Positions 1 through 57,718 of a stretch of DNA of 57,718 nt are shown here, piece after piece. The DNA comes from Patescibacteria group bacterium (GTDB lineage Bacteria; Patescibacteriota; Doudnabacteria; UBA920). Under the pieces are notes generated by a model. It made no database searches and had not been told where the DNA came from. It worked only from the letters and a program-made list of their open reading frames with translations. The stretch lies in assembly GCA_013387205.1 (NCBI GenBank), contig WARV01000007.1:1-57718 (forward strand), given 5' to 3'. A program made the position numbers and the translations under genes. Positions within the stretch are counted from its first letter, which is position 1, and the number at the start of each line of letters is the position of its first letter.

Positions 1-1
1 C

Positions 2-3000
2 GGAGCCACAGACAGCTATACCATGGTGCTTAACACCCAGCCTGCAGGAGATGTGACTGTCACCTTGTCATCTACGCCCGGGGCGACCACTTCAGTAGCA
101 AGTCTAATCTTTACTCCAGCCAATTGGGAAACTCCCCAGACCGTAACCATCAGCGGTACCCAAGCTGCGCCGGTAGGCATTTCAACCAGTACAATCAGTC
201 ATGTATTAAGCAGCTCAGACCCTAATTATCTTAATTTGAGCATTCCCGATATCAACGTGGCGGTTAGTCATGTAATGTTGCCTGGAGCGGGGTCGGAAAT
301 TCCAAGGCCAGACCTTTGGGTAACGGATAATGAGGTATTTACTTCAGCTGTGAGTGGAAATACTCTATATATAGGAGGGTCATTTTCATATGTCGGGCCC
401 AATACCGGAAGAGCCGCGTTATATGACCGGGCAACCAGAACCAGGAAAATATTTCCTAAATTTGACGATGCGGTTGAAGCTGGAGCACCTGATGGCAGCG
501 GTGGTTGGTATGTTGGGGGCAGCTACCAAACAATACGCGATGTCTCTAATGCGGCTTTGGCGCACGTTCTTCCCGATGGATCTCTCGATCCTAATTTCAA
601 TGCAAATTTTGTTGCTTGGTCAGAAGTTACCGCAATTGCAAAAAAAGGAAATTATTTATTCGTTGCCGGGGATGTAAAAATAGCAGGGGACAGTGTATGG
701 AATACGCTGCTGGTTTTGAACGCCACAACGGGTCAGGCCTATAGCTGGCGTCCAAATTTGTTGACTTGGAAGTACGCAGACACCAGTGCGGATATTTATT
801 CTATGTTAATAGACGGTAATACATTATATGTAGCCGGAAACATTACCAAAGCTGACGGTCAGGTCCGGTCCGGGGTTGTAGCTTACGATATTACCGCTCC
901 AACCGCGCCAACCCTTACTAACTTTAATCCTGTACTAACGTGGGCACCGGGGTGGAACCCGCTAAGGCCTGAGGTAAAGAATATGGTACTTAAAGGCTCC
1001 GTGTTGTATATTGGAGGGTCTTTCAGCACGGTCAATGGCCAGGCCCGGACTAATGCCGCAGGACTTGACTTAACCCAAATAAACGGCGGTCCCACTAATT
1101 TTGTTCCGGTGCTGGATGATAAAGTAAGCTCGTTAGCGCTAATTGGTGATACCCTGTATATCGCCGGAGACTTTACTCATGCAAACAGCCAGCCCCGCGG
1201 GGCTGGCGCGGCATATAATCTGCTTGACAATAGCTTGCTTAGCTGGGATCCTCAGTCTCGCTATATTATGGCAATGGCAACAGACGGAACGACGGTTTTT
1301 ATTGGCGGCTCGTTTGGCCAGGCTGGCGGGGTAACCAGTGACGGCGTGGGTTCTGTTGATGCGATTACCGGAAACGGCAACACTTGGAATCTGCAGGCAA
1401 ATAACTACATGTATAACATTATTGTGGGTGATGGCGAGGTTTTCTTCGGAGGCCGGCAATCAAGCATGGGCGGAGTATTAAGAAATAATTTAGCGGCTAT
1501 TGATCTCGTTACCGGCATGGCTACGGACTGGAATCCTGGCTCTAGCGCTTATATTTATAATATTGCGGCAAATAAAGATACTGTTTATGTGTCTTGCGCA
1601 GACCGTTGCTATAGTGATTGGACTATTGGCGGAACGAGTCAGAATTATTTAGCGGCTATTGATGCCGCTACCGGTTTGCCAATTCCGGCCTTCGACCCAA
1701 ATCCGGATTACGAAGTTGACTCCTTGCTTCTAACAAATAATCATTTGTATGTAGGAGGTCTATTTAGCACAATTGGGCACACCAGCTTGCCTCGCTTGCG
1801 GTTTTTGGCACGGCTGGATTTAACTACTGGAAGATCTGATGATTCGTGGGATCCGGAACCAAACTGGAACAGTGCGAGCTATAGCGGTTTGTATATTTCC
1901 GACATGAAAATGAGCGATAATGATTCGACACTTTACGTAGGAGGGTATTTCAACGAAATCGGAGATAAAACTGGGATTAATAGACCAGGGGCCGCAAGAA
2001 ATAATTTGGCGGCAATTGATACGGCAACTGGCTTGCCGACTGCCTGGGATCCTAATGTTAATAGAGGGGTTGATACCGTGGCGCTTAAAAATGGCATATT
2101 ATATGCCGGAGGAGGTTTTACATCGGTAAATAATCCGGCTACAAGCAGAAATTATATTGCTGCATTTGATACAGCTTTAAATACGAATAACGTTATGGCA
2201 ACGTTTAATCCCAATCCGAACTATTATGTCACTTCTTCTGCAATATCAGATGATGGCGCAACATTATATGTAAGCGGGGACTTTGATACAATTGGCGGAC
2301 AGAACCGAAATTATTTGGCTGCCTTAGATACTACTGATGGTTCTGTATTATCATGGAATCCGAATCCGGATCATGGAGGTGATTATTATGGCACAAATAT
2401 AAATAATGTAACGCTGGCCGGAGAGGCATTATTTGTGAGCGGGTATTACGCTGCTATGGGACCTATAGACCCGGAGACCGGATGGGCAAGCCATCTTCAG
2501 TCAAATCTGGCCCAGCTTGGGACCTTCAGCCCTTATGTCCCGCCGGTAGTTTTATCAGGCGTTACCTTTAACGAATCTTCCGGGTCCACCGCAGTCACGG
2601 TCGGCGGAGCCACAGACAGCTATACCATGGTGCTTAACACCCAGCCTGCAGGAGATGTGACTGTCACCTTGTCATCTACGCCCGGGGCGACCACTTCAGT
2701 AGCAAGCCTAATCTTTACTCCAGCCAATTGGGAAACTCCCCAGACCGTAACCATCAGCGGCACGGCCGCCGCCCCGGCAGGATTTTCCACTTCCACCATC
2801 AGCCACACGGTCACCAGCGCGGATGCCGGTTATGACAATCTAAGCATCCCGGACATTAGCGTGGCCGTCACCAATAATTTGGTTACGCCTCCTGCTGGCG
2901 GCTCCGGCGGTGGCGGATCTCTTCCTTCGTATTGCCAGTTGAACACCTCTGACGCTGCCTGCAGTCCTAGCAAGCCTGATGATGGAGCTAAGAATGATCC

Positions 3001-4891
3001 TCCGTGGAAACCCGATTACCAAGACAATCTTCCTTTAACCAAATGGACCGTGGATGAGCAATGCATGGCTTTTAGCGGACAAAGCGGCTGGTTTGGCAGG
3101 TATTTTGATTACCCCAAAGACCATCCGGACATGGAGCTCCCCGGCAGCCTTTGGAATAAGCACTTTGGTGATCCCTTATCCAAGGCTAAACCTTGGAGTG
3201 CGGATTGGTATGATCTCAAATATTTCCGTTTTGCCAAACTAAGCCCTGATTTGAAATTTGGCACGCACTTTTTCCCGTTTGATTACGCGCCGGAAAAATT
3301 CATTGCCGGGCATGCTAATTATTTTGGAAGCGAGTGGTCTTCCAAAGTCAGCGCGCCGGAAAACGATTACTCCTTCCGTATCTCTTCCGACGACGACTCG
3401 TGGATATATATTGACGGCAAGCTGGTTATGGATAATTCCGGCGTCCATGGCGCGACGACCAAAACCGGCACCGTGCGTTTAAATGGCACCCACCTGGTGC
3501 AAATTTTCTTTGCTGAGCGGCACACCGTTGAATCACACTTCTATTTTATTTTCGACGACCCGAAGGGACAAATCCGTTACGCTGCTTTTTCTTCCGATTG
3601 CCGGGAAAAACCCGTTGCGGAAAAACCTGTTGTGCCGGAACCGGAAAGTTCCGGAAATGGCACGGGTTTCGGTTCAGGCGCAGGCCTGGGCCCGGTTGCA
3701 TCCATTTCGCCTGCTCAGGGAAATGTCGGAATTGGAGAGAATAATGGGACGCCATTGCCTGTAAATGACGCGGGGTTAAATATGCCGGCAACAGCCGGGT
3801 TGGTTCCGGACTCCAGCCAAAAAGAACCATCAATAAAAATACAAATTTTTGACATCATTGCCGCAATCGGGCTTAATGCCAAAACAGCAATTGATAATTT
3901 GACTGTCTCGGCAAGAAATAGTACTGCCTTAAGGCCATTGATAAGCTTGGTCAGTTTGCGGCAAGCCGCCAAAGTTTCCGCCACGCTGGTTGCGCCTGCG
4001 GTTTTGGTGTCGCAGTATTCTTTGGCTTTGGGCCAGGCAGGCTGGGCGGATTTATGGCTGTATGCCTTGCGCTTCTTCTACGGGCTGATGATCCTATTTG
4101 GGATAAGGCACAGGCGGAAAGTTTGGGGCACGGTTTACGACAGCGTGTCCAAGCAGCCGCTTGACCCGGCCATTGTTGAGCTGGTCGATTTCGTGACCGG
4201 GAAGAGCTTGGAGCAATCCATTACGGATCTGGAAGGCCGCTTTGGTTTTTTGGACAAGCCTGGCAAATTTTTGCTCAAAGCCAAAAAGACGCACTACCAG
4301 TTCCCGACGCAGAGAATTTGGGGCAGCAGCGACGGGATTTACAACAACCTTTACCGCGGAGGACTGATTGCCGTGGAAGTTGGCGGCAACGTGGTCAGTC
4401 CTAATATCCCCATGGATCCTTTGGAGTTTGACTGGAACCAGATGGACAAGCAGCGGTTAGTCAAGTTCCATCCCAAGCTGGAAATGGCCCTGCATTGGAT
4501 TTTGTTTGTGTTGTTCTATTTGGGTTTTGTGCTTGCCCTGGCCAACTTTATCTTAATACCAAGCCTGGTTACGGGAATCCTGCTGGTCCTTTATGCGATT
4601 TACATCGCCTTGCGCTTGCTGATTCCAAACCCCAGGCTGTGGGGAAAAGTAATCAGCCAGGGCATTCCGGTTGAAGGTTTGGTGGTTGAGCTCAGTCCCA
4701 CGAAACTGCCGAATGTGGTCATGGGCAAGGCGAAAGTTTCGGCGCAGGGCAAGTTTTTCCTTAAAGCCCCGCCAGGGAATTATTTTCTGAAAGTCATTAA
4801 AAAGGGCGAGCAGAAGGTTGTCATCCTAAAAGCGATTAAGCTTAAGACAAACAAGCATTGGGCGGTAAACAATACGATAAAGATTAGTTAA
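2..4891 (+). CDS. Giant surface protein, 5' end outside the window (Ig/Calx-like module, beta-propeller repeats, second copy of the module, PA14 domain, C-terminal membrane module)
   Basis: Frame is open from nt 2 (GATDSYTM.., identical to the internal copy at 2605). Many blades of the type N(N/Y)LAAIDxxTGxxxxW(D/N)PN...LY(V/A)GGxF, which is delta-60/DUF5122-like. PA14-like GWFGRYFDYP..FRISSDDDSWIYIDGKLVMDNSG..VQIFFAERH. Pro/Gly linker, then hydrophobic helices and two CarboxypepD_reg-like segments (VWGTVYDSVSKQPLDPAIVEL; LWGKVISQGIPVEGLVVEL). Confidence 0.85.
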   Translation, partial: GATDSYTMVLNTQPAGDVTVTLSSTPGATTSVASLIFTPANWETPQTVTISGTQAAPVGISTSTISHVLSSSDPNYLNLSIPDINVAVSHVMLPGAGSEIPRPDLWVTDNEVFTSAVSGNTLYIGGSFSYVGPNTGRAALYDRATRTRKIFPKFDDAVEAGAPDGSGGWYVGGSYQTIRDVSNAALAHVLPDGSLDPNFNANFVAWSEVTAIAKKGNYLFVAGDVKIAGDSVWNTLLVLNATTGQAYSWRPNLLTWKYADTSADIYSMLIDGNTLYVAGNITKADGQVRSGVVAYDITAPTAPTLTNFNPVLTWAPGWNPLRPEVKNMVLKGSVLYIGGSFSTVNGQARTNAAGLDLTQINGGPTNFVPVLDDKVSSLALIGDTLYIAGDFTHANSQPRGAGAAYNLLDNSLLSWDPQSRYIMAMATDGTTVFIGGSFGQAGGVTSDGVGSVDAITGNGNTWNLQANNYMYNIIVGDGEVFFGGRQSSMGGVLRNNLAAIDLVTGMATDWNPGSSAYIYNIAANKDTVYVSCADRCYSDWTIGGTSQNYLAAIDAATGLPIPAFDPNPDYEVDSLLLTNNHLYVGGLFSTIGHTSLPRLRFLARLDLTTGRSDDSWDPEPNWNSASYSGLYISDMKMSDNDSTLYVGGYFNEIGDKTGINRPGAARNNLAAIDTATGLPTAWDPNVNRGVDTVALKNGILYAGGGFTSVNNPATSRNYIAAFDTALNTNNVMATFNPNPNYYVTSSAISDDGATLYVSGDFDTIGGQNRNYLAALDTTDGSVLSWNPNPDHGGDYYGTNINNVTLAGEALFVSGYYAAMGPIDPETGWASHLQSNLAQLGTFSPYVPPVVLSGVTFNESSGSTAVTVGGATDSYTMVLNTQPAGDVTVTLSSTPGATTSVASLIFTPANWETPQTVTISGTAAAPAGFSTSTISHTVTSADAGYDNLSIPDISVAVTNNLVTPPAGGSGGGGSLPSYCQLNTSDAACSPSKPDDGAKNDPPWKPDYQDNLPLTKWTVDEQCMAFSGQSGWFGRYFDYPKDHPDMELPGSLWNKHFGDPLSKAKPWSADWYDLKYFRFAKLSPDLKFGTHFFPFDYAPEKFIAGHANYFGSEWSSKVSAPENDYSFRISSDDDSWIYIDGKLVMDNSGVHGATTKTGTVRLNGTHLVQIFFAERHTVESHFYFIFDDPKGQIRYAAFSSDCREKPVAEKPVVPEPESSGNGTGFGSGAGLGPVASISPAQGNVGIGENNGTPLPVNDAGLNMPATAGLVPDSSQKEPSIKIQIFDIIAAIGLNAKTAIDNLTVSARNSTALRPLISLVSLRQAAKVSATLVAPAVLVSQYSLALGQAGWADLWLYALRFFYGLMILFGIRHRRKVWGTVYDSVSKQPLDPAIVELVDFVTGKSLEQSITDLEGRFGFLDKPGKFLLKAKKTHYQFPTQRIWGSSDGIYNNLYRGGLIAVEVGGNVVSPNIPMDPLEFDWNQMDKQRLVKFHPKLEMALHWILFVLFYLGFVLALANFILIPSLVTGILLVLYAIYIALRLLIPNPRLWGKVISQGIPVEGLVVELSPTKLPNVVMGKAKVSAQGKFFLKAPPGNYFLKVIKKGEQKVVILKAIKLKTNKHWAVNNTIKIS

Positions 4892-4906
4892 ACAATTTGC
4901 AATCTC

Positions 4907-4950
4907 AACGGCTAAATCCTAATATTCTTAGGATTTAGCCGTTTATTTTA
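4907..4950 (+). terminator. Hairpin terminator, member of the AACGGCTAAA palindromic repeat family
   Basis: aacggctaaatcc (4907-4919), 11-nt loop, ggatttagccgtt (4931-4943), then a T-rich tail. It lies 16 nt after the stop of the giant ORF. Confidence 0.7.
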
Positions 4951-4990
4951 TTAAAAATTTAGAATCCGGGTTATTTTGAAACATAAATAA

Positions 4991-5028
4991 CCATTCCACT
5001 TTTTCACGGCCGTGAAAAAGTGGAATGG
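4991..5028. repeat. Perfect 38-nt palindrome centred on ACGGCCGT
   Basis: ccattccactttttcacgg|ccgtgaaaaagtggaatgg, followed by tgttttt. Confidence 0.8.
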
Positions 5029-5376
5029 TGTTTTTAAGGCAAATTTTAACCGGATGCCTTAGCCGGTTCCTTTTCCAAAGCTTCTATCATTTCATCAAGC
5101 CTTGAGAGCCTCTCTTCGGTCTCTTTTTTCTTTTGTTTTAATATTGCCTTTTGGTCTTCTTTAGATAAGTGCATTCTGCTTCCATAACACATAATTTTTA
5201 AAAACTTGGTTGGTTAAGTGGTGCCGACCTTTTAAATTGTCGCCATTTATATCAATATTTAACGCCACCCGTTTCCAGTCCTTACGGTTTGGGATAGGTA
5301 AAAAAACTAATAAATATAAGGGTTTGAATGACTCAATCGCCGGTTGAGGTATTTCGATCCTTAATCTGCGGATTGT

Positions 5377-5442
5377 ATCCGGATATACGGATACCTACGG
5401 ATATTCTTAGAAGCTAATTTGTAGTTATCCGTATATCCGGAT
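5377..5442. promoter_or_regulatory. Candidate operator: 17-bp perfect inverted repeat with extra TACGGATA boxes upstream of the efflux operon
   Basis: atccggatatacggata (5377-5393) and tatccgtatatccggat (5426-5442) are exact reverse complements. An extra direct tacggata box sits at 5396-5403. The site is about 110 nt upstream of the MFP start. Confidence 0.4.
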
Positions 5443-5554
5443 GATATCTGTATGTCAGGATCGGAATAATCCGCGGCTTTTAAAAACTGCCATTTTATGT
5501 TATACTTATTTACTGAAATTCGTAGTTTTGAAATCAACAATTAAACAAACATAT

Positions 5555-7120
5555 ATGGAAGATTTTTCGTCTTACGCCAAACACCATAAATTTATCATGG
5601 GTATTTTGGCTGTGATAGTAATTTTAGCCACGGCCGTGGGGGCAAGGCTTAATGGCAAAAACAAGCAGACAGAGCTCCAAAACCAGACAGTCAAAGTTTC
5701 TTTGGTTTCTGCCAAGGATTACATGAAGAGCCGCGGGATAGTTTCAGCCAATGGCACGGTTGAATCGCTGGAACAAGCTGAATTGCGCAGCCAGTTTTCC
5801 GCGCCGGTCTCTAAAATTTATACGCAAATCGGCAAGCAAGTCAGCGCCGGGCAAGTTTTAGTTACTTTGCAGAATAGCGATATCTCAGCACAGCTGGCCC
5901 AGACCCAGGCTTTGCTTAAGGCTGCACAGGCCAGGTTGGATGAAATGAAAAAAGGCTTGCGCACCGAAGAATTAGATTTGCTTGAAACCCAGATGAACGC
6001 TGCCAAACAGGCTTTGGCAGACACCAAGGCTCAGCAGGACACGGCAGTTGCCAGCGCTTTAAGCAACTTGCTTAACGCGGGGCTGTCGGCAATGCCCAGC
6101 AGCGGCAATACAGGATCTTCAAATCCGGCAATTTCCGGGTCTTACACTGGCACCGAACGCGGCCAGTATAAAATCAGCCTTTATGCGACAGGCAGCGGGA
6201 TAAGATTCCAGGCTTCCGGATTAGAAAGCGCGGAAGGCGAAGTTTCCGCCACGCCTATTAAGATGGGCAGTAAAGGGCTTTACATCCAATTTCCTTCCAC
6301 CAACATGCCAACCAACAATACCTGGACCGTTGATATTCCAAATACCCAGGCAGCAGGATATACCGCTTTAAACAGCGCTTACCAGTCGACTTTGCAGGGA
6401 AGGGAAACTGCGGTTAATGCGGCAACTAATGCCTTAAGCGCGGCCCAAAAACAATACGATTTAAAACTGGCCGGAGCATCTAACGAACAAATTAAAGCCC
6501 AGGAAGCTGCGGTTGAGCAGGCTGAGGCAAATGTGAAGACTGTTGCCGCGCAACTGGAAAAGACCGTCATCCGTTCGCCAATAAAAGGCACGGTATCGGT
6601 TTTATCCGTAAAATACGGGGAACTCGTCAGCCCGGGGCAGCTCGTGGCTTCTGTCGTCAACAAAGGCGGCTTGCAGGTTAAAGCTTACATCAGCGATTAT
6701 GATTTGCCATACGTGGCCGAAGGCGCGGAAGTGAAAATTAACGATACCGCCACAGGCACTGTTGCCAGGATGGCTACCAGCGTGGATCCAAGGACTAAAA
6801 ATGTAGAAGTCCAGGTCGTGGTAAGTGATCCGGAAAATTCCGGGCTAGTTGCCGGCCAGAACGCTTCCATAAAAATTTCCGCCAAAGAAAATTCTGACGG
6901 GGGAATGCTGTTTTTGCTGCCTCTCCAGGCTGTCAAAGTTTCCAGTTCCGGAGCTTCGGTTTTCACGGTTAACGATGATAACACCGTAACGGAACGTCAG
7001 GTCACTTTGGGTTCGGTTTCCGGAGAATTCGTGGAAATAAAAAGCGGTATGGATCCGGAAATGAAAATCGTCCCCGCCGTAAGCGAGCTTAAAGACGGAC
7101 AGAAAGTGAACGTACAATAA
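5555..7120 (+). CDS. Efflux periplasmic adaptor (HlyD/AcrA/MacA membrane-fusion family) with an inserted beta-rich domain
   Basis: N-terminal TM (ILAVIVILATAVG), lipoyl-like VSAGQVLVTLQN, a long coiled coil, and IRSPIKGTVSVLSVKYGELVSPGQ. ATG 5555 gives a sensible N-terminus. The track start 5441 lies inside the upstream inverted repeat. Confidence 0.85.
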   Translation: MEDFSSYAKHHKFIMGILAVIVILATAVGARLNGKNKQTELQNQTVKVSLVSAKDYMKSRGIVSANGTVESLEQAELRSQFSAPVSKIYTQIGKQVSAGQVLVTLQNSDISAQLAQTQALLKAAQARLDEMKKGLRTEELDLLETQMNAAKQALADTKAQQDTAVASALSNLLNAGLSAMPSSGNTGSSNPAISGSYTGTERGQYKISLYATGSGIRFQASGLESAEGEVSATPIKMGSKGLYIQFPSTNMPTNNTWTVDIPNTQAAGYTALNSAYQSTLQGRETAVNAATNALSAAQKQYDLKLAGASNEQIKAQEAAVEQAEANVKTVAAQLEKTVIRSPIKGTVSVLSVKYGELVSPGQLVASVVNKGGLQVKAYISDYDLPYVAEGAEVKINDTATGTVARMATSVDPRTKNVEVQVVVSDPENSGLVAGQNASIKISAKENSDGGMLFLLPLQAVKVSSSGASVFTVNDDNTVTERQVTLGSVSGEFVEIKSGMDPEMKIVPAVSELKDGQKVNVQ

Positions 7121-7132
7121 ATATATAAAACA

Positions 7133-10100
7133 ATGGATATAACCGAACAAAATCAAAACCCCCAAACAACCGTAAAAACTTCCGACCAGCGCTATTTGGA
7201 CAAATTAGAGTTTAATCCGGAACTCAGGAAAACCTGGCTGAATTTTTTCGTGTCAAATTTCCGTGTGGTTATTTTACTGATTATCTTGGTCAGCGCGGCA
7301 GGTCTTTATTCTTTTTTCAAGTTGCCGCGCGAATCCAATCCGGAAGTAAAAATTCCAATTGCCGTTGTAACCACTGTTTACCCGGGAGCCAGTCCGGCTG
7401 ACGTTGAAGAACTGGTCACCAAAAAAATTGAGACGAAAATCTCAGGCTTAAAAGGCATAGACAAAGTCACCTCCACTTCCGCCAACTCCTATTCGGCTGT
7501 AGTGGTAGAATTCGACGCCAAAGAAGACTTGAAAGATTCCATTAGGAGCCTGCGCGACAAGGTTACGGATGCCAAACGCGACCTTCCGGCAGAAGCAAAA
7601 GACCCGGTTGTCTCGGAAATTTCTTTGGATGACCAGCCGGTCCTGACTTTGGTTCTAACCGGCCCTTACGATGGCTACACCATGCGCCAGTACGGCGAAA
7701 CTTTAAAAGACGAACTGGAAAAAATCCCTGGTGTCAGGGAAGTTAGTATTAACGGGGGAGATGAAAAAGAGTTTGCGGTGGAGTATGACCCTGACAAGCT
7801 TTTGTATTACGGAATTTCCGCTGACCAGGCCAACCAGGCCGTTGCCGCGACCAATTTGGGATTTCCTTCCGGAAATTTTGACGGCGAAAAGTTTGTTTAC
7901 CCCATAAGGACAGATTCTAAAGTTTACTCAGCCGAAGACATCGGCAATATTGCGATATCCCATACCGATGCCGGAGGCGTGGTCTTCTTGAAAGATTTGG
8001 CCAAGGTTTCCGAAAGCGTGATAAAAAAATCTACCGTCTCCAGGCTGTCCATCTCCGGCGACAAGCCGCAATCCGCAGTCACTTTAAGCGTGGTTAAAAG
8101 GTCAGGCAGTTCCATTTTGGATACGGTTGACCAGGCCAAAAAAACGGCCGATGCCACTGTAGCGTCGTTTGCCCCGGGGATTAAATATGACGCGACCATG
8201 GATATGGCAAAATTCGTCAGGCGTGATTTTGACCAGCTGACCCACGACTTCATTTTAACTTTGCTTTTGGTGTTCGGGATTTTGTTTGTAATTGTCGGGC
8301 TCAAGGAAGCATTTGTGGCAGGCTTGGCCATTCCTTTAACTTTCTTCGTCACCTTTACTGCGCTAAAAATAATCGGAATTTCCTTGAACTTCCTGTCGCT
8401 GTTTTCTTTAATTTTGGCATTAGGCCTTTTGGTTGATGACGCCATTGTCGTGGTTTCTGCCACCAAGCAATATTTGAAGTCCGGAAAATTCACTCCGGAA
8501 GAAGCCGTGCTTTTGGTGCTTAACGATTTCAAGGTCGTTTTGACCACCACAACGCTCACTACGGTTTGGGCGTTTTTGCCGCTGCTGTTTTCCACGGGGA
8601 TAATGGGCGAATACTTAAAATCCATTCCTATTACCGTATCCATTACTTTAATCGGCTCCCTTTTGGTGGCTTTGATGATCAACCATCCTTTGGCCGCGGT
8701 CTTAGAACGCATCCGCTTGACCAGGAGATTCTTCTGGCTGGTGGAAATTTTAGTTTTGGTTTTTGCCGGAATATTTTTCTATTATGGCGAATGGATGGGA
8801 TATGTCATGGGAACCATTTTAACCGCCAGTCTGGCTTGGGCCATGTGGTGGTATGAAAAGGGCGGCCATAGGGTTTTGGTTGAAAATGAAGTTTTGTCCC
8901 ATGCCGAATGGGGCAGCGACGAGCTGATAAAAAAGAAGCTGCAGGAGCAATCCAGCCATAAAAACCCGTCTTTAACCAGCCGGCTCATGCACGGGGTTGT
9001 GCATTTTGACAGAGTTTTGCCGATTTACGAAAAGTATCTGCGCAAAGTGATATCCACGAAAAAACAGAGAAGGTGGGTTTTGGGAATTGTCACGCTTTTG
9101 TTTATTTTAGCGGCGGCTATGCCTGCTTTCGGCATTGTCAAAAGCGAATTTTTTCCTCCCTCAGACAGCGATTATGTTTACGTGGATATACGCACGCCTG
9201 TCGGCCAAAAACTTTCGGAAACCGATTTGGCCACCAGGAAAGTGGAAGAAAAACTTTTGGATTACCCTGAGATCGCCAATTTTTCTACCATTGTCGGCCA
9301 TCCCGGACCAATGTCCCAAAGCAGCAGGAACCAGACTAACCTGGCTTCAATTACTATTACTTTAAAGGACAAGAAAATCAGGAAAATAAAATCTTACGAT
9401 TTCGCGAACAGGCTCAGGAGGGAATTACCCAGTTTCGATAATGCTACTGTAACTATATCCGCCCCGGAAGGCGGGCCGCCTGCAGGAAGCGCGTTTGAAG
9501 CCAGGATAAAAGGGGACGACCTCGTTAAGCTCGACAAAATCGCCAGGGACTTGGAGCCGAAACTGGCTTCCGTTCCGGGTGTGGTTAACGTGGATATTTC
9601 CCTTAAGGAGAGTTCGCCCGAATACACTTTTTCTTTGGATCCGGTTAAGCTGGAGCAGAATTATTTGAACGCAGCCTATGTCGGTTCAACTTTGCGCATG
9701 GCTATTTCCGGTTCGGATGTTTCCAGCGTGGTGACCGGCGGCAAGGAAATAAAAATCGTCGGCCGCTTTGACGAATACAGGATACCAAAACTGGAAGACG
9801 TGCAGAATTTGCAGATTTTGAATTTGCGCAAGCAGCCTGTGTTCTTAAAAGATGTGGCAAAAATAGAACTGAAGCCTTCGGTGGATTCCATCACCCGCAT
9901 TGACCAAAAGCGCACGGTCTTGCTTTCTTCGGGGGCAGGCGCAGGAACCAACTCCAACCTGATTTTGGCAGATTTCAAAAAGAACATAGCGGATTACCAG
10001 CTGCCTTCCGGCTATAGTATTGTCTATGGCGGACAAAATGAGACCAACCAGGAGTCCGTGGTCTCGGTCATTCGGGCCATGGTTATTGCCATGGTGTTAA

Positions 10101-10546
10101 TAGTGGCAACGCTCATTGTGCAGTTTAACTCTTTCCGCAAAGCCTTTATGGTTTTAGTAACTATTCCTTTGGCGCTTATCGGCGTGTTCTTCGGCATGGC
10201 TTTGCTTAACGTGCACTTGAGCTTTCCGGGACTCATTGGAGTTTTGGCTTTGTTCGGGATTGTGGTGAAAAATGCTATCATCTTGGTAGACAAAATTAAC
10301 CTGAACATAAAAAGCGGCATTCCGTTTTTCGATTCAGTGGTAGATGCCGGCAAGTCCAGGATGGAAGCCATCTTCATCACTTCCATCTGTACAATTTTCG
10401 GTATTTTGCCCATCACTTTGTCCAACGACATGTGGCGGGCCTTGGGCAGTGCTGTGATTTTCGGGCTCATGCTGTCATCTTTCCTGACCTTATTCATTAT
10501 CCCGACCCTTTACGTGGCCTGGATTAAAGAAGACGAGAAGTTCTAG
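7133..10546 (+). CDS. RND-family efflux transporter (AcrB/AcrD/AcrF-like), 1137 aa
   Basis: Two large extracytoplasmic loops flanked by TM bundles. Motifs GLLVDDAIVVV and GIVVKNAIILVD. Starts 13 nt after the adaptor gene. Confidence 0.9.
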   Translation: MDITEQNQNPQTTVKTSDQRYLDKLEFNPELRKTWLNFFVSNFRVVILLIILVSAAGLYSFFKLPRESNPEVKIPIAVVTTVYPGASPADVEELVTKKIETKISGLKGIDKVTSTSANSYSAVVVEFDAKEDLKDSIRSLRDKVTDAKRDLPAEAKDPVVSEISLDDQPVLTLVLTGPYDGYTMRQYGETLKDELEKIPGVREVSINGGDEKEFAVEYDPDKLLYYGISADQANQAVAATNLGFPSGNFDGEKFVYPIRTDSKVYSAEDIGNIAISHTDAGGVVFLKDLAKVSESVIKKSTVSRLSISGDKPQSAVTLSVVKRSGSSILDTVDQAKKTADATVASFAPGIKYDATMDMAKFVRRDFDQLTHDFILTLLLVFGILFVIVGLKEAFVAGLAIPLTFFVTFTALKIIGISLNFLSLFSLILALGLLVDDAIVVVSATKQYLKSGKFTPEEAVLLVLNDFKVVLTTTTLTTVWAFLPLLFSTGIMGEYLKSIPITVSITLIGSLLVALMINHPLAAVLERIRLTRRFFWLVEILVLVFAGIFFYYGEWMGYVMGTILTASLAWAMWWYEKGGHRVLVENEVLSHAEWGSDELIKKKLQEQSSHKNPSLTSRLMHGVVHFDRVLPIYEKYLRKVISTKKQRRWVLGIVTLLFILAAAMPAFGIVKSEFFPPSDSDYVYVDIRTPVGQKLSETDLATRKVEEKLLDYPEIANFSTIVGHPGPMSQSSRNQTNLASITITLKDKKIRKIKSYDFANRLRRELPSFDNATVTISAPEGGPPAGSAFEARIKGDDLVKLDKIARDLEPKLASVPGVVNVDISLKESSPEYTFSLDPVKLEQNYLNAAYVGSTLRMAISGSDVSSVVTGGKEIKIVGRFDEYRIPKLEDVQNLQILNLRKQPVFLKDVAKIELKPSVDSITRIDQKRTVLLSSGAGAGTNSNLILADFKKNIADYQLPSGYSIVYGGQNETNQESVVSVIRAMVIAMVLIVATLIVQFNSFRKAFMVLVTIPLALIGVFFGMALLNVHLSFPGLIGVLALFGIVVKNAIILVDKINLNIKSGIPFFDSVVDAGKSRMEAIFITSICTIFGILPITLSNDMWRALGSAVIFGLMLSSFLTLFIIPTLYVAWIKEDEKF

Positions 10547-10572
10547 AATTTGCTTTAATTAAAGCAAAATTC
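10546..10572 (+). terminator. Hairpin after the RND gene
   Basis: gaatttgcttt-aatt-aaagcaaaattc, overlapping the stop codon. Confidence 0.5.
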
Positions 10573-10602
10573 CCAAAAATAGAAATCGCCAATGTTTATG
10601 GG

Positions 10603-10642
10603 CAAATGAATACCTCAACCGTACGGTTGAGGTATTCATTTG
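10603..10642. repeat. Perfect 40-nt palindrome, CTCAACCGTACGGTTGAG family
   Basis: caaatgaatacctcaaccgt|acggttgaggtattcatttg. Confidence 0.85.
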
Positions 10643-11038
10643 CTTGATTTTATTGGGGAAAATAAAACATAAGACAAACGCGAGGAAATTTTGTAATTGC
10701 CGTTACAAGCTTCAAATGATATGATTCTTTTAAGGCTTATTATGAAAGGCCTGAAACCTGCCGCCAGCCCGCTACGGGTATGAGACCAGATAAAATGAGG
10801 AAGCGGAGCTTCCACTTTGATAAGGAAACTGCCCTGATGCTCCACTGCTTGCAGTGGAGTCAGTTTCATAATTTGCCAGATAAGAAGCCATGAAATATTT
10901 AAGCCATCATTTTGTATTAACTAAGGGATAATTTTTAAACTTGGTACGATAATGCCGGCAAACACGGTCCGATTTTAGTGCAAGTTTCGCCAAACTATTC
11001 AAATTAACCAGAGTGTTTAACAACAAGCTTTAAATAAA

Positions 11039-12745
11039 ATGAAAGAATTTTACGCTAAACATAAGAAAAAAATAATCATTGTTGCAGTCATCCTTGTTGC
11101 CGGCGGAATTTACTGGAAATTCTTTTACAAAAAAGCGGACGCGCAGGTCCGGTATGTTTTGGAAACCGCTTCAAAGCAAACCATTACCCAAGCCATCAGC
11201 GGCAGCGGCCAGGTTAAAGCCTTAAGCCAGCTGGATATTAAGCCTTTGGTTTCCGGAACATTGGTGCAAATGAAAGTTAAAGATGGCGACCAGGTTAAAG
11301 CAGGCCAAGTCTTGGCAGTGGTTGACCAAAGGAACGCCGCGGCTTCTTTGGCCCAGGCAAAAGCCAGCCTCGATTCGGCCGAGGCTAATTACCAGAAAGT
11401 CATCAGTGGTGCTACTAATCAGGAACTTGCCGTTAATCAACTTTCGGTCCAATCGGCCCAGAACGGTTTGGATAAAGCGAATAAGGATTTGGATTCAACA
11501 AAGCGCCAGCAGGACACTCTGGTGGGCAATGCTTACCGTAACATGTTAAATTCAGGCTTAGCCGCAACGCCTGGTTCCGGCAATACTGGCAGTTCGACCG
11601 TCACGGTTTCAGGCGCTTACATTGGCACAGACCAAGGATCTTACACAATCAGCATATATGCAACAGGAGGAGGTTTAAGGTTTTCTTATTCCGGTCTGGA
11701 AACCGGTGATGGCTTGGTTGACACTGTCCCTAAGCCGCTTGGAACCAAAGGATTGTACGTCCAGTTTTCTTCAACGAGTATTCCGGTAAATAATGTTTGG
11801 ACTGTATCTTTGCCAAATGTTACATCTTCCGGATATTTAAACAGCTATAATTCTTACCAATCCGCTTTGCAAAGCCGCCAGGACGCGATTGATAACGCCC
11901 AGCAGGCGATAGTGTCAGCGCAAAACAGCCTGGACCAGGCCAAAGCAAATCTTGCTTTAAAACAGGAACCGGCAACTGCTGACCAGATTGCTTCCGCCCA
12001 GGCCCAAGTCAGCAGCGCCAAAGCCCAGCTGCTTAACGCATCAACCGCTTATTCCAATACGATAATAACCGCGCCTTTCGACGGGGCCATTACCCAAGCG
12101 GACGCCAAAGTTGGGGACCAGGCCAGCCCTAGCACGGCAATTGCGGTTTTGCTGACTAACCAGAAAGTCGTGGAAATATCTTTGAACGAAGTTGATGTGG
12201 CCAAAGTGCAAGTCGGGCAAAAAGCCACTATCACGTTCGATGCATTGTCGGATTTGTCTTTAACCGGCCATATCACTCAAATCGACCTTGTTGGCACGGT
12301 CAGCCAGGGTGTCGTGTCTTATAACGTGCAGATTTCTTTAGACAACCAAGATGACAGGATAAAACCGGGTATGAGCGCCAATGCTAACATTATTTTGGAC
12401 GTAAAGACAGATGTGTTAGCCGTGCCTAATAGCGCGATAAAGACACTGGGCAATAATTCTTATGTGGAAGTTTTGGCAAATCCTCCGGCTAACGCAAGCG
12501 ACCCGTCTGGCGTTATAAGCGTCACCCCGCCGGTCCAGAAACCAGTGCAGATTGGCATGTCAAACGATGAAGTGACAGAAATAACAAGCGGCCTTAACGA
12601 AGGCGACAGCGTGGTGGTGCAAACCGTAAATCCAGCTGCAACCAAAACTACCCAAACCCAGTCGAGCGGAGGCTTTGGCCTTCCGGGCGTAGGAGGCGGC
12701 GGTAATTTTAACAGGGTAATAAGGAGCACAAGTACTGGCAGGTAA
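11039..12745 (+). CDS. Efflux periplasmic adaptor (MacA/HlyD family), paralogue of 5555-7120 with the same inserted domain
   Basis: N-terminal [14 protein letters not shown], coiled coil, [19 protein letters not shown], and a C-terminal Gly-rich tail. Confidence 0.85.
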
Positions 12746-12755
12746 TTTTCCTACC

Positions 12756-13457
12756 ATGATAAAAATCCAAAACATTTCAAAATTATATAAGAGCGGCAAT
12801 GGTATAGAAACTTTGGCGTTGAAAGACGTTAGTTTCAACATTAACGATGGGGAATTCGTGGCTATTATGGGGCCATCGGGCAGCGGCAAATCGACCTTAA
12901 TGCACATTTTGGGCGCACTTGATACGCCAACCAGCGGAAAATATTTTTTGGACGAAAAGGATGTTTCGCAGATGACGGAAAACGAGCTGGCGAAAATCCG
13001 CAGAGAGCAGATTGGTTTCGTCTTCCAGGCTTTCAATTTACTGCCGCGCGCGTCCGTGCTGAGGAATGTCACGCTGCCTTTAATGTATGCGGAAATACCA
13101 AAAACCAAGAGGCAGGAACAAGCGGTTAAATCCCTGCATATGGCCGGGCTTAACGAAACGCACTTCGGGCATTTTTCCAACCAGCTGTCCGGCGGACAGA
13201 TGCAGCGCGTGGCCATTGCCAGGGCTTTGGTAAATAATCCCAAATTGATTTTAGCCGACGAGCCGACCGGGAATTTGGATACGCAAACCGGAGAATTGGT
13301 TTTGGGATCTTTTCAGGATTTAAACGAGCACGGGCACACGATTGTCATAATTACCCACGAACTCGATGTAGCCGCGCATGCCAAGCGCATAATCCATATC
13401 AGGGACGGGCGGATGGTGAAGGATGAAATTAACACTAACCAAATAAAGTTGAAATAG
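12756..13457 (+). CDS. ABC transporter ATP-binding protein, MacB/LolD/FtsE type
   Basis: Walker [10 protein letters not shown], signature [15 protein letters not shown], Walker [14 protein letters not shown]-loop ITHE. Confidence 0.95.
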
Positions 13458-13458
13458 C

Positions 13459-14682
13459 ATGATTACTAGCGATTTAATCTCCGAGACATATTGGGCGCTT
13501 TCCGGCAATAAAATCAGGTCGGCTTTGACAATGCTTGGAATAATTATCGGCATTAGTTCGGTTATTGCCATGGTTTCCATTGGGCAGGGTGCAAAAAATA
13601 ATATTGAACAGAGCATCCAGTCTGTCGGTTCGAACTTGATTATTGTCATGCCTGGCGCGCAGCGGGGAGTCGGCGTGCAGATTTCAAGCGGCCGCGGCAG
13701 CGCGCAGACTTTAACGCAGGAGGACGCTAATGCGATTTCAGGCAGCGTCAGCTTGGCCCAAGCCGTGGCGCCGGAACTGTCCCGAAGATATCAGGTGACA
13801 ACCAAAGGAAAAAATACCAACACCCAGGTGACTGGCACTGTGCCGCAGTATCTGGAAGTCAGGAATATCCAGATTGGGCAGGGTAGCTTTATCACCGACC
13901 AGCAGTCAAAGAGCGCGGCTAAAGTTGCGGTCCTCGGGCCAACCACGCGCGATGACTTGTTTGGGGCTAACGCCAACGCCATTGGCCAGGATGTAAAAAT
14001 CAACAATATGGAATTTAAGGTTATTGGCATAACCCAAGCCAAAGGCGGCAGCGGGTTTAGTAATCCCGATGACGCAGTGTATATTCCTCTGGCCACTGCG
14101 CAAAGGTATTTGGCAGGGGATACTTATGTCAGCGACATAAGCGTAAAAGCGCAAAGCCAGCAAGTCATGGCAACTGTCCAGCAGCAAATTACGGATTTGC
14201 TTTTGTCACGCCATCATATCAGCAATCCGCAGCTGGCTGATTTTAACGTCATCAACCAGGCTGATATTGTCGCGGCAGCAGGATCGGTTACTAATACTTT
14301 CACTTTGCTGTTGGCGTCCATCGCCGGCATTAGCTTGCTTGTAGGCGGGATAGGGATTATGAACATGATGCTGACTACTGTCACTGAGCGTACCAGGGAA
14401 ATTGGCCTTCGCAAAGCTATTGGCGCGGAGAGCGGCGATATTAACAGGCAGTTTTTGGCCGAGGCGGTAATGCTTACCTTTTTGGGCGGAGTTGCAGGGG
14501 TGTTGTTCGGCTGGGTAATGTCCCTGATAATTTCTCATTTTTCCAGCTTACAGACATCAATATCATTTTCTTCAATCCTTTTAGCTTTCGGAGTTTCCGC
14601 TACCATTGGCATAGTGTTTGGATATTACCCTGCCAGGCGCGCTTCCAAGCTTAATCCGATAGAGGCGTTGAGATACGAATAA
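13459..14682 (+). CDS. ABC transporter permease, MacB/FtsX type
   Basis: N-terminal TM, an extracytoplasmic domain of about 220 aa, three C-terminal TMs, and TERTREIGLRKAIGA. Starts 2 nt after the ATPase stop. Confidence 0.9.
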   Translation: MITSDLISETYWALSGNKIRSALTMLGIIIGISSVIAMVSIGQGAKNNIEQSIQSVGSNLIIVMPGAQRGVGVQISSGRGSAQTLTQEDANAISGSVSLAQAVAPELSRRYQVTTKGKNTNTQVTGTVPQYLEVRNIQIGQGSFITDQQSKSAAKVAVLGPTTRDDLFGANANAIGQDVKINNMEFKVIGITQAKGGSGFSNPDDAVYIPLATAQRYLAGDTYVSDISVKAQSQQVMATVQQQITDLLLSRHHISNPQLADFNVINQADIVAAAGSVTNTFTLLLASIAGISLLVGGIGIMNMMLTTVTERTREIGLRKAIGAESGDINRQFLAEAVMLTFLGGVAGVLFGWVMSLIISHFSSLQTSISFSSILLAFGVSATIGIVFGYYPARRASKLNPIEALRYE

Positions 14683-14694
14683 CTTCTACTATCT

Positions 14695-14807
14695 TCTACT
14701 AAATACTAAAAGGTACTAAATATACTAAATCACATCAAGTATACTTAATTGATACCACCGCTGGTATATAGCTTTAGTATATTTAGTATTAATTAGTATT
14801 TAGTAGA
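14695..14807. repeat. 113-nt MITE-like palindromic element (TCTACTAAATACTAAA arms), copy 1
   Basis: Left arm tctactaaatactaaaaggtactaaatatactaaa (14695-14729) pairs with the right arm at 14773-14807. It is homologous in inverted orientation to 52147-52258. Confidence 0.8.
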
Positions 14808-14856
14808 AAAAAATTTAATTAAAAGTTTAAATTTTTAAAATAATTAACAAAACAAT

Positions 14857-15312
14857 ATGCAAAAGAAAAACATCATCATCGGGTCAGTAATAATAATTTT
14901 AATCGCCGCCGGATCGTTTTATGGCGGAATGGCCTATGAAAAAAAGCAAGTAGCGTCGTCATCCAATACCAGGAATCTTTCCTCAGGCCAGCAAAGGCAA
15001 TTTGCGGGCAATGGAGCTATGATGTTCAGAAGCGGAAACGGACAGAATGCCGGATTTGCCAATGGCGAGGTTATTTCCAAAGACGACAAAGGCCTTACAA
15101 TTAAAATGCGCGATGGCAGCACCAAACTGGTTTTCTTTTCTTCGTCAACCAAATTCCAAAAATCCTCGGACGGTTCCGTATCTGACGTGGAAACCGGCAA
15201 AACTGTTTTGGTCACTGGTCAGGCAGGCAGCGATGGCAGCATAACCGCGCAAACCGTACAGATTGGCGACGTGCTTCGCCCAACTCCTCCTTCCGGCCAA
15301 CCGCAGCAATAA
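14857..15312 (+). CDS. Membrane-anchored secreted protein, DUF5666-like
   Basis: N-terminal TM IIIGSVIIILIAAGSFYGG, then GEVISKDDKGLTIKMRDGS..GKTVLVTGQAGSDGSITAQTVQI. Confidence 0.6.
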   Translation: MQKKNIIIGSVIIILIAAGSFYGGMAYEKKQVASSSNTRNLSSGQQRQFAGNGAMMFRSGNGQNAGFANGEVISKDDKGLTIKMRDGSTKLVFFSSSTKFQKSSDGSVSDVETGKTVLVTGQAGSDGSITAQTVQIGDVLRPTPPSGQPQQ

Positions 15313-15474
15313 TCTACAAATATTATTGACCAATCAACTAATGTAACGAATATTGCCAATGACAACTAATACTTGCTAAACAGGAATTAGTTGTCATTAG
15401 TATGGATTAGCAGATTGGTTAATTTATGGCTTTTATCAACGTCCTATGTTTTAGATAACATAACGACGAAGCTT

Positions 15475-15879
15475 ATGAAGAAAATAATATTTTTAGCCGC
15501 AGGCTTGCTGCTTTTGGCAGCGGCTTGCAATTCAAGCTATAATAGTAGTAATACTAATACCCAAACCCCTGCCTCCAGCAATTCATCTGCCACTGCAACC
15601 GGACAGATAAAACAGTTTACGATAACTGCGAAGAATTTTTCATATACTCCGAATGAAATAAAAGTGAAAAAAGGAGATACCGTGAAAATCACTTTGCAGA
15701 ACACGGAAGATTACCATGATTGGGTCTTGAACCAATATAACGTAAAAATCCCGGGCGTTAATGCTGGGAAAAGCGCAAGCGTGCAGTTTGTGGCTGATAA
15801 AGCCGGAACGTTTGAATTTTATTGTTCAATAAGCAATCATCGCCAGCTGGGCATGAAAGGTAATTTAATTGTGCAGTAA
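15475..15879 (+). CDS. Cupredoxin-like (type-1 copper) lipoprotein
   Basis: Signal plus lipobox LLLLAAAC. Candidate copper ligands are H in YHDW and C-x4-H-x4-M in YCSISNHRQLGM. ATG 15475 was preferred to the track start 15391. Confidence 0.7.
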   Translation: MKKIIFLAAGLLLLAAACNSSYNSSNTNTQTPASSNSSATATGQIKQFTITAKNFSYTPNEIKVKKGDTVKITLQNTEDYHDWVLNQYNVKIPGVNAGKSASVQFVADKAGTFEFYCSISNHRQLGMKGNLIVQ

Positions 15880-15892
15880 GTCATGCTAAAAA

Positions 15893-15918
15893 GCATCCCG
15901 TAAACCGGGATGCTTTTT
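15893..15918. terminator. Bidirectional hairpin terminator between convergent genes
   Basis: gcatcccg-taaac-cgggatgc, followed by ttttt. Confidence 0.7.
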
Positions 15919-15927
15919 GCTGATGTT

Positions 15928-16926
15928 TTACTTTCCGTCTTTTTTCACTATGTCGTAAATATCTTTGGAAATTTCAGCTACTCTGTCCTGTTGGGTTTTT
16001 AAATCCTGTCCTTTAGTCATCACGCACAGCACGTACGGATGGCCAGGGTAGTAAACTATTCCGCATTCATGGAATTGTTGCTCTGTAATTTGCCCGTTTT
16101 CTTCAATCTTGCGCTCGCCGAACTTGTGCGCTACTTCTACCTGTTGCGGCAGCCTGGCAGTTAGTCCCTGGTTGTAATCAATCCTGCTTAAAAGTTTTAA
16201 AGCGTATTCGGAATTTTCTGCCCCCAAATCCGACGCGTTGTAAAGCGTTTCCAAAAAGTTACTGTACATTTTTGGAGACACATAATTGCCCATGGCGATT
16301 TTTTCAATGGAATCGGGAAGGGTGATATCGTCTTCCGAAAAAGTTTTTTTCAGCAGTTCGGGATGCATCTGGTACAAGTTTTCTAAAGCGTTGTTGTCCG
16401 AGCTGATAATCATGGCTTCCAGCAAATCTTTTATGGTGTATGATTTTCCCGGTTCTATGGTGCTGGAAGGGGAAATATTTTCCAGCTTATTATAATCATT
16501 TCCCGGAACCGTAACCTGTTGGGACAAAAATCCGCTATTTTGTCCGGCGTATTCCAAATATCCGATGAGCATGGGAAGCTTTATTAAGCTTGCGGGGATG
16601 AAAGTGTCATCCTGGTTGTAGCCGGCAGAAGTATTATCGTTTAAGTCTTTGTAATAAACTGCGGTTTTAATGTTGCCGCTATTTTGTCCGAGATTGCTTA
16701 AATACCCCCTGATGTTTTGGCTCATTTTTTTATCTGCGCCGTCACTGTCTTGTATGCTGACTATAGGGTTTGTAAAAGTATAGTGGGTGCCTTTTTCCCT
16801 GATGATTCTGTAACTGGATTTTACTGACGGCCGCGGCGTGCGCTTAACGTTTGCCAAAAAGATGATCGCAGCAAATTCGCCCAAAATCACGAAGTAAAGG
16901 GCTTTGTTATTTAATATTTGGGGCAT
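15928..16926 (-). CDS. Serine hydrolase, class-A beta-lactamase / PBP-like
   Basis: N-terminal TM, SxxK (ASLIKLP), SDN (ISSDNNA), and a KTG-like HKFGE. Confidence 0.65.
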   Translation of the reverse strand: MPQILNNKALYFVILGEFAAIIFLANVKRTPRPSVKSSYRIIREKGTHYTFTNPIVSIQDSDGADKKMSQNIRGYLSNLGQNSGNIKTAVYYKDLNDNTSAGYNQDDTFIPASLIKLPMLIGYLEYAGQNSGFLSQQVTVPGNDYNKLENISPSSTIEPGKSYTIKDLLEAMIISSDNNALENLYQMHPELLKKTFSEDDITLPDSIEKIAMGNYVSPKMYSNFLETLYNASDLGAENSEYALKLLSRIDYNQGLTARLPQQVEVAHKFGERKIEENGQITEQQFHECGIVYYPGHPYVLCVMTKGQDLKTQQDRVAEISKDIYDIVKKDGK

Positions 16927-17122
16927 TATGTTTTTTATTTCAGCTCTTTTCGGCCTTAGTTAAGGTTGTATTATCAACAGTATAATGATTGGAAAAAAAA
17001 TAGTCAACGTACGTTTTAACGGCAGAATTTGGCTTATTTGCCGGGAAAGATTTTGGGTATTTTTTCTTTTTGGGAAAAAGTAGTAAAATTAATAGTGGGT
17101 TATCTCTTATATTTTCATTATC

Positions 17123-17794
17123 ATGGATAAAGATAAAAATACAACTCCAGTCGAAAACATTTCCCAGGAAAAGCAAGTCAGTTCGCCTAGGGTTTCCATA
17201 AAAACCACGTCAGCCGAATCCTGGTTTGCGGAAACAGAAAGCTTAAAGCCCGGCCAGTCCAGGTTTTTTTTGCCGTCGCAAAAAAAGCGTTCGCATTTTG
17301 GCAGGAACATTTTTATTTTGGTAATTTTAGGGCTTTTAAGTTTTGGCGGGTTTAAGGCGTATAAAATTTATTGGCCAAAATTGATTAATGCCAGACAGCC
17401 TTCGGCAGAAAATAATTTAACGACTAATGTGTCTGATAATATAAATCCGTACCAAGACAACCAGGAAGAAGTTTTGCCAAGAGGGGATGCTGCTACGACA
17501 ACTCCTGAACTGCCTGCGGCAGATGCGGCATCCACAACCCCGACAACTCCCGCTCCGAAAGTTGTCCCTCCGGCTTCGGCACCTGTTCCAGCCGGGCCTA
17601 AACTGAAAGTCAATAGTACTTCTACGGGATATTTGAATGTCAGAAGCGAACCTGCTTCATCCAGCAAGCTGGTTGTCCAAATACATCCCGGGGAAACGTA
17701 TCCTTACACGGAAACCAAATACGACTGGTATAAAATTACTTTGCCAGACGGCCAATCCGGCTGGGTCAGCGGAACGTATGTTACGAAACAGTAA
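17123..17794 (+). CDS. Membrane-anchored bacterial SH3 domain protein
   Basis: TM ILVILGLLSFGGF, a Pro/Ala/Thr linker, and a C-terminal SH3_3-like GYLNVRSEPASSSKLVVQIHPGETYPY..WYKITLPDGQSGWVSGTYV. Confidence 0.7.
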   Translation: MDKDKNTTPVENISQEKQVSSPRVSIKTTSAESWFAETESLKPGQSRFFLPSQKKRSHFGRNIFILVILGLLSFGGFKAYKIYWPKLINARQPSAENNLTTNVSDNINPYQDNQEEVLPRGDAATTTPELPAADAASTTPTTPAPKVVPPASAPVPAGPKLKVNSTSTGYLNVRSEPASSSKLVVQIHPGETYPYTETKYDWYKITLPDGQSGWVSGTYVTKQ

Positions 17795-17830
17795 ATTTTG
17801 ATCCCTGAGCCTGTCGAAGGGTCAAAATTT
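17793..17830. repeat. Hairpin carrying the CCCTGAGCCTGTCGAAGGG motif
   Basis: Stem aaattttga (17793-17801) / tcaaaattt (17822-17830) encloses ccctgagcctgtcgaaggg (17803-17821). It overlaps the SH3 gene stop. Confidence 0.75.
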
Positions 17831-17848
17831 ACTTGGAGTGAGCTATTT

Positions 17849-18118
17849 ATGGCCAAATGGAAATGGTATGTATATATTCTTGAATGTTTAGATGGAAGTT
17901 ACTATACTGGCAGGACTTGGAATTTTGATATTAGAGGTGAGCAGCATTATAATAAATTAGGATCAAAATATACTAAAGAACATGGTGTTAAAAGATTGGC
18001 ATATTTGGAAGAATTTGAAAATTTTGAAGAAGCTAGTTTAAGGGAAAAGCAGATAAAAGGTTGGTCGAGAGCAAAGAAACAAAAATTGATGAGTGGCGAG
18101 TGGGGAAGGTGGATATAA
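17849..18118 (+). CDS. GIY-YIG nuclease family protein (small, stand-alone)
   Basis: WYVYILECLDGSYYTGRTWNFDIRGEQH..GVKRLAYLEEFENFEEASLREKQIKGWSRAKK. ATG 17849 was preferred, because the upstream part of the ORF is the repeat element. Confidence 0.85.
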   Translation: MAKWKWYVYILECLDGSYYTGRTWNFDIRGEQHYNKLGSKYTKEHGVKRLAYLEEFENFEEASLREKQIKGWSRAKKQKLMSGEWGRWI

Positions 18119-18122
18119 GTAT

Positions 18123-18177
18123 CCCCTCGACAAGCTCGGGGAACAATGCATTGGTGTTGCCTGAGCCTGTTGAATGC
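18123..18177. repeat. Two further copies of the CCCTGAGC..TCGAAGGG-type motif downstream of the GIY-YIG gene
   Basis: cccctcgacaagctcgggg (18123-18141) is in inverted orientation relative to 17803-17821. cctgagcctgttgaatgc (18160-18177) is in direct orientation. Confidence 0.7.
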
Positions 18178-18238
18178 AATAAAACAAAACACCCAAACTA
18201 GCATCGTCTGGGTGTTTTTTGATGACGGAAAGCCGGTA

Positions 18239-18532
18239 CTAGGCCTGAACTGGTAATTCGCTGATAAAATCAGCAAACATATAACGAATCATTTCGAGAC
18301 CTTTGGCTGTCGTGTGGAAATTATTCTTCGGATCGCCATTTAAGGCAAACAGCAGCTTTTCGCGATCATTGATAAACCGCTCGAACTGTTCTTTTTGTTT
18401 GCTATTAAGCATTTCTACCGGAGCCGAATTTTCTTTGATATTATTAATGTCGATTCTTATCAAAGATGCGACTTGCTCTCGTTCTTCCGGCGTCCAGTCC
18501 GGACTGACCGCAACTTTATTCCTCTCTGGCAT
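18239..18532 (-). CDS. Hypothetical protein (97 aa)
   Basis: ATG 18532 is preceded by AGGAGG (caggaggaacaATG). The longer track ORF to 18640 runs through a terminator hairpin. Confidence 0.6.
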   Translation of the reverse strand: MPERNKVAVSPDWTPEEREQVASLIRIDINNIKENSAPVEMLNSKQKEQFERFINDREKLLFALNGDPKNNFHTTAKGLEMIRYMFADFISELPVQA

Positions 18533-18611
18533 TGTTCCTCCTGATGATTGCAATAAGATTACAGATATAAATTTAGCACAAATAAAAAAATTCGCAAGTG
18601 GATATAAATTC

Positions 18612-18644
18612 AAAAATGCCCCTTGCCTGGCAAGGGGCATTTTT
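18612..18644. terminator. Bidirectional hairpin terminator
   Basis: aaaaatgccccttgcc / ggcaaggggcattttt. Confidence 0.8.
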
Positions 18645-18655
18645 GGAAAGTTTGG

Positions 18656-18880
18656 TTATATCTTCAGGATTGCAAATATTTTGTAAATCAAGAACGCGGG
18701 CCAGACTATGGCTTTTAAAAATCCGAGCACTCCGGCCCAAAACGTATCCGAGTGCTGGATAAAATATACAGCCGCGCCAATGAATGCCAGAAAGTATGCG
18801 CCGCCGCAAGCACCCTGGCCTCTTACTCCTCTATGATGGTAGCAATGAGGCTGGGCAGTCGTATTTGTTTCGTCTGACAT
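18656..18880 (-). CDS. Small membrane protein (74 aa)
   Basis: Two hydrophobic helices (AYFLAFIGAAVYFI; VLGFLKAIVWPAFLIY), with the terminator immediately downstream. Confidence 0.5.
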   Translation of the reverse strand: MSDETNTTAQPHCYHHRGVRGQGACGGAYFLAFIGAAVYFIQHSDTFWAGVLGFLKAIVWPAFLIYKIFAILKI

Positions 18881-19045
18881 ATTATTCCCTTTGTATCACC
18901 TTAAAGCTTTAATAAGATGATAATTAGTGTAAAAATTTACCTCTATATTAATAATATCAAAAATAGTAATAAATATAAAGCGCATAAATGTAATATATCC
19001 CTTATTCTCGCGTCGAAACAAGTATGATCAATTAATAAAAATTTT

Positions 19046-19255
19046 ATGAAGCAAATGACTTGCGCCCAAATGGGCGGACCATGCAATACAATTATCACTG
19101 GCAATACGGCCGAGGAGATGGCAAAAAACGGGGGAAAGCATTTAATGGAAGACCATCCGGAAATGGCGGAGCGCATGAAAAATATGCCGAAAGAAGAAAG
19201 CGATAAATGGATGGCGGATTTCCAAAAGAAATTCGACGCAACCCCGGAAATGTAA
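19046..19255 (+). CDS. DUF1059-like small protein
   Basis: MKQMTCAQMGGPCNTIITGNTAEEMAKNGGKHLMEDHPEM matches the C..MG..C..G.T.EE...H pattern of DUF1059. Confidence 0.55.
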   Translation: MKQMTCAQMGGPCNTIITGNTAEEMAKNGGKHLMEDHPEMAERMKNMPKEESDKWMADFQKKFDATPEM

Positions 19256-19468
19256 ATAACCCAGACCAAAATAACATCCTTACATACTTGCTTTGCCCGC
19301 CGAAGCTTTAGCGAAGGAGGGAGAATGTAAGGATGTTATTTTAAAGTGGAAGTGTTGCCATGATATTATTTTTTTCCTTAAGGAGGGTTTAGTGTTGTAT
19401 GCCAGAAGTTTCCAGCTCGTCAATTTATTTAGCTTAAAACAACGTGCAAACAATTGGAGGTGAATATT

Positions 19469-19999
19469 ATGCCAAGAATAAAGGTGCTTGCTGGAGCGGT
19501 CTTTGCTTTGGTTTTTGCTGTTCCAGCTTTGGTCCATGCGCAAGCGCATATGGCATGGAGCGGAACAGTATCTTCGGTAAGCGGTAGTAACATTAGCCTT
19601 ATGGCTAATGGCACCAGCTATACGGTAGATGCATCAAACGCAAAAATCGTGCGGCGGGGAGGCGCGGGGACTCGGATGTCCCTAATTATGTCAGGTGACA
19701 CGGTGCAGGTCCAGGGAACTGCTAGCGGTACAACCATAACCGCAACTTTGGTGCGCGACATGTCATTGGTGGGGCGGACGTCTTTTACCGCGCACGTCAG
19801 GTCAATAAGCGGCTCGAGCTTTACCATGCAAACCACGAATTTTGGCCATGTGACTGTTAATACCGTCAGTTCCACTACAATAACCAAGAACGGCCAGCCA
19901 GCTTCGTTTTCAAGTATAGCAGTTGGTGATATGGCTATGGTTAATGGAGTTTGGAATACTGCCCATAACGTGGTTACCGCAAGCAGTATAAGCATATAA
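19469..19999 (+). CDS. Secreted DUF5666-like repeat protein
   Basis: GGAGGTG RBS 6 nt before ATG 19469. Signal peptide ..VPALVHAQA. Repeated G(T)V.SVSGS.. / GDTVQVQG / GDMAMVNG modules. Confidence 0.65.
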   Translation: MPRIKVLAGAVFALVFAVPALVHAQAHMAWSGTVSSVSGSNISLMANGTSYTVDASNAKIVRRGGAGTRMSLIMSGDTVQVQGTASGTTITATLVRDMSLVGRTSFTAHVRSISGSSFTMQTTNFGHVTVNTVSSTTITKNGQPASFSSIAVGDMAMVNGVWNTAHNVVTASSISI

Positions 20000-20063
20000 A
20001 CCGGCAAAATTTATATATGATAGAAATAAGGGGAGGGAATTGTTTTAATTGTGTTCAATTATC

Positions 20064-20103
20064 AAAACAGCGCGTTTACTTAAAAGGTAAACGCGCTGTT
20101 TTT
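20064..20103. terminator. Bidirectional hairpin terminator
   Basis: aaaacagcgcgtttac-ttaaaag-gtaaacgcgctgtttt. Confidence 0.8.
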
Positions 20104-20122
20104 AATGGTCATACCACCATCG

Positions 20123-20422
20123 TTAATAATGCATGTAATAATGCGAATAATTATAATAATAGTGATGGCTTGGATATGGCATTGGCATTGGCCTTGCTAC
20201 GTAGTATCTATTTGCGTAGGTATACGCGGAATGGTAATAATACGTAGGACGGTAATTATACGGATGGTAGTATTGGACTACTGCCGCGTGGGAGTAATAC
20301 TGGTTATACATGCTATTTGAAGTGTAGCTTGAATAATAGCCGCTTGCCGAAGCTTTGTGCGCCGAAGGTAAGAGGAGAAATAGAGAAAGGGCTGAAGCGA
20401 GAACCAATAATCTTGATTTCAT
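20123..20422 (-). CDS. Secreted Tyr/His-rich low-complexity protein (99 aa)
   Basis: RBS AGGGGG 4 nt before the ATG. Signal peptide MKSRLLVLASALSLFLLLPSAHKASA. The mature part has 25 Tyr in about 73 residues. Confidence 0.65.
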   Translation of the reverse strand: MKSRLLVLASALSLFLLLPSAHKASASGYYSSYTSNSMYNQYYSHAAVVQYYHPYNYRPTYYYHSAYTYANRYYVARPMPMPYPSHHYYYNYSHYYMHY

Positions 20423-20591
20423 AAAACCCCCTTTTTACGAAATTAATTGTCAAAATTAATTGTGGTATATATAACCTGCGACGTGCCTGGTCAAGCATTT
20501 TTTCAAACTAATTTTTGGGATGAATTTGCGCAAAAAAGAAAAAGCGCCGAGTTTATGGCTCGGCGCCAGGAGTTCGTTGTCAGGCTCATAT

Positions 20592-20960
20592 TTACCATTC
20601 CCTGTATTGTTTGCAGGTGAAGTAAAAATCAGCAGCCATTAATACAGCCCACAAAGCAGCGAAAGCTGTTGCTGCGAGATGGAAGTTAAATATATATAGT
20701 ATCAGGTAAACTTCTGCCGGACGGCTCAGCAAGCCGGCTGTTTTTTTACCTATCCAGTAGCCTTTGCTGTGCTCGGATTGGTTTTGACGTTTGTCTCGGT
20801 CAATAAAATATATTTTGACCAAGAAACAAGTAATAAAAACCACCACGGCCACTTTTGGTTGGCTAAGCCGAAGCCAGAATTCGCTCACCAAAAATACAAT
20901 CGCGATGAGCAAAAAAGTCAACGCGGCATAACGCAGTGCAATCCTGTTTCTCGTTTGCAT
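20592..20960 (-). CDS. Hypothetical membrane protein (122 aa)
   Basis: Four hydrophobic segments and no recognisable motif. Confidence 0.5.
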   Translation of the reverse strand: MQTRNRIALRYAALTFLLIAIVFLVSEFWLRLSQPKVAVVVFITCFLVKIYFIDRDKRQNQSEHSKGYWIGKKTAGLLSRPAEVYLILYIFNFHLAATAFAALWAVLMAADFYFTCKQYREW

Positions 20961-21072
20961 TTCTCCTCCTGAACATTCGACGTATCAAAATATCATATCC
21001 ATGTAATATTGTCAATTGCCTGCAAAAAGGAAATTTAATTTGAAGATATATTATTAGCGCATATAAAATTCC

Positions 21073-21134
21073 AACGGCTAAATCAATTTACCCCGTTAAC
21101 TTGCTATCCAGTTAACCGGGGCGATTTAGCCGTT
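21073..21134. repeat. AACGGCTAAA-family hairpin (composite), terminator position for PBP1A
   Basis: aacggctaaatc (21073-21084) ... gatttagccgtt (21123-21134), enclosing an inner ccccgttaac/gttaaccgggg hairpin. Confidence 0.75.
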
Positions 21135-21158
21135 TAAAAATCCGAAGGCGGTTTCGTG

Positions 21159-23303
21159 CTATTGCGTTGGTTTTACTATGTTGTCCGGGGTCAAGCTTAA
21201 TAAACCTAAAGTAGAAGTGGCAGTGGAAGTGGCACTGGAAAGGAATTTTAAGGTGTCATAAGTTTTGGGCACAGAATAATCGGCAAAAACTTCCTTAACC
21301 GGATCGGAGGTGTAGGGGGCGGCAAGCTTGCCGGAGCTGGCGCTAACGTAAACTTCTTTAATTCCGGCAGGTTTTTCGAAAGCTACGGCTGGCTGGTTTT
21401 TTAGCGCGTAAGCCATAAATTTATGCCAGATGGGTGCGGCCACCATAACTCCGTCCGCCATGTTGCGCATCAGGCTGCTATCGTTGTTTCCCACCCACAC
21501 CCCTGCGACTATTTGCGGAGTAAAGCCGACTGTCCAGCCGTCTTTAAAATCCTGGCTGGTGCCAGTCTTGGCCGCCACTGTGCGGTCTGGAAAATACAAA
21601 GGCGAATGGCTGCCGAAAATGAAGCTTCTGGCATTGTTGTCGCTCAGCACGCTGACTAATTCGTAAACCGCCTGGGGATCCACCGCTTGTTTAGCTTCTT
21701 GCTGCGGTTTTGTAAATAAAACTTTTCCGGTTTTATCAACAATTTTCAAGATTGCCGTTGTCGGCGCTTTTTTTCCGCCATTGGCAAACGCGCCAAAAGC
21801 CGCCGTGTGGTCAAGCAGCGTTACCTCGCAGGCGCCCAGGGTCAGCGCCAGCCCGCACTGGTTTAAGGGCGTGGATATCCCTAAGTTTTGCGCAGTGTTT
21901 ATTACGTTATCAACTCCGATTTTAGAAAGAACCCTTACCGCAGCTATATTCAAGCTGCCTGCCAAAGCTTTTCTCATGCTTAATAGGCCGTGGTTGCGGC
22001 CATCGAAATTTCTTGGGATGTACGGCTTTATTCCGGGAGCGCTAAAGTTTTGGGAAATGTCCGCCACAATCGATGCCGGGGCAAAGCCGAATTCCGGCGA
22101 AAAGGCGGTTACGTAGGTGTAAGGCTTAAAGCTGCTGCCGGGCTGCCTGGGGCTTGTGGCGGCGTTTACCATTGGGTCATACTGGCAATTTATGCCCGGT
22201 TTGCAGCCAGGCGGAAAGGATTTGCCAAAATAATCTTCGCCGCCAACCATGGCTAGGATTTCCCCGGTTTTTGGGTCAATGGCCACTAAGCTGGCGTTAT
22301 GCGCGTTATAGCGTTTGGCATTAGTTGCAATTCCGTCTTTGACAATTTGCTCTGCTTGGGTTTGCAGATCAATATCCAAAGTGGTGTAAACTTCCAAACC
22401 TTGTTCTTCTAAAATTTTTTGCCCGTACTTTTGTTCCAAAGATTGCTCAACCCATTTTACGAAATACGGAGCCGCCATGGCAGTTTTGGCTTGTGTGAAT
22501 TCCACTTTTTCATTTTTAGCTGCAGTCAACTCCTGTTTATTTATATAGCCTTTCTGCTGCATGGTTTCCAAAATATATTCTTGCCTTTTTTTCAGGTCGG
22601 CAAAATTTGCTCCGGAAGGCGAGTAAAAGGAAGGCGCTTGGGGCAGCGCTGCCAAGTAAGCACTCTCCGCAATATCTAAAGCCTTGGCTGGCTTGCCAAA
22701 GTAGCTTTGGCTGGCCGCTTCTGCACCATAGGTATTGCGGCCGTAAGGGACAATATTCAAATAGAGCTCCAAAATTTCATTTTTCGACAAATGCCTTTCC
22801 AAATGCTGGGCCAGAACAGCCTCTTTGAATTTCCGGTAAAAGGATTTGTTGCGGGTCAAAAAAAGGTTTTTGACCACTTGCTGGGTAATTGTGCTGCCTC
22901 CCTGCGTGGCCGAGCCGGTCTTATAGTTTTGCCAGGCTGCCCGCAGTATCGCGGTGTAGGATAAGGCCCCATGGCTGTAAAAATTTTTGTCTTCAGCGGC
23001 TACCGTCGCTTGATGCAAATACGGAGAGATGTCGTTTAAATTTACCGGCGTGCGCTTGGCTTCGCCGTAAACTTCGTATAAGAGCTTGCCGTTCCTGTCC
23101 AAAATTTTTGTTGAAACGGGAGGAATGTATTTTATATCCTCAATAGGCGGCAGGGAATAAAGATGGTATATTTTGAATCCTGCCGTTACTGTCGATGCTA
23201 AAAAAACACCTCCGAAAACCAGAAGCAGGTATATTTTTTTTCGATGGCGCTTAAAAAAGGCAAAAACAGAGTTTGCATTTTTTCCCAATCCCGAATTTTT
23301 CAT
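21159..23303 (-). CDS. Bifunctional penicillin-binding protein 1A (GT51 transglycosylase + transpeptidase)
   Basis: N-terminal TM. GT51 motifs AAEDKNFYSHGA, GGSTITQQ and RKFKE. Transpeptidase motifs SxxK (GSSFKP), SLN and KTGT. Confidence 0.95.
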   Translation of the reverse strand: MKNSGLGKNANSVFAFFKRHRKKIYLLLVFGGVFLASTVTAGFKIYHLYSLPPIEDIKYIPPVSTKILDRNGKLLYEVYGEAKRTPVNLNDISPYLHQATVAAEDKNFYSHGALSYTAILRAAWQNYKTGSATQGGSTITQQVVKNLFLTRNKSFYRKFKEAVLAQHLERHLSKNEILELYLNIVPYGRNTYGAEAASQSYFGKPAKALDIAESAYLAALPQAPSFYSPSGANFADLKKRQEYILETMQQKGYINKQELTAAKNEKVEFTQAKTAMAAPYFVKWVEQSLEQKYGQKILEEQGLEVYTTLDIDLQTQAEQIVKDGIATNAKRYNAHNASLVAIDPKTGEILAMVGGEDYFGKSFPPGCKPGINCQYDPMVNAATSPRQPGSSFKPYTYVTAFSPEFGFAPASIVADISQNFSAPGIKPYIPRNFDGRNHGLLSMRKALAGSLNIAAVRVLSKIGVDNVINTAQNLGISTPLNQCGLALTLGACEVTLLDHTAAFGAFANGGKKAPTTAILKIVDKTGKVLFTKPQQEAKQAVDPQAVYELVSVLSDNNARSFIFGSHSPLYFPDRTVAAKTGTSQDFKDGWTVGFTPQIVAGVWVGNNDSSLMRNMADGVMVAAPIWHKFMAYALKNQPAVAFEKPAGIKEVYVSASSGKLAAPYTSDPVKEVFADYSVPKTYDTLKFLSSATSTATSTLGLLSLTPDNIVKPTQ

Positions 23304-23461
23304 ATGTCTCAGTTATTGTTGTTTTAACCTTTTTGACGGATTAATTAAGGAAAACATTACACAAAAAGCAAATAATTTGACGCCATGAATTTTGGATTCA
23401 AATATTTACATAATACGTCCTTGTATACGTAAGAACGTCTCAAAACTTAAGGAGAAAACCA

Positions 23462-24568
23462 ATGGCAGTCGGTAACAGCAGCTTTAGGATACGGACAGTT
23501 GCAGTAGCACTGTTCTGGGCAATCTCCAGCCTATTGTTGGCCGGAGACTACGAAGTGTATTTGATCTCAGGGTTTGAAACAGTTCCCAGTGTTAGCCCTG
23601 GGCATTCCAACGCTTTCTTTGCGCGGTTTAACAGTCCGAATACTGACAATACCGTGCTCATTGATATTGAGCTGCTTAATAGCAGTAACCAGAAAGTCGC
23701 GCAGGCGTTTTGGGACAATGTTACCATAAAAAAAGGAGGAGTAACTAGTTTACCGGGACCGTTTTCAGCCTTTTCTCCGGCCAGTTTGCCAGTGGGTACA
23801 TACCACTGGGCCGTAGGGATTTTTAAGCCTGGCTGGAGCGGGTTGATAATGTGGCGCGGCTTTGTAGCGTCGTTTATGGTAATTGCCCCGGGGCAGGCTG
23901 GCGACATTGTCATCCAAAGCCAGGAGTTCCAGAACATTTTGGGATTCAATGCTTTGGCCGTGCAGTTCTCCAACGCTGGCCCGACCAAAACCATCACGCT
24001 CGATTTGGAGCTGTTCAATTCCGCCAGTCAAAGGATAGGACAGGTCTTCATCAACGGTGTAGAATTTTATTCCGGCACATCCATTAGCTTAAAGCTTAAC
24101 GCAACAAACGTGTCGGGCACCTACACCTACAAGGCCGGAGTGTTCAGTGCCGGCACTCCCACGTGGGGCTCGCTTCTGCAGTGGTATAATGACCTTTGGG
24201 AGTTTGAAGCAGAAGACGAGCCATCAGATTTAGGGCTGGACAGTGCCACCTTCACTCCCGGCGACCAGGTAGCTCCCTCCGTGCCCGTATCGGCTACCGT
24301 GTTTTTTCGAAGCCAATCGCCGCCCAGCAAAACCGTCATCTTGGACGTGGAACTGTACAACACCGCTAACCAAAAAATCGGCCAGGCTTTCCAAGACAAC
24401 GTGGTGTTCACTTCGACGGATGCCATAGGCGTTACCTTAGCGTTTCCCAGCGGCTTGCCCGCGGGCACCTACATTCTTAAGGCTGGAGTGTTCAACCAAG
24501 GTTCGCCGGAATGGGGATCGCTTATCTACTGGTATGACAGCGTGGGGCAGTTGATTGTCGCGCCATAG
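23462..24568 (+). CDS. Secreted protein made of three tandem domains of about 110 aa, unknown function
   Basis: AAGGAG RBS and an N-terminal TM/signal. Three repeats of (I/L)D(I/L/V)EL(L/F/Y)N(S/T)xNQ(K/R)(V/I)(A/G)Q(A/V)F...GTYxxKAGVF..G.P.WGSL..WY. Confidence 0.7.
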   Translation: MAVGNSSFRIRTVAVALFWAISSLLLAGDYEVYLISGFETVPSVSPGHSNAFFARFNSPNTDNTVLIDIELLNSSNQKVAQAFWDNVTIKKGGVTSLPGPFSAFSPASLPVGTYHWAVGIFKPGWSGLIMWRGFVASFMVIAPGQAGDIVIQSQEFQNILGFNALAVQFSNAGPTKTITLDLELFNSASQRIGQVFINGVEFYSGTSISLKLNATNVSGTYTYKAGVFSAGTPTWGSLLQWYNDLWEFEAEDEPSDLGLDSATFTPGDQVAPSVPVSATVFFRSQSPPSKTVILDVELYNTANQKIGQAFQDNVVFTSTDAIGVTLAFPSGLPAGTYILKAGVFNQGSPEWGSLIYWYDSVGQLIVAP

Positions 24569-24665
24569 CAATGGCCGACATGGAAACTAGTATGGATATA
24601 ATCTTTAAGCGGAGTGGGGGACAAAATTTCCCATTCCGTTTTTTTTGTTTTATACGGTTTCGCCG

Positions 24666-24692
24666 AACGGCTAAAACGTCGTTTTAGCCGTT
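24666..24692. repeat. AACGGCTAAA-family hairpin
   Basis: aacggctaaaac-gtc-gttttagccgtt. Confidence 0.8.
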
Positions 24693-24732
24693 GAAATGCC
24701 TTATTTGCCGGTATAATTGAGGGCTTGAAATA

Positions 24733-24761
24733 TTGATTTTTAGGGCATTTTTTGCTATAAT
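24733..24761 (+). promoter_or_regulatory. Sigma-70-type promoter of ssrA
   Basis: TTGATT (24733-24738), 17 nt, TGCTATAAT (TATAAT at 24756-24761). The mature tmRNA 5' end is 12 nt downstream. Confidence 0.6.
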
Positions 24762-24772
24762 ATGGGTCACGT

Positions 24773-25169
24773 GGGGATGACGGATTTTGACAGGACTTTG
24801 ACATTTTCCAATATGCAAGACGAGTAAGCCTTCACACCTCGTTAAAATTGTTAAGGCATCATAAATGCTACTACTGCATTTGAAAAAGTGAAGACTGCAT
24901 TGGCTAACGCCTTTGCTCCTTCCTTCGTCCTCGCTTAATTTAAGTGAAGACACTTGCCCCATTCTCCATCTCAAGAATGGATAAGCAAGCTTATCTGAGG
25001 TTGCAACTTAGGCGTTTGATTTACTCGCCAAAGCCAAGTATTCGTAAATCAACCTTAATGTTTTAGTCGTCAGTTACTAGCATTAGGGCACTTTTAGCTG
25101 ACTAATCTTGTGAACAATTGGGAGTTGAGAAGATCTTGGACGCGGGTTTAACTCCCGCCATCTCCACCA
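24773..25169 (+). ncRNA. ssrA: tmRNA (transfer-messenger RNA)
   Basis: 5' GGGGAUGACGG pairs with 3' CCAUCUCC-ACCA, including the G3:U wobble. T-arm GCGGG-UUUAACU-CCCGC. The internal tag frame ends ..ANAFAPSFVLA-TAA (stop 24936-24938). Confidence 0.95.
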
Positions 25170-25178
25170 TGATAAATT

Positions 25179-25201
25179 ACCGCTTATATTAGCGGTTTTT
25201 T
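25179..25201 (+). terminator. Rho-independent terminator of ssrA
   Basis: accgct-tatatt-agcggt followed by ttttttattttt. Confidence 0.75.
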
Positions 25202-25213
25202 ATTTTTCAACCC

Positions 25214-25241
25214 TTGACTAAACCCTATATTTTGCTATAAT
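25214..25241 (+). promoter_or_regulatory. Sigma-70-type promoter
   Basis: TTGACT (25214-25219), 16 nt, TGCTATAAT (TATAAT at 25236-25241). Confidence 0.6.
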
Positions 25242-25326
25242 ATTACGTTCCCAATTGGAAAACAACCTCATTGTTCCGGGAGGTGAATTCTAGGACATAC
25301 AACTTGCAAAAAAGGAGGAGTGAGTT

Positions 25327-25566
25327 ATGACTAACCAAGAAAGACAAGCTTTAAAGAAGGAGAAAACAATACTCAAGGATCAAATACCCGAAGCCAAGCA
25401 TGCCGTACAGAAAGCTCGTGATGATATGCGCTGGGCTGAACGTCACGGTGGCCGCAACTTTGACTTCAGTGGCCTCAATGAATGTTCATATCAGGCGAGT
25501 GTGCGGCTGAGTAACATTTTCGACCGAATTCGGGAGATCAACGAATTACTCTACCCGAAAAGTTAA
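25327..25566 (+). CDS. Hypothetical small coiled-coil protein (79 aa)
   Basis: Strong RBS AAAGGAGGAG 7 nt before the ATG, and its own promoter. No recognisable motif. Confidence 0.6.
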   Translation: MTNQERQALKKEKTILKDQIPEAKHAVQKARDDMRWAERHGGRNFDFSGLNECSYQASVRLSNIFDRIREINELLYPKS

Positions 25567-25715
25567 AGCAGGGCGAAGTCTTTGCACCTGGTAAACCTTG
25601 TTGGGCCTCTACTGTAAAGTCGGGGCTCTTCTTTTTTTATAAACAAACACAAAATAAAATAACTACAATCATTTATAATATCGCCAAAAACGCATTAGGT
25701 AATCAAAGAGACTGT

Positions 25716-25937
25716 TTGATAAATTATTCGTCTTGTCCACCACGTACCATTCGCTACGCTCAGGTACGTGGCGCAGCCACGAACACTTGGGCAAATGGTA
25801 CGTGCAGTGTACCCGAACGCAGTGAGTGGTTCGCTGCCGCTAGCGCCGCCAGGCGACATGAGGAAGCGAGTGGTGAGTGCCCTGCACCGGAGGCTTTAGC
25901 CGACTGGTACAGGGCTGGCGCAGCAATAAAAAAATAA
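25716..25937. repeat. GC-rich block of stacked hairpins upstream of the second GIY-YIG gene
   Basis: ccacgtacc..ggtacgtgg (25739-25771) encloses ccattcgctacgctcaggtac, a variant of the TCGACAAGCTCAGG motif. gccctgcacc..ggtacagggc is also present. ORFs on both strands here look like artefacts. Confidence 0.55.
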
Positions 25938-25950
25938 AAGAGTATCTCAA

Positions 25951-26175
25951 ATGCCAATACAATTTCATTACGTATATATCTTACACAGCCTTAAAGATGG
26001 GCTGTTTTATGTTGGTTATTCCGATAATCTTAAGCAACGAGTCAATGATCACAACATGGGTAAAAATATATCCACTAAAAATCGCCGCCCACTTGAATTA
26101 ATTTTCTATGAAGCCTTCCCCAACAAGTTTGACGCACTATGTTTTGAATACCTTATTTTACTTAATTGTAATTAA
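25951..26175 (+). pseudogene. GIY-YIG nuclease family gene, probably C-terminally degenerate
   Basis: FHYVYILHSLKDGLFYVGYSDNLKQRVNDHN is a good GIY-YIG N-terminus. After ..ELIFYEAFPNKFDAL the expected REKxxK/GW-type tail (present in 17849-18118) is replaced by CFEYLILLNCN-stop. Confidence 0.55.
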
Positions 26176-26241
26176 ATTAAATCGGAGTATAATAAAAATA
26201 TAGCCTTAATCTAGGGAAATAAAATATTTTTCCTTGTTTTT

Positions 26242-27531
26242 ATGAAACGATATTTAATCGTGCTTTTGTTTTTTCTTATATTTGGGGGTATTTATATCTC
26301 CTCTCAAACAACCCAAGCCTATGGAGAGTGTTCTGAATATGGTTTGATGATCACTTATGATTCTTATACCCACACTTGCAAGTGTATGAGCGGTTACGTT
26401 TTTGGCAAAAACTTTATGGGAGAACCATATTGTGTTTCTGCTGACCAGGTGTGCCGCGATAAGCTCGGAATAATGTCTCGCTATAATTCTTTAAGTGACT
26501 CTTGTGAATGTAGTTACGGATATGTTATAGGCACGGACTCTATTGGTAGGACGCAGTGTATTTCCAGGGATGACCAATGCCATAAGCAGCTTGGTTATAA
26601 TTCAAGTTATAATATCTTAAAAAATGCTTGTGTTTGCAGGTCGGGGTACATAATTGACGGTGGAACTTGCCGAGACGGTGATACTGTTTGTAGGAATGAC
26701 CATGGTTTATATGCCGAATACAATAGTAGTTCTAATAGATGTGAGTGTGAAAGTGGTTATACTTTCGACGATAATAACCAATGCGTGAAAAAACAAAATA
26801 ACGTTTATTTCTATTTAAAGGAAGTTGATACGGATAACCGTGAAGCAATTATTAAAAGTGAGTATGACTATACTTATTACCTAATTCGTTATGGAATTGG
26901 CTGTTATAGTTCGAGCATTAAAAGATATTTGCGAAACGATATTGTTGTAAATTTGGGTATAGATTTTGACTTGGATACTTGGGATAAAATTGTCTTGCAG
27001 GATGATAATGAAACTTGCGATATAACCAGTGTTCATCGCGCGTCTTCGTCCGATACCTTAGTCCCAGTAGAAGAATCAGATTATACCTATGTTGCGCCCG
27101 TGCCTGCAATTGTTGCGCCGCCCACTCCTTTTATTAACAGTCAGACGACTGCTTTACCTAAAACTTGCCCGGAAGGCCAGGCTCTAACTTTAGATAAAAA
27201 AAATTGTGTATCTATCCCTGCTAATTCTCACGCCGCTTTAAACAGTAAGACAGATATTTGGGAGTGTGATGAAGGTTATAAAGAAGTAAACAATAAATGT
27301 ATAAAAATAGAAAATGTTTTAACTGTAAAACAGACACAATCAGATAGTGATGCTAAAGTTGTAGTGGAACAAGCTAGGTCCAACTCGCCGATTATTACAG
27401 CTTCTGAAAATAGCCAGAACCAACAAGGTGTGGCTCCGCAAAAATCTGAATCAAAAGTCAAATCCTTTTTTCGAGGGATTGGTAGAGGAATTGGAAACTC
27501 ATTTAAAAAAATTGGAAATTGGTTCAAGTAA
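26242..27531 (+). CDS. Secreted cysteine-rich repeat protein (EGF-like CxC..GY modules), unknown function
   Basis: Signal/TM IVLLFFLIFGGIYISS. At least four tandem modules of about 38 aa: C..(L/H)G....YN.....C.C..GY(V/I/T)......C. Confidence 0.7.
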   Translation: MKRYLIVLLFFLIFGGIYISSQTTQAYGECSEYGLMITYDSYTHTCKCMSGYVFGKNFMGEPYCVSADQVCRDKLGIMSRYNSLSDSCECSYGYVIGTDSIGRTQCISRDDQCHKQLGYNSSYNILKNACVCRSGYIIDGGTCRDGDTVCRNDHGLYAEYNSSSNRCECESGYTFDDNNQCVKKQNNVYFYLKEVDTDNREAIIKSEYDYTYYLIRYGIGCYSSSIKRYLRNDIVVNLGIDFDLDTWDKIVLQDDNETCDITSVHRASSSDTLVPVEESDYTYVAPVPAIVAPPTPFINSQTTALPKTCPEGQALTLDKKNCVSIPANSHAALNSKTDIWECDEGYKEVNNKCIKIENVLTVKQTQSDSDAKVVVEQARSNSPIITASENSQNQQGVAPQKSESKVKSFFRGIGRGIGNSFKKIGNWFK

Positions 27532-27542
27532 AATTACACTTT

Positions 27543-27857
27543 ATGTCACCATTTAGCAATCAACAAGAGTCCCCTGACAATCAGGCAATTAGGGAGTTGC
27601 GTGATGAAACTAAAGACTTAAATAAGACTTTAAAAAAGGCCATCAGAAGCACTGATAGATTTTCCTGGGCTTTTATGATTTTGGCTTTCGTGCAGATAGC
27701 TATTGGTTTATTTCAATACATCCAAGATTCTTTAAATTCCAATCCAAATAAATGGATGGGTCTTCTTTGGGTTTTAGTTTTAGTAGGAGTTATATTTGGA
27801 ATAATTAAGTCAGGATTTAAAGAAGATGTCAAATCGAAAAATAAAGATATAAAATAG
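27543..27857 (+). CDS. Small two-TM membrane protein
   Basis: Helices FSWAFMILAFVQIAIGLF and LLWVLVLVGVIFGII. It lies 12 nt after the upstream stop and 21 nt before the next start. Confidence 0.55.
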   Translation: MSPFSNQQESPDNQAIRELRDETKDLNKTLKKAIRSTDRFSWAFMILAFVQIAIGLFQYIQDSLNSNPNKWMGLLWVLVLVGVIFGIIKSGFKEDVKSKNKDIK

Positions 27858-27878
27858 TTTAACTTATCACAAAATATT

Positions 27879-30800
27879 ATGAACGAACAAATAATTTATA
27901 GAGGCTCAGAATGGAGAAAATGGGACTTACATATCCACACTCCAGCATCCTTCCACTGGAATGGTGGTAAAAAATTTTTAGAAGCAGACCAGGGTGAGCA
28001 AGAACAAATTCTTCAAAAAATGGTCGATGCGATAAATAGTTCAGATGTCGCTGTTTTTGCAATGACAGACTATTGGACTTTCGACGGATATCTTAAATTA
28101 AAAGATTTTGTAAAAAGAAATAATATAAAGTTAGACAAAACCGTTTTTCCTGGAATGGAGCTTAGAGTTGAAGCCCCCGTAAACTACAGACTAAATATTC
28201 AAGTAATTCTTTCTGATGAGCTTACCCAACAGCAATTACAGGATTTTAAGTCGAAATTAAAGATAGCGAGTATTAATAGAAATTTATCCGACGATGCTTT
28301 AAAAGATTTTGCAAGAAGCCTTGATGACAGTAAAGCAAAAGTTTGTGGATTTGGTTCCGTTTCTACATTAAGTGACATTCAATTGCTCCAATTGGGAGCA
28401 AAGACAGCAGAAGTGACCAAGGAATCGTTATGTAAAGACGCCTTTGAAGCCATCCCCGCGTATAGCGGTTACATTTTATTGCCTTATGACACTTCTGATG
28501 GTTTAAAAAACCTGGATTGGACTACTCATCCACACGATGATAATTATTTTATGCAATCCGCGGATTTGTTTGAATCACGTAACGATGAAACAGTCGACTT
28601 ATTTTTGTGTAGAACTACCGATAAAAATAAAAACTTTATTAAAAATTTTGTAAAGACAATAGGTGGTGAGCCGAAGCCAGTGGTATGCGGTAGCGATGCT
28701 CACAAAATTGAAGATTACGGTAAGTATCCTAATGGTAGAGTTACTTGGATAAAGGCAGATACTACATTTTTAGGATTAAGCCAGGTTATAAATGAACCTG
28801 CGGACAGGGCATATGTTGGCACACTTCCAGATAAATTAGTTGAGGTAAATAACCACAAATCAAAGTATATTGACTCAATCAAAATAACAAACACTCACGC
28901 CAGCGCTTCACCTTCTTGGTTTAGTAATGAGTTACCACTTAATAATGGTTTAGTAGCTGTGATTGGTAAGAAAGGAAATGGAAAAAGCGCGCTTGCTGAT
29001 ATAATAAGTCTTTGTGGGGACAGCAAGGTTAGCCCTGTGGAATACTCCTTTCTGAAACCTAATAAATTTAGAAAGCGCGGGTTGGCGCGCAATTATGAGG
29101 CCACATTAAATTGGCTTGATAGTCAAAAATCAAAAAAGAATCTTGATGAAGATGTTCAGATGGCAACGTCTGTTGAGAAAGTTAAATATTTACCTCAACA
29201 ATATGTTGAAAACATTTGCAATGAAGACGGAGTAAGCACCTTATTCCAGCAAGAAATTGATAAGGTAATCTTTTCTTACGTTCCAGAAGAAAGCCGATTA
29301 GGAACAAGGAGCCTCGCGGAACTCATTAAAATTAAGACTGAGTCGGTTGATAGTTCTCTTTTAACTGCGCGTGCGGATTTGCATAGAATCAATGAACGCG
29401 TTACTTCTTTGGAAGATAAGGAAAATCCAGAATATCTTGAGTCGCTAAACAAAAAGCTGGAAGGGAAAAATCAAGATTTAAAAAATTTATCCAAGCCAAA
29501 AGCTATAAAAAAACCTAAAACTACTTTAAGCAAAGTAAAAGAGAATAAAATCAACAGACTTACGTCCGCAATCTTGAAAGTTAACGGTCAGATTGATAAT
29601 GCTCGCGAAGAATTGAAAAATGTAAATAACAAACTCCACAAACTAAATAGAATTATTGATAAAATCTCAAATTTAAAAGAAGACATAGCTGGGTTAATTG
29701 AAACATTTAAAGAAGACGCAATAGAGCTTTCAATTGACTTATCTAAGGTAATTAATTTAAAAATTTCGGAAGCAGGTTTAATTACAAAGCAAGAAGGCTT
29801 ATTAACAGAAAAAGAAAAATTAGACAATAAGTTAGAACAGAATAATCCTAAATCAAAGGTAAGCCTTTTAAATAACAAAACAAAATTAGAGTCCCAATTA
29901 GAAAGCATCACTGAGACTCTTGGCGCAGACCAGAAATTATATGAACAGTATCAAAAAGAGCTAAAACTATTTGAAGAAAGGGAAAATGCAATAGAAGGTA
30001 AAAAAGGCGACACCAGTTTGGAAACCATCGCTGGTCTTGAAACTGAAATAGATTTTGTTAAAAATAAACTGAGTAGTGCGTTGCAAGAGCAGTATAGAAA
30101 ACGTGGCGATGCCCAAAAAAGATTATTTTTAGAAATTGAAAAAAAGATAGCTTTCTACCAAGAGGTTTACACCCCGCTTGTGCACTTCATAAAAAGTGAA
30201 GAAAAAACACAAAAAGAATCAGGGAGTGTATTAAATTTTAGTGCTGGGTTGATTTTTGATAAACAAAAATTTATTACAAACTTCTTTTCATTTATAAACC
30301 AAGGCAAGGATGGTAGCTTTCAAACTGTAGTAGGTGGCCAAAAAATACTCAATAATATTATAGAAAAATTTGATTTAACGAAAAAAGATGACGTTGGCAA
30401 ATTTGTTGATGATGTTATTGACCACCTAAAAAATGATAAAACCCAAATAACACCAAAGGCCAATCTTATAAAATCCCAGCTCAAAAAAGACCAGGTATCA
30501 TTCTACGATTTTCTGTTTGGTTTAGACTATCTGGGTGTTAAGTATAAAATACTTTTTAACGACAAAGACTTAAATGCGAATGAGTTTTCTCCTGGTGAGA
30601 AAGGAGCGTTGTTACTAATATTTTATTTACTTATTGATAAAGACAACGTGCCGCTGGTAATTGACCAACCAGAAGAAAATTTAGACAATGAGTCAGTGTA
30701 TACCTTACTTGTCCCTTATATCAAAAAAGCAAAGAACAGAAGGCAAATTATAGCAATTACTCACAATCCTAACCTTGCGGTTGTTTGTGATGCTGAACAG

Positions 30801-31046
30801 GTTGTTTGTGCTGTAATGGATAAAAAGAAAAATGAGATTAGATATACTTCTGGAAGCATAGAAGACCCTGCTACAAATAAAAAAATTGTAGATATTTTGG
30901 AAGGAACACTGCCTGCTTTCACGGTTAGAGATAGAAAGTATATCAGGAAGAAAATTAACGGTTCCAAACGAAAGAACTCTATACAGTTCGATACCAGCGA
31001 TTTAGCAATTGCTAAACTTCTTAAACAGGCAGAACTAAAACCCTGA
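27879..31046 (+). CDS. PHP-domain phosphoesterase fused to a Rad50/SMC-like coiled-coil ABC ATPase (Ppl-like defence candidate)
   Basis: PHP motifs WDLHIHTP, AMTDYW, GMELRV, CGSDAHK. Walker A VIGKKGNGKSAL, Q-loop YLPQQ, a coiled coil of about 300 aa, signature-like FSPGEKGAL, Walker B PLVIDQPEENLD, H-loop AITHNPNL. Confidence 0.8.
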   Translation: MNEQIIYRGSEWRKWDLHIHTPASFHWNGGKKFLEADQGEQEQILQKMVDAINSSDVAVFAMTDYWTFDGYLKLKDFVKRNNIKLDKTVFPGMELRVEAPVNYRLNIQVILSDELTQQQLQDFKSKLKIASINRNLSDDALKDFARSLDDSKAKVCGFGSVSTLSDIQLLQLGAKTAEVTKESLCKDAFEAIPAYSGYILLPYDTSDGLKNLDWTTHPHDDNYFMQSADLFESRNDETVDLFLCRTTDKNKNFIKNFVKTIGGEPKPVVCGSDAHKIEDYGKYPNGRVTWIKADTTFLGLSQVINEPADRAYVGTLPDKLVEVNNHKSKYIDSIKITNTHASASPSWFSNELPLNNGLVAVIGKKGNGKSALADIISLCGDSKVSPVEYSFLKPNKFRKRGLARNYEATLNWLDSQKSKKNLDEDVQMATSVEKVKYLPQQYVENICNEDGVSTLFQQEIDKVIFSYVPEESRLGTRSLAELIKIKTESVDSSLLTARADLHRINERVTSLEDKENPEYLESLNKKLEGKNQDLKNLSKPKAIKKPKTTLSKVKENKINRLTSAILKVNGQIDNAREELKNVNNKLHKLNRIIDKISNLKEDIAGLIETFKEDAIELSIDLSKVINLKISEAGLITKQEGLLTEKEKLDNKLEQNNPKSKVSLLNNKTKLESQLESITETLGADQKLYEQYQKELKLFEERENAIEGKKGDTSLETIAGLETEIDFVKNKLSSALQEQYRKRGDAQKRLFLEIEKKIAFYQEVYTPLVHFIKSEEKTQKESGSVLNFSAGLIFDKQKFITNFFSFINQGKDGSFQTVVGGQKILNNIIEKFDLTKKDDVGKFVDDVIDHLKNDKTQITPKANLIKSQLKKDQVSFYDFLFGLDYLGVKYKILFNDKDLNANEFSPGEKGALLLIFYLLIDKDNVPLVIDQPEENLDNESVYTLLVPYIKKAKNRRQIIAITHNPNLAVVCDAEQVVCAVMDKKKNEIRYTSGSIEDPATNKKIVDILEGTLPAFTVRDRKYIRKKINGSKRKNSIQFDTSDLAIAKLLKQAELKP

Positions 31047-31144
31047 TGGTTTATATCTCTTTATTAGCTGAAATTGTTGAATAATTTTTTCTAAATAATC
31101 GTGCCAAGACGCAGAGACCTTGTCCACCTTATAATAAAAATTAG

Positions 31145-31176
31145 ACCACCCTTCGATAAACTCAGGGTGGTTTTTG
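31145..31176 (+). terminator. Hairpin terminator whose loop carries a CCCTTCGATAAACTCAGGG motif copy
   Basis: accaccct..agggtggt followed by ttttt. The motif is at 31149-31167. Confidence 0.65.
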
Positions 31177-31221
31177 TTAATGGGTTGTGTTTCTTTTTCT
31201 ATCCACAGGGGATAAAAACTT

Positions 31222-31233
31222 GTGTGCTATAAT
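31222..31233 (+). promoter_or_regulatory. Extended -10 promoter of the riboswitch transcript
   Basis: TGTGCTATAAT, with TATAAT at 31228-31233. There is no good -35. Confidence 0.45.
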
Positions 31234-31249
31234 ATTTTTACAACTTTAT

Positions 31250-31440
31250 ACGATTAGTTCCCCCCAAGCGTGCGGGGGTTGGCCAGGGAATCCGGTTAGA
31301 TTCCGGAACTGTGCCGCAACTGTAAAATCCCTGCTTAGGCAGGGAATGAGTCAGATTGCTGGCTAGCTAATTGTACGTCGTCCTTCGCTTTCCGAGCAGG
31401 AAGTGGGGGATTTAAGGTTGTATCCACAACAGAAGAAGGG
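31250..31440 (+). promoter_or_regulatory. Cobalamin (B12) riboswitch
   Basis: GCCAGGGAAUCCGGUUAGAUUCCGGAACUGUGCCGCAACUGUAA matches the conserved AGGGAA.CCGGUGAAAAUCCGG..CUG.CCCGCAACUGUAA core. It is preceded by a CCCCC..GGGGG hairpin. A B12-box-like GAGUCAGAUUGCUGGC follows, in which CUGGC can pair with upstream GCCAG. Confidence 0.75.
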
Positions 31441-31444
31441 AAAA

Positions 31445-31876
31445 ATGAAACGCAGAACTCTGCTGAGCGTGTTTTTTTGCAGTCCCGTCCTGGCGGCTGT
31501 TCATTCCGTCAGTCAGGTGTTAAATGACGGCAGTCTTTACCAGTCCGGTTACCGGAACGGCTACCCTTTTAACTCGACAGTTAAGGTTGGCTCCGATGCC
31601 AGCGTGGCTAAGTACGAACTCAACCTTACCTGCATGCGGGCAAATACGGTAGAAGGAATGCTCCGCGCCGCCGGATTCGAGCTGGGGATAAAGAACGACT
31701 TTTCCAGCCTGCCGGGACAAGCGCTGATAAACGTAGTAGAGGATGTAGCCGGAAGTTTCAACATTCTGGTTAACGGCCAATTGTTTTTGTTTGACAGCGC
31801 ATCCACCTATAAAGTGGCAGCTGGCCAAAAAATCACAGTCCGCCTCGCCGCTCCCGGCACCATGGTTCCCAAATAG
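31445..31876 (+). CDS. Riboswitch-controlled secreted protein (143 aa), possibly a DUF4430 / transcobalamin-beta-like B12 binder
   Basis: Purine-rich RBS-like GAAGGG 5 nt before ATG 31445. Signal peptide MKRRTLLSVFFCSPVLAAVHS. The C-terminal half TVEGMLRAAGFEL..GQALINVVEDVAG.SFNILVNGQ..SASTYKVAAGQKITVRL resembles my recollection of the DUF4430 pattern (..L...G.......G.fi.sI.G....W.y.VNG.....a..y.v..GD.I.f.y). Confidence 0.7.
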   Translation: MKRRTLLSVFFCSPVLAAVHSVSQVLNDGSLYQSGYRNGYPFNSTVKVGSDASVAKYELNLTCMRANTVEGMLRAAGFELGIKNDFSSLPGQALINVVEDVAGSFNILVNGQLFLFDSASTYKVAAGQKITVRLAAPGTMVPK

Positions 31877-31940
31877 CCCGAACGGGAAAATGCGAGTAAA
31901 TTTAGCCACTGCCTTGCTCTGTTTTCTGCCCAAACCTGAG

Positions 31941-31975
31941 CCGCCTTGATTTCCATATCAAGGCGGTTTCGTTTT
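31941..31975 (+). terminator. Rho-independent terminator
   Basis: ccgccttgat-ttccat-atcaaggcgg followed by tttcgtttt. Confidence 0.75.
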
Positions 31976-32006
31976 ATCTTTGGAGTATTGTCCTAGAAGT
32001 ATTTTC

Positions 32007-32042
32007 AACGGCTAAATCCTAAAAATAGGCGTTTTAGCCGTT
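32007..32042. repeat. AACGGCTAAA-family hairpin
   Basis: aacggctaaatcc-taaaaata-ggcgttttagccgtt. Confidence 0.75.
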
Positions 32043-32047
32043 TGTTT

Positions 32048-32130
32048 ATGTCATTCCCGGCCAGGTTGGAATCCATGCTTTGATATTAATTAGAATCCTG
32101 GATCCCGGATTGAGTCCAGGATGGGGCAAG
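32048..32130. repeat. TGTCATTCC(C)GG-type palindromic element
   Basis: It starts tgtcattcccggccagg and contains aatcctggatcccggattgagtccaggat hairpins. It is related to 33152-33241. Confidence 0.55.
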
Positions 32131-32321
32131 GATGTGTTTATAAATTCTGGATTTTTTTATGATTTTTGGTATGATGAATTAAGAGTAATTAAATTAACCC
32201 CGTATAACATCATTCGATTTTGTTACAGTATCCAACATATTGAAAACAACTAGGCTCAGACTATTATCAAATTTTGATTTTACTGACCATATCGAATGTT
32301 GTATTACGGGGCAAGATAAAA

Positions 32322-33113
32322 ATGCTCAACAATTTAAAAGCAAACAAAATTTTATGGGTGCTGGTCGCTGTGTTATCCATAATCGCATCGCTTGCCGGAA
32401 TTTCATCCAAAGCTTCAATTTATAACGAAGTTGTCGGTGCTAATTTAATTTCCGGAGCGTTTGGCCAGGATTTAATGAGCTTAGCCGCGGGCATCATCTT
32501 ATTTTTACTGGCTTTGTTTTCCAAACAGGGGAGCACGAAAAAACACATTGTCGCGCTTGGCCTGCTTGGCTACTTCTTTTACGCTTATGGAATTTATGTA
32601 ATTGAACGGGCGTATAACGCATATTATTTGCTTTACATGGCAATTTTTGCCCTCTCATTTTGGGCTATGGTTTACGGCTCGTTTAACATCAGCAAAGAAT
32701 TATTGCAAAAAGCAGGGCTTTCAAACCGCGTCCGCGTTTTCTCGTTAATCGTGGCAATCTTTCAGCCAGTAGTTTTTTATCCGCTCTGGATATCCGCGCT
32801 TCTTCCTTTAATGCGCACGCATAACCGGATTGAATCTTTATATTCCATTTACATTTTAGACCTTTGCTTTATAATGCCGGCATTTTTGATTTTGGCTTAT
32901 TATCTGCTAAAGGAAAAAGTAATAGGTTATTTGCTTTCCCCGGCAATGTTCATTTTAGGATTTACATTGATATTTTCTTTAAGCCTTAGCGAACTGGTAA
33001 AGCCGATTTTTGGCGGAACTACTGACATAGGCAGCTTGGTTTCTTCTCTGGTTTTGTCGATTTTATTTTTATCTGCCTCAGTCTTGCATCTTGGAAAATT
33101 AAAAACGCAATAA
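32322..33113 (+). CDS. Polytopic membrane protein (about 8 TM), unknown function
   Basis: Regularly spaced hydrophobic helices. ATG 32322 gives an N-terminus just ahead of the first TM. Confidence 0.6.
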   Translation: MLNNLKANKILWVLVAVLSIIASLAGISSKASIYNEVVGANLISGAFGQDLMSLAAGIILFLLALFSKQGSTKKHIVALGLLGYFFYAYGIYVIERAYNAYYLLYMAIFALSFWAMVYGSFNISKELLQKAGLSNRVRVFSLIVAIFQPVVFYPLWISALLPLMRTHNRIESLYSIYILDLCFIMPAFLILAYYLLKEKVIGYLLSPAMFILGFTLIFSLSLSELVKPIFGGTTDIGSLVSSLVLSILFLSASVLHLGKLKTQ

Positions 33114-33151
33114 AATAATTAATAATGATGAAATTTTAAAATCTCGTCATT

Positions 33152-33241
33152 TGTCATTCCGGGAGCCACGAAGCGAAGCGGAGATCTGCCCGGAATCTAT
33201 GCGTTGATAGATTTTAGATTCCCGCCTTCGCGGGAATGACA
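33152..33241. repeat. TGTCATTCCGGG...CGCGGGAATGACA palindromic element
   Basis: Terminal inverted repeats tgtcattcc / ggaatgaca. Internal cgaagcgaagcg, cccggaatc and attcccgccttcgcgggaat hairpins. Confidence 0.7.
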
Positions 33242-33415
33242 TTATGTGGATTATCTGTTTTGAGAACTTTCAAATTAAAGAATTAACTTAACTTATGGAA
33301 AACAAACAACTGTTAAAACTCGGAATTTTTTCAGCAATATTTTTAGGGTTGGGGATTGTGCTCTCTGGCCCCTTTAGTGTTTAAATTTAAACTGGATAAA
33401 ACCGTCTAGTTGTAT

Positions 33416-33742
33416 ATGCTCAAATTTTTAAAAACATTCCATACTTCCATATGGGTGGTAATGGCAGCGTCCAATTTCCTGGCTTTTTACTTTGCTTACA
33501 TGGGCAGGTTTGATGGTTGGTTTTGGGTTCCTGCTTTGCTTTTAGGTTTTGAATGTGTTGTTATTGCCGCTAACGGATGGAAGTGTCCGATTACCAAAGT
33601 TGCGGAAAAATATACCGATGACCGCAAGCCTAATTTCGATATTTACCTGCCTGAATGGCTTGCAAAATACAACGTCAAGATTTTCTCTGTTTTAATAGCT
33701 TTGGAAATTTTAATCGTATTGGTTAAATATTTATTTATGTAA
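33416..33742 (+). CDS. Small membrane protein with a W(K)CP(I/L)T motif, DUF2784-like
   Basis: Three hydrophobic helices, with NGWKCPITKVAEKY between helices 2 and 3. The first ATG is 33416. Confidence 0.5.
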   Translation: MLKFLKTFHTSIWVVMAASNFLAFYFAYMGRFDGWFWVPALLLGFECVVIAANGWKCPITKVAEKYTDDRKPNFDIYLPEWLAKYNVKIFSVLIALEILIVLVKYLFM

Positions 33743-33800
33743 TCCGCTTTTTCAGAGGACTTGCTACTTGTCTGCTAGTGGAAGGAAGATGCTTTTTATC

Positions 33801-33832
33801 CCTCTATATTTGACGGCCGTCAAATATAGAGG
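33801..33832. repeat. Perfect 32-nt palindrome centred on ACGGCCGT
   Basis: cctctatatttgacgg|ccgtcaaatatagagg. Confidence 0.85.
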
Positions 33833-33927
33833 AGTAATTAAAATGTAGATAAAACAACCCCTTGTAAATGCAAGGGGATTTTGGTATTATTTAACGTTAC
33901 AGGAAGACATCTATAAAAGGAGGGTAA

Positions 33928-34389
33928 ATGAATAAGTCGTTTTTGGTTCCGAGAGTTCTTGATGACGATGAGGATTTTCCGATTTCCCCGTTGGATATCG
34001 ATGTCTCAAATACGCTGAATTTTGTCGGCGCATTTGACATACCGGGGTTACCCGACATCAATACCAACTACACCAACGAGAAGATGAATGAAGGCGCGAC
34101 GATAGTAGTCAATGCGTGCCAGAAACAGGGGCATTGGGGGCCTTGTGATCCCTTTGGGCTAGTATATGGCCACGAGGAAGCAACATTTTCGCTGTATACA
34201 TTTCTCCATAACAAACAACACCAATTCAGCGGGATGGTTGTAAAGGGTGATAATGGCCTCTGGCGTGTGACCAACGCTTTCATCATTTATTGTTATTTGG
34301 CGGCGCCAAAAAAACGCAAAAGGCAACGCGCGTTGTCATCTCAACAAGCATTTCCATCTGCCGTAGCAGAAATCGAATCTGCTACATAA
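33928..34389 (+). CDS. Hypothetical protein (153 aa)
   Basis: RBS AAAGGAGGG 5 nt before the ATG, acidic N-terminus, basic KKRKRQR patch. A terminator follows. Confidence 0.6.
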   Translation: MNKSFLVPRVLDDDEDFPISPLDIDVSNTLNFVGAFDIPGLPDINTNYTNEKMNEGATIVVNACQKQGHWGPCDPFGLVYGHEEATFSLYTFLHNKQHQFSGMVVKGDNGLWRVTNAFIIYCYLAAPKKRKRQRALSSQQAFPSAVAEIESAT

Positions 34390-34399
34390 GACAGTGGTA

Positions 34400-34432
34400 A
34401 CGGTGGCATGAATTCCTCATGCCGCCGTTTCT
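34400..34432 (+). terminator. Hairpin terminator
   Basis: acggtggcatga-attcc-tcatgccgccgt followed by ttct. Confidence 0.6.
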
Positions 34433-34481
34433 ATTTAAGAGAATTTTTCAAAATAATCTTTTTTTGTTATCATTAGACAAT

Positions 34482-34952
34482 ATGATACAAGAATGGAAAA
34501 AAGTAGGGGAGGTGCCGTATGAGGCTGGGTATAGGAAGGTTAAGAGGAAGACTTTTATGCTTCCTAACGGCAAGACGGATGATTATGATATTATAGATAC
34601 CGGCAGGACAGCCAGTATTTTTGCCATGACAAAGGATGGTAAAGTTATTTTGGCCAGGCAGTTCAGGCAGGCGCAGGAGAAAATTTTGCTGGAATTGCCA
34701 GGCGGGTATATCGACGAAGGCGAAACGCCGCTTGAGGCGGCAAAGCGGGAGCTTTTGGAAGAAACCGGGTATAAAGGAAATTTTAAGTTCATCGGGCAAA
34801 CTTTCCACACGGCTTATGACGAAAACATCAGAAGCAATTTTGTGGTTACGGATTGCGAAAAGGTGGCAGAGCCGGTTATTTTTGATAACGAACATATTGA
34901 AGTGGTGTTAATGCCTTTGCCGGAATTCAGGGAACATTTGCGCAGTGGCTAG
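34482..34952 (+). CDS. NUDIX hydrolase (ADP-ribose pyrophosphatase-like)
   Basis: Perfect Nudix box GGYIDEGETPLEAAKRELLEETGY. ATG 34482 is preferred. It ends at TAG 34950-34952, with a plausible continuation in frame (see findings). Confidence 0.85.
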   Translation: MIQEWKKVGEVPYEAGYRKVKRKTFMLPNGKTDDYDIIDTGRTASIFAMTKDGKVILARQFRQAQEKILLELPGGYIDEGETPLEAAKRELLEETGYKGNFKFIGQTFHTAYDENIRSNFVVTDCEKVAEPVIFDNEHIEVVLMPLPEFREHLRSG

Positions 34953-35025
34953 CTTACAGATGTATCCGCAGGTTATTTGGGTTTGGATTATTTAAAACTT
35001 CTTTAATAATTACTAAAATTTATTA

Positions 35026-35064
35026 CAGCAAAAACCCCCAAAATAATTTTGGGGGTTTTTGCTG
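35026..35064 (+). terminator. Rho-independent terminator
   Basis: cagcaaaaaccccca-aaataatt-ttgggggtttttgctg. Confidence 0.8.
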
Positions 35065-35141
35065 TAACTTTTGGCCTGCTTTTCCATCAAATATTACCTA
35101 AGGGGTTGGAAATGATCTAAAAGAAATCTATTTAAAAATCT

Positions 35142-36056
35142 ATGTTTTCAGGATATTTTAAGAAATCTTTGTATTTTACAGCACTGGTCTTGGTCATGGC
35201 CGGGGGTTTGGGTTTGGCAAACCGCGCCAGCCAATACGTCCAGGATGGCATTGATAAAACGCTGCGTCCGAAGTTTTCAGTGAATATGGACAAGCAAAAC
35301 GGCTCATACACACTGGCAGGATCGGACCTAAACCAACAGTCTTCAAACGCGGTAGACAGGGTTGCTCCTGGCGTGGTTTCTGTTTTCGGCTATAAGAGCG
35401 AATCGAAAAATTTCAGCCCGGATTACGGCTCGAGCTCCGGCACGCCTTTAATCCCAGGCTTGAATTTTTCTTTTAATTTTTCTAAAAAACCGCAGATGGA
35501 TTACATTAGGGTCAGTGCGGGCACCGGTTTTTTCGTAAATTCCGGCGGCTATATAATTACCAACAAGCACGTGGTGTCCGATGTCGAGGGTGCTTATAAA
35601 GTTACGCTTTCCGACGGCACGCAAAAAGACGCCAGCGTAATTTACCGCGATCCTAATAAGGACGTGGCAGTAATGAAAATTGACGGGTACGGGTACCCGG
35701 CCCTGGTTTTGGGCGATTCTTCCGGCGTAAAAGTCGGGCAGGATATTTTAAGCATTGGCAATGCTTTTGGCGAATTCCAAAATGTCGTTTCCGAAGGCCA
35801 GGTTAAAGCGCTGCACAAGGATATAGTTGCCAACGGTGACAATGAAGAATCGCAGAAATTGGAAAATACCATCCAATCAACCGCGCAGCTTTACCCCGGC
35901 GATTCCGGCGGCCCGCTTTTTGACACGAACGGCAAAGTGGTCGGGCTTAATGCCGCGGCTGCCGTTGACCGCAGGAACGTGAGTTTTTCAATTCCAATTA
36001 ACGATGTTATCCAGGTGATAAAAAATAACTCGGCAATATCGGATATAATAAAGTAA
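35142..36056 (+). CDS. Trypsin-like serine protease (HtrA/DegP S1C core, no PDZ seen)
   Basis: N-terminal TM. Catalytic triad contexts ITNKHVV, DVAVMKI and GDSGGPLF. Confidence 0.85.
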   Translation: MFSGYFKKSLYFTALVLVMAGGLGLANRASQYVQDGIDKTLRPKFSVNMDKQNGSYTLAGSDLNQQSSNAVDRVAPGVVSVFGYKSESKNFSPDYGSSSGTPLIPGLNFSFNFSKKPQMDYIRVSAGTGFFVNSGGYIITNKHVVSDVEGAYKVTLSDGTQKDASVIYRDPNKDVAVMKIDGYGYPALVLGDSSGVKVGQDILSIGNAFGEFQNVVSEGQVKALHKDIVANGDNEESQKLENTIQSTAQLYPGDSGGPLFDTNGKVVGLNAAAAVDRRNVSFSIPINDVIQVIKNNSAISDIIK

Positions 36057-36063
36057 GGCAAAA

Positions 36064-36095
36064 CAAATGGCTCAACCGTACGGTTGAGCCATTTG
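36064..36095. repeat. Perfect 32-nt palindrome, CTCAACCGTACGGTTGAG family
   Basis: caaatggctcaaccgt|acggttgagccatttg. Confidence 0.85.
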
Positions 36096-36105
36096 TGGTA
36101 TCATT

Positions 36106-36188
36106 ATAACCCCTCCCAACTTCCCCTCTGCAAGGGGGGCTGCTAAGGTGCCTCTCTTCTAGTCATAGGAGGGATTAAGGGAGGTTAT
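36106..36188. repeat. GC-rich hairpin cassette (CCCCTCC / GGAGGG type)
   Basis: ataacccctccc ... gggaggttat termini with an inner cccctctgcaagggggg. It has the same flavour as the cassette inside argS. Confidence 0.6.
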
Positions 36189-36218
36189 TCCTTGATTCTA
36201 GATTCTAAATTTTTGATT

Positions 36219-36845
36219 CTACTTTAGTAACGATTTTAGGTTATCAATTTTTCCAGGAGTTATAATCCATTCGTAAATATCAGCATTGGCAATGTCTTTG
36301 TCCGTATCTATTGCGCGATAAATTCTTGGAATGTCCGGGAAATGGAATAAGAGCAGCCTAATAACGCCATTGTGGGTGATTATCCCGATATTTTGGTTGC
36401 TTTGGTTTTGGATAATGTCCAAAATTGAGCTGAAAGCGCGTTGCCTGACCTGGTCAACCGATTCTCCGCCAAAAGGCCGGTAATCATATGTTTGCATTTG
36501 TTCCAGTTCTCTGTGTTTGGGAAGCATTTTGTCCCAGTAATCCTGGGTGTGGCCGGTAAGCGAGCCGAAATCCCTTTCTCTCAGGCGGAAGTCGTGCATG
36601 ACCGGGATGGGTTCTTTTAGTTTGCTGTTGATTAACGCGGCGGTTTCTTCAGCCCTATGCAAATACGAAGTAAACAGTACGTCTAAATTCAGGTTTTGGA
36701 TGATATTTACGAGTTCTTGCGTCTGCAAAACGCCCTGGGTGTCCAGGTAATCGTCAATTTGTATCCCTTGCCGGATGTGTTTTTTGTTGCTTTGGGTTTG
36801 TCCGTGCCTAATGAAGTAAAGAGTTGTTTCGTTGCGGATGCGCAT
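36219..36845 (-). CDS. Histidine phosphatase family protein (phosphoglycerate mutase-like)
   Basis: LYFIRHGQTQSN (RHG motif) and a second His in IITHNGVIR. Confidence 0.85.
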   Translation of the reverse strand: MRIRNETTLYFIRHGQTQSNKKHIRQGIQIDDYLDTQGVLQTQELVNIIQNLNLDVLFTSYLHRAEETAALINSKLKEPIPVMHDFRLRERDFGSLTGHTQDYWDKMLPKHRELEQMQTYDYRPFGGESVDQVRQRAFSSILDIIQNQSNQNIGIITHNGVIRLLLFHFPDIPRIYRAIDTDKDIANADIYEWIITPGKIDNLKSLLK

Positions 36846-36863
36846 TTTTAGTCTCTTTTAGAA

Positions 36864-37259
36864 CTATTTTTTTGCTTTGGGTGTGCGCGGAGCGGTTTTT
36901 TTCTTTGCGGGTTTTTTAGATTGCTCTTGCATCATTTTGGAAATATGTTTCCAGTAGCCTTTCAATTCTTCGGCCAGTGCTTTTACTTCTTCCGGATCTA
37001 TATTTTTTACGGTCCGATATTTTTCCACAACTTCAGCCACGATTTTGTTATAAGTGGCTTCGGTAACTACTTTCAGGTTTTTCATTCTATCAATAACTTC
37101 GGCTTTGGCCTTAACAGCCCATTGCTTCAGCTGCTTCCTGTGCTTGGCTCCGTCTTTTCCGTAAAAATAGTAAGCGCCTGCTGCGGCTGCCGCCAAAGCA
37201 GCAAGTCCCAGTCCGGCTTTAGCTCCCTTGCCCATACCCTTTTTTTTCTCGTTTGCCAT
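36864..37259 (-). CDS. YtxH-like protein
   Basis: GLGLAALAAAAAGAYYFYGKDGAKHRKQLKQWAVKAKAEV and a Lys-rich tail. It is adjacent to a DUF948-like gene, as in Firmicutes. Confidence 0.55.
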   Translation of the reverse strand: MANEKKKGMGKGAKAGLGLAALAAAAAGAYYFYGKDGAKHRKQLKQWAVKAKAEVIDRMKNLKVVTEATYNKIVAEVVEKYRTVKNIDPEEVKALAEELKGYWKHISKMMQEQSKKPAKKKTAPRTPKAKK

Positions 37260-37274
37260 AAAATTTTCCTTTCG

Positions 37275-37535
37275 TTATTTACGTTTTTTATATAAATTGG
37301 TGAGAAATTTGCTAAAATGTTTGAACCAGGTTCCGCTATCTTTGACGTTTTTCCTTAATTCCGAAATGTCCTGGCTAATTAGGTCGGCTTCGGTCTTGGC
37401 CTTGTTGGAAATATATTTTATGTCCCTAAAAACTTTAATCAAATATATTATCAGCACGACCAATAAGGCGGATATTACTATTACCGCTATGGAAGTAATA
37501 AAGAAAAAGACGTCAGATTTATATATTTCGTTCAT
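37275..37535 (-). CDS. DUF948-like membrane-anchored coiled-coil protein
   Basis: One N-terminal TM (FFFITSIAVIVISALLVVLIIYLI) followed by a helical segment. ATG 37535 is preferred. Confidence 0.5.
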   Translation of the reverse strand: MNEIYKSDVFFFITSIAVIVISALLVVLIIYLIKVFRDIKYISNKAKTEADLISQDISELRKNVKDSGTWFKHFSKFLTNLYKKRK

Positions 37536-37811
37536 ATTATTATTATACCACACTATGTTAAAATGACGGATAAAAATGAGGAAAATTAATTTAAATCTCA
37601 AATAACAAATACCAAATGACCAATTTAAATATCTAAAAAATGCAATAGTTGGTTATTGAAAATTTGACTTTCAGACTTTATTTTCCTGCCCGCCATAGCC
37701 TTTTCTTGTAAGTTTAGATTAACCTTGATTACCATCATGATTCACTAAGCCTATTTGATACTTAACAACAGGCCTTGGCAGGCGGGAAATTTGTCATTTG
37801 TTATTTGGTAC

Positions 37812-38357
37812 TTATTTACCGTATCTATTAAATAATTCTTCCAAAACAGCCTGGTATTGGCTGCGGATAGATTCGTCATGGCCGACTTCCAAGACTTCGT
37901 CGTTTAAGTTGGTTGCCGCCGAGGTCCAGTTGAAAGACCCGCTGGCATAACCTTTGTCAGTTACAATGGCTTTTATGTGCATAATGGCCAAATGGTCCTG
38001 TTCGTAAACCGGAATGCCGGCGTCCTTGAGTTCCTGGAAAATTTTTGTCTGCTGCTGTGTTCCTTTGTCCTGGTTCCTGTCCATTATCCCGACAACTTTC
38101 AGCCCGCGGTATTTGGCAGCGAGCAGCGCGTCTTTAATGTCAGTGCGGGTGAAAGTGTAAATCGCAAAATAAACAAACTTGTCGGCCTCCCTGGTCAGGT
38201 TGGTAATTTCTTTATTCAGCTCGCGATCTTGGTTGTAATAGACTTTAACCTGCCTTTGTCCTTCCGGTTTGTATTTGTAGGAATAATAAAACTGCCCCAG
38301 TAGGCCGATAAGGATGATGATCACCGTTATGTAGATGATATCTTTCTTGATTTTCAT
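37812..38357 (-). CDS. Phospholipase D-family protein (Nuc-like, single HKD)
   Basis: N-terminal TM and the HKD motif HIKAIVTDKGYASGSFNWT. Confidence 0.85.
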   Translation of the reverse strand: MKIKKDIIYITVIIILIGLLGQFYYSYKYKPEGQRQVKVYYNQDRELNKEITNLTREADKFVYFAIYTFTRTDIKDALLAAKYRGLKVVGIMDRNQDKGTQQQTKIFQELKDAGIPVYEQDHLAIMHIKAIVTDKGYASGSFNWTSAATNLNDEVLEVGHDESIRSQYQAVLEELFNRYGK

Positions 38358-38382
38358 TTTTATTTTAAATTATTCTATCGCG

Positions 38383-38507
38383 AACTCCCTCTGTCTCCCT
38401 CTTTAGATAAAGAGGGAGAACATACTAAGATAGTTTATCTGTTAATCATTTACAAATCTTTCTTAGTATGTCCCTTCTCTTTTCTAAAGAGAAGGACAGG
38501 ATGAGTT
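38383..38507. repeat. 125-nt MITE-like element (AACTCCCTCTGTCTCCCTCTTTAGA...GACAGGATGAGTT), copy 1
   Basis: Shares both ends, of about 45 nt and 37 nt, with 44967-45074. Internal hairpins tctccctcttt/aaagagggaga and ccttctcttt/aaagagaagg. CCGCCAGCTGGC lies nearby (38530-38541). Confidence 0.8.
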
Positions 38508-38546
38508 CTGGGTGGTTTGGGTGATTAGTCCGCCAGCTGGCAAGAA

Positions 38547-38978
38547 TTAGGTTAATTTTCTAATCTCTTTTTTCGCTTCCTTCTTTTTTATGTATTCCCG
38601 CTTGTCGATTTTTTTGCGCGCTTTGCCCAGGCCGATTTTAATTTTAACCAGTCCTTTGGGCGTAGTAAAAATTTCTAAAGGGATAATAACCAAGCCTTTT
38701 TCCTTGCCAGCCATTTGGCCCAGCTCGCGCTTGGTCAGTAAAAGTTTTCGGCTGCGGGTAGGGTCGTAAGATTCATTCGGCGCGTATTTGTAATGGCCAA
38801 TATGCGCGTTTACCAAAAAAGCGCCGGACGGGCTGACTGAAACATAACTGCCGGTTAAGGAAACATTGCCGGATTTGGTGGATTTTACTTCCGGTCCGGA
38901 TAGTACCATCCCCGCAATAAAACTATCTTTAATATCGTAGTCGTAACTGGCGCGCGAGTTTTTTACGAGTGTCTTCAT
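38547..38978 (-). CDS. smpB: SsrA-binding protein
   Basis: KNSRASYDYDIKDSFIAGMVLSGPEVKS..LLLTKRELGQM..GLVIIPLEIF.. and a basic C-terminal tail. Confidence 0.95.
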   Translation of the reverse strand: MKTLVKNSRASYDYDIKDSFIAGMVLSGPEVKSTKSGNVSLTGSYVSVSPSGAFLVNAHIGHYKYAPNESYDPTRSRKLLLTKRELGQMAGKEKGLVIIPLEIFTTPKGLVKIKIGLGKARKKIDKREYIKKKEAKKEIRKLT

Positions 38979-39073
38979 AATTACCTATATTTTAACATTT
39001 TTGCCGATCAAGGACAAAATAGCAATATGGCATTTATGTTATTTTGCCCAAGGGCAACTGCTCATCTACCCTA

Positions 39074-39231
39074 TGTCATTGCGAGGAATCAGGGCTTCAT
39101 CTGATTCCGAAGCAATCTGTCTTTGGGCGTCATCCTGAGCCTTTCAATTGCTAATGAAAGGTGAAGGATCTCTAAATAGATTGCAACGGTCCAATATTTT
39201 AACGCTAATAATATTGGACCTCGCAATGACA
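39074..39231. repeat. TGTCATTGCGAGG...CCTCGCAATGACA palindromic element, copy 1
   Basis: 13-nt terminal inverted repeats. Internal gaatcag..ctgattc, cgaagcaatc, gtcatcctgagcc and ccaatatt..aatattgg hairpins. Confidence 0.75.
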
Positions 39232-39275
39232 GTGAGTAGTTGCGCCTAAGGTGTTTCACTTTTTCCGCGGTTTTA

Positions 39276-39284
39276 TGCTATAAT
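39276..39284 (+). promoter_or_regulatory. Extended -10 promoter of argS (near-leaderless)
   Basis: TGCTATAAT ends 11 nt before the argS ATG (39296). Confidence 0.45.
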
Positions 39285-39295
39285 ATAGTATATTT

Positions 39296-41110
39296 ATGGA
39301 CAGTGAAACATCCCAAAAATACATATTGGATATTTTTTCTGAAGCAGCGGAAAACTTGGGTTTTAACGTGCAAAACGTCAGAACTGAAATTATCCAGCCA
39401 GATCTTAACTTTGGCGACTTTGCGACCAATGCGGCTTTGGTTTTGGCCAAGCAGCTTAAACGCAATCCTCAGGAAGTGGCGGTACAGTTTGCAGACGAGT
39501 TGAAAAACTTAGACCAGCAGGAAGTCTTTAGCGAAATTTACGCCGCAGCTGGCTTTATTAATTTCCGACTGTCGCAAAAAACCTTGCTTGCTAATTTATC
39601 CAGGATACTTTTGGAAAAAGACGGTTTCGGGTCGTCACAAAGGGGTAACGGCAAAACCATGGTCGTGGAATATTTCCAGAACAACGTGGCCAAGCCGCCT
39701 CACGTCGGGCATTTGCGCAGCGCAGTCATTGGTGACAGCATTTTAAGGGTGCTTAAGTCCCAAGGCTATAAGACTATTTCCGATACGCATATTGGCGACT
39801 GGGGCGTGCAGTTCGGCATTTTGATTTTTGCCTTTAAGGAATTTCTCAAGAACGGCGGCAAGAGAGAAAATATAGAAAAAGATCCGATTGTCGAACTGAA
39901 CAAGCTGTATGTGGAAATGTCTAATAATATAGAGCAGGACCCATCTTTGCGCGACAAGGGCAAGGAAGAGTTTGTGAGTCTTGAAAAAGGCGATACGGAA
40001 AATCGGGAATTGTGGCAGTGGTTTGTTAAAGAGTCGCTGGAAGATTTTGACAAATACCGCTCGTGGCTGGATGTTTTGCCGTTTAACCATAATTTGGGCG
40101 AGAGTTTTTACGAAGACAAAATGCCCGCGGTTTTGGAAGGCTTGAATGCCAAAGGTTTGATTACGACAGGCGAGACAGGCGAATCTTACGTTGATTTGGA
40201 AAGCTTTGGTTTGGGTCGGGCGATTTTGGTAAAGTCCGATGGCGGAACCACTTATCTTTTGCGCGATTTAGCCACTTATATTTTTCGCAAAGGCGAATTT
40301 GATTTTTACAAAAATATTTACGTGGTTGATAACCGCCAGAGTCATCACTTTAAGCAAATGTTCAAAGTAATGGAGCTTTTTGGTTATAAGGCTGCGCAAG
40401 ACAGCCTGCATGTGGATTTCGGGTTCATGAGCCTGCCCGAAGGAGCGATATCTACCAGGAAAGGCACGACTGTTAACTTGAAAGCCTGGATTGAAGAAGC
40501 GAATAAGGAAGCTTTAGAAATTATCAATGAAAAAAATCCGGAACTTGAAAATAAGGAAGCCATTGCTAAGCTGGTGGCTTTGGCAGCAATTAAGTATTTC
40601 GATTTGTCTCATAACCGCAAAACAGAAATTACTTTTACCTGGGAAAACGCGTTGTCGTTTGAAGGCAATACCGGTCCGTACATGCAGTATGCGCATGCGA
40701 GAATTTTCGGAATACTTCGAAAGTCAAATACCACCCCGTCCCGACTTGTCGGGACACCCCTCCTTTTCAAGGAGGGGAGAACTGCAGTCTCTCCTCCTAA
40801 TATAGGAGGAGTACCCGCCGATAAGGCGGGGGAGGTGGTATTGAATCAAAACGAACTTTTTGTTCTTCGTAAATTATACCAATTCCCGCAAGTATTAAAA
40901 CAAGTCTCTCAGGACTTTTTGCCTAATCTTCTGTGTAATTACTTGTTCGAACTGTCCCAGGCTTTTAATTCATTCTACGAATCATCTCCGGTCTTGCAGG
41001 AAAAAGATCCTCAATTACAATCATTCCGCTTAAATTTAATCACCGCCACCGCGCAGGTAATAAAGAATGGATTATACTTGCTCGGCATAGAAGCGCCGGA
41101 AGAAATGTAA
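39296..41110 (+). CDS. argS: Arginine--tRNA ligase, carrying an in-frame structured insertion
   Basis: HIGH-type PHVGHLRSAVIGD. Class-I core ..SDGGTTYLLRDLA.. and ..GNTGPYMQYAHARI... C-terminal anticodon-binding helices. Confidence 0.95.
   Translation: MDSETSQKYILDIFSEAAENLGFNVQNVRTEIIQPDLNFGDFATNAALVLAKQLKRNPQEVAVQFADELKNLDQQEVFSEIYAAAGFINFRLSQKTLLANLSRILLEKDGFGSSQRGNGKTMVVEYFQNNVAKPPHVGHLRSAVIGDSILRVLKSQGYKTISDTHIGDWGVQFGILIFAFKEFLKNGGKRENIEKDPIVELNKLYVEMSNNIEQDPSLRDKGKEEFVSLEKGDTENRELWQWFVKESLEDFDKYRSWLDVLPFNHNLGESFYEDKMPAVLEGLNAKGLITTGETGESYVDLESFGLGRAILVKSDGGTTYLLRDLATYIFRKGEFDFYKNIYVVDNRQSHHFKQMFKVMELFGYKAAQDSLHVDFGFMSLPEGAISTRKGTTVNLKAWIEEANKEALEIINEKNPELENKEAIAKLVALAAIKYFDLSHNRKTEITFTWENALSFEGNTGPYMQYAHARIFGILRKSNTTPSRLVGTPLLFKEGRTAVSPPNIGGVPADKAGEVVLNQNELFVLRKLYQFPQVLKQVSQDFLPNLLCNYLFELSQAFNSFYESSPVLQEKDPQLQSFRLNLITATAQVIKNGLYLLGIEAPEEM
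40728..40841. repeat. 114-nt four-hairpin palindromic cassette inside the argS reading frame
   Basis: Outer stem ataccacc / ggtggtat. Inner hairpins gtcccgac-tt-gtcgggac, cccctcc-ttttcaa-ggagggg, ctcctcc-taatata-ggaggag, cccgcc-gataa-ggcggg. Confidence 0.8.
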
Positions 41111-41158
41111 AATCGCGGATTGCACGCGGATAGCAACGCAGATGTATCGCTGAAACTA

Positions 41159-41257
41159 TGTCATTGCGAGGAGGCAGTGCTTTAACTGCCGACGAAGCAA
41201 TCTTAACTAGGAATAGATTGCTTCGCCTGTCGGATGCGCTCCAGGCTCGCAATGACA
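41159..41257. repeat. TGTCATTGCGAGG...GCTCGCAATGACA palindromic element, copy 2
   Basis: Same termini as 39074-39231. Inner cgaagcaatct..agattgcttcg hairpin. Confidence 0.8.
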
Positions 41258-41277
41258 GAGAAAAACCTTTAAAAAAC

Positions 41278-41314
41278 AACGGCTAAAACGTAGATTTATT
41301 AGGATTTAGCCGTT
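41278..41314. repeat. AACGGCTAAA-family hairpin
   Basis: aacggctaaaacg-tagatttattag-gatttagccgtt. Confidence 0.75.
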
Positions 41315-41353
41315 AAATAAGCAGTTCTGCTCGTAGGCTTAATAAAATGATTT

Positions 41354-41761
41354 ATGGATTATCAATTTCATCATATTGCAATATCGGTTCGTGATTTGGA
41401 AAAATCCTCATCCTGGTATAAAGAGGTGTTCGGATTTGATGAATTGGGAACTTTTGAAAAAGAAGATTTGAACGTTAAATTTAAGCATTTGAAATTAAAG
41501 AATTTGATTTTAGAAATTTTTCAGTCAACTCATTCCCAAAGCCTGCCTCTCTACAGAAAAAATTTGAAAGATGACCTAGCTGTCCAAGGAGTAAAACATT
41601 TTGGTTTAGGCGTAGCTGATATGGAAATATCATATAAGGAACTAAAAAAACGGGGAGTGGAATTTGCAACAGAAATTTTAATTGGAGCCAGTGGCTTGCG
41701 CTATGCTTTTTTAAAAGATCCCGATGGAATTTTGATAGAATTATTGGAATTAACGACTTAA
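41354..41761 (+). CDS. VOC-family protein (glyoxalase / methylmalonyl-CoA epimerase-like)
   Basis: FHHIAISVRDLEKSSSWYKEVFGF ... HFGLGVADM ... FLKDPDGILIELLE. Confidence 0.8.
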   Translation: MDYQFHHIAISVRDLEKSSSWYKEVFGFDELGTFEKEDLNVKFKHLKLKNLILEIFQSTHSQSLPLYRKNLKDDLAVQGVKHFGLGVADMEISYKELKKRGVEFATEILIGASGLRYAFLKDPDGILIELLELTT

Positions 41762-41767
41762 AAATTT

Positions 41768-44700
41768 ATGGCAGAAAATAACCAGACACAACAAAAGAAT
41801 ACCGAAAAGAATAACGGCGCGCCGGATTTTAACAAGCTGGAGCAGGAAATTTTAAAGTTTTGGGACGAGAGCCATATTTTCGAAAAATCTTTGGAGCAGA
41901 ATAAGGACAAAGAGCCTTACATTTTTTATGATGGCCCCCCGTTTGCCACCGGCCTTCCTCACTACGGGCATATTTTGGCATCCACGATTAAAGATGCCAT
42001 TCCGCGCTACCAAACCATGAAAGGCCATTTCGTGCGCCGCCGCTGGGGCTGGGATTGCCACGGCCTGCCCATAGAAAATATCGTTGAACAGAATTTGAAA
42101 ATTTCCGGAAAAAAGCAGATTGAAGAAGTAGGGGTGGGAAGGTTCAATAAAGTTTGCCGCGACAATGTTTTGAATTTTGCTTCCGAGTGGGGCAAGACCG
42201 TGCGCCGCATGGGCCGCTGGGTGGAATTTGATAATTCCTACAAAACCATGGACACCACTTATATGGAAAGCGTGTGGTGGGCTTTAAAGCAAACCTGGGA
42301 CAAGGGGCTTATTTACGAAGACCGCAAGGTTTTGCTTTATTGCTCGCGCTGTGAAACGCCGATTTCCAATTTTGAAGTGGCCATGGATAATTCCTATCGC
42401 GATATTACCGAAGAATCCGTTTACGCCAAATTTAAAATGCTGCCAAAGCAGCGCATTGTCAACGATTTAACCAACGACAAGACTTACGCCTTAGCCTGGA
42501 CGACTACGCCTTGGACTTTGCCGGGTAATACTTCATTGAACATCGGCCCGGATATTTCTTATGTTTTAGTCGAATCCTCCTCCGCTGAAGCTACAGAGGA
42601 CAAGCAGCCAGAGCGCTACATTCTAGCAAAGGATCGTTTATCTATTCTGGAAGGACAATATGAGATAATAGCTGAGTTTTCCGCGCGTTCTTTAGAGGGA
42701 CTTCAGTACGAACCGCTGTATCCAGGAGTTATCCCGAACCCCGAAGGCCGGGCGCATAAAATTTATCTGGCAGATTTCGTCACGACAACAGATGGTACCG
42801 GCATTGTTCACAACGCTGCCATGTACGGGGAAGAAGATTATCAGCTGGCCAAGGAAAAAGGTCTGCCCCGCATAGACATGCTCGACCACAAAGGCCAGTA
42901 TATGGACATGGCGCCGGAAAATTTGCGCGGCAAGTTTTTTAAAGATGCGGACAAAATCGTATTGGCAGAGCTAAAAGACAAAGGCTTGGTCTATAAAACC
43001 GAACATTATCTGCACTCTTACCCGCACTGCTACCGCTGCGGCACGCCGCTTTTCTATAACGCTTTGCCTGCCTGGTTTATTGACATCCAAAAAATTAAGC
43101 CGCGCTTAAGGGAATTAAACCAGCAGCAGATTGAATGGTATCCCGAACATTTAAAGATGGGCCGCTTTGACAAGAGCATGGAGAGTGCGCCGGACTGGAA
43201 CATTTCCCGCAACCGCTATTGGGCCACGCCGCTGCCGTTTTGGAAGTGCAGCGCGGCCGATTGCAAGCATACTATGTGCATCGGCTCTGTAGAAGAGCTT
43301 ATAAAAAAATCGATTAACTTCTTAGAAGTATATCCGGTCGCAGAATTAAGAATTAAGAATTTAGAATTAAGCCAGGATTCAAAATTCATAATTCAAGATT
43401 CCGATAATATTGATCTCCACAAGCCTTACATTGACCAGATTAAGCTGAGATGTGAAAAGTGCGGCTCACAAATGAACCGCGTGCCGGAAGTCGTGGATTG
43501 CTGGGTGGAATCCGCTTCCATGCCTTTTGCCGAACTGCATTACCCGTTCGAGAATAAGGAATTGTTCGAGCAAAGGAAGACCGCGGATTTCGTGGCTGAA
43601 TACATTGCCCAAACCAGGGCCTGGTTTTACGTCATGCATGTCATCTCGGCTATTGTTTTTGACCGCGCGCCGTTTAAAAACGTGGTCACTACAGGAAATA
43701 TCTTGGCCGAAGACGGCAGCAAGATGTCCAAGTCCAAAAATAATTTTCCTGATCCGTGGATATTAATTGAAAAATATGGCATAGACGCCATCCGTTTTTA
43801 TTTGCTGTCCAGCCCGGTCATGAACGCCGACGACGTCAATTTCAGCGAAAAAGGCGTGCAGGAAATAAACCGCAAGGTTAACTTGCTTTTGTACAACGTC
43901 TGGAGTTTTTACCGCATGTACGAAAAACAAGCAGTAAACATCAAGTTTGTTGACTTAAAGCTGGACAACGTTCTTGATAAGTGGGTTATATCTAAGCTGG
44001 CACAAACAGCAAAACAAGTCACGTCAGATTTGGATTCCTACAACACTGTCCGCGCAACAAGGATATTAGTTGATTTCATCAACGACTTGTCCACGTGGTA
44101 TGTCAGGCGCAGCCGCGACCGCATTAAGGAAAATAACGAATCGTCCAAAGCCGCTTTGTCGGTTTTAGGTTTCGCGCTCGCCGAAGTTTCAAAACTTTTG
44201 GCGCCCTTTATGCCGTTCTTGTCAGATTTTATTTTTAGAGATATTACTGGCAAAGAATCCGTACATTTGGAAACCTGGACAGACTGGTCGGCAATATCTG
44301 TTGATGAAAAAGCGCTGGGCGAGATGGAAGTTGTCCGCGAAGCTGTTAGTATGGGATTGGCTTTAAGGAAAAATTCTTCAATGCCCGTAAGGCAGCCTTT
44401 GCGCGCCGCGGCTTTTGCATTGAAGCAAAAAGATAACCAGCTTTCGCCGGAACTAAACCAGTTGATAATGGAAGAGTTGAACGTCAAAGAAATTGACTTT
44501 AAATTGCTCGATAAAGACACCAGGCCGGAAAAATCAGCGGTCTTGCAGGGCTTGGGTAATATCTCGAACTTTTATTTGGACTTGATCATTACTCCGGAAT
44601 TGAGAATTGAAGGATTAGCTAGGGTTATGGAAAGGCAGATTCAGGATTTGCGCAAAAAGAGCAGTTTGAAAGTCGGGGAATTGGTTGACGTCTATTACAA

Positions 44701-44860
44701 CACCCAGGATCAGGAGCTGGAAGAAATTTTAACGACCATGGTTGACCGGAAAAAAACATTCATCAGCCAAATAAGCAGGAACTTGGAAGTGGAAGTTGAT
44801 TTTGAAGTCCAAAGCGAAGTTGACGGCAGGACCCTATGGTTAGGCTTAGTGAAAATTTAG
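41768..44860 (+). CDS. ileS: Isoleucine--tRNA ligase
   Basis: HIGH (PHYGHIL), KMSKS, editing-domain TTPWTLPGN, zinc knuckles CYRCGTP and CEKCGS. Confidence 0.95.
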   Translation: MAENNQTQQKNTEKNNGAPDFNKLEQEILKFWDESHIFEKSLEQNKDKEPYIFYDGPPFATGLPHYGHILASTIKDAIPRYQTMKGHFVRRRWGWDCHGLPIENIVEQNLKISGKKQIEEVGVGRFNKVCRDNVLNFASEWGKTVRRMGRWVEFDNSYKTMDTTYMESVWWALKQTWDKGLIYEDRKVLLYCSRCETPISNFEVAMDNSYRDITEESVYAKFKMLPKQRIVNDLTNDKTYALAWTTTPWTLPGNTSLNIGPDISYVLVESSSAEATEDKQPERYILAKDRLSILEGQYEIIAEFSARSLEGLQYEPLYPGVIPNPEGRAHKIYLADFVTTTDGTGIVHNAAMYGEEDYQLAKEKGLPRIDMLDHKGQYMDMAPENLRGKFFKDADKIVLAELKDKGLVYKTEHYLHSYPHCYRCGTPLFYNALPAWFIDIQKIKPRLRELNQQQIEWYPEHLKMGRFDKSMESAPDWNISRNRYWATPLPFWKCSAADCKHTMCIGSVEELIKKSINFLEVYPVAELRIKNLELSQDSKFIIQDSDNIDLHKPYIDQIKLRCEKCGSQMNRVPEVVDCWVESASMPFAELHYPFENKELFEQRKTADFVAEYIAQTRAWFYVMHVISAIVFDRAPFKNVVTTGNILAEDGSKMSKSKNNFPDPWILIEKYGIDAIRFYLLSSPVMNADDVNFSEKGVQEINRKVNLLLYNVWSFYRMYEKQAVNIKFVDLKLDNVLDKWVISKLAQTAKQVTSDLDSYNTVRATRILVDFINDLSTWYVRRSRDRIKENNESSKAALSVLGFALAEVSKLLAPFMPFLSDFIFRDITGKESVHLETWTDWSAISVDEKALGEMEVVREAVSMGLALRKNSSMPVRQPLRAAAFALKQKDNQLSPELNQLIMEELNVKEIDFKLLDKDTRPEKSAVLQGLGNISNFYLDLIITPELRIEGLARVMERQIQDLRKKSSLKVGELVDVYYNTQDQELEEILTTMVDRKKTFISQISRNLEVEVDFEVQSEVDGRTLWLGLVKI

Positions 44861-44966
44861 CAAATATTATTCACAAATAGGTTTGAGGAATTTCTAATTA
44901 TTCTAATTAATCTAATTTCCGCCAGCTGGCGGACTAAACAATTCCCAAATCCCAATTCCTAATACT

Positions 44967-45074
44967 AACTCCCTCTGTCTCCCTCTTTAGAAAAGAGGGA
45001 GAACATGCTAAGCTAGATTATAGCCTTGCTTTGTTGGTTCCTTCTCTTTTCTAAAGAGAAGGACAGGATGAGTT
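44967..45074. repeat. MITE-like element (AACTCCCTCTGTCTCCCTCTTTAGA...GACAGGATGAGTT), copy 2
   Basis: Same orientation and same ends as 38383-38507, with a different central segment. CCGCCAGCTGGCGG lies at 44919-44932. Confidence 0.8.
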
Positions 45075-45143
45075 AATAATAATTAGTACAATTAGGTCAA
45101 TTAGGAATTTTCTAGCCACAAGGCATAATTAATATACGGATTT

Positions 45144-45884
45144 ATGGCTAGAGAGAATAATTACTTAGCGATAATTCTCAAGAAGCAGCCCTTTGGCGAA
45201 GGGGATGAGATTTTGACATTGTTTACCAAAGAAGCCGGTAAAATTCGGGGACTGGCTAAATCCACCAAACTGCCGAAAAGCAAGCTGCAGTATGCCTTGC
45301 AGGCTTTGTTTTTGTCCAAAATCACCACGACCAAATCTTCCGCACTGCCAAAAATTATCAGGGCGGAAACAGTAAAAACTTTTTCCCATATCAGGGAAAG
45401 CTTGCTAGCAGCTAAAATCGCTTTTTATGCTATTGAACTGCTGATAAAATTTACTGCCGACGAGCATAAAAACGAGCAGCTATATAATTTATCTGAAAGT
45501 TTTTTTGGCTTTTTAGACTCAAATTCCGCAAACGAACGTCTTTTGCAATTGGGCCTGGCCAAGTATAAGTCCGATTTTTTGGATTGCTTGGGCTTAGGCA
45601 TCCACTTTGAAATTCCGGGTGATGACATTATTAATATCGGCTTCAGCAACTCTCGGGGCGGGTTTTTATTTGAAGAAAGCGCGGCAGATTATAAGCATGT
45701 GGATCTTAAAACTTTCGAAGTTTTTGCGATTTTAAAAAAGGCAGCCTTTAGCGAATTGCCAAATGTCTTCAATAATTATCAAGACTTAGTAAAAAATGCT
45801 GATGAATTGCAGGAATTACTGTCCAGTTTCATCAGGTACCAGTTGGAAAGGGATGTCAGGTCAGAACAATTCCTAAGCGAGTGA
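45144..45884 (+). CDS. recO: DNA repair protein RecO
   Basis: N-terminal OB-fold signature YLAIILKKQPFGEGDEILTLFTKEAGKIRGLAKS and a length of 246 aa. Confidence 0.8.
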   Translation: MARENNYLAIILKKQPFGEGDEILTLFTKEAGKIRGLAKSTKLPKSKLQYALQALFLSKITTTKSSALPKIIRAETVKTFSHIRESLLAAKIAFYAIELLIKFTADEHKNEQLYNLSESFFGFLDSNSANERLLQLGLAKYKSDFLDCLGLGIHFEIPGDDIINIGFSNSRGGFLFEESAADYKHVDLKTFEVFAILKKAAFSELPNVFNNYQDLVKNADELQELLSSFIRYQLERDVRSEQFLSE

Positions 45885-45999
45885 ATTGTGGTATAATAAT
45901 GTTATCCACGAACACACTAATCATCACTAATATCACTAAGATGGTATTTAGTGTGATTCGTGTAAATTCGTGAATTAGTGGACAAGTAATTTATTTCTT

Positions 46000-47868
46000 A
46001 TGGAAAACCAAAATATGGAGCCAGGGAACTTAGATAATAACGAACCAGGCTTTACCAAAAAACAAATTGACCAGCCGATTCTAAATTCCGAACTTCGGGA
46101 CCAGCTGTCGCAGGAAGAACCAGCGGCAGAAAAAGTTTCTGCCGGTTTCAGCCTTAGCCAGTTTTATAAAGCCAATAAGTTTTACGCCTGGGCCATTGTT
46201 GTCGGCCTGGCAATTATCGCTATTTTGTCTTTTTTTGCGTTCAGGAAACAGCCGCAGCCAAAACCGACTGAAGCCAACGTTAAAGTCAGTATTGACGCGC
46301 CCCAGACCATAGCCAGCGGCGGCGACGTGGTTTACAGGATTAAAGTAGAAAACAACGACAGTCAAAAACTGGTCAATACCCAATTGGAACTGGTTTACCC
46401 GGATGGCGTGTCTTATATCAGTAGCGTACCCAAAGCGGAAAACCTTTCCGGCAGCTTATTTAGCCTTAAAGATTTAATTCCAGGGCAAAACGTGGTGATA
46501 ATCGTCAAGGCCAAAGCCACAGGCCAGATTAACGATTCAAAAAAGCTTGCCGCCAAACTGACTTACAGTCTCAGTAATTTTAATTCCACGTTTGCCAAGC
46601 AGGAAGAATATACCATAAGATTGGTGGCTTCCGATGTTTTGCTGGAATTGTCAGGCCCGACCCAGACCAATAATTCCCAGCTGATAATCTATAACTTGAA
46701 GTACCAGAATAATTCCAGCGATGACATAAAAAACGCGCGCATTAAAGTTTCTTATCCGGAAGGGTTCTCATACGCTTCGGCAGAGCCGCAACCGGACCAG
46801 GATAATAACACCTGGAATATAAGTTCGCTGGCCAAAGGCGGAGAGGGTAATATCCAGATCCAGGGAAGCTTTAAATCGGCAAGTCCGGGAGAATCCAAAA
46901 CCGCTACCGCGCAGTTTCTGGTGCTGGGGCAAACGGGGGAATATTTCACCCAAAGCATGTCTAGTTTTACCACGGCCATATCCAGCTTGCCGCTTTTGGT
47001 CACCCAGGAACTGGATAATAACAACACTTCCGGCGTGGTCAATCCTGGCGACAGCCTTACTTTTAAGGTTAAATACCAGAATAATACTGCCACAGCCGCA
47101 ACCGGCGTGAATATCTTGGCTACCATAGATTCCAAAGCGGTTGATCTTTCTTCCATCCAGGCAGACGGCGGGCAGGTGAATAACAACACCATATTATGGA
47201 ACGCTTCTTCGGTCAGCAAGTTGGAAAGCCTTTTGCCTAACGAGTCAGGGGAATTAAGTTTTACTTTGCAGCTGAAAAATCCCGCCACGCGCGATTCTTC
47301 CAAAAATTTGGCTGTAGTTTCCAGCATCAAAATAAAGTCCAACGAGTTTGATACTTATTTTCCGGGCAATGAGCTGTCTTTGAAAGTTTCCAGTCCGCTG
47401 TCGATTGCGGATGGAGTTATTTTTTCAAGCGGCAGTCTGCCGCCGCAGGTAGGCAAGCCAACGCAGTACAAAGTTGTTATCTCTTTAACTAATTCTACCA
47501 ACGATTACAGCGATGGCGTTTTGACAGCGTTTATCCCTTTGGGTGCAGGCGGATTCGTGGATAAAAGCTTTAATATGGCGGAGAGCTCTAAAGCGGAATA
47601 TGATTTTTCAACCGGGAAACTGACCTGGAACTTTGGTAGCCTCGCGGCGCACACCGGCAAATTCAGCCAGAGCCGGGCCCTGGAATTTAGCGTTAGGCTG
47701 AACCCTTCTTTGCCCCAGGTCGGGCAGTCGCCGGCTTTGGTTAAGGATATCAAGCTTTCAGCTAAGGATGTTTTTACCAAGCAAACAGTTGAGCAGTCAG
47801 CCGATAACTTGTCTACGTCCGATCTGCCGGGAGACCAGGGCTATAGCCAGGGGCAGGTGATTAGATAA
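46000..47868 (+). CDS. Membrane-anchored surface protein with DUF11/CARDB-like beta-sandwich repeats
   Basis: TM WAIVVGLAIIAILSFFAF. Repeats include VVYRIKVENNDSQKLVNTQLELVYPDGVSYIS, IIYNLKYQNNSSDDIKNARIKVSYPEGFSYAS and LTFKVKYQNNTATAATGVNILATID. Confidence 0.65.
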   Translation: MENQNMEPGNLDNNEPGFTKKQIDQPILNSELRDQLSQEEPAAEKVSAGFSLSQFYKANKFYAWAIVVGLAIIAILSFFAFRKQPQPKPTEANVKVSIDAPQTIASGGDVVYRIKVENNDSQKLVNTQLELVYPDGVSYISSVPKAENLSGSLFSLKDLIPGQNVVIIVKAKATGQINDSKKLAAKLTYSLSNFNSTFAKQEEYTIRLVASDVLLELSGPTQTNNSQLIIYNLKYQNNSSDDIKNARIKVSYPEGFSYASAEPQPDQDNNTWNISSLAKGGEGNIQIQGSFKSASPGESKTATAQFLVLGQTGEYFTQSMSSFTTAISSLPLLVTQELDNNNTSGVVNPGDSLTFKVKYQNNTATAATGVNILATIDSKAVDLSSIQADGGQVNNNTILWNASSVSKLESLLPNESGELSFTLQLKNPATRDSSKNLAVVSSIKIKSNEFDTYFPGNELSLKVSSPLSIADGVIFSSGSLPPQVGKPTQYKVVISLTNSTNDYSDGVLTAFIPLGAGGFVDKSFNMAESSKAEYDFSTGKLTWNFGSLAAHTGKFSQSRALEFSVRLNPSLPQVGQSPALVKDIKLSAKDVFTKQTVEQSADNLSTSDLPGDQGYSQGQVIR

Positions 47869-48108
47869 GAATTAAGAATCTAGAATATAGAATCTAGTAG
47901 TAATTAACAAGGGGTATCCTTGATCTAATCAAGGATACCCCTTGTATTATCTGATGAATGGCTCAACCGTAGGTTGAGCCATTTAAAATACCAATAAATA
48001 TTGATGTTTCTTGTACTAGCGTACTAGTACAGTGATATGCGTAACAGAAAGATAAACCCTATCCTTCGCGAAGGATAGGGCCCTATATTCTATCTTCTAT
48101 ATTCTAAT
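47867..48108. repeat. Nested palindromic intergenic superstructure between convergent genes
   Basis: Outer AT-rich arms aagaattaagaatctagaatatagaatctag / ctatattctatcttctatattctaatt. Inner perfect hairpins at 47908-47944 (caaggggtatccttgat..), 47957-47983 (CTCAACCGTAGGTTGAG family) and 48057-48080 (ccctatccttcg|cgaaggataggg). Confidence 0.75.
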
Positions 48109-48110
48109 TA

Positions 48111-49367
48111 TTAGTGGTAAATAAATCCGCGGACTGTCCTGTTATCAGTGCTTATCCAGCGCTGGCTGATTATGCCTTTGCCTTTATAGTTCATTTCCGA
48201 AATCAGGAACCTGTCGTCTTCCACTTTTTCAACCAAAGCGACGTGCCCATATTTGCGGTTGTCATTCGTCACTACAATTGCGCCAACAGCCGGCTCGCTG
48301 GAAATAACCGCGCCAAAGCTTTTAGCATTAGCCAGCCAGTTCTTAGCATTGCCGCCCCATGGCACATGGACTCTGGTCGCGACATACCAGGTGCAGTAGC
48401 CCCACGGGAAAATATGGCCGGTGCCGTCGTAGTGGTAAGTCGGTTCAGTGGTTCCCGGTTTTCCTGCTTTAGCTTTTGGCTTTACAGGCTTGGGCGTTGG
48501 GGGAGCCGGCATTGTGCCGCCAGGCACAATTAACAATTGGCCCGGCTCTATATCTTCTTCGCTTTCCAGCATGTTATAGCTCATTATCTTGGCAATGTCA
48601 GCTGAGTATTTCTTTGCCACGTCTGGCAACGTGTCATTGCTGGAAGCTTTATGGAGCACTCCGTCAACCGGCAAAATAACCAACTGCCAGCCTGGCTTAA
48701 TCTGTTCGCTGGTGAGCTTGTTTGCCCACATGATGGTCTTTGTGGAAATGCCGTTTGCAGCAGCAATGGATTTTAAGGTATCGCCCGGCTTGGTTTCGTA
48801 GATTTTGATTTGCTTATCAAGCAAGCTCTGGATGCTGTCGGGGCTGGGTTTAACCAGGGCTCCGTCGCTGATCACGTAATTCTGGCTGTCTTCTTCGGCG
48901 GCGTTGATATTTTGCGTGTCCAGGCCGGCAAAATCTTCGGCTTGGGCTTGGGCAAAGATAAAGTTCCCGTCAGCAACTGTCGTTATGATGCTGGTGTTTT
49001 TAGCGTAAAGCTTTTCGTTCAGTCCGGGATGGTAACTCAAGAATTTGGCTGCCAAGCTGCCGTCGCTATAGGATTTTACCTGGTTTCCGGAAAAGAAATA
49101 AAAATTGAGCAAGGCGGTTATAATGGCAATAGATAAAACCAGAAGTTCGCTGGAAAACTTCAAAGAATAATCATACCCATCCATAGCTTTAAAATGGATG
49201 GCCGGAAATGCGTTTAAATGCACCTTCTTCAATTGCGGTGCCCTGGCCCTGAGCTTAAAGAAAAACTTTTTTGTATAATATTGTGCGATAAAGGCAATCT
49301 TTGCGGCAATAGCCTTGATTTTAGATTGCCAGAATTTAATCGTTTTAATATTTGCTCCCTTACCCAA
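48111..49367 (-). CDS. Peptidoglycan hydrolase: TM anchor + 2 LysM + C-terminal CHAP domain
   Basis: LysM: YETKPGDTLKSIAAANGISTKTIMWANKL and HKASSNDTLPDVAKKYSADIAKIMSYN. CHAP: GYCTWYVATR..GHVALVEKV. The start is uncertain: the ORF opens with TTG at 49367, and the first ATG is 49184, just before the TM. Confidence 0.8.
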   Translation of the reverse strand: MGKGANIKTIKFWQSKIKAIAAKIAFIAQYYTKKFFFKLRARAPQLKKVHLNAFPAIHFKAMDGYDYSLKFSSELLVLSIAIITALLNFYFFSGNQVKSYSDGSLAAKFLSYHPGLNEKLYAKNTSIITTVADGNFIFAQAQAEDFAGLDTQNINAAEEDSQNYVISDGALVKPSPDSIQSLLDKQIKIYETKPGDTLKSIAAANGISTKTIMWANKLTSEQIKPGWQLVILPVDGVLHKASSNDTLPDVAKKYSADIAKIMSYNMLESEEDIEPGQLLIVPGGTMPAPPTPKPVKPKAKAGKPGTTEPTYHYDGTGHIFPWGYCTWYVATRVHVPWGGNAKNWLANAKSFGAVISSEPAVGAIVVTNDNRKYGHVALVEKVEDDRFLISEMNYKGKGIISQRWISTDNRTVRGFIYH

Positions 49368-49978
49368 GTAAGCTATAACCGTTACATGTGAGCTTTGGGG
49401 GTGGTAACCTATGGCAGTTTTTAAAAATCGTAATAAATCCAGGCACTATTTTTAATCGGCTCGGAGTTATAAATAGCCAATCTTTGTTATTTTACCCTGA
49501 TTTTATCTGAAAGCTTTGTCAGGTAAAAAATAGTGCTTGGATAAAAAAACTCAAAGGATGGGCGAACAAAAAATACCCTACAAAATAAGCCCAAACTTTA
49601 AGCTTGAAATTACCATAGATTATTAATAGTCTCCCTTTGCCTTGTTAAACCCTAATTTTTTGGTTTTTAACAAGCACGGAATTTATTTATCTTATTGTAG
49701 TTTACAAGCCTTAAGGGTATATAGCAAGACTTTAATCCACAATTGCTGATTTTATCCTTATTTTAAGGGAAAAATTGTAAATTATGGCTTTATAAAGCCA
49801 GATTTAACTAAATATCAAATTCCAAATAACAAATGTCAAACAATGCCTAAAATTACCAACATTCAATGATCAAAAGCTGCAATTGTTGGAAATTAGGTAT
49901 TAGGATTTATTTGGAACTTGTGATTTGATATTTGAAATTTTTACCTATGTTATAATTACTTGTGCAAACGTTATTTCT

Positions 49979-52141
49979 ATGGACCTATCTACTTTGAACG
50001 ACATGCAAAGACTGGCTGTTACAGCCCCCTTGGGGCCGGTTTTGGTTTTGGCCGGGGCAGGCAGCGGCAAAACCCGGGCTTTGGCCTACCGCATTGCCTA
50101 TTTGTGCGACAAGGGTTTTATTAAGCCAGACCATATTTTGGCTTTGACTTTTACCAACAAGGCGGCCAAGGAAATGCAGGACAGGGTCAAGAAAATCCTT
50201 GCGGGAAAACCCTGCTCGGTTCCATATATGGGAACTTTTCATTCTATCTGTGCCAGGATTTTAAGGCAGGAAATTCAATCCTTGGGATATACCAGAAGTT
50301 TTACTATATATGATACTGACGACCAGGGTAAAATCATCAGGGAAATAATTCAGGACCTCCATATTGATAAGCGCTGGAGCCCTTCGTTTTTTAAGGCCAT
50401 GATTTCCAAAGCCAAAAACGTTTTACAGGCTCCGAGCGAGCTTAATACCGGCCTTGATGCCGATTTGCATAATTTGGTCCAGGAAGTTTATGTCAGGTAC
50501 CAGGATTACCTGGTCAGGCAGAATGCCGTTGATTTCGACGACTTGCTGATGCTGACAGTCAAGATTTTCCAAAATTTTCCGCGTGTATTGGAAAAATACC
50601 GCCAGATGTTCAAATATATTTTGGTGGATGAATACCAGGATACCAACCACGCGCAATATGTCTTTTTGTTTTTATTGGCCGAACAAACCCATAATTTGTT
50701 TGTAGTCGGCGATGACGCGCAAAGCATTTACGGCTTTAGGGGCAGTAATATCCGCAATATTTTGAATTTTGAGCAGGATTTTCCGGAAAGCAAAGTCATC
50801 AAGCTCGAGCAGAATTACCGCTCCACCAAAAATATTTTAGCTGCGGCGCAAAAAGTCATTGAGCTGAACGCGGAGCAGAAACCCAAAACTTTGTGGACGG
50901 AAAACGAAGCCGGGCAAAAAATTAATGTAGAAGAGCTGGAAGACGAAACTTTAGAAGCGGAGTTCGTGGCCAAAAAAATTATCAACCTGGCAACCGGGAC
51001 AAAGGAAGAGGAAATAAATTACGAGCCCGAAGACGAGCTTGGAGGTTTTTCCATCTTGGACCATTTTTTGAGAAAAGCCAAAAGGAATTCGTTTGGCGGG
51101 AAGCAGCCCAAGATCAGCGCTTTTTTGCCGCAGCTGCCCAAAGACCACGGCCCGCTTGCCCAGTTTGCGGTTTTGTTCCGCACCCACTCGCAGTCCAGGG
51201 CTTTGGAAGAAGTGTTCATTGAAAGCGGTATCCCGTACCAGATTGTCGGCGGCGTAAAATTTTACGAGCGCAAGGAAATTAAGGACATGTTGGCGTATTT
51301 GCGTTTGACTTCGAATTATCGCGACCTGGTCAGCTTAAAACGCGTGATAAACGAGCCGTCCCGCGGGATAGGCGACAAGACATTTTCCATTATCCGCGAT
51401 TTGGCGATGAAGGAAAGCTTGGCTAAAGAAAGCGGGCAGGAAAATGCTTTGGGTTTGCAGAATTTCCGCGTAAAACTTTCGGAGGTGAAATTTGGTCCCA
51501 AGATTGGCAATGCAGTGGATAGCTTTTTCGATCTGCTCGACAGGTTTTCATCTTTAGATCCGGAAGAGGATTTGACCAGCCTGCTGAGGTTAATCGTTAA
51601 GCGCACGAATTTTGAGCAGTGGCTGAGGGACGGGACGGAAACGGGCGAAGCCAGATGGGAGAACGTGGAAGAATTGTTCAATGTCACGGAAAAATACAAA
51701 GGCATGCCCTGGCAGGACGCTTTGGTCAAGTTTTTGGAAGAGGTGGCGCTGATTACGGAAATTGACGAAATGAACGAAAGCAAGGACGCGGTTACGCTTA
51801 TGACTCTGCACTCGGCCAAGGGTTTGGAATTCGACAATGTGTTTCTGGTCGGGCTTGAAGAGGGGGTTTTGCCGCATTCCCGGAGCCTGCTTGACCCAAG
51901 CGAGCTTTCCGAAGAAGTCAGGCTGGCTTATGTGGGCCTGACTCGTGCCAGGCGCAATCTGTTTTTGACTTACGCCAAGCGGAGGAGGTCTTTTGGCAGC
52001 TTCCAGTACAACCAGCCTTCCAGGATCTTGCGGGCTTTGCCCAAAGATAAAATTAAATACCGCGGCCGCGCATTAAATGAGTCGTATTATCATGATGATG
52101 ATAGTAGCGGGGGTAATGAGTATGAAGAATTAGACTTCTAA
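49979..52141 (+). CDS. pcrA: ATP-dependent DNA helicase PcrA/UvrD family
   Basis: AGAGSGKT, TFTNKAA, VDEYQDTN, QNYRST, TLHSAKGLEF, YVGLTRA. ATG 49979 lies downstream of TGTTATAAT (49948-49956). Confidence 0.9.
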   Translation: MDLSTLNDMQRLAVTAPLGPVLVLAGAGSGKTRALAYRIAYLCDKGFIKPDHILALTFTNKAAKEMQDRVKKILAGKPCSVPYMGTFHSICARILRQEIQSLGYTRSFTIYDTDDQGKIIREIIQDLHIDKRWSPSFFKAMISKAKNVLQAPSELNTGLDADLHNLVQEVYVRYQDYLVRQNAVDFDDLLMLTVKIFQNFPRVLEKYRQMFKYILVDEYQDTNHAQYVFLFLLAEQTHNLFVVGDDAQSIYGFRGSNIRNILNFEQDFPESKVIKLEQNYRSTKNILAAAQKVIELNAEQKPKTLWTENEAGQKINVEELEDETLEAEFVAKKIINLATGTKEEEINYEPEDELGGFSILDHFLRKAKRNSFGGKQPKISAFLPQLPKDHGPLAQFAVLFRTHSQSRALEEVFIESGIPYQIVGGVKFYERKEIKDMLAYLRLTSNYRDLVSLKRVINEPSRGIGDKTFSIIRDLAMKESLAKESGQENALGLQNFRVKLSEVKFGPKIGNAVDSFFDLLDRFSSLDPEEDLTSLLRLIVKRTNFEQWLRDGTETGEARWENVEELFNVTEKYKGMPWQDALVKFLEEVALITEIDEMNESKDAVTLMTLHSAKGLEFDNVFLVGLEEGVLPHSRSLLDPSELSEEVRLAYVGLTRARRNLFLTYAKRRRSFGSFQYNQPSRILRALPKDKIKYRGRALNESYYHDDDSSGGNEYEELDF

Positions 52142-52146
52142 GATTC

Positions 52147-52258
52147 TCTACTAAATACGAAATAATACTAAATATACTAAAACAAATACTAGCATTGATA
52201 ACAATTAAGTATACTTATATATTTTTAGTATATTTAGTACCTTTTAGTATTTAGTAGA
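52147..52258. repeat. MITE-like palindromic element (TCTACTAAATA... arms), copy 2, inverted relative to copy 1
   Basis: The right arm tttagtatatttagtaccttttagtatttagtaga (52224-52258) is the exact reverse complement of 14695-14729. The centre shares caattaagtatactt with copy 1. Confidence 0.85.
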
Positions 52259-52288
52259 GAGATTTAATGGAAATTAATAACTATTTTT

Positions 52289-53119
52289 ATGAGCATTGAT
52301 TATGTAAAGAATTTACTTCAAAAGTATAACCTCAAACCCAATTTCACTTACGGGCAGAATTTTTTGGTTGATGAAATTATTTTGCAGGACATAGTCGACG
52401 AAGCCGGAATAACCAAAGACGATTGCATTCTGGAAATCGGCCCCGGGATTGGCAACTTGACCAGGTTATTATTGGATCGCGCCAAACTAGTTTTGAGTAT
52501 TGAGAAGGATCCAAAGTTTCTGCCTCTGCTCAAATCCATTAAAAAGGAACATAAAAATTTCCGCTATGAGCTTGCCGACGCTTTGGAATATGATTTCCAA
52601 AAATTTTTCAACGAGCAGGGCTGTAAGTCCTACAAAGTCGTTGCCAACATCCCATACTACATTACCGGGAAAATTTTACAGACGTTACTCGCGGCCAAAT
52701 TTAAACCATCATCGATTATCGTCCTGACACAAAAAGAAGTCGCGCAGAACGTGGTGGCCAAAGCAGGGGATTTAAGCATCCTGGCTATTTCGGTCCAGTT
52801 ATTCGGCCAGCCGAAGATTTTAAAAATAGTACCGGCAAAAAGTTTTTATCCGGCGCCGAAAGTCGACAGTGCGGTTTTGAAAATTTCGCCATACGAAAAA
52901 CCCGAATATGAAGTTGCGGATGAAAAAAGATTTTTCAAAATTCTGAAAGCGTGTTTTGCCGGCAAGCGGAAGCAGATCCATAACACTTTGGAGAATAATC
53001 TGCTGTTGTCCAAAGACGATGTGAAGAAAATCTTAGCGGATTTAAAAATCAGTTCCCAGGCCCGGCCGCAGGAGCTGACTATTGAACAATGGATTGAATT
53101 AACTAACCGAATTTCTTAA
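52289..53119 (+). CDS. rsmA: 16S rRNA (adenine1518/1519-N6)-dimethyltransferase
   Basis: GQNFLVD, SAM-binding ILEIGPGIGNLT, NIPYYIT. Confidence 0.9.
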   Translation: MSIDYVKNLLQKYNLKPNFTYGQNFLVDEIILQDIVDEAGITKDDCILEIGPGIGNLTRLLLDRAKLVLSIEKDPKFLPLLKSIKKEHKNFRYELADALEYDFQKFFNEQGCKSYKVVANIPYYITGKILQTLLAAKFKPSSIIVLTQKEVAQNVVAKAGDLSILAISVQLFGQPKILKIVPAKSFYPAPKVDSAVLKISPYEKPEYEVADEKRFFKILKACFAGKRKQIHNTLENNLLLSKDDVKKILADLKISSQARPQELTIEQWIELTNRIS

Positions 53120-53135
53120 TTTCGCGAAGCGGATT

Positions 53136-53666
53136 TCATTCTTCAAGATCTACCACATCACCATTGGTGATGTGGTTTTTTTCTGTCCATCCGGCGTTGA
53201 TTTCAAGAACGCTGTCAACACTGGAAGGAGGGTAGTATAATTTTAGATTTTTAATTTCAGAACCTGCCCTGAGCTTGTCGAAGGGTTTTAGATTTTTGCC
53301 TGGGGCTGGGACGTTGGGAGTTATGCCGATAATTTTTTTATCTTTTATCCAAATAAAGTCCAGACTGAAATTCATATCCTTCATCCAAAAGCCCGGCGTC
53401 TGGCTGGCGCCTTGGCCGAAATCAAACAGCATGCCCTGGTTGTCTGAAAGTTTTTCACGGCCCGACAATCCTTGCTTCATTTCGTCGGAAGTTTTAGCGA
53501 CCTCAACCAAAATAATTTTGCTTCCAACCTTCAGCCTGGTGCCGTAATTATAATTTTGTTCTTGCTTGGTAGGGGACATAGGAGACGTCGGCTCCTTACT
53601 GCATGACGCAGATACCAACAGTGCAATTACCATCAAGAAAATTATTTTTGCGGAATGTTTTTTCAT
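53136..53666 (-). CDS. DUF192-domain lipoprotein with a 15-codon repeat-derived insertion
   Basis: Lipobox LVSASC. DUF192 core GLSGREKLSDNQGMLFDF..GFWMKDMNFSLDFIWI. C-terminal VLEINAGW. Confidence 0.75.
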   Translation of the reverse strand: MKKHSAKIIFLMVIALLVSASCSKEPTSPMSPTKQEQNYNYGTRLKVGSKIILVEVAKTSDEMKQGLSGREKLSDNQGMLFDFGQGASQTPGFWMKDMNFSLDFIWIKDKKIIGITPNVPAPGKNLKPFDKLRAGSEIKNLKLYYPPSSVDSVLEINAGWTEKNHITNGDVVDLEE

Positions 53667-53702
53667 AGAATTATCATACCATGAGAAAAAAAATTTTGCC
53701 TA

Positions 53703-53731
53703 TTGCAAAATTTTCCAAAGTGTGCTATAAT
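53703..53731 (+). promoter_or_regulatory. Sigma-70-type promoter of the 53870-57627 operon
   Basis: TTGCAA (53703-53708), 17 nt, TGTGCTATAAT (TATAAT at 53726-53731). Confidence 0.55.
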
Positions 53732-53869
53732 AGATATAGAAGTTTAGGAAAGCAAACAAGAAACCAAAAGAAAAATACAAATTGCTTAGTATTTCTTTAA
53801 GTTTTGGCCCATTTGGCCCAAGCTTGTTTCTGTTTGTCCGGATGTTTTTCAAAACGGTAAAAATAACAT

Positions 53870-54898
53870 ATGGCAAGACATAAAAATTTTTTTAAATTAA
53901 TAATATTACCAGGAGGCATTTCTGTTGTGCTGCTTTTATTCATGTTGTCACCGCAGGCAACTGCCCAAAATAATGCTCCTGCAAAGTTAGTTAAAACCGG
54001 CAGCAACCCAACAGTTTTTTACGTAAACAGTAATGGAAATAAAATTCCGCTTGCTTCGTCAAAAATATTTTTATCATACAAATTTAAATGGAAAGACGTG
54101 AGGACAATTTCTGAACAGGAGTTGGGTGCTTATCCGGATGCTTTGTATATCAAGCTCAGTAATTCCAAAAAAATATACAAGATAGAAAACGGAATAAAAA
54201 GATTGGTAACCCAAGAAGCGGTAGCACTGTTAAATTTATCTGACAAGGAAATATTTTCAGTCAACAAAACCCACTTTGATTCTTTCAAAACCGGGAATGA
54301 TTTACTGGCAGGGGAGGTAAATACAATCTCTGCAAAAGCCGATACCGAGTCTCCGAGCTTCCAGTTGGATAATTCGTCCGGCGGGTGCACGGAAGATGCC
54401 AGTGTTGGAGGAAGAGATGGATGCGTGATGTACCAGGCAATTACGGAAGGTAAGGTTTCCTTGTGCGACAGCGTGCAGGATGAAAAATGGAAGAGTGCTT
54501 GTTTTGGCAGCTTCGAAGGGGATGCGAATGATCCATTTTCCAACTGCAGGAAATTGGATAATACGCAATACAGGAATGATTGCTTTATGAGAATAGCGGT
54601 TAAGAAAAAAGATTTGCAATTGTGCCAGAATGTTTTTTCAGGCAGCGCGGATGCAAGTAAAAAAATAGAATGCCAGGCTAACATTGGAGTTGTGGCTAAT
54701 CGTCCGGACTTGTGCGAGAAGCTTCCTGACTTCGCCGGTGACGAGGCTAAAGCTACCAAAGATTCTTGTTATTATTCTTTTGCTCTTATTAATAATAACG
54801 GCAGCGTGTGCGACAAGATAAAAGACGGTTCGCCGTTTAAGGCCGCATGCAAGAAATTTATTTTGCAAACGAACCAAGTCCAGGCGGCATCGCAATAA
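53870..54898 (+). CDS. Secreted protein, unknown N-domain + Cys-rich C-terminal repeats
   Basis: Signal ..LLLFMLSPQATAQ. The C-terminal half has 16 Cys, spaced in repeated pairs such as LC..(V/I)......C. Confidence 0.6.
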   Translation: MARHKNFFKLIILPGGISVVLLLFMLSPQATAQNNAPAKLVKTGSNPTVFYVNSNGNKIPLASSKIFLSYKFKWKDVRTISEQELGAYPDALYIKLSNSKKIYKIENGIKRLVTQEAVALLNLSDKEIFSVNKTHFDSFKTGNDLLAGEVNTISAKADTESPSFQLDNSSGGCTEDASVGGRDGCVMYQAITEGKVSLCDSVQDEKWKSACFGSFEGDANDPFSNCRKLDNTQYRNDCFMRIAVKKKDLQLCQNVFSGSADASKKIECQANIGVVANRPDLCEKLPDFAGDEAKATKDSCYYSFALINNNGSVCDKIKDGSPFKAACKKFILQTNQVQAASQ

Positions 54899-54904
54899 AA
54901 ATTT

Positions 54905-55252
54905 ATGAAAAACAAAAAAACAAAAATTTATACAGCGTTATGTTTAACCGTTATGGCAATTGCCGGGAATTTTTTGGTTATGCCTAAAAAAGCAATGGCA
55001 CTGCCGATAGATATTCCGGTTGGTGGAGTTTTCCTTCCCGGAGTGTTTGATATTTATACGCCAACGCTGGCATGTGGCCTGATAGTTTCCGTGGCGGGCC
55101 CGAATCCCGGAGTTTTTACATTTGGCGTTACTAATTTTTATCGGTATTTTCCTATGACCCCAATGCACGTTGGGACAAGCATGCTCGGGTTGGCTACGCC
55201 AATTCCGCCTTGCCCGCCGCTCTTACATACGGTGGGGTCAAGTTTGAATTAA
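54905..55252 (+). CDS. Small secreted protein (115 aa), unknown function
   Basis: Signal/TM ALCLTVMAIAGNFLVMP..AMA and a Gly/Pro-rich mature part. Starts 6 nt after the upstream stop. Confidence 0.55.
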   Translation: MKNKKTKIYTALCLTVMAIAGNFLVMPKKAMALPIDIPVGGVFLPGVFDIYTPTLACGLIVSVAGPNPGVFTFGVTNFYRYFPMTPMHVGTSMLGLATPIPPCPPLLHTVGSSLN

Positions 55253-55263
55253 TTTTTAAATAT

Positions 55264-55989
55264 ATGAATCAAGATAACGCACTAATAAATCAAACAATAA
55301 AAAACAACCACCTTGATTTCGGCCATTTTAAATTAGTGGCTGTGGTTGCTTTGGCCTTGCTCGGTATTACTTTTTTAAAAAATCCGTCCTTGTTTTCGTT
55401 TAAGGGAAAAAACGTCCTGGTTGTTTCGCAGGATAGGCCGCGGTATTACGCATATGTGCCTCCGGCGGAAGATGCCATGCCAATGGTGGCCGGAGCAAGT
55501 ACCCAACCGTCGGGCCCCAGCGTTATTAATGAAGATGGAAGCCTATCGAAGGTTGGCGATGAAGGGTTGGTATTAGGAGCTGATACACAAGATATTTTGT
55601 TAACAGAAAAATCATTGCATATAGTGCCTGATACGCAACAATCCGTATCTGATTATATCAGCAGTTCTAAATCCATTGAACAGGATTATTTTAATAACTT
55701 TAGTTTTGAACAGGCTCTGGAAGCCCATGATGACAGTATTGGCAAACAAGAGCATCAAAAAATAGATTCAATCGCAAGCTCTTTATCTGAAATGACAGTG
55801 CCGGTTTCTTTTGAAAAGTATCATCAGTATAAGATGTTACGCTACCATGCCGCCGCAGATATGTTAAAATTTTTACCGTCAGCCCAAACAAACCCGCAGC
55901 CTGAAGCAGAAGCTTTCCAAAGTTTTTTAAAGTATCAGCAATTAGAAGCCGGAGAAATTCAGAAATTAGAGACAAATTTTAGTTTCTAA
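55264..55989 (+). CDS. Membrane-anchored protein (241 aa), unknown function
   Basis: ATG 55264 and TM FKLVAVVALALLGITFL. The track start 55210 overlaps the upstream gene. Confidence 0.55.
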   Translation: MNQDNALINQTIKNNHLDFGHFKLVAVVALALLGITFLKNPSLFSFKGKNVLVVSQDRPRYYAYVPPAEDAMPMVAGASTQPSGPSVINEDGSLSKVGDEGLVLGADTQDILLTEKSLHIVPDTQQSVSDYISSSKSIEQDYFNNFSFEQALEAHDDSIGKQEHQKIDSIASSLSEMTVPVSFEKYHQYKMLRYHAAADMLKFLPSAQTNPQPEAEAFQSFLKYQQLEAGEIQKLETNFSF

Positions 55990-56007
55990 AGCAAATATTT
56001 AAATACA

Positions 56008-57627
56008 ATGAAAATACAAAGAAACATCAAAATAATACTATCAATCTGGGTTTTTATAGCTTTTGTCGTCTTTCAAATATCGCCGGTGGAGGCTTTCAGC
56101 GAAGTACCGACGCAAGATAAACTTGTCCAGAGCAGCCTGGTTAGTGATGATGATTTGCAAATGGGGGGTATTGGAGGGTTGATTTCGACCATTGGTTCAT
56201 TTTTTGGGAGTGATGTTAGCAGTGTAATTAATAGCGTTTCAAAAAAAGTCAACCAGACTTTAAGCACGGTTAGGGTAGGTATGTCTGCAGTCCAGACAGT
56301 AAAATGCATGCAGAGCCAATTTTTGACATCGTTAAATAATTTTAAGGATGCGAATTATTGGCAATCTACAGTAGGCGCGAATTTGATAATGAATCCGGCG
56401 CAAGAACAGCAGGTGGTTGCCAATTCACTCCAAGCGTTAAATGGTACTCAGAATTGTGTGGAAGCAGAAATTAACACTTTAAGGGCGGCAGCTCCCGCTA
56501 CCGTCATTGGAGGGCAAAAAGTACAAGCGATGTTGGATGATTTAACCAAGATGAAAAACACAATTGACGCTCGCCGTGATGAACTAAGTAAACAGCTTAG
56601 GCAGTCGCAACGTGGTTATTGGAGCACTAAAACCACGCAGCAATTAACCGCCTTAACAAGAAAGAACAGCGGTGATTTGGTAAAGAATACCACAAATAAA
56701 TTTAAAATAACGGATTTCCAGAAATATACGAATTCAGTATCGGACCTGGTTTATACAAAGCAAGCAGTTAGGCAAGCCGCGCCGTCTTCAAAGGACCAGT
56801 TTGCGGTTTATTCTATCATAACCAACCCGCAAAAAAATAAAAATACAGTATCGCCTGCTATATCGAAAAAAGCCCAGGATAATTTGGGTTTTAATCCAAA
56901 TACCATATCATTAACATCCCAGAATTTTTACTCAGATATGGCCAAAGTTGGCGCATCGCAAAACGATAAGTTTTTTTTGCAAACTATGGCTATAAGCCAG
57001 GCTGACCAAGTAAAAGCCGCGGGACAGGAAGCGGCACGGTTAGAAGTTGAAAAAGGTGATGGCTATAAAGCCCCTCGCGGTAATTGCAAAGATGAATCGC
57101 AGCAAATTGCGATAAATTTAGAATTTCAGGCTATTAATGATAAAATTCAGGACAGAACAAATTTATTAAAAAGATTGAAAGATTCGCAAGATGTGGGGAT
57201 AGAAGTTGACGAACTCGATATTCAAAGAACCCAGCAGGATTTGGATCAAGCTAATGCCGAACTGGAAAATGTATATCAAAAATATGAATCAGCGACTATT
57301 CCAACATGTGACGGCTTAGTTGCACCCGCAGACAGTGTTAAGCAGGTGGTTTCTGAAGGATATGCGAATTATGCTAAAGATTTGGGTAATTATAATGAAA
57401 ATGCGTTGAGTGATTACTTGACTATTGTCCCGGATGTAACTAACGGTTTAACCAATGATTTGTTATATGCTGGAAACAATGCCGGCTTTTCAAGGATTGG
57501 TCTTCAGCCGCAAGTTTTGGGTGTTTCAACAAGTTCTGGAACAAGGAATATTAAAGAAGATTCCAGGTTGGTCCAACCTTTGCAAATTCGTGGACAGAAG
57601 GGGTTGCAACCACGGGGTTCATATTAA
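56008..57627 (+). CDS. Secreted, largely alpha-helical protein (539 aa), unknown function
   Basis: Signal ILSIWVFIAFVVFQISPVEA and Q/N/K-rich helical segments. A terminator follows. Confidence 0.6.
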   Translation: MKIQRNIKIILSIWVFIAFVVFQISPVEAFSEVPTQDKLVQSSLVSDDDLQMGGIGGLISTIGSFFGSDVSSVINSVSKKVNQTLSTVRVGMSAVQTVKCMQSQFLTSLNNFKDANYWQSTVGANLIMNPAQEQQVVANSLQALNGTQNCVEAEINTLRAAAPATVIGGQKVQAMLDDLTKMKNTIDARRDELSKQLRQSQRGYWSTKTTQQLTALTRKNSGDLVKNTTNKFKITDFQKYTNSVSDLVYTKQAVRQAAPSSKDQFAVYSIITNPQKNKNTVSPAISKKAQDNLGFNPNTISLTSQNFYSDMAKVGASQNDKFFLQTMAISQADQVKAAGQEAARLEVEKGDGYKAPRGNCKDESQQIAINLEFQAINDKIQDRTNLLKRLKDSQDVGIEVDELDIQRTQQDLDQANAELENVYQKYESATIPTCDGLVAPADSVKQVVSEGYANYAKDLGNYNENALSDYLTIVPDVTNGLTNDLLYAGNNAGFSRIGLQPQVLGVSTSSGTRNIKEDSRLVQPLQIRGQKGLQPRGSY

Positions 57628-57635
57628 AGATTATT

Positions 57636-57669
57636 AAAACAGCCACCAACAATTGTTGGTGGCTGTTTT
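57636..57669 (+). terminator. Rho-independent terminator (perfect 34-nt palindrome)
   Basis: aaaacagccaccaacaa|ttgttggtggctgtttt followed by gtttt. Confidence 0.85.
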
Positions 57670-57718
57670 GTTTTATCCAAAGTCAACTTAATGAATTACC
57701 CAAAAATTGACGGCCGTG

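Follow-up and report, generated by a model that had tools for sequence, protein, structure and literature searches.

Genes and features of the locus

The window (the whole stretch of DNA analysed, 57,718 nucleotides from a Patescibacteria group bacterium) carries on its forward strand a single intact ORF at 27879-31046, which starts with ATG and encodes 1055 aa; the ORF listing of the window thus bore out what an earlier sequence-only reading had claimed. Around it lie the genes of a secreted Cys-rich protein and of a 2-TM protein, and an ORF led by a riboswitch. The host belongs to the Patescibacteria (CPR), in keeping with its ArgRS, whose nearest named relatives are from Patescibacteria and Candidatus Doudnabacteria (60-66 %). 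The features of the locus are the following.

24773..25169, + strand: tmRNA gene (ssrA), detected by ARAGORN and by Rfam RF00023 (113 bits)
25951..26175, + strand: small GIY-YIG ORF, 74 aa, at the left edge of the islet (Pfam PF01541, E 9.8e-17; GC 0.33)
26166..26193, + strand: promoter-like site TTGTAA-16-TATAAT ahead of the Cys-rich gene (consensus scan only)
26242..27531, + strand: upstream Cys-rich secreted EGF-like ORF, 429 aa, of a common Patescibacteria family, not a conserved partner
27519..27857, + strand: upstream 2-TM ORF, 112 aa, with only sub-threshold family matches
27879..31046, + strand: TrlF-family PHP-ABC ATPase gene, 1055 aa, intact (ORF; NCBIfam NF045780)
27903..28733, + strand: PHP phosphoesterase domain, residues ~9-285, predicted seven-strand barrel with a helical insert at ~112-196 (AF2, Foldseek)
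28734..28883, + strand: conserved linker, residues ~286-335 (W290-x-K292...G299...E306-P307..R310...P317)
28884..29318, + strand: ABC ATPase head N-lobe, residues ~336-480 (Walker A 363-370, Q-loop Q440)
29319..30221, + strand: predicted antiparallel coiled-coil insert, residues ~481-781 (AF2 helices), with no CxxC hook and no hinge domain
30222..30941, + strand: ABC ATPase head C-lobe, residues ~782-1021 (SPGEKG 904-909, D929-Q-P-E932, D936, H962)
30942..31046, + strand: C-terminal end and stop codon, including a tail from about residue 1027 peculiar to the window protein
31144..31176, + strand: terminator-like hairpin and U-run, ~100 nt past the stop codon (sequence; -19.2 kcal/mol, z-score -2.1)

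The sequence-only reading had placed the gene in an AT-richer islet beside ssrA. The islet is real (25951-31238, GC ~0.35 vs 0.44 in the rest of the window), with a GC content that is not extreme, since other stretches of the window are as AT-rich (e.g. 49001-50000 at 0.34). The link to ssrA proved weak: the left edge of the islet lies ~780 bp downstream of the tmRNA gene, no direct repeat of the tmRNA 3' end was found in 24700-32500, and no recombinase or integrase was found among the islet ORFs or the scanned window ORFs. An integrated island targeted to the tmRNA gene is not supported (no att repeat, no integrase, and a GC shift that far past the gene).

Sequence motifs and their conservation

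The nine motifs quoted in the sequence-only reading were all found in the 1055-aa protein, at the following positions.

Residues 15-22: WDLHIHTP, PHP domain
Residues 61-66: AMTDYW, PHP domain
Residues 92-97: GMELRV, PHP domain
Residues 270-276: CGSDAHK, PHP domain
Residues 363-370: GKKGNGKS, Walker A
Residues 437-441: YLPQQ, Q-loop motif
Residues 903-911: FSPGEKGAL, signature motif
Residues 926-936: LVIDQPEENLD, Walker B region
Residues 960-966: ITHNPNL, H-loop motif

We explored conservation in an alignment of 38 homologues (40-75 % identity). The earlier reading would have been given up had the PHP metal ligands varied; H18, H20, D64, E94 and D273 were invariant, and H275 was a His in 37 of the 38 homologues. 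Invariant throughout were also the Walker A residues G363, K365, G366, G368, K369 and S370, Q440 of the Q-loop, S904, G906 and E907 of the signature, D929, Q930, P931 and E932 of the Walker B region, D936 of the D-loop, H962 of the H-loop, and the motif positions of the linker, whose motif is recognisable in Ppl too. Judged from this alignment, the conservation of the motifs is more than chance.

The PHP active site keeps its HxH, Glu and DxH ligands. In a sequence alignment (not a superposition), the positions facing the remaining histidines of Ppl are Y65, Q108, L201 and D229, and by this comparison four of about nine canonical PHP ligand positions (HxH, D/H, H, E, H, H, (H), DxH) are substituted by residues other than His. 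Ppl reads DH, NVH, AHID and PHAVE where the window protein reads DY, NIQ, LPYD and ADLFE, and many TrlF members keep a His where the window protein has Q108 and D229. Pfam and PADLOC searches, which had been proposed together with the sequence-only reading, were run: Pfam AAA_21 matched residues 881-966 and the only strong PADLOC match was a partial one to Ppl, while the Pfam PHP model PF02811, for which three homologues (P0013, P0014 and P0075) bear a precomputed match, did not match the window protein at E <= 0.1. Because of this missing match to the Pfam PHP model, nuclease activity is uncertain. In the ATPase head, the Walker B region reads D929-Q930-P-E932, with Gln at the position of the ABC catalytic Glu, likewise in Ppl, which suggests that the head may work less as a motor than as an NTP sensor or slow switch.

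Predicted structure of the protein

The AlphaFold model of the whole protein had a pLDDT of 85.4, with values below 50 from residue 1009 on; the C-terminal tail of 29 aa is found in the window protein alone. In the model, PHP strands were at residues 12-19, 57-65, 88-97, 105-111, 197-202 and 230-232, and we assigned a seventh at ~267-272, just before D273-x-H275, where DSSP lists no element. Consistently with a seven-stranded PHP barrel, Foldseek matched this domain to the PHP of RNase AM (9etk, 7ug9), to 2yb1 and 3o0f and to the Pol III PHP 4jom (E 2e-5 to 3e-4); among these, the stand-alone PHP entries had target TM-scores of 0.39-0.53. The predicted barrel is the same as in RNase AM/YciV, TrpH-like 2yb1, Pol III alpha and PolX, but the window PHP differs from these enzymes in being fused to an ABC ATPase and in lacking His at four of nine canonical ligand positions.

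The ABC head and coiled coil matched SMC, MukB, Rad50, JetC, LmuB and RecN heads (Foldseek), and Rad50 and SMC head sequences in the PDB were weak matches to the family profile; sequence similarity of the window protein to Rad50/SMC-like ATPases is marginal (E ~1e-5). Coiled-coil helices were modelled at residues 488-535, 552-609, 632-706 and 717-781, a span over which a profile search also returned weak tropomyosin matches, and the long helices across residues 488-773 agree with the coiled coil of about 300 aa that had been described before. No cysteine occurs between residues 447 and 970 of the protein and, hence, no CxxC zinc hook at the coiled-coil apex. The protein is therefore predicted to begin with a PHP barrel, to which is fused an ABC head of the SMC/Rad50 type that a coiled coil of ~300 aa divides in two, a layout proposed from the sequence motifs and now supported by the structure prediction and Foldseek. 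In Rad50/SbcC, JetC (Wadjet) and LmuB (Lamassu), too, an antiparallel coiled coil interrupts the ABC head, and the ATPase has a nuclease partner. In contrast to these, the putative nuclease of the window protein is a fused PHP domain rather than a separate Mre11/SbcD, Toprim or Cap4 protein, and its coiled coil is short (~300 aa in total), without zinc hook or hinge. It differs further from Rad50/SbcC in the Gln after the Walker B Asp, where these have the catalytic Glu, and no Mre11/SbcD partner gene was found among the neighbouring ORFs.

A member of the TrlF family, sister to Ppl

The NCBIfam model NF045780 ("TrlF family AAA-like ATPase") matched the window protein with 636.9 bits (E 9.1e-191; curated cut-off 350 bits), residues 8-1021 aligning to positions 1-943 of the 944 in the model. 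The AF2 model, Foldseek and the conserved motifs agree on the TrlF architecture, in which one polypeptide carries first a PHP domain and then an ABC-type ATPase interrupted by a coiled coil. On these matches, the window protein is assigned as a full-length member of an already catalogued family, whose length class and PHP plus split ABC head architecture it shares, together with the invariant motifs of plasmid-borne TrlF proteins of Vibrio, Delftia, Staphylococcus and Yersinia. It differs from the family in its host, a Patescibacteria bacterium, and in its C-terminal tail.

In the work of Gao et al. in 2020, Ppl reportedly emerged as a single-gene anti-phage system, and the sequence-only reading had likened the window gene to it. 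The two are related: profile comparison (hhalign) of E. coli Ppl with the window protein gave 99.7 % and E 2e-26 over 818 aligned columns spanning both proteins, so that the single-gene architecture of PHP plus NTPase extends end to end. Identity to Ppl is ~22 %, with 34 % over 114 aa in the C-lobe of the head (BLASTP). The two share the domain order, the motifs GS-W-K-D-H-x-H-TPAS, GSDAH, the W-x-K linker, Walker A and D-Q-P-E-(D/E)-x-L-D, and occurrence as a stand-alone gene on mobile DNA, although the window protein is about 160 aa longer. That it is Ppl itself we rejected, since it falls short of both Ppl models by a wide margin: 87.9 bits on NCBIfam NF042955 (cut-off 1000), and 75.7 bits on PADLOC PDLC02208, with the best stretch confined to residues 546-1017, where the real E. 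coli Ppl scores 1826 bits. Thus, by profile comparison, TrlF is a sister family of Ppl, homologous over its full length and already bearing its own name. A third sister family is Spaf_1101 (NF045781, "Spaf_1101 family AAA-like ATPase"), to which only the C-terminal ~125 residues of the window protein align, on the C-terminal head lobe (118 bits, cut-off 475).

The name TrlF comes from trlF of the Photorhabdus laumondii temperature-restriction locus trlG-trlF-trlR, where the phenotype was tied to the adjacent trlG, no trlF mutants were recovered and the entire locus could be deleted (PMC7554251). The window gene differs in having no TrlG-like or TrlR-like neighbours, which most homologue loci lack as well. 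In our literature search, that study was the only one found to concern a TrlF protein; the search retrieved no phage test of any TrlF protein and did not find the phrase "TrlF family".

Spread and genomic contexts of homologues

The TrlF family comprises about 3,100 clusters at 50 % identity, and we found 2806 homologues of the window protein. Those at 41-49 % identity were from Patescibacteria, Omnitrophica, Acidobacteria, Alphaproteobacteria, Leptospira and one Thermoproteota archaeon. Plasmid records matched in 1144 cases, annotated as TrlF or Ppl, of which 824 were predicted conjugative, some of the listed matches adjoining partition genes; 13 IMG/VR viral contigs also carried TrlF.

Contexts were compared across ~22 distinct homologue loci, including ones 61-76 % identical. 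These loci differ from one another, comprising Type III, Type I and Type II restriction-modification, serine-recombinase elements and plasmids. Homologues were fused into Type III Mod-Res operons, with 4-nt gene overlaps between Res and TrlF and between TrlF and an S49 peptidase gene in several relatives; others lay within Type I loci beside HsdS or HsdR, or beside AlwI and Dam restriction-modification genes. Parcubacteria homologues were found in serine-recombinase/PrimPol integrative elements, and plasmid homologues adjoined integrases, IS elements, Fst toxins and Abi genes. A 70 % identical Parcubacteria homologue and most plasmid copies had no adjoining restriction-modification genes. In DNA comparison of the window with every homologue locus, similarity was confined to 27899-30958, i.e. 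it ended at the ORF edges. The distribution of TrlF is stand-alone and horizontally mobile, and the neighbourhoods, variable and without synteny with repair genes, favour the earlier view of an accessory rather than a core gene.

TrlF as a candidate one-gene defence nuclease

We consider it likely that this intact TrlF member, with its PHP domain and split ABC head and its stand-alone, horizontally mobile distribution, would defend its host against phages or other invading DNA as a one-gene nuclease. The window gene is best read as a horizontally acquired, stand-alone Ppl-like nuclease in a Patescibacteria genome, where it probably serves defence.

The gene order upstream had led the sequence-only reading to emphasise a three-gene arrangement, and a membrane-coupled system can be envisaged in which the secreted Cys-rich and the 2-TM proteins sense or anchor at the envelope and work with the PHP-ATPase. 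The three genes lie on the same strand and have a common low GC (0.32-0.37); the gap between the 2-TM gene and the ORF is 21 nt, as had been stated, and that between the Cys-rich and 2-TM genes, given as 12 nt, measures 11 nt if the first ATG is taken as the start; from the TTG start, the two genes overlap by 13 nt. No terminator-like site was seen in the two short intergenic gaps, and the promoter-like site before the first gene is possibly the start of a three-gene transcript. Against this, no relative of either upstream gene was found in the ~22 distinct TrlF loci, even the most similar ones; the Cys-rich family is broad in Patescibacteria (300 homologues), its closest members (57-61 %) lying in unrelated contexts and not beside TrlF, and neither protein matched a PADLOC model. 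This absence of co-occurrence, which the sequence-only reading had itself named as grounds for dropping the arrangement, largely refutes a three-gene system, the least credible of the alternatives; the two upstream genes are probably co-transcribed islet neighbours and no part of the machine. Housekeeping double-strand-break repair by a fused analogue of SbcCD or Mre11-Rad50 is scarcely more plausible: the head and coiled coil do resemble Rad50, RecN and SMC, and one source names a 70 % homologue "ATPase involved in DNA repair", but synteny with replication or repair genes is not conserved, the contexts are restriction-modification operons, integrative elements and plasmids, the spread across phyla is patchy, the zinc hook is absent, Gln replaces the catalytic Glu and the entire Photorhabdus locus could be deleted (PMC7554251).

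TrlF might also be an accessory subunit of restriction-modification systems, e.g. one processing Type III or Type I DNA ends, and the window copy an orphan of such a system. The 4-nt overlaps with Res and S49 peptidase genes and the HsdS or HsdR neighbours described above point that way, as do the Type I methyltransferase genes inside a trl-like locus of Yersinia ruckeri pYR3 (PMC7554251). We nevertheless find this improbable: many homologues have no such genes adjoining, including the 70 % Parcubacteria one and most plasmid copies, and the type of system varies by locus (III, I, II), which fits clustering in defence islands better than a fixed partnership. Somewhat less unlikely is that TrlF works for mobile elements and not for the host: plasmids, integrative elements or prophages would use it against rival mobile DNA, whether to compete with it or to keep it out, or for their own stability, and the copy in the window would be leftover cargo. 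The predicted conjugative plasmids, the matches beside partition genes, the IMG/VR contigs and the nearest CPR relatives, which are cargo of serine-recombinase/PrimPol elements, are consistent with this role; however, no mobility gene is left near the window copy, and such a role hardly conflicts with defence against phages, most defence genes being carried by mobile elements.

For the preferred reading, a one-gene defence nuclease, a mechanism can be proposed by analogy with Ppl. A review (PMC12904381) and, as cited in PMC13434339, Xu et al. (Mol Cell 2026) describe Ppl as a 3'-5' exonuclease on ssDNA that is inhibited by NTP and detects 3'-OH ends. In the window protein, two heads would form a dimer around bound NTP and, together with the coiled coils, take hold of DNA ends; the PHP domain, once the nucleotide state or the DNA-end signals of an infection set it free, would degrade DNA from exposed 3' ends. 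Anti-phage activity and the sensing of NTP and 3' ends are demonstrated for Ppl only, and since the window protein falls below both Ppl models, transfer of this mechanism rests on the ~22 % identity.

With these results, the largest gene of the AT-rich islet can be named and assigned a likely role, and a tempting but unsupported three-gene story is removed. The known picture of how such proteins are built is unchanged by this gene. As a large, mobile sister family of a characterised defence nuclease, TrlF is a reasonable lead for those who catalogue defence systems; PADLOC v2.0.0 is without a TrlF model of its own, its sole strong match being the partial one to Ppl. A bolder and rather doubtful reading is that TrlF may be more than a diverged Ppl, namely a defence family of great abundance, frequent on plasmids, whose active site has been remodelled, the window clade keeping six (near-)invariant PHP ligands with four canonical histidines replaced, and Gln at the position of the ABC catalytic Glu. 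TrlF occurs in CPR bacteria, where it is often part of Type III restriction operons; in Patescibacteria, its translational coupling to genes for a Type III restriction enzyme, an S49 peptidase and a DUF2726 protein recurs. De novo nucleotide synthesis is generally described as missing from CPR bacteria; if this holds, a nuclease gated by NTP in a host of this kind would link immunity to nucleotide supply.

Identification of an intact TrlF-family protein

The ORF that the sequence-only reading had singled out was recovered exactly as described (window 27879..31046, + strand, ATG start, 1055 aa), and every motif quoted for it was found in the protein.

Table. Motifs of the 1055-aa protein (residues; motif; assignment)
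15-22; WDLHIHTP; PHP
61-66; AMTDYW; PHP
92-97; GMELRV; PHP
270-276; CGSDAHK; PHP
363-370; GKKGNGKS; Walker A
437-441; YLPQQ; Q-loop
903-911; FSPGEKGAL; signature
926-936; LVIDQPEENLD; Walker B and D-loop
960-966; ITHNPNL; H-loop

Conservation was scored in an alignment of 38 homologues (40-75 % identity). Invariant residues comprised H18, H20, D64, E94 and D273 in the PHP motifs (H275 being His in 37/38), G363, K365, G366, G368, K369, S370 and Q440 in Walker A and the Q-loop, and S904, G906, E907, D929, Q930, P931, E932, D936 and H962 in the C-lobe. Because these residues are invariant across the 38 homologues, the motifs are not chance look-alikes. A decaying pseudogene was ruled out, since the ORF is full length and the family-invariant residues are all intact. 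The last part of the ORF (window 30959-31043) encodes a C-terminal extension of 29 residues, starting near residue 1027, which is absent from every homologue; the AlphaFold2 model described below is disordered from residue 1009 to the C-terminus, and it seems that the ancestral stop codon was lost.

The gene adds a new member to an already named family. In NCBIfam the protein matched NF045780, "TrlF family AAA-like ATPase" (636.9 bits, E 9e-191, cut-off 350), end to end (residues 8-1021 on model positions 1-943/944), with weak matches to the sister models Spaf_1101 (118 bits vs a cut-off of 475) and Ppl (87.9 bits vs a cut-off of 1000); in Pfam the sole match was to AAA_21, at the C-terminus, and borderline. 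The PADLOC model of Ppl, a single-gene anti-phage PHP-NTPase, scored 75.7 bits on the protein, strongest in the C-terminal half, compared with 1826 bits for a genuine E. coli plasmid Ppl and 76 bits for a Vibrio plasmid TrlF. Using as reference the Ppl gene annotated on an E. coli IncFIA plasmid (locus L032:2679-5351), BLASTP aligned only patches (34 % identity across the last 114 residues, the GSDAH/Walker A region and the N-terminal HxH). Profile comparison, in turn, aligned 818 columns (probability 99.7 %, E 2e-26, ~22 % identity), beginning at the N-terminal motif GS-W-K-D-H-x-H and reaching the C-terminus, so that TrlF and Ppl share homology over their full extent, yet are separate families. 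The link to Ppl drawn in the sequence-only reading therefore stands as kinship, while the protein itself fails the Ppl models and is an intact PHP-ABC protein of the sister family TrlF.

Predicted structure and remodelled catalytic sites

A confident AlphaFold2 model built from the 38-sequence alignment (mean pLDDT 85.4, pTM 0.67) comprised a β/α barrel (~9-285) with a helical insert (~112-196), a conserved linker between barrel and ABC head, the head N-lobe (~336-480), long antiparallel helices (488-781) and the C-lobe (~782-1021). Foldseek matches in the PDB fell into two groups, namely the heads with coiled coils of SMC, MukB, Rad50, JetC (Wadjet), LmuB (Lamassu) and RecN, and the PHP enzymes RNase AM (9etk/7ug9), 2yb1, 3o0f and the Pol III α PHP domain (4jom). 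Together, the modelled domains and these two groups confirmed the proposed anatomy of a PHP domain fused to an SMC/Rad50-like ABC ATPase. Sequence searches of the PDB found no solved close relative: the single protein retrieved nothing at E <= 1, and with the family profile the matches were weak and limited to Rad50, SMC and AriA heads, none being a PHP or Ppl entry. Unlike Rad50, the protein has no zinc hook, since no cysteine lies between residues 447 and 970; unlike SMC, it has no hinge, and its coiled coil is short.

Ppl keeps the classic ligand His (D-H after β2, N-V-H in β4, A-H-I-D after β5, P-H-A-V-E in β6), whereas the window protein has Y65, Q108, L201 and D229 at those positions. 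Across the 38 homologues, position 65 is Y in 34 and H in 4; position 108 is H in 18 and Q in 16; position 201 is L in 21, M in 12 and H in 4; and position 229 is H in 20 and D in 11. The canonical His set is retained in some TrlF proteins (from a Staphylococcus plasmid and a Bdellovibrionales MAG). As mapped by alignment, the PHP core ligands are invariant and the site is remodelled. Loss of the metal ligands had been named beforehand as a possible objection to the proposal; because the core is invariant but the four canonical His positions vary, this objection neither holds nor falls away entirely.

Walker B reads D929-Q930-P-E932, and the Gln after the Asp is invariant in the 38 homologues and shared with Ppl; in Rad50, SMC and ABC transporters, by contrast, a catalytic Glu follows this Asp. 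E-to-Q changes in ABC ATPases trap the ATP-bound dimer and slow hydrolysis. The Walker B Gln fits a nucleotide sensor or switch, and E932 might act as an alternative catalytic base.

TrlF genes travel singly, in variable contexts

The family is large: a word-indexed search retrieved 2806 homologues at E <= 1e-5, and when 1.84 billion cluster representatives were searched exhaustively with a profile, 3127 passed E <= 1e-30 and 7558 passed E <= 1e-10. Matches in PLSDB came to 1144 plasmid records (824 predicted conjugative), and most of the matches listed carry the annotation "TrlF family AAA-like ATPase" or "anti-phage protein Ppl". Full-length relatives were present on 13 viral contigs of IMG/VR; GenBank phage genomes yielded no full-length homologue, only partial matches, the best covering 46 % of the query. 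Homologues with 41-49 % identity occurred in Omnitrophica, Acidobacteria, Alphaproteobacteria, Leptospira and a Thermoproteota archaeon, and this spread across distant phyla indicates extensive horizontal transfer.

About 22 distinct loci with TrlF homologues were gathered; a genome-contig scan with the single protein as query yielded 11 loci.

Table. Closer TrlF loci (fetched locus; identity; context)
L006; 76 %; directly after RadC-Dam methylase, AlwI endonuclease and N6/N4 methylase
L001/L002; 74 %; after Type III-like methylase and DEAD/ResIII enzyme, on an element with large serine recombinase and TrwB-like ATPase
L003-L005 (Parcubacteria C7867-001); 70 %; last gene, on an element with serine recombinase, PrimPol primase and HTH_17 gene
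L023/24, L025, L028/29; 67-68 %; operon Type III Mod - Res - TrlF - S49 peptidase - DUF2726
L026/27; 61 %; alone, adjoining hydroxyproline-catabolism genes

Distant loci placed TrlF beside HsdS, or beside RhuM and HsdR (Type I restriction-modification), beside a PD-(D/E)XK protein, or beside unrelated metabolic genes; on plasmids its neighbours were integrases, IS66, Fst toxins, a resolvase or an Abi protein. TrlF travels as a single gene in restriction-modification islands, integrative elements, plasmids and prophages.

The five-gene cassette (L023 1416-10422; L028 2-9012; L025 1919-10363), whose S49 peptidase is SppA-like, is found on integrative elements that also carry a serine recombinase and a DUF5659 gene. 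Adjacent cassette genes overlap by 4 nt in L023/L024 and L028/L029, and the cassette may be a composite defence operon. A DUF4238 gene was observed near both E. coli Ppl (L032 1375-2376) and a Delftia TrlF (L022 14359-15078), on plasmids with parM/stbA partition genes alongside.

In the window, TrlF had been proposed to form a three-gene unit with the two genes preceding it:

26166-26193, promoter-like site ahead of the Cys-rich gene
26242..27531 (+), Cys-rich protein, secreted, EGF-like, 429 aa
27519..27857 (+), 2-TM protein, 112 aa
27879..31046 (+), TrlF gene
31144-31176, hairpin and U-run after the TrlF stop

Co-transcription of the three genes is plausible, because a promoter-like site lies ahead, no terminator-like site was found in the two short intergenic gaps, and a hairpin with U-run follows TrlF. 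Relatives of the Cys-rich and 2-TM proteins were absent from the ~22 TrlF loci (tblastn E <= 0.01, tblastx); in all 33 fetched loci, the sole tblastn, tblastx and blastn matches were in the two loci that had been retrieved on account of the Cys-rich protein. Similarity between window and loci, nucleotide and protein, was confined to 27899-30958, the TrlF ORF itself. The Cys-rich protein is one of a large family in Patescibacteria (300 matches), and no TrlF gene adjoins its nearest relatives there (57-61 %). Since relatives of the upstream genes are missing from TrlF loci, the arrangement is probably a local accident of insertion and not a system. One 57 % Cys-rich homologue (L031 789-5416) lies ~2 kb from a reverse transcriptase (RVT_1) and bAvd pair, a hallmark of diversity-generating retroelements.

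Function and alternative explanations

The name TrlF goes back to the "temperature restriction locus" trlG-trlF-trlR of Photorhabdus laumondii, in which the mutations permitting growth at 36 °C were all in trlG and never in trlF; the locus is deletable and patchy, and also occurs on a Yersinia ruckeri plasmid adjoining Type I methylase genes (PMC7554251). A full-text literature search for the phrase "TrlF family" returned no paper, and among papers containing the word "TrlF" the Photorhabdus study was the only one found to deal with this protein. In E. coli, Ppl confers protection from phages, T7 among them, and is countered by gp130 of phage Bas63 (PMC11482910). According to a 2026 review, Ppl is an ssDNA 3'-5' exonuclease, inactive while NTPs occupy its PHP and NTPase domains and activated by nucleotide depletion together with 3'-OH ends from phage homing endonucleases (PMC12904381); the primary source, as cited in PMC13434339, is Xu et al., Mol Cell 2026;86:180 (PMID 41344330).

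By analogy, TrlF could work in a broadly Ppl-like way, a possibility to which we give somewhat less than an even chance: NTP-bound heads would keep the enzyme off, and DNA ends together with a fall in NTP would release PHP-catalysed degradation. Doubt about a plain copy of the Ppl mechanism arises mainly because the PHP site is remodelled.

More broadly, TrlF is probably a defence or anti-invader nuclease. Its presence on integrative elements and plasmids brings to mind a tool of competition between mobile elements, an unlikely account, and one not exclusive of defence. An accessory role in restriction-modification, suggested by the neighbouring methylases and endonucleases, appears improbable, many homologues having no such genes next to them. 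Housekeeping repair, conceivable for a protein with a Rad50-like head, is slightly more doubtful still: the contexts of the homologues vary, without synteny, which bears out the accessory status proposed for the gene and excludes a syntenic housekeeping role. Least probable of all is a three-gene membrane-coupled system, plausible co-transcription set beside the missing upstream relatives. The earlier interpretation thus survives in its architecture, Ppl kinship, accessory status and CPR host, and loses the three-gene system.

Residual novelty lies in the TrlF family and not in this locus: the family is abundant, and the literature search found no phage test of any TrlF protein; PADLOC v2.0.0 has no TrlF model of its own. 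In CPR relatives, the novelty is that TrlF forms part of Type III restriction operons that also encode an S49 peptidase and a DUF2726 protein.

Genomic surroundings

The CPR host was corroborated by the closest named ArgRS relatives ("Patescibacteria group", "Candidatus Doudnabacteria", 60-66 %), and the closest named TrlF and Cys-rich homologues were likewise from Parcubacteria and Patescibacteria. GC content drops sharply at ~25950 and climbs back at ~31100-31240, delimiting the islet:

24773-25169, tmRNA gene (ssrA)
25951-31238, islet (GC ~0.35 vs 0.44 for the remaining window) with a 74-aa GIY-YIG ORF and the Cys-rich, 2-TM and TrlF genes
31239-31380 (+), cobalamin riboswitch RF00174 (33.7 bits vs gathering score 31.5), abutting the right islet border

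The islet, which had been linked to ssrA, starts ~780 bp past that gene. No direct repeat of the tmRNA 3' end was found across 24700-32500, where the only notable repeat was a promoter-like 11-mer; no recombinase was found among the islet ORFs, and equal AT-richness occurs elsewhere in the window. Because of this, the case for an ssrA island comes down to proximity and composition.

The 11-mer, TGCTATAATAT, is extended -10-like and occurs at window 24753, 25233, 31225 and 39276 (+), 4 copies vs 0.05 expected, each closely preceding a transcription unit (tmRNA, the ORF at 25327, the riboswitch and ArgRS) and none inside the low-GC islet. Directly after the riboswitch, an ORF (31403-31876, 157 aa) with a hydrophobic N-terminus and no Pfam match might encode a secreted or binding protein under B12 control. 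A GC-rich (0.48) stretch of 380 nt (25567-25950), with no convincing gene and an inverted repeat (25741-25754 / 25791-25804), separates a 79-aa ORF from the islet; Rfam on 25150-26250 gave nothing past the tmRNA end at E <= 1. Elsewhere in the window, an efflux cluster (7133-10546 and 5441-14682), large for a Patescibacteria genome, holds an AcrB-type RND transporter into which an HMA (heavy-metal-associated) match is inserted; HlyD-like adaptors and a MacB-type ABC pump flank the transporter.

Follow-up and report, generated by a model that had tools for sequence, protein, structure and literature searches.

The riboswitch cassette and its setting

Region 31225-31977 of the window (the whole stretch of DNA analysed, 57,718 nucleotides or 57.7 kb) is a self-contained monocistronic cassette on the forward strand, with an extended -10 promoter and a cobalamin riboswitch leading to a single gene and its terminator. 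Apart from the parts of the riboswitch, which are given below, its features and the hairpin preceding it are:

31146-31175, forward strand: upstream hairpin CCACCCT/AGGGTGG, then TTTTT, read from the sequence, 3' of a TrlF-family ATPase gene
31225-31233, forward strand: extended -10 promoter TGCTATAAT (TGnTATAAT), recurring in homologous leaders
Near 31239-31240, forward strand: putative transcription start
31432-31440, forward strand: purine-rich ribosome-binding site GAAGAAGGG, with the ATG 4 nt downstream, aligning with AAGGAG-type sites of homologues
31445-31876, forward strand: 143-aa ORF (P0001) of a small unannotated family, supported by homologues and an AlphaFold2 model
31938-31977, forward strand: intrinsic terminator closing the cassette, a 13-pair stem (31938-31969) followed by a T-run

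All of the sequence features described in an earlier, sequence-only reading of this DNA are there, with small coordinate corrections. The promoter it proposed has held up, with the identical -10 element recurring in two homologous leaders (L005 and L006), ~7 nt 5' of the conserved TACAAC leader start; a sigma-70 scan finds no good match to a -35 element for TGCTATAAT, and omits the promoter for that reason. The upstream hairpin, which a terminator scan passes over because its loop is 11 nt long, probably shields the cassette from upstream transcription. At the other end, the strong terminator that had been noticed is real, but it lies beyond position 31876, where the cassette had been thought to finish. 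The ORF listing runs the frame of the gene back to a GTG at 31403; we accept the ATG at 31445 as the start since homologues align from a matching M-x-R-R start, in agreement with the ribosome-binding site and start codon chosen originally, and the 143-aa ORF is a real gene.

The cassette is richer in GC (0.50-0.54) than its immediate flanks (0.33-0.39), as had been remarked, but the contrast is overstated because the upstream TrlF gene is unusually AT-rich (0.35); the mean of the window is 0.43, its housekeeping genes lie at 0.44-0.49, and the 143-aa ORF at 0.52 (GC3 0.60). Recent horizontal import, as judged from GC, was rejected, the contrast arising mostly from that AT-rich neighbour. Genes of the same family have a GC content of 0.50-0.55 in most loci, independent of their flanks. 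The context of the cassette differs from lineage to lineage, and none of the genes flanking it in the window was found adjoining other family members. The earlier statement that no transporter is co-transcribed holds for the window, and outside the cassette the 57.7 kb contain no B12 enzyme, transporter or other B12-related gene that we could find.

The cobalamin riboswitch and its expression platform

The leader between promoter and gene contains the following elements, all on the forward strand:

31239-31380, forward strand: cobalamin riboswitch aptamer (Rfam RF00174, 33.7 bits)
31249-31257/31367-31375, forward strand: P1
31259-31279, forward strand: P2 hairpin
31282-31286/31359-31363, forward strand: GCCAG/CTGGC helix
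31286-31325, forward strand: conserved core GGGAA..CCGG..CUGUGCCGCAACUGUAA, within the RF00174 alignment
31292-31306, forward strand: P4
31309-31320, forward strand: P5/L5
31328-31345, forward strand: short P6 hairpin
31348-31363, forward strand: B12 box GAGTCAGATTGCTGGC, within the RF00174 alignment
31380-31411, forward strand: P13 expression-platform hairpin, from folding and covariation, with tccttc in its 5' arm
31392-31400, forward strand: L13 loop with the invariant CGAGCA
31411-31421, forward strand: U-rich tract TTTAAGGTTGT 3' of P13, weaker than in every homologous leader

By covariance model the RNA at 31239-31380 is a genuine cobalamin riboswitch, with ligand sensing predicted. It matches RF00174 over the full length of the model (1-189) and passes the gathering score of 31.5 bits by a narrow margin (E = 7e-5 for the whole window, 1.2e-6 locally), and it is the sole cis-regulatory match in the 57.7 kb. 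The core and the B12-box-like segment from which the riboswitch had originally been proposed both fall inside this alignment; they are invariant in the first six leaders aligned and conserved in all eight. In the alignment of the window leader with seven homologous leaders, which comprises eight sequences only and from which the structure itself was drawn, 92% of cells in the proposed helices pair, versus 36-51% when the partners are slid, 16 of the 29 pairs show compensatory changes on both sides, and the covariation score was reached by none of 500 shuffles. A DNA-pattern scan of metagenomes for the leader gave no match, and the two matches from a second such scan were rejected as chance, neither being accompanied by a family or DUF4430 gene.

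The tccttc at 31381-31386 had been suggested to act as a sequestrator of the ribosome-binding site, an idea that we abandon: it is the paired 5' arm of P13, which is conserved and covaries in the eight leaders, with compensatory changes in five of its eight pairs. The P13 hairpin is included in the RF01482 model, as aligned for L002, and the homologous leaders score 51-75 bits on that model. L5 and L13 are complementary over ~3-4 bp, as judged by eye. With enough intracellular cobalamin, the bound ligand would lead the P13 loop to dock on the aptamer through an L5-L13 kissing interaction, and docking would stabilise P13 ahead of the U-rich tract and so silence the gene, with premature termination the likeliest route. 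We infer termination as the mechanism of the window riboswitch; a terminator scan makes no call for its P13 and U-tract, and the first 8 nt after P13 hold four U residues in the window versus five to seven in the homologues. With riboswitches of the P13 kissing-loop type (RF00174/RF01482, clan CL00101) the window leader shares the aptamer core, the B12 box and a P13 hairpin whose loop is conserved. It differs in scoring best on RF00174, barely passing, in having a plain 7-bp hairpin as P6 (17 nt versus 64 in the model), and in a ribosome-binding site ~20 nt beyond P13, outside the hairpin.

These peculiarities raise the question of whether the riboswitch has decayed in the window genome, leaving the gene constitutive or silent. 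Its score is the lowest among the above-threshold leaders of the family (the others reach 38-75 bits), the tract after P13 is interrupted (UUUAAGG), an AUG that follows P13 in the four closest relatives is missing, and in L011 a family gene occurs without any riboswitch. Nevertheless, the window keeps every invariant aptamer position of the eight-leader alignment, among them CTGTGCCGCAACTGT, the core of the B12 box and the loop with CGAGCA; P1, P3, P4, P6 and P13 all pair, and in comparison with shuffles the z-score of the fold energy is -3.4. We consider decay highly improbable.

A small, probably exported family with a possible beta-grasp half

Searches of Pfam, NCBIfam and PDB sequences with the 143-aa ORF returned nothing meaningful; the sole matches were a weak one to DUF348 (E 0.022) and those to GhpA and CylK, which were dismissed as chance. 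A word-indexed homology search recovered only the query; 13 small homologues came to light once HMMER was run exhaustively, and all of these that are named come from Candidatus Doudnabacteria. Members of this rare family are 28-49% identical. Two long proteins, P0014 and P0015, which matched the single sequence through four repeats, were dropped as spurious, because P0014 scores ~2 bits per repeat on the family profile and P0015 is not reported by it. The family is fast-evolving: an NrdJ adjoining the family gene is 76% identical between two genomes, the family proteins of which are each <50% identical to the window protein. Two segments of the protein can be described:

31445-31498, forward strand: signal peptide, residues 1-18, MKRR and a hydrophobic stretch ending at A18, from alignments
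31640-31846, forward strand: C-terminal half, residues ~66-134, transcobalamin-type beta-grasp-like (SLBB/DUF4430), from hhalign and the order of secondary structure in the model

An RR pair occurs in every family member, commonly followed by x-F-L; the true start of L008 reads MKNRRMF, and the L067 member starts MNRRQLF. The first strand, which in the model begins at residue 20, comes after a small residue (A18 in the window). The protein has the R-R-x-F-L-like motif, hydrophobic stretch and A-x-A-like site of a Tat-type signal, with an n-region that is short for Tat, and we predict that it is exported through this N-terminal twin-arginine signal. Neither TatA nor TatC was found in the 57.7-kb window. 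There is no lipobox: VFFC at residue 12 of the window protein does not qualify, and its Cys is unconserved in the family. We note that a twin-arginine signal implies that the protein is already folded when exported, a less straightforward match to the capture of a ligand outside the cell.

The AlphaFold2 model built with the family alignment has a pLDDT of 84 and a pTM of 0.74, whereas the single-sequence model (pLDDT 43) is unusable. The modelled mature protein (~125 aa) consists of an N-terminal four-stranded sheet and a C-terminal half with a helix, a beta-hairpin and further strands. This order of elements fits the topology described for the transcobalamin-like clade (PMC1796856), a beta-grasp with a beta-hairpin inserted after the helix. 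The C-terminal half had been likened to DUF4430 and the transcobalamin beta-domain. Pfam PF14478 (gathering score 23.8 bits) gives no match among 14 family members at E <= 1, none in the divergent L067 member and, even with the limit relaxed to E <= 10, none in the window protein, but hhalign aligns the very segment that had been pointed to. Against a broader alignment of 75 DUF4430 sequences it gives P = 3-6e-5 and a probability of 65-74% over 62 columns (residues 68-130), which falls below the usual confidence bar of 90-95% and is suggestive; against a narrower alignment of 45 sequences it gives P = 0.015 and 2.9%. The real alignment scores 34.2 versus 5.6-14.4 for reversed and shuffled controls, with four of 30 shuffles reaching ~130 over 2-11 terminal columns, which we treated as numerical artefacts of gap-rich ends. 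The structural likeness is weak: Foldseek ranks transcobalamin sixth among whole-chain matches (probability 0.87, TM 0.33, rmsd 9.8, E 0.1), and no PDB structure has E < 0.05. Most of the invariant residues of the DUF4430 set (W125, G137, A138, Y141, D147 and W151) are unconserved in the window family. From the model and profile matches, the C-terminal half would be a DUF4430-like, transcobalamin-type beta-grasp, and the weak match to DUF348, which is ubiquitin-like, also suggests a beta-grasp.

Linkage to B12 genes and the proposed role of the protein

Few clues tie an unknown gene to a metabolite as reliably as a riboswitch does. Among loci with enough upstream DNA, eight distinct ones have a riboswitch that exceeds the gathering score immediately 5' of the family gene, namely the window, L002, L003/L004, L005, L006, L008, L012 and L013. 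In L001 and L067 the family gene takes third place in an operon that a riboswitch heads, behind genes for a transcobalamin-like protein (toroid plus DUF4430) and an Ig-like protein with a C-terminal membrane anchor visible in the L067 copy. L003 and L006 have a common order of riboswitch-gene, nrdR and nrdJ; the L003 reductase is a B12-dependent ribonucleotide reductase (TIGR02504, 587 bits versus a cut-off of 400), and is followed by a CobA-like adenosyltransferase and a DUF4430 lipoprotein, the latter 5 kb from the family gene. The first downstream gene encodes a DUF4430 domain in 18 of 120 genome loci with the same riboswitch type. A B12-related role of the small exported protein, as predicted from its gene and neighbours, is strongly backed, because the pairing of riboswitch and gene recurs across homologues with no more than 30-49% identity and B12-related genes lie nearby.

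Our main reading, which we hold to be moderately probable, is that the window protein is an exported B12-scavenging factor behind a cobalamin riboswitch that would terminate expression when B12 suffices. Given its distant likeness to the domain with which transcobalamin binds B12, it probably acts as such a factor at the cell surface. In B12 shortage it would be made and exported, and would bind corrinoids outside the cell or hand them on, from one surface binder to the next, in the direction of an importer, as part of a B12-salvage system feeding AdoCbl-dependent enzymes such as NrdJ. Secreted transcobalamin-like SLBB proteins have been predicted to be B12 scavengers, with operons that often include a second extracellular SLBB paralogue (PMC1796856).

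Corrinoid binding by the window protein is a prediction from distant homology, and a starvation-induced exported factor could do something else, such as act on a host or neighbouring cell or on another soluble ligand. SLBB/beta-grasp domains bind many ligands (PMC1796856), the protein has no significant sequence or structure match to characterised B12 binders, and the family is limited to a lineage whose members presumably live on other cells. A role unconnected with corrinoids is nonetheless quite improbable, given that the genes physically linked to it, for transcobalamin-like, NrdJ, CobA-like and DUF4430 proteins, point specifically to cobalamin and that the gene takes the position of a DUF4430 gene behind the same riboswitch type.

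The closest comparison for a scavenging factor is with stand-alone DUF4430 proteins (PF14478; Burroughs et al. 2007, PMC1796856), for which B12 scavenging is likewise predicted. Both are small exported proteins whose gene comes first, or stands alone, after a riboswitch of the same type, both have the order of helix, hairpin and strands, as modelled here, with an aligned V/I-N-G motif, and both are found near transcobalamin-like, NrdJ and CobA-like genes. The window family differs in escaping the Pfam model, in lacking most of the invariant residues, in an added N-terminal four-stranded sheet with conserved DGS and NGY motifs of its own, and in its RR-type signal, where the Patescibacteria DUF4430 proteins have an LAAGC lipobox with a nearly invariant G-C; the two also coexist in the same loci.

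Such coexistence bears on a further alternative, in which the protein is a B12-related accessory or adaptor that does not itself bind corrinoids and instead docks a transcobalamin-like binder, a DUF4430 lipoprotein or an importer at the surface of the cell, or helps ligand release. The canonical lipoprotein of L003 indicates that the family accompanies recognised binders and does not replace them, and the operons of L001 and L067 place it with toroid+DUF4430 and small Ig-like proteins; the loss of most DUF4430 invariant residues and the suggestion that extracellular SLBB proteins form surface complexes (PMC1796856) would also suit an adaptor. We think this rather unlikely, since in the window and seven other distinct loci the gene stands alone behind the riboswitch, with no co-transcribed partner, and since the likeness to DUF4430 falls on the helix-hairpin-strand core that faces the ligand.

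A more specific form of the scavenging reading, which we put forward tentatively, is that the family is a minimal, Patescibacteria-specific corrinoid-capture protein, a ~125-aa domain exported by the twin-arginine route that would bind B12 alone and hand it over to an importer. Such a protein would be made only under B12 starvation and would therefore leave the cell ligand-free. Transcobalamin is among the Foldseek matches of the family model, as a member of the animal transcobalamin, intrinsic factor and haptocorrin beta-domain group (PDB 4kki, 5no0 and 7qbg), and the best PDB sequence matches of the DUF4430 profile are transcobalamin-1 and an isolated 108-residue beta-domain of transcobalamin-2. 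Unlike the animal proteins, the window protein lacks an alpha/alpha toroid partner within its own chain; its sequence similarity to them lies below significance and its structural match is weak. The isolated transcobalamin beta-domain has been crystallised with corrinoids, so that ligand binding by a lone domain is plausible. With the Bacteroides surface B12 binders BtuG, BtuH/DUF4465 and BtuJ, the shared concept is that of several non-homologous extracellular binders in riboswitch-controlled B12 uptake loci relaying cobamides to a transporter; their folds are unrelated and they are outer-membrane lipoproteins acting with the TonB-dependent BtuB, and no such transporter is linked at the window cassette.

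To our knowledge, Patescibacteria have tiny genomes and are unable to make B12, and relatives with the family need an AdoCbl-dependent ribonucleotide reductase to make their DNA precursors. Through the riboswitch, a small exported family that lacks annotation is tied to the way in which these organisms manage B12. Secreted transcobalamin-like scavengers were proposed in 2007, and the finding therefore extends a known theme and does not open one; plausibly, this is a divergent and previously unrecognised family extending the theme of riboswitch-controlled extracellular B12 binders. Were it to bind corrinoids, the protein would be uncommonly small for a B12 binder and would add a branch to the transcobalamin-type beta-grasp; it would help in annotating genomes and might serve as a compact module for binding B12. 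Should it prove to be a capture protein, it would fill in the first step, so far missing, by which these bacteria of reduced genome acquire B12.

Cassette architecture and riboswitch identity

The sequence-only reading proposed a stand-alone secreted corrinoid binder under cobalamin control; all of the sequence features it listed were found, and its interpretation as a whole is partly supported. The strong terminator said to close the ORF is present, beyond the end assigned to the cassette.

Features of the cassette (window coordinates, forward strand)
31146-31175, hairpin and T-run 3' of the upstream gene
31225-31233, extended -10 promoter TGCTATAAT, with no recognisable -35
31239-31380, cobalamin riboswitch (Rfam RF00174, full model length)
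31380-31411, P13 hairpin, directly after P1
31432-31440, RBS GAAGAAGGG, 5' of the ATG
31445-31876, ORF of 143 aa, starting at the ATG
31938-31969, terminator with a 13-pair stem and T-run, from a terminator scan

Lacking a -35, the promoter was missed by a consensus scan, and the hairpin and T-run following the upstream gene make the cassette look transcriptionally self-contained. The 57.7-kb window holds no B12 enzyme or transporter gene, and none of its flanking genes was found again beside other family members.

The RF00174 score narrowly exceeds the gathering score (33.7 versus 31.5 bits; E = 7e-5 window-wide, 1.2e-6 locally), and the only other above-threshold Rfam match in the window is a tmRNA. 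The riboswitch is real despite this narrow margin. Leaders of seven homologous genes in other assemblies align with that of the window from promoter through start codon, and several far exceed the model threshold.

Rfam scores of homologous leaders
L002, RF01482, 74.8 bits
L008, RF01482, 63.1 bits
L013, RF01482, 57.5 bits
L006, RF01482, 55.2 bits
L012, RF01482, 51.4 bits
L005, RF00174, 46.5 bits
L003/L004 (one locus), RF00174, 38 bits

The consensus structure of the eight-leader alignment has 29 pairs, 16 of them with compensatory changes; 92% of cells pair, versus 36-51% after displacing the 3' partners by 1-3 columns, and none of 500 shuffles reached the covariation score. All invariant positions are kept in the window.

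The cassette is indeed GC-richer than its surroundings (0.50-0.54 versus 0.33-0.39 in the flanks; window mean 0.43, window housekeeping genes 0.44-0.49), a contrast largely owed to the AT-rich upstream gene. The product of this gene (27879-31046, +; 0.35 GC, GC3 0.30, far below the rest of the window at 0.43) is a TrlF-family AAA-like ATPase of 1055 aa (NCBIfam, 637 bits versus 350) that also matches the anti-phage protein Ppl, more weakly; the gene looks like an acquired defence-type gene. Family genes in the window and six other loci (L002, L003, L006, L008, L013 and L067) have 0.50-0.55 GC and GC3 of 0.55-0.62, in surrounding DNA of 0.38-0.43 GC in most loci; codon selection or repeated transfer could account for this offset. 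On the 3' side, the next gene, for a membrane protein of 279 aa that matches no family, is separated from the cassette terminator by 400 nt of non-coding DNA. This stretch contains a second inverted repeat (10 bp, perfect), AACGGCTAAA/TTTAGCCGTT, with TGTTTAT after it (32007-32042, +). Elsewhere, genes for tmRNA (24773-25169, +; 113 bits) and its partner SmpB (38547-38978, -) lie 13 kb apart, and an efflux cluster (5441-14682, +) codes for two HlyD-type adaptors, an AcrB-family RND pump with an HMA-like segment and a MacB-type ABC pair, with cupredoxin and beta-lactamase-family genes after it.

The expression platform

The hairpin after P1 is conserved and covaries (helix 6 of the covariation analysis), has an invariant CGAGCA loop across leaders, and is modelled as P13 in RF01482, judging by the L002 alignment. 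The tccttc at 31381-31386, suggested as an RBS sequestrator, is the 5' arm of P13 rather than a free anti-RBS element, and that role is rejected; the true RBS lies ~20 nt 3' of P13. Because a U-rich tract follows P13 in all homologous leaders, such as GGGAUUUUUGUUUUUU (L012) and GGGAAUUUUGUUUU (L001), we infer that the ligand-stabilised hairpin acts as an intrinsic terminator. The window tract, UUUAAGGUUGU, is the weakest among the leaders compared, and the terminator scan did not call the window P13 and U-tract, so how strongly the gene is regulated in this genome is uncertain. That the switch has decayed and no longer regulates here seems improbable, and the window leader retains every invariant position.

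In the four closest relatives of the window leader, a conserved AUG follows the G-rich 3' arm of P13 by ~7 nt (L003 4973-4996, L006 4970-4990, L008 4955-4975 and L005 from 290 onward). For three of these leaders, the AUG begins a mini-ORF of 6-7 codons (MLANFKE*, MLERSP*, MFITKE*) whose stop falls at or within the RBS of the main gene, a hint of translational coupling. At this position the window reads AGG, and its ORF frame includes a UUG at 31418.

A divergent protein family

The 143-aa protein has no match in Pfam, NCBIfam or PDB sequences, and a word-indexed homology search returned only the query. Exhaustive searching of 1.84 billion representatives with HMMER identified 13 small homologues of 142-167 aa (E 2e-31 to 2e-4, 28-49% identity); two long repeat proteins also matched and proved spurious. 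Every member has a short N-terminal signal with an RR pair, often RRxFL, and a small residue immediately preceding the first strand, which we read as a twin-arginine-like motif; the signal contains no lipobox. An AlphaFold2 model using the family alignment is confident (pLDDT 84, pTM 0.74) and predicts four N-terminal strands, one helix (residues 69-75) and five further strands.

The proposed DUF4430-like C-terminal half fared unevenly: no family member is detected by the Pfam model (PF14478), and profile comparisons are suggestive of the resemblance. With hhalign, 45 close Patescibacteria DUF4430 proteins align weakly with the expected segment (P = 0.015), and a broader 75-sequence alignment covers the same 62 columns (residues 68-130, starting at the helix, taking in the VNG strand and ending at the PGQ turn) at P = 3-6e-5 and 65-74% probability. 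The real comparison scores 34.2, against 9.6 for the reversed control and 5.6-14.4 for 26 valid column shuffles (four further shuffles, obvious numerical artefacts, are excluded). Whole-chain Foldseek against the PDB gave no match below E = 0.05, with transcobalamin (7qbg_C) ranked sixth (probability 0.87, TM 0.33); the best PDB matches of the DUF4430 profile itself are transcobalamin-1 and the isolated transcobalamin-2 beta-domain. The modelled order of two strands, helix, hairpin and three strands agrees with the transcobalamin-like SLBB topology (PMC1796856). Together these results make the C-terminal half a probable, very divergent SLBB/DUF4430-type beta-grasp. That the protein is a B12-starvation factor with no role in corrinoid handling seems rather unlikely.

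Genomic context and a known riboswitch niche

A riboswitch lies immediately 5' of the family gene at eight distinct loci, including the window, with one exception among loci with enough upstream DNA (L007, L009, L010 and L014 have too little to be counted). The exception, L011, has no riboswitch within 326 nt of upstream sequence; its divergent 167-aa member (1-830) has a C-terminal extension and an ordinary promoter region. Loci L003 and L006 share the order riboswitch-gene, nrdR, nrdJ. The L003 reductase passes the AdoCbl-dependent NrdJ model (587 bits versus 400), and genes for a CobA-like adenosyltransferase, a DUF4430 lipoprotein and a DUF6580 protein lie 3' of it.

Two Candidatus Doudnabacteria loci, L001 (2059-5456) and L067 (3245-6077), carry a three-gene operon led by a riboswitch, which matches the riboswitch DNA pattern in L067 and in L001 falls short of the cut-off at 28 bits yet carries the same P13 motif. 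The first gene codes for 519-601 aa with an alpha/alpha toroid and a DUF4430 domain above the Pfam cut-off, the architecture of transcobalamin; the second for an Ig-like protein of 164-173 aa, with a C-terminal membrane anchor in the L067 copy; and the third is the family member. An MsbA-like ABC half-transporter gene lies just 5' of the L001 riboswitch. Such an operon would suit an adaptor that binds no corrinoid itself and works with larger binders, a reading we consider less likely than direct binding or relay; at the window locus, the family gene directly follows the riboswitch.

We narrowly favour a B12-repressed cassette, in which sufficient cobalamin would stabilise P13 and terminate transcription, and whose SLBB-like product would be exported and bind or relay corrinoids at the cell surface.

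A pattern scan of genomes for this riboswitch type found at least 120 loci, mostly in Patescibacteria, Chloroflexota and Melainabacteria among the matches listed. The first downstream gene encodes a DUF4430 domain in 18 of the 120 matches listed (13 small stand-alone and five large transcobalamin-like proteins), so genes for small secreted transcobalamin-like proteins recur behind B12 riboswitches, an arrangement that existing annotation can recognise; a scavenging role for such proteins was predicted in 2007 (PMC1796856). Among the same matches, only one locus has a clear family member behind the riboswitch, in addition to the divergent copy in L067. Canonical DUF4430 proteins coexist with the family, which differs in its added N-terminal sheet and RR signal. 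The new element is the family itself, rare, highly divergent and without annotation, in a known riboswitch niche.

Follow-up and report, generated by a model that had tools for sequence, protein, structure and literature searches.

An in-frame hairpin doublet in argS of a Patescibacteria bacterium, a probable copy of a dispersed palindromic repeat family

How does a segment built of hairpins come to lie, in frame, within an essential aminoacyl-tRNA synthetase gene? The question is raised by argS in a stretch of 57,718 nt (the window) from a Patescibacteria group bacterium, Doudnabacteria UBA920 (contig WARV01000007.1, assembly GCA_013387205.1). A sequence-only reading had noted a 114-nt hairpin segment at 40728-40841 and attributed it either to a mobile or recombinogenic palindromic element tolerated in a surface loop, i.e. 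a “protein-coding MITE”, or to an RNA structure with a role in argS translation. The relevant features are given below, with the evidence for each in brackets.

39296..41110, + strand: argS (arginine--tRNA ligase, 604 aa), the host gene (ORF list, Pfam, AF2 model)
40728..40841, + strand: in-frame composite palindrome of 114 nt, formed by a two-hairpin unit as an inverted doublet (folds, covariance model R1)
40728..40735, + strand: outer (closing) stem, 5' arm ATACCACC (sequence, fold, alignment)
40738..40755, + strand: hairpin h1, variable stem GTCCCGAC/GTCGGGAC, with a CGTC head before the stem (hairpin scan, covariation)
40757..40777, + strand: hairpin h2, constant pyrimidine/purine stem CCCCTCCTT/AAGGAGGGG (hairpin scan, alignment)
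40778..40790, + strand: spacer between the half-units, includes CTGCAG (copy comparison)
40791..40811, + strand: hairpin h3, constant pyrimidine/purine stem CTCCTCCT/AGGAGGAG (hairpin scan)
40814..40830, + strand: hairpin h4, variable stem CCCGCC/GGCGGG (hairpin scan, compensatory changes among copies)
40834..40841, + strand: outer stem, 3' arm GGTGGTAT (sequence, fold, alignment)

Coordinates, reading frame and all five stems were verified. The outer stem, which continues imperfectly out to 40724/40845, encloses four perfect GC-rich hairpins, as first described, and four such hairpins in direct succession occur nowhere else in the 57.7-kb window. The minimum free energy of the RNA is -73.3 kcal/mol compared to -42.2 +/- 4 kcal/mol (z = -7.8), none of 200 dinucleotide shuffles being as stable, and the folding energy of the DNA is -40.1 kcal/mol (z = -8.1). 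The covariance model R1 scores the argS copy at 114.5 bits (E = 1.5e-27). Comparison of the 5' half with the reverse complement of the 3' half showed 77% identity (z = 7.9), and the corresponding average for all 28 full copies of the family is 76% (mean z = 6.5). The element consists of two two-hairpin units of ~55 nt, inverted and joined tail-to-tail, each running from ACCACC(Y)CC through a variable hairpin to a constant CCTCC.../...GGAGG hairpin. As a consequence of this arrangement, the strand is able to fold as a five-way junction of outer stem and four hairpins. The ACCACC core of the outer-stem 5' arm is constant throughout the family and h2 is identical across 28 copies spanning several phyla; the position of the half-unit spacer is occupied by an extra hairpin in other copies.

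The argS ORF comprises the Pfam domains Arg_tRNA_synt_N, tRNA-synt_1d and DALR_1. At 114 nt the element is a multiple of three and the reading frame is kept. The peptide quoted at first has 37 residues, and the 114 nt begin at codon position 2. In the protein, the context reads ..RKSN-TTPSRLVGTPLLFKEGRTAVSPPNIGGVPADKAGEVV-LNQNE.., with the YAHARIFGILRK and ELFVLRKLYQF helices on either side. The variable loop (40724-40852) has a G+C content of 54%, compared to 43% elsewhere in argS. In the AlphaFold2 model, residues 480-506 form a coil with pLDDT < 50 between helices H459-476 and H518-540, and the rest of the fold is intact (TM 0.80-0.86 to ArgRS structures). Pfam and the model place the site in the boundary region of the ArgRS domains. 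The insert is accordingly predicted to be a disordered surface loop between two helices of the anticodon-binding (DALR) domain, in line with the surface position expected from sequence. Judged by the conservation of frame and the lack of stop codons, it is presumably translated.

A second canonical copy was absent from the 57.7-kb window: sensitive blastn returned none, and R1 detected only three weak, degenerate relatives, all intergenic and without an assigned strand.

44959..45082: distant relative, AT-shifted two-hairpin cassette downstream of ileS (R1 26.3 bits, E = 4.5e-5)
38382..38526: distant relative of the same subfamily as 44959-45082 (R1 16.7 bits, E = 0.012)
36101..36193: distant relative, a cassette already named in the sequence-only reading (R1 13.9 bits, E = 0.06)

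Alignment with the argS copy showed that these relatives lack h1 and h4. The earlier suggestion that intergenic cassettes such as 36106-36188 are of identical construction does not hold, as they are distant relatives at 14-26 bits vs. 114.5 bits. With no second canonical copy in the window, multi-copy status rests on related genomes and is extrapolated to this one. There, the same element was found at many unrelated sites.

The h3 pattern matched at least 119 genome stretches, frequently with several in one genome, among them Bacteroidota, Kapaibacteria, Cyanobium and many Patescibacteria. It also matched 10 stretches of viral contigs, with up to five per contig, including intergenic spacers of a Mu-like structural module. 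The h1-specific pattern matched seven metagenome stretches, and one related MAG holds at least six copies, located on the argS/ileS contig and on two further contigs. Three stems are constant in the family (ACCACC/GGTGGT, CCCCTCC/GGAGGGG and CTCCTCC/GGAGGAG), and two vary and covary. In alignment A2, compensatory changes affect 10 of the 32 predicted pairs and are confined to h1, h4, the loop-closing pair of h2/h3 and the innermost pair of the outer stem; the remaining pairs of h2, h3 and the outer stem are invariant or show one-sided changes only. The copies in Bacteroidota measure ~130-150 nt, are intergenic, have an A-T start after the head tetranucleotide (CGTC-ATGACCC...) and lie inside terminator-like outer stems. 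Half-units and permuted head-to-head dimers occur besides full doublets. Rolling-circle circular permutation was considered as a source of the permuted copies and is unneeded given the logic of half-units and dimers. BLAST of a 120-nt segment against plasmids and phages gave no match, to which low-complexity filtering may contribute. Five strings from the element were found in unrelated papers only, and keyword searches on repeats of Patescibacteria or Bacteroidetes yielded no description of the family, with a possible overlap in one report on candidate RNAs (PMC8040213).

Within ArgS, the element was present in six of 120 orthologues (the window copy and five others), in the same loop and orientation. 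The same loop carries a second palindromic family in ~8 of the 120 and AT-rich repeats in at least 14. The carriers are dispersed across the tree; their closest relatives, at 75-88% identity, either have no element or contain inserts derived from other repeats. The block is also absent from the closest orthologue of the window copy, P0002 (73-75% identity). The block replaces most of an ancestral loop of ~20 aa and is no simple addition. The copies in argS fall into two subfamilies, with outer stems TACC... and CTCCAACC..., respectively, and one copy has a chimeric outer stem. Both subfamilies also occur in ileS, gatB and an atpA-like ORF of other genomes, and subfamily variants are found in intergenic DNA. 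Same-site occupancy in six orthologues, together with perfect stems, also fits an old insertion kept by selection.

A conserved functional peptide was ruled out, since the frame differs between copies (h2 is read as GTPLL in some and as GHPSL in others), some insertions are antisense and disorder is predicted for the segment. With nine insert peptides combined into a profile, 462 candidates were returned, none of them at E <= 0.001, the query being too short for a search among 5.8 billion sequences.

ArgS is one host among many. In Patescibacteria, 31 of 52 matches are contained in ORFs of 200 aa or more, sense or antisense, and in-frame copies of either orientation were found in at least 17 gene families. 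Hosts confirmed by Pfam include LepA, LigA, GatB, two MnmA, two UvrB, UvrA, TsaD, MiaA, KsgA, ATP synthase alpha/beta, the CCA-adding enzyme, an M50 peptidase and IleS. The insert is in frame and free of host-frame stops in every host gene examined, despite indels between copies. For MnmA, one genome holds a full sense copy and another a permuted antisense copy in the same loop which, going by these sequences, is a loop colonised independently twice. Patescibacteria copies have on average 3.2 of six frames open compared to 1.7 in shuffled sequences; for intergenic Bacteroidota copies the values are 0.58 and 0.65, respectively. In the constant stems, the 5' arms contain only pyrimidines and the 3' arms only purines, and stop codons are impossible there in any frame. 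These stop-free runs render the Patescibacteria subfamily unusually compatible with coding sequence.

From the combined data we consider it likely that the 114 nt belong to a dispersed family of non-autonomous palindromic repeats, of which argS carries one copy in frame. Our verdict is a tolerated element, similar to Rickettsia palindromic elements (RPEs) and REPINs, in a loop that has been repeatedly colonised by repeats; the first of the two original proposals, a mobile or recombinogenic palindrome in a permissive surface loop of an essential gene, is supported. The distribution of copies suggests that the variable loop separating helices one and two of the DALR domain received the element by insertion or by recombinational copying, and that most of the ancestral linker of ~20 residues was displaced. 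The element would have survived because its length is a multiple of three, its host frame is free of stops and the resulting Pro/Gly/Ser/Thr-rich, disordered loop does not disturb the fold. Recurrence at the same loop may reflect selection leaving few permissive loops; moreover, existing palindromes probably attract new ones, through insertions adjacent to or within hairpins or through gene conversion among copies. No argS function is required of the element.

As to mobility, the likeliest route would be that an IS200/IS605-type (RAYT-like) or other host enzyme acts in trans on hairpins of single-stranded DNA. Among clustered ORFs within ~4 kb of the 119 loci there was no recurrent transposase or RAYT neighbour, the top clusters being common housekeeping families (ABC transporters, kinases and the like). 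Pfam identified phage structural genes in an element-dense viral contig but no transposase. TCAAA, on both sides of the window copy, is a possible 5-nt direct repeat, with nothing consistent at other copies; neither a clear target-site duplication nor a target motif was seen in the window copy or the aligned copies, and no parent IS was seen.

The alternative with most in its favour is an old, vertically inherited insertion under selection, in which the folded argS mRNA or the encoded loop serves ArgRS, e.g. by ribosome pausing at the boundary of the catalytic and anticodon-binding parts, by mRNA stability or by contact with a partner. Site and orientation are the same in all six orthologues, the location is at a domain boundary, and the stems of the argS copies are all perfect with compensatory differences between orthologues. 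Aligned element positions are, moreover, at least as conserved as the flanking coding DNA (0.89 vs. 0.69, window vs. L001). At 45 distinct sites, 94.7% of the stem pairs are Watson-Crick, with 24 G.T mismatches compared to 12 A.C mismatches, an excess that is not significant and not decisive between selection at the RNA and the DNA level. It may be taken as a weak hint at RNA-level tolerance, which the repeat explanation does not need. Against a selected insertion, however, stand the scattered carriers and their relatives at 75-88% identity with unrelated repeats or no element, the reading frame that varies between copies and the predicted disorder of the peptide. As the subfamily variants are shared with ileS, gatB, the atpA-like ORF and intergenic DNA elsewhere, the apparent covariation in argS reflects different source copies. 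We regard this alternative as improbable, with a small chance of being correct.

Two further alternatives are very unlikely, to about the same degree. In the first, the element is an argS-specific cis-regulatory RNA, e.g. a mimic of a tRNA or an operator that lets ArgRS or the ribosome regulate the translation of argS. The stability of the structure (-73 kcal/mol), a multi-branch shape loosely resembling a cloverleaf, and three GGAGG and two CCTCC motifs, similar to Shine-Dalgarno and anti-Shine-Dalgarno sequences, would suit such a role. Conversely, ARAGORN finds neither a tRNA-like nor a tmRNA structure, and Rfam 15 assigns no family to the window segment at or above the gathering threshold, or convincingly below it (the best match, an unrelated sRNA, reached 27 bits vs. 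49.5 bits). On 26 loci the only matches at gathering score were four tRNA genes, none at element positions. The occurrence of the element in 17 or more unrelated gene families and between genes in other phyla, together with its patchy occurrence among argS orthologues, most of which lack it, contradicts the role in argS translation put forward in the sequence-only reading.

The second of these alternatives is an intervening sequence, absent from the mature protein owing to RNA processing and ligation, translational bypassing or protein splicing. Patescibacteria are known for insertions in rRNA genes, and the insert is indeed sharply bounded and strongly structured. Still, the frame is kept and host-frame stops are absent in all six argS copies and in the other hosts examined. 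An excised element would escape this constraint, which argues against excision. In Rfam, the element matches neither a ribozyme nor an intron family, and 38 codons are far below the size of an intein.

Finally, an assembly or binning artefact, with a repeat collapsed into argS by a misled assembler, has a negligible probability, as independent ENA, Logan and JGI assemblies agree on the argS codon position, the frame and the smpB-argS-ileS synteny, the ORF is uninterrupted and both flanks align to orthologues.

Beyond the single locus, the repeat explanation can be extended to a broader scenario, which we offer tentatively and consider possible rather than likely. Here, the argS element would belong to an undescribed, still active and horizontally spreading hairpin-doublet superfamily of Bacteroidota, Patescibacteria, Kapaibacteria and (pro)phages, of which a Patescibacteria lineage evolved coding compatibility by means of pyrimidine/purine stems and a GC-rich spacer that leave most of the six frames stop-free. 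A preference for existing palindromes would cause a small number of “landing-pad” loops in essential proteins (ArgRS, IleRS, MnmA, UvrB and others) to be recolonised and overwritten repeatedly, and the superfamily would be a major unrecognised source of protein insertions in Patescibacteria. In practical terms, element segments inflate and scramble alignments of marker proteins, intergenic copies yield spurious “hypothetical proteins”, and in-frame copies can be mistaken for lineage-specific functional insertions. The covariance model R1 provides a direct means for masking or a census of the elements. The family moreover makes two matters testable: how hairpin repeats spread without a dedicated transposase, i.e. 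the problem posed by CGTC REPs, and whether palindromes target palindromes.

Several known systems invite comparison. Palindromic intergenic candidate RNAs of 80-132 bp, mostly from Bacteroidetes and predicted to be terminator-like, have been described (Fremin & Bhatt 2021, PMC8040213). Compared by description only, they resemble the Bacteroidota copies, which are likewise intergenic and lie inside terminator-like outer stems, whereas neither in-frame copies nor Patescibacteria feature in that paper. With in-frame bacterial MITEs (e.g. Correia/CREE of Neisseria; PMC10969869) the argS element shares small size, non-autonomy, inverted ends, ORF compatibility and RNA folding, the outer stem ATACCACC/GGTGGTAT serving as terminal inverted repeats. 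The original label of a protein-coding MITE is a loose one; the anatomy is that of REPINs, BIMEs and RPEs, i.e. a hairpin doublet rather than terminal inverted repeats around unrelated DNA, and no clear target-site duplication, recurrent transposase within ~4 kb or parent IS sharing its termini was found.

REPs, BIMEs and REPINs are mobilised by RAYTs, Y1 transposases of the IS200/IS605 family. They, too, consist of short, GC-rich hairpin units that occur as singletons or as head-to-head or tail-to-tail dimers, are non-autonomous and form a larger hairpin as a doublet; two inverted hairpin units with a short spacer are what the window copy (77%) and the 28 full copies (mean 76%) display. The unit is, however, a pair of hairpins of ~55 nt compared to one hairpin of 20-40 nt, no cognate RAYT (Y1 HUH) was found within ~4 kb of the 119 loci or on the viral contig, and most sampled Patescibacteria copies are intragenic whereas classical REPs are mostly extragenic. 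A GTAG head is likewise absent from the unit; GTAG-tagged hairpins (CTAC on the strand shown) merely adjoin it in GC-rich viral contigs.

A further comparison is with the CGTC REPs of Bacteroidetes and Chlorobi, for which intragenic cases and no dedicated transposase have been reported (Di Nocera et al. 2013, PMC3733652). By the definition in that paper they carry a terminal CGTC (or TGTC / CCTC), their stem measures 8-9 bp and shows A-T at its first two positions, the loop comprises 4-5 nt and a CCA tail is left unpaired. Of the 25 A2 copies with h1, 23 have a CGTC, TGTC or CCTC head in front of this hairpin, and the 4-5 nt loop is shared, with 4 nt in the window copy. Conversely, the h1 stem already starts in the head, GTC pairing with GAC, the stem of the window h1 measures 7-8 bp and has no A-T in its first two positions, the tail is ACC(CC), ACC in the window, instead of CCA, and the CGTC hairpin is one of four modules in a composite.

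Palindromic repeats that lie in frame in essential genes are known from textbooks as an oddity of Rickettsia. RPEs have reportedly been described as selfish DNA in protein-coding genes by Ogata and co-workers in 2000 and 2002 and by Claverie and Ogata in 2003. By analogy, the argS element would be much like this “coding selfish DNA”, in a new phylum. Both are palindromes some 100-150 nt long that a genome can contain in many copies, which for argS-type copies applies to related genomes. Both occur in intergenic DNA and in frame in essential genes, at permissive surface regions with no function needed, and a dedicated transposase is known for neither. RPEs end in CGTC (PMC3733652), and CGTC precedes h1 here. 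The argS element is a palindrome with a stable stem-loop (RNA z = -7.8, DNA z = -8.1) that lies in frame in known ORFs and is absent from close orthologues (argS and at least 17 other host families), a likeness of functional class only, with homology in sequence not expected and no membership in the sequence families RPE-1 to RPE-10 claimed. The hosts differ, being Rickettsiales in one case and free-living or episymbiotic Patescibacteria as well as Bacteroidota in the other, and the present family spans several phyla and phage-like contigs. Its inverted doublet with five-way junction combines constant pyrimidine/purine stems with variable, covarying ones, and the same protein loops are taken in turn by different repeat families. 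In-frame palindromes of the Rickettsia type, at scale in Patescibacteria, would make the phenomenon general instead of a curiosity of one lineage, here in the form of a different, cross-phylum and modular family with recurrent hot spots in loops of tRNA synthetases, repair proteins and translation factors.

Positions 40728-40841 hold, exactly as described in the sequence-only reading, an outer stem and four GC-rich hairpins (h1-h4) inside argS:

39296-41110, forward strand: argS, a 604-aa ORF with three Pfam domains of arginyl-tRNA synthetase
within 40728-40841, forward strand: outer stem, ATACCACC paired with GGTGGTAT, enclosing four perfect GC-rich hairpins
40738-55, forward strand: h1, perfect, GC-rich
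40757-77, forward strand: h2, perfect, GC-rich
40791-811, forward strand: h3, perfect, GC-rich
40814-30, forward strand: h4, perfect, GC-rich

The element, whose length is divisible by 3, leaves the host frame open. The proposed structure was borne out by folding: the RNA reaches -73.3 kcal/mol, compared with -42.2 ± 4 kcal/mol for 200 dinucleotide-preserving shuffles (z = -7.8; 0/200 reach the energy of the element), and the DNA fold gives z = -8.1. G+C is 54% in the variable ArgS loop around the element (40724-40852) versus 43% for argS, and a scan for perfect GC-rich hairpins revealed no second cluster of this kind in the 57.7-kb window. AT-rich inverted repeats of several families occur at 14684-14808, 52145-52260, 37592-37814, 49810-49933 and 47865-48108, their arms being 25-38 nt long and 80-89% complementary to each other (e.g. 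TTCTACTAAATACTAAAAGGTACTAAATATACTAAA); they probably represent additional palindromic repeat families in this genome. Two perfect palindromes with a common core CTCAACCGTACGGTTGAG (10602-10643 and 36063-36096) look like a repeated terminator-type hairpin.

An AlphaFold2 model of ArgS, computed with 40 orthologues (mean pLDDT 82, pTM 0.83), superimposes on ArgRS crystal structures with TM 0.80-0.86. Residues 480-506 form a coil with pLDDT below 50 between DALR-domain helices 459-476 and 518-540. The insert, presumably translated, is therefore best read as a predicted disordered surface loop of the DALR domain, in agreement with the location proposed earlier. The best ArgS matches are Patescibacteria, near Doudnabacteria, and the block is missing from the closest orthologue, P0002 (73-75% identity), which has an ordinary 20-residue linker instead. 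Related peptides occupy the same position in five further orthologues (P0009, P0012, P0035, P0038 and P0047), and the DNA behind them is the same multi-hairpin element. All six argS copies share the sequences of h2 (CCCCTCC/GGAGGGG), h3 (CTCCTCC/GGAGGAG) and the outer stem, paired changes distinguish their h1 and h4 stems, and the spacer is variable, with a fifth hairpin in some. Two subfamilies can be told apart by outer stems TACCACC...GGTGGTA and CTCCAACCACC...GGTGGTTGGAG, and other genomes contain both in ileS, gatB, an atpA-like ORF and intergenic DNA as well; the argS copy in locus L005 has a chimeric outer stem and an additional insertion within the h2 loop. Because h2 is read in different frames among the argS copies (GTPLL or GHPSL, rejoining at h3), it is the nucleic acid that is conserved, not the peptide.

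Occupancy of the ArgS loop is patchy. A neighbour-joining ArgS tree puts the carriers at four or more separate positions, and their nearest neighbours (75%, 82%, 88% and 78% identity) are without the element. Among 120 orthologues, the GC-rich element is present in 6, a second palindromic family (RHPERSEGSQ...LRSDALPQNDA; at the DNA level a long hairpin with a CGTC head) in about 8, and AT-rich repeat-derived peptides (FQISNSKFQI...) in at least 14; the remaining loops are 14-37 residues long, and several of these, too, appear to derive from repeats. Relative to E. coli ArgRS, the element substitutes for most of the ancestral linker and is not simply added. Other lineage-specific insertions (e.g. 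SAGGGSQPKADQPLAGAK and KSFDGMGPNEKVAFDHVEEV) lie at two further ArgS positions (columns 83-135 and 295-314 of the protein alignment) in P0044, P0071, P0065, P0066, P0054 and P0056, and some of these look repeat-derived. The smpB-argS spacer of the window (39040-39250) contains nested second-family palindromes, TGTCATTGCGAGG...CCTCGCAATGACA around CGTCATCCTGAGC...GAAGGATCTC, with CGTC- or TGTC-headed hairpins of the kind that fills the ArgS loop of other orthologues, e.g. P0053.

The content of the IleS loop after EVYP varies likewise: L003 has the GC-rich element and L004 the second family, and the window has an AT-rich palindrome there. The latter, an imperfect palindrome at 43343-43404 inside ileS (41768-44860), GAATTAAGAATTAAGAATTTAGAATTAAGCC...GGATTCAAAATTCATAATTCAAGATTC, reads in frame as ELRIKNLELSQDSKFIIQDS, and folding of its RNA gives z = -3.35. 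In MnmA, the same loop contains a complete sense copy in one genome and a permuted antisense one in another, a pattern that descent from a single insertion cannot produce. In two UvrB orthologues (L037 and L053, 70% identical) copies lie at different sites, and the site filled in L037 is taken by an unrelated low-complexity segment in L053. We infer that a few permissive loops have been colonised repeatedly; gene conversion among copies, or a tendency of palindromes to settle in existing ones, probably helped. Nesting is common, Bacteroidota copies being found inside terminator-like outer stems. In Bacteroidales (L012, L042, L101, L108, L113 and others) full elements are flanked on both sides by the arms of another conserved palindrome, AAGAGGCTGTCTCAAAAG...CTTTTGAGACAGCCTCTT; as this looks like a terminator hairpin, the elements occupy the loop of another hairpin.

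The relatives envisaged in the sequence-only reading are abundant in other genomes. An exact-pattern scan with h3 plus three bases (TCTCCTCCTNNNNNAGGAGGAGTNCCC), one genome per species, matched at least 119 genome stretches, commonly several per genome. The matches listed include Bacteroidales, other Bacteroidota, Kapaibacteria, a Cyanobium MAG and many Patescibacteria (Paceibacterota, Nomurabacteria, Doudnabacteria, Saccharibacteria, Roizmanbacteria and Minisyncoccia). The modules of a full element stand in the argS order in 32/130 of the matches listed, the remainder being half-units or permuted arrangements. In L013, L024 (Kapaibacterium) and several Patescibacteria loci, the h3 purine arm (AGGAGGAGA) lies on the opposite strand 2-5 nt upstream of an ATG that looks like a gene start; some intergenic half-units may therefore double as sequestered Shine-Dalgarno sites. 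Rfam gave no family match at the element, neither in the window segment nor in 26 loci, and its sequence strings were found in no open-access paper.

Alignment of 28 full copies yielded a consensus of 32 pairs with compensatory changes in 10/32, all of them in h1, h4, the loop-closing pair of h2/h3 or the innermost outer-stem pair; the remaining h2, h3 and outer-stem pairs are invariant or changed on one side only. Watson-Crick pairs account for 94.7% of stem positions over 45 distinct sites, and the excess of G.T over A.C mismatches (24 vs 12) is too weak an argument for selection on RNA. A covariance model (R1) scores the argS copy at 114.5 bits, the only canonical one in the part of this genome that was available (57.7 kb). 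The intergenic cassettes said to share its construction do so loosely, as weak, AT-shifted relatives:

44959-45082: R1 26 bits
38382-38526: R1 17 bits
36101-36193: R1 14 bits

The element is an inverted doublet. Its 5' half (outer arm, h1, h2) matches the reverse complement of its 3' half (h3, h4, other outer arm) at 77% identity in the window copy (z = 7.9) and 76% on average over 28 copies, so the unit is ~55 nt long and runs from ACCACC(Y)CC through a variable hairpin to a CCTCC/GGAGG hairpin. Full elements are two units tail-to-tail, and many single units occur among the h3-pattern matches listed. In the permuted copies two units are joined head-to-head, and GGTGGT...ACCACC pair directly as a hairpin.

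In Patescibacteria, location within coding sequence is the rule: in-ORF R1 matches (ORF length 200 aa or more, with a minimum of 25 codons to either side) numbered 31/52 in their loci, both sense and antisense. By Pfam, host genes encode LepA, NAD-dependent DNA ligase, GatB, MnmA (two genomes), UvrB (two genomes), UvrA, TsaD, MiaA, KsgA, ATP synthase alpha/beta, CCA-adding enzyme, M50 peptidase, a methyltransferase, a type IIG restriction-modification enzyme, PGA_cap and IleS (three genomes). A near-twin of the window copy lies on a metagenome contig, in an ORF that by eye resembles F1-ATPase alpha. In MAG MFD03726.bin.1.241 (L001 13645-16622) ileS is broken into six called ORFs, with a copy at 15225-15401; either long reads introduced frameshift errors at G-runs, or the element may truly disrupt the gene. 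Stops are depleted in the Patescibacteria copies (4.6 vs 7.5 in shuffled sequences), even outside the host frame, with 3.2/6 open frames versus 1.7. The constant stems, pyrimidine-only 5' and purine-only 3', allow no stop in any frame, and a GC-rich spacer stands where Bacteroidota copies have an AT-rich one; in intergenic Bacteroidota copies the depletion is absent (0.58 open frames vs 0.65 in shuffles).

Copies presumably spread as non-autonomous elements, the likeliest route being single-stranded hairpin DNA on which recombination or a Y1 (IS200/IS605/RAYT-like) enzyme would act. Neither a recurrent neighbour gene nor a mobilising enzyme was found around the 119 loci among the matches listed. 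In IMG/VR contigs L137, L138, L140, L141 and L143-L145 (58-63% G+C), half-units (AAAAACTCTCCTCCTTTTCAAGGAGGAGTCCCCGCC..GGCGGGGGAGGTGGTT) occur singly about every 3.5 kb, and a GTCGGCATGGGAATGCCGAC-CTAC hairpin, which has a GTAG tag when read on the opposite strand, often lies ahead of them. In L137 they occupy the spacers between genes of a Mu-like capsid and tail module, where a mobilising gene was not found; (pro)phages thus carry the unit, offering a route between hosts.

The finding is real and its main interpretation as a mobile or recombinogenic palindromic element was right; the wide family, the in-frame copies and the patchy hot-spot occupancy are all observed. Its kind was known before, from RPEs and REPs inside genes; the modular family across phyla, the coding-compatible Patescibacteria lineage and the serial reuse of essential-protein loops are apparently undescribed. 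Units and dimers have the same organisation as REP, BIME and REPIN. The tetranucleotide before h1 (n = 25) is CGTC in 19, TGTC in 3 and CCTC in 1, matching the head and variants of CGTC-tagged REPs (Di Nocera et al., PMC3733652). That class includes Rickettsia RPEs, is found in Bacteroidetes and Chlorobi, at times within genes, and is without a dedicated transposase (PMC3733652). Its other features are partly shared by the element, and the tie is a lead, no classification.

Follow-up and report, generated by a model that had tools for sequence, protein, structure and literature searches.

RPE-1 of Rickettsia, credited to Ogata et al. 2000, is reportedly palindromic selfish DNA that sits in frame in protein genes and is tolerated in surface regions. 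Repetitive extragenic palindromes (REPs) with GTAG and CGTC tags have been described as superfamilies that include intragenic REPs (Di Nocera, De Gregorio and Rocco 2013, PMC3733652). Rickettsia RPE-4 and RPE-6 are identical with CGTC REPs, Neisseria dRS3 is also included, and CGTC REPs are stated to lack a dedicated transposase (PMC3733652).

Here, we analysed a 57,718-nt stretch of DNA from a Patescibacteria group bacterium (contig WARV01000007.1, hereafter the window), in which a DUF192 gene holds a 19-mer motif between two copies of a 12-mer. Because palindromic repeats in frame within genes are already known, as intragenic REPs and as the RPEs of Rickettsia, the DUF192 locus adds one more example. 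We consider it likely that a solo, minimal REP-like hairpin of ~24 nt (core GAGCTTGTCGA, short stem) was copied in frame into a native, hypervariable DUF192 loop without target duplication; its 24 nt, coding for PFDKLRAG, would interrupt the native 13-residue loop GKNLK|SEIKNLKL. The original prediction had read the locus as an insertion footprint flanked by a target-site duplication, a reading that most likely does not hold.

The extra segment in the DUF192 loop

The 12-mer TTTTAGATTTTT is present in two exact copies whose starts lie 45 nt apart, and the 19-mer CCCTGAGCTTGTCGAAGGG lies between them without a mismatch, inside an intact gene (Table 1). Read on the plus strand, the copies are ttttagattttt and the enclosed motif is ccctgagcttgtcgaaggg. 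The exact duplication, its period and the enclosed 19-mer had all been claimed and were confirmed at their positions; the minus-strand protein reading KNLK-PFDKLRAGSEI-KNLK was likewise borne out by ORF translation and a Pfam match. With up to three mismatches allowed, the 19-mer matched the 57.7-kb window four times, against 0.01 matches expected by chance. Exact direct repeats of at least 12 nt at 13-100 nt spacing numbered three in the window against 0.81 expected; since 9% of resamples reach three, a local 12-mer repeat is in itself not rare. In simulated sequence of gene-like composition, a fixed site had a 12-mer common to both of its 60-nt flanks in 1 of 3000 runs. The 12-nt repeat around the DUF192 motif is thus real and not a product of chance, and its origin is a separate matter. 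The 91-nt region around the insert displayed no unusual folding stability (RNA z -0.06, DNA z +0.61), and Rfam at gathering thresholds returned nothing at the motif, the only hits in the window being a tmRNA and a cobalamin riboswitch.

Table 1 Coordinates of the DUF192 locus, hairpin copies and GIY-YIG genes in the window
Feature	Position	Strand	Description
DUF192 gene (PF02643)	53136-53666	minus	176 aa, intact frame, lipoprotein-like N-terminus; Pfam E 7.4e-26
Direct repeat copy 1	53286-53297	minus	Codons KNLK, residues 124-127; judged to be native to the loop
19-mer hairpin core	53267-53285	plus	4-bp stem CCCT/AGGG closing conserved GAGCTTGTCGA; stem covariation
Inserted segment (most likely extent)	53262-53285	plus	24 nt, ACCTG+CCCTGAGCTTGTCGAAGGG; minus-strand codons PFDKLRAG; from deletion scan
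Spacer between insert and repeat copy 2	53253-53261	minus	Codons SEI; judged native
Direct repeat copy 2	53241-53252	minus	Codons KNLK, residues 139-142; native
Family copy	17803-17821	plus	1 mismatch; long extended stem 17790-17833, z -4.9
Small GIY-YIG nuclease gene	17849-18118	plus	89 aa, PF01541 E 3.6e-16; bracketed by inverted copies 17803 (+) and 18123 (-)
Family copy CCCCGAGCTTGTCGAGGGG	18123-18141	minus	2 mismatches; 4 nt past GIY-YIG stop
Related hairpin	25740-25771	plus	Loop ATTCGCTACGCTCA, z -3.6; starts GC-rich hairpin cluster upstream of second GIY-YIG gene
Second GIY-YIG gene	25951-26175	plus	74 aa, C-terminally truncated; PF01541 E 9.8e-17
Family copy	31149-31167	minus	2 mismatches; tops 8-bp stem (31145-31171) followed by T-run, terminator-like, z -3.05
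Longer superfamily member	39132-39169	plus	CGTC-ATCCT-GAGCC...GGTGA-AGGAT, inner stem, z -3.07; resembles CGTC-tagged REP

The product of the DUF192 gene covers positions 2-95 of the 96 in the PF02643 profile. Its AlphaFold model superposes on the crystal structures 3PJY (TM 0.83) and 3M7A, with core pLDDT above 90; the PFDKLRAG loop region, at 61-68, is the sole low-confidence stretch of the domain and is ~16 residues longer than in 3PJY. The protein contains NVPAPGKNLKPFDKLRAGSEIKNLKLYYPPS in the context NVPAP-G-KNLK-PFDKLRAG-SEI-KNLK-LYYPPS. Defining the loop as the stretch from the conserved P of NVPAP to the Y of YYPPS, we compared it across 119 homologues, all Patescibacteria-type DUF192 proteins. 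Loop length was most often 9 residues but ranged between 7 and 23 (21 in the query), and PFDKLRAG appeared in none of the 119 aligned sequences. Because the motif is absent from these homologues and loop length is very variable, the motif is foreign to the gene, and there is good support for extra sequence in a surface loop that tolerates it. The closest homologue among 5.8 billion proteins was 52% identical overall and at most 67% identical in the core.

The predicted insertion stands as a foreign segment in a variable loop, although most likely not at its proposed size of 45 nt. A deletion scan, in which every contiguous deletion of 0-15 residues was scored against homologous loops of equal length, ranked exact removal of PFDKLRAG first on both scores (BLOSUM 31; identity 7/13), and on this comparison the added DNA is most likely 24 nt. 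What remains of the query loop is GKNLKSEIKNLKL, with 13 residues, of which seven are identical to IQNSKSEMKNLPV (P0030) and seven to DSNQKSQDSNLKL (P0029). The nine homologues with 13-residue loops share the consensus x-[KGS]-N-x-K-x-x-I-[KG]-N-L-[PK]-x and an internal period-7 repeat, as in DSNQKSQ|DSNLKL and VGNVKRQ|IGNLPK, and similar patterns are found in loops of 12-16 residues. The best source for an empty site is homologues that are only ~60% identical in the core, with no close relative among them. The extension cctgCCCT of the 19-mer was found again in other genomes, and the 10 nt adjoining the DUF192 19-mer (tcagaacctg) match the extension of one such copy (L102, tcagagcctg) at nine of ten positions; because of this match, an element of ~30 nt (PFDKLRAGSE) is possible. 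An insert of 36 nt flanked by CAGG was ruled out, as GKNLK has a native counterpart in homologue P0061. The DUF192 gene would have survived because the length of the insert is divisible by three, the 19-mer is open in five of its six frames and the loop varies between 7 and 23 residues among homologues.

Several further features of the gene and its relatives were observed. In DUF192 loops of 12-16 residues the period-7 repeats recur, some with paired cysteines (CQLSAAN|CQLPV, VNCKSSI|VNC...); slippage, structural symmetry and the footprints of past insertions are possible causes. In homologue P0014 (L133 480-989), the corresponding place in the loop is occupied by another insert, PVGRSFSGSG, which has 30 nt and lies between the copies of an exact direct repeat, TTGGAAATT, with a period of 51 nt. 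A terminator-like hairpin at 53152-53176, consisting of a perfect 12-bp inverted repeat with a T-run behind it, falls within coding sequence at the 3' end of the DUF192 gene, 33 nt past the stop of the convergent KsgA gene.

Origin of the 12-nt direct repeat

Comparison with homologous loops indicates that the 12-nt repeat is probably native loop sequence and not a target-site duplication, since both KNLK blocks and SEI have counterparts in loops that are uninterrupted. Copy 1 corresponds to the loop AKNLN of P0061 (DNA GCA AAA AAC CTA AAT) and also fits x-[KGS]-N-x-K in the consensus of the 13-residue class. The spacer SEI is matched by SEM in P0030, whose uninterrupted loop reads SEMKNLPV (DNA ...AAT TCA AAA | TCT GAG ATG AAA AAT TTA), and by GEI in P0014, which shares the DUF192-KsgA-UvrD arrangement of the window and retains ...GEIGNLPA. 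Copy 2 aligns with KNLP, ENLP and GNLP in many DUF192 homologues. The repeat would thus be native, with no target-site duplication, because the loop already held a period-7 internal repeat.

A true target duplication is unlikely. It would require a 33-nt mobile element to have entered an ancestral GKNLKL and duplicated a 12-nt target (AAAAATCTAAAA), which would yield the 45-nt period and leave the repeat as its footprint. An exact 12-mer does bracket the motif, and bracketing of this kind arose by chance in only ~1/3000 simulations. The resemblance of the 10 nt beside the 19-mer to the L102 extension would leave little 'filler' in the element, and an 11-nt repeat flanks one other family copy (L080), where it recurs in frame at a period of 72 nt. 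However, the empty site with a single KNLK, GKNLKL, would be a loop of six residues, below every loop among the 119 homologues. The counterparts of KNLK and SEI and the outcome of the deletion scan also speak against this account, and the 33-nt segment has no terminal inverted repeats. Nor do flanking duplications run through the motif family, where their presence had been proposed as a check: among the 132 family copies listed, direct flanking repeats of at least 9 nt accompany 11, mostly as tandem arrays of the motif itself, and are absent from 121. Inverted flanks of at least 9 nt are enriched (19 of the 132 copies listed versus 16 of 393 controls).

A mixed origin, in which a hairpin of 24-30 nt was inserted and the exact 12-nt identity arose then or later, is more doubtful still. 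Repair synthesis, slippage or gene conversion acting on half-repeats that were already similar could account for the identity. The two KNLK blocks are identical at 12 of 12 nucleotides, compared with 7/12 to 11/15 in uninterrupted homologous loops, and because an old native repeat should have drifted from full identity, the repeat is possibly tied to the insertion event. Consistent with such an origin, the syntenic P0014 has its unrelated 30-nt insert between the copies of a 9-nt exact repeat at the same spot, and the period-7 repeats of many loops suggest repeated local duplication. Against it, two steps would be needed, and homologues show similar half-repeats in loops that hold no insert at all.

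An assembly artefact (a chimeric join of metagenomic reads), or a chance or native origin with PFDKLRAG as an ordinary part of the protein, is hardly credible: the window does resemble a metagenome-assembled contig and assemblers can be misled by short repeats, but the frame is kept, conserved DUF192 sequence continues on both sides, nine other genes, in independent assemblies, carry in-frame copies, an exact 19-mer in 57.7 kb is a negligible chance event even by the count expected at three mismatches, and none of the 119 homologues has the motif.

The hairpin family and the small GIY-YIG genes

The 19-mer belongs to a hairpin repeat family that resembles REPs. A scan with one genome per species found it unchanged at 120 or more genome loci of many phyla; the matches listed include Bacteroidota, Cyanobacteria, Actinobacteria, Proteobacteria, Chloroflexi, Acidobacteria, Planctomycetes, NC10 and several CPR lineages. 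The 19-mer stays identical although its flanks range from AT-rich to GC-rich, and such identity across phyla would therefore require that the hairpin either has a conserved reader or is often transferred horizontally. Copies usually top a longer palindrome, often occur as inverted pairs and sometimes form tandem arrays. As in REPs, each is a short imperfect palindrome forming a stem-loop with a shared consensus, and within the 57.7-kb window four close copies and about four variants were seen. Among the 134 19-mer copies listed, 19 have YGTC or CCTC tags and 45 have CGTTC, the commonest head.

Stem covariation was assessed in all 125 occurrences of the 11-nt core other than the exact 19-mer, chosen regardless of pairing. 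The four positions flanking the core pair in 80-87% of these copies, compared with 37.5% expected at random, with at least nine fully paired stem types (including GGCT/AGCC, TGGT/ACCA, TGCT/AGCA and CACT/AGTG), while the core and its closing T-A pair are constant. This pattern of paired changes indicates selection on the hairpin. The DUF192 copy has only the minimal 4-bp stem, compared with the long stems of the intergenic copies in the window (z -3 to -4.9). Hammerhead, k-turn and tRNA-like readings of the core were dropped as unlikely, as the conserved positions do not fit. A literature search found no description of the 19-mer or its peptides, which are also absent from PMC3733652 and its supplements.

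The family was also claimed to land in ORFs without breaking them, and this is upheld by at least nine other Pfam-confirmed genes, in other genomes, that carry an in-frame copy: alanyl-tRNA synthetase (AlaRS), methionine synthase (MetH), an M17 aminopeptidase, an HsdR-like helicase, PolX, an M13 peptidase, a tryptophan halogenase, RlmM and an E2 acyltransferase. Read directly from the sequence, the 19-mer is open in five of six reading frames. In AlaRS (L113), comparison at the protein level revealed 16 extra residues that are absent from eight orthologues; a nucleotide-level pair of filled and empty sites was not found for this gene, its homologues being at most 77% identical. In the M17 aminopeptidase of a Saccharibacteria genome (L018, ~3000-3090), the in-frame 19-mer adjoins an 11-bp inverted copy of the neighbouring coding sequence (CAACTAAGACC tac GGTCTTAGTTG), an arrangement which hints that insertion or later growth may copy flanks in inverted orientation.

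Within the window, the three intergenic copies of the original prediction (at 17803, 18123 and 31149) were confirmed with one or two mismatches each. Of its weaker variants, 39133-39168 was retained as a match to a stricter hairpin pattern and 25740-25771 as a hairpin, but 18160-18177 is only a degenerate partial copy. The copy with the extended stem 17790-17833 lies directly upstream of the small GIY-YIG gene and overlaps the stop codon of the upstream gene. In the stem at 18123-18141, a T-A pair is replaced by C-G, a compensatory change.

Other features lie near these copies. The hairpin with a T-run at 31149-31167 is 70 nt upstream of the cobalamin riboswitch (31239-31380; Rfam 33.7 bits, threshold 31.5). 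At 39068-39118, a TGTC-ATTGCGAGG...CGAAGCAAT hairpin precedes the CGTC-ATCCTGAGCC...GAAGGAT hairpin at 39132-39169, with an inverted partial copy, cctcgcaatgaca, at 39219-39231; the hairpins of 39068-39235 resemble a head-to-head cluster of CGTC-type REPs. Behind the GC-rich hairpin cluster, the truncated GIY-YIG gene starts ~780 nt downstream from the gene for tmRNA (24773-25169), a type of gene well known as a hot spot of integration. G+C is 0.35-0.40 at 26001-34000, compared with 0.42-0.50 elsewhere in the window, and this stretch may be an island that starts just past the tmRNA and the truncated GIY-YIG gene.

The association of hairpins with small GIY-YIG genes extends beyond the window. 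Inverted stem-GAG...CGA-stem hairpins stand on both sides of such genes at 17790-18141 and at the loci L064, L121-L128, L132 and L138-L149. A search pattern of 4-bp stem, GAG, 3-45 nt, YGA and complementary stem, with a chance rate of ~6 per 57.7 kb (~0.1 per kb), placed hairpins within 250 nt of 9 of the 13 GIY-YIG genes in a first set; a further six independent loci were all adjoined by hairpins, in most cases as inverted copies on either side of the gene. Each lineage has different neighbouring genes. The proteins have 87-90 residues and the catalytic domain PF01541, with no second domain. One locus (L138) shares its extended stem with the window copy at 17790-17833, and the long stem would therefore belong to the cassette; a GIY-YIG relative (L131) is flanked by palindromes of the CGTCATTCCCGCG... 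type. By analogy, the hairpin-flanked GIY-YIG gene looks like a cassette comparable to the REP-flanked RAYT gene. A GIY-YIG gene was present at only 1 of the 120 listed exact-19-mer loci (locus sequence of at most 8 kb), most copies being solo; this rarity counts against the link, but would be expected if one gene serves many solo repeats.

We propose tentatively that this widespread family of 87-90-aa GIY-YIG proteins may have its cognate elements in the 19-mer and related hairpins (stem-GAG(C)...(T)CGA-stem, CGTC-type REPs among them). Spread of the hairpin family would be REP-like, through recognition of the hairpin and without target duplication, and the best candidate for the recognition enzyme would be the small GIY-YIG nuclease, encoded between inverted hairpin copies. 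Alternatively, copies could spread by template switching at hairpins in replication or repair. Against this role, GIY-YIG enzymes are known to act as nucleases and not as strand-transferases. The alignment of GIY-YIG proteins matched no relatives in viral contigs, and a literature search found no paper linking GIY-YIG proteins to REPs or to such hairpins. If the proposal is true, the nuclease and hairpin would form a REP-and-enzyme system parallel to REP/RAYT with a different enzyme, the nuclease would supply the 'missing' partner of REPs reported without a dedicated transposase, and the system would explain how hairpins land in frame in the genes of many phyla. If the link is functional, a single small protein and a 19-nt oligonucleotide would be enough to test what moves or maintains the repeats.

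Comparison with known systems

MITEs and insertion sequences share with the DUF192 locus a short foreign segment between the copies of a direct repeat. They differ in that the DUF192 segment has no terminal inverted repeats and only a 4-bp hairpin stem, its direct repeat has counterparts in uninterrupted homologues, and target duplication is not seen across the rest of the family. RPE-1 measures 100-150 bp and is confined to Rickettsia, whereas the DUF192 insert is most likely 24 nt and its family occurs in many phyla. GIY-YIG homing endonucleases of the I-TevI and Seg types combine a catalytic with a separate DNA-binding domain; the 87-90-aa proteins described here have the catalytic domain and no second one. 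Homing endonuclease genes lie in an intron or between conserved genes and have a cleavable, gene-less allele.

Similarity to the CGTC REPs is partial. Both they and the 19-mer family are short, multi-copy palindromes, often arranged in head-to-head pairs, mostly downstream of genes and sometimes in frame inside known genes. In the window, the elements at 39068-39118 (TGTC) and 39132-39169 (CGTC) agree with the CGTC REPs in the tag and in the AT that opens the stem. CGTC REPs have a stem of 8-9 bp starting with AT, a loop of 4-5 nt and a CCA tail, to which the 19-mer does not conform; it has a 4-bp stem around an 11-nt core, or alternatively 7 bp with two G-A mismatches and a 5-nt loop. A CCA tail is not enriched in the 19-mer family, its commonest head is CGTTC, and the DUF192 copy has ACCTG in place of a CGTC, TGTC or CCTC tag.

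In organization, the family can be set beside the REP/REPIN-RAYT systems (Nunvar 2010; Bertels and Rainey 2011). Both comprise dispersed hairpins without target-site duplication and an associated gene between inverted copies of the repeat, and in both the repeats vastly outnumber the gene. The gene product differs, however: RAYT is a Y1 HUH transposase, and the flanked gene here encodes a GIY-YIG nuclease of ~89 aa. The GTAG head of REPIN/RAYT elements is seen in the 19-mer family in a single case (L118). Finally, REPINs are lineage-specific and vertically inherited, whereas the 19-mer is identical across many phyla.
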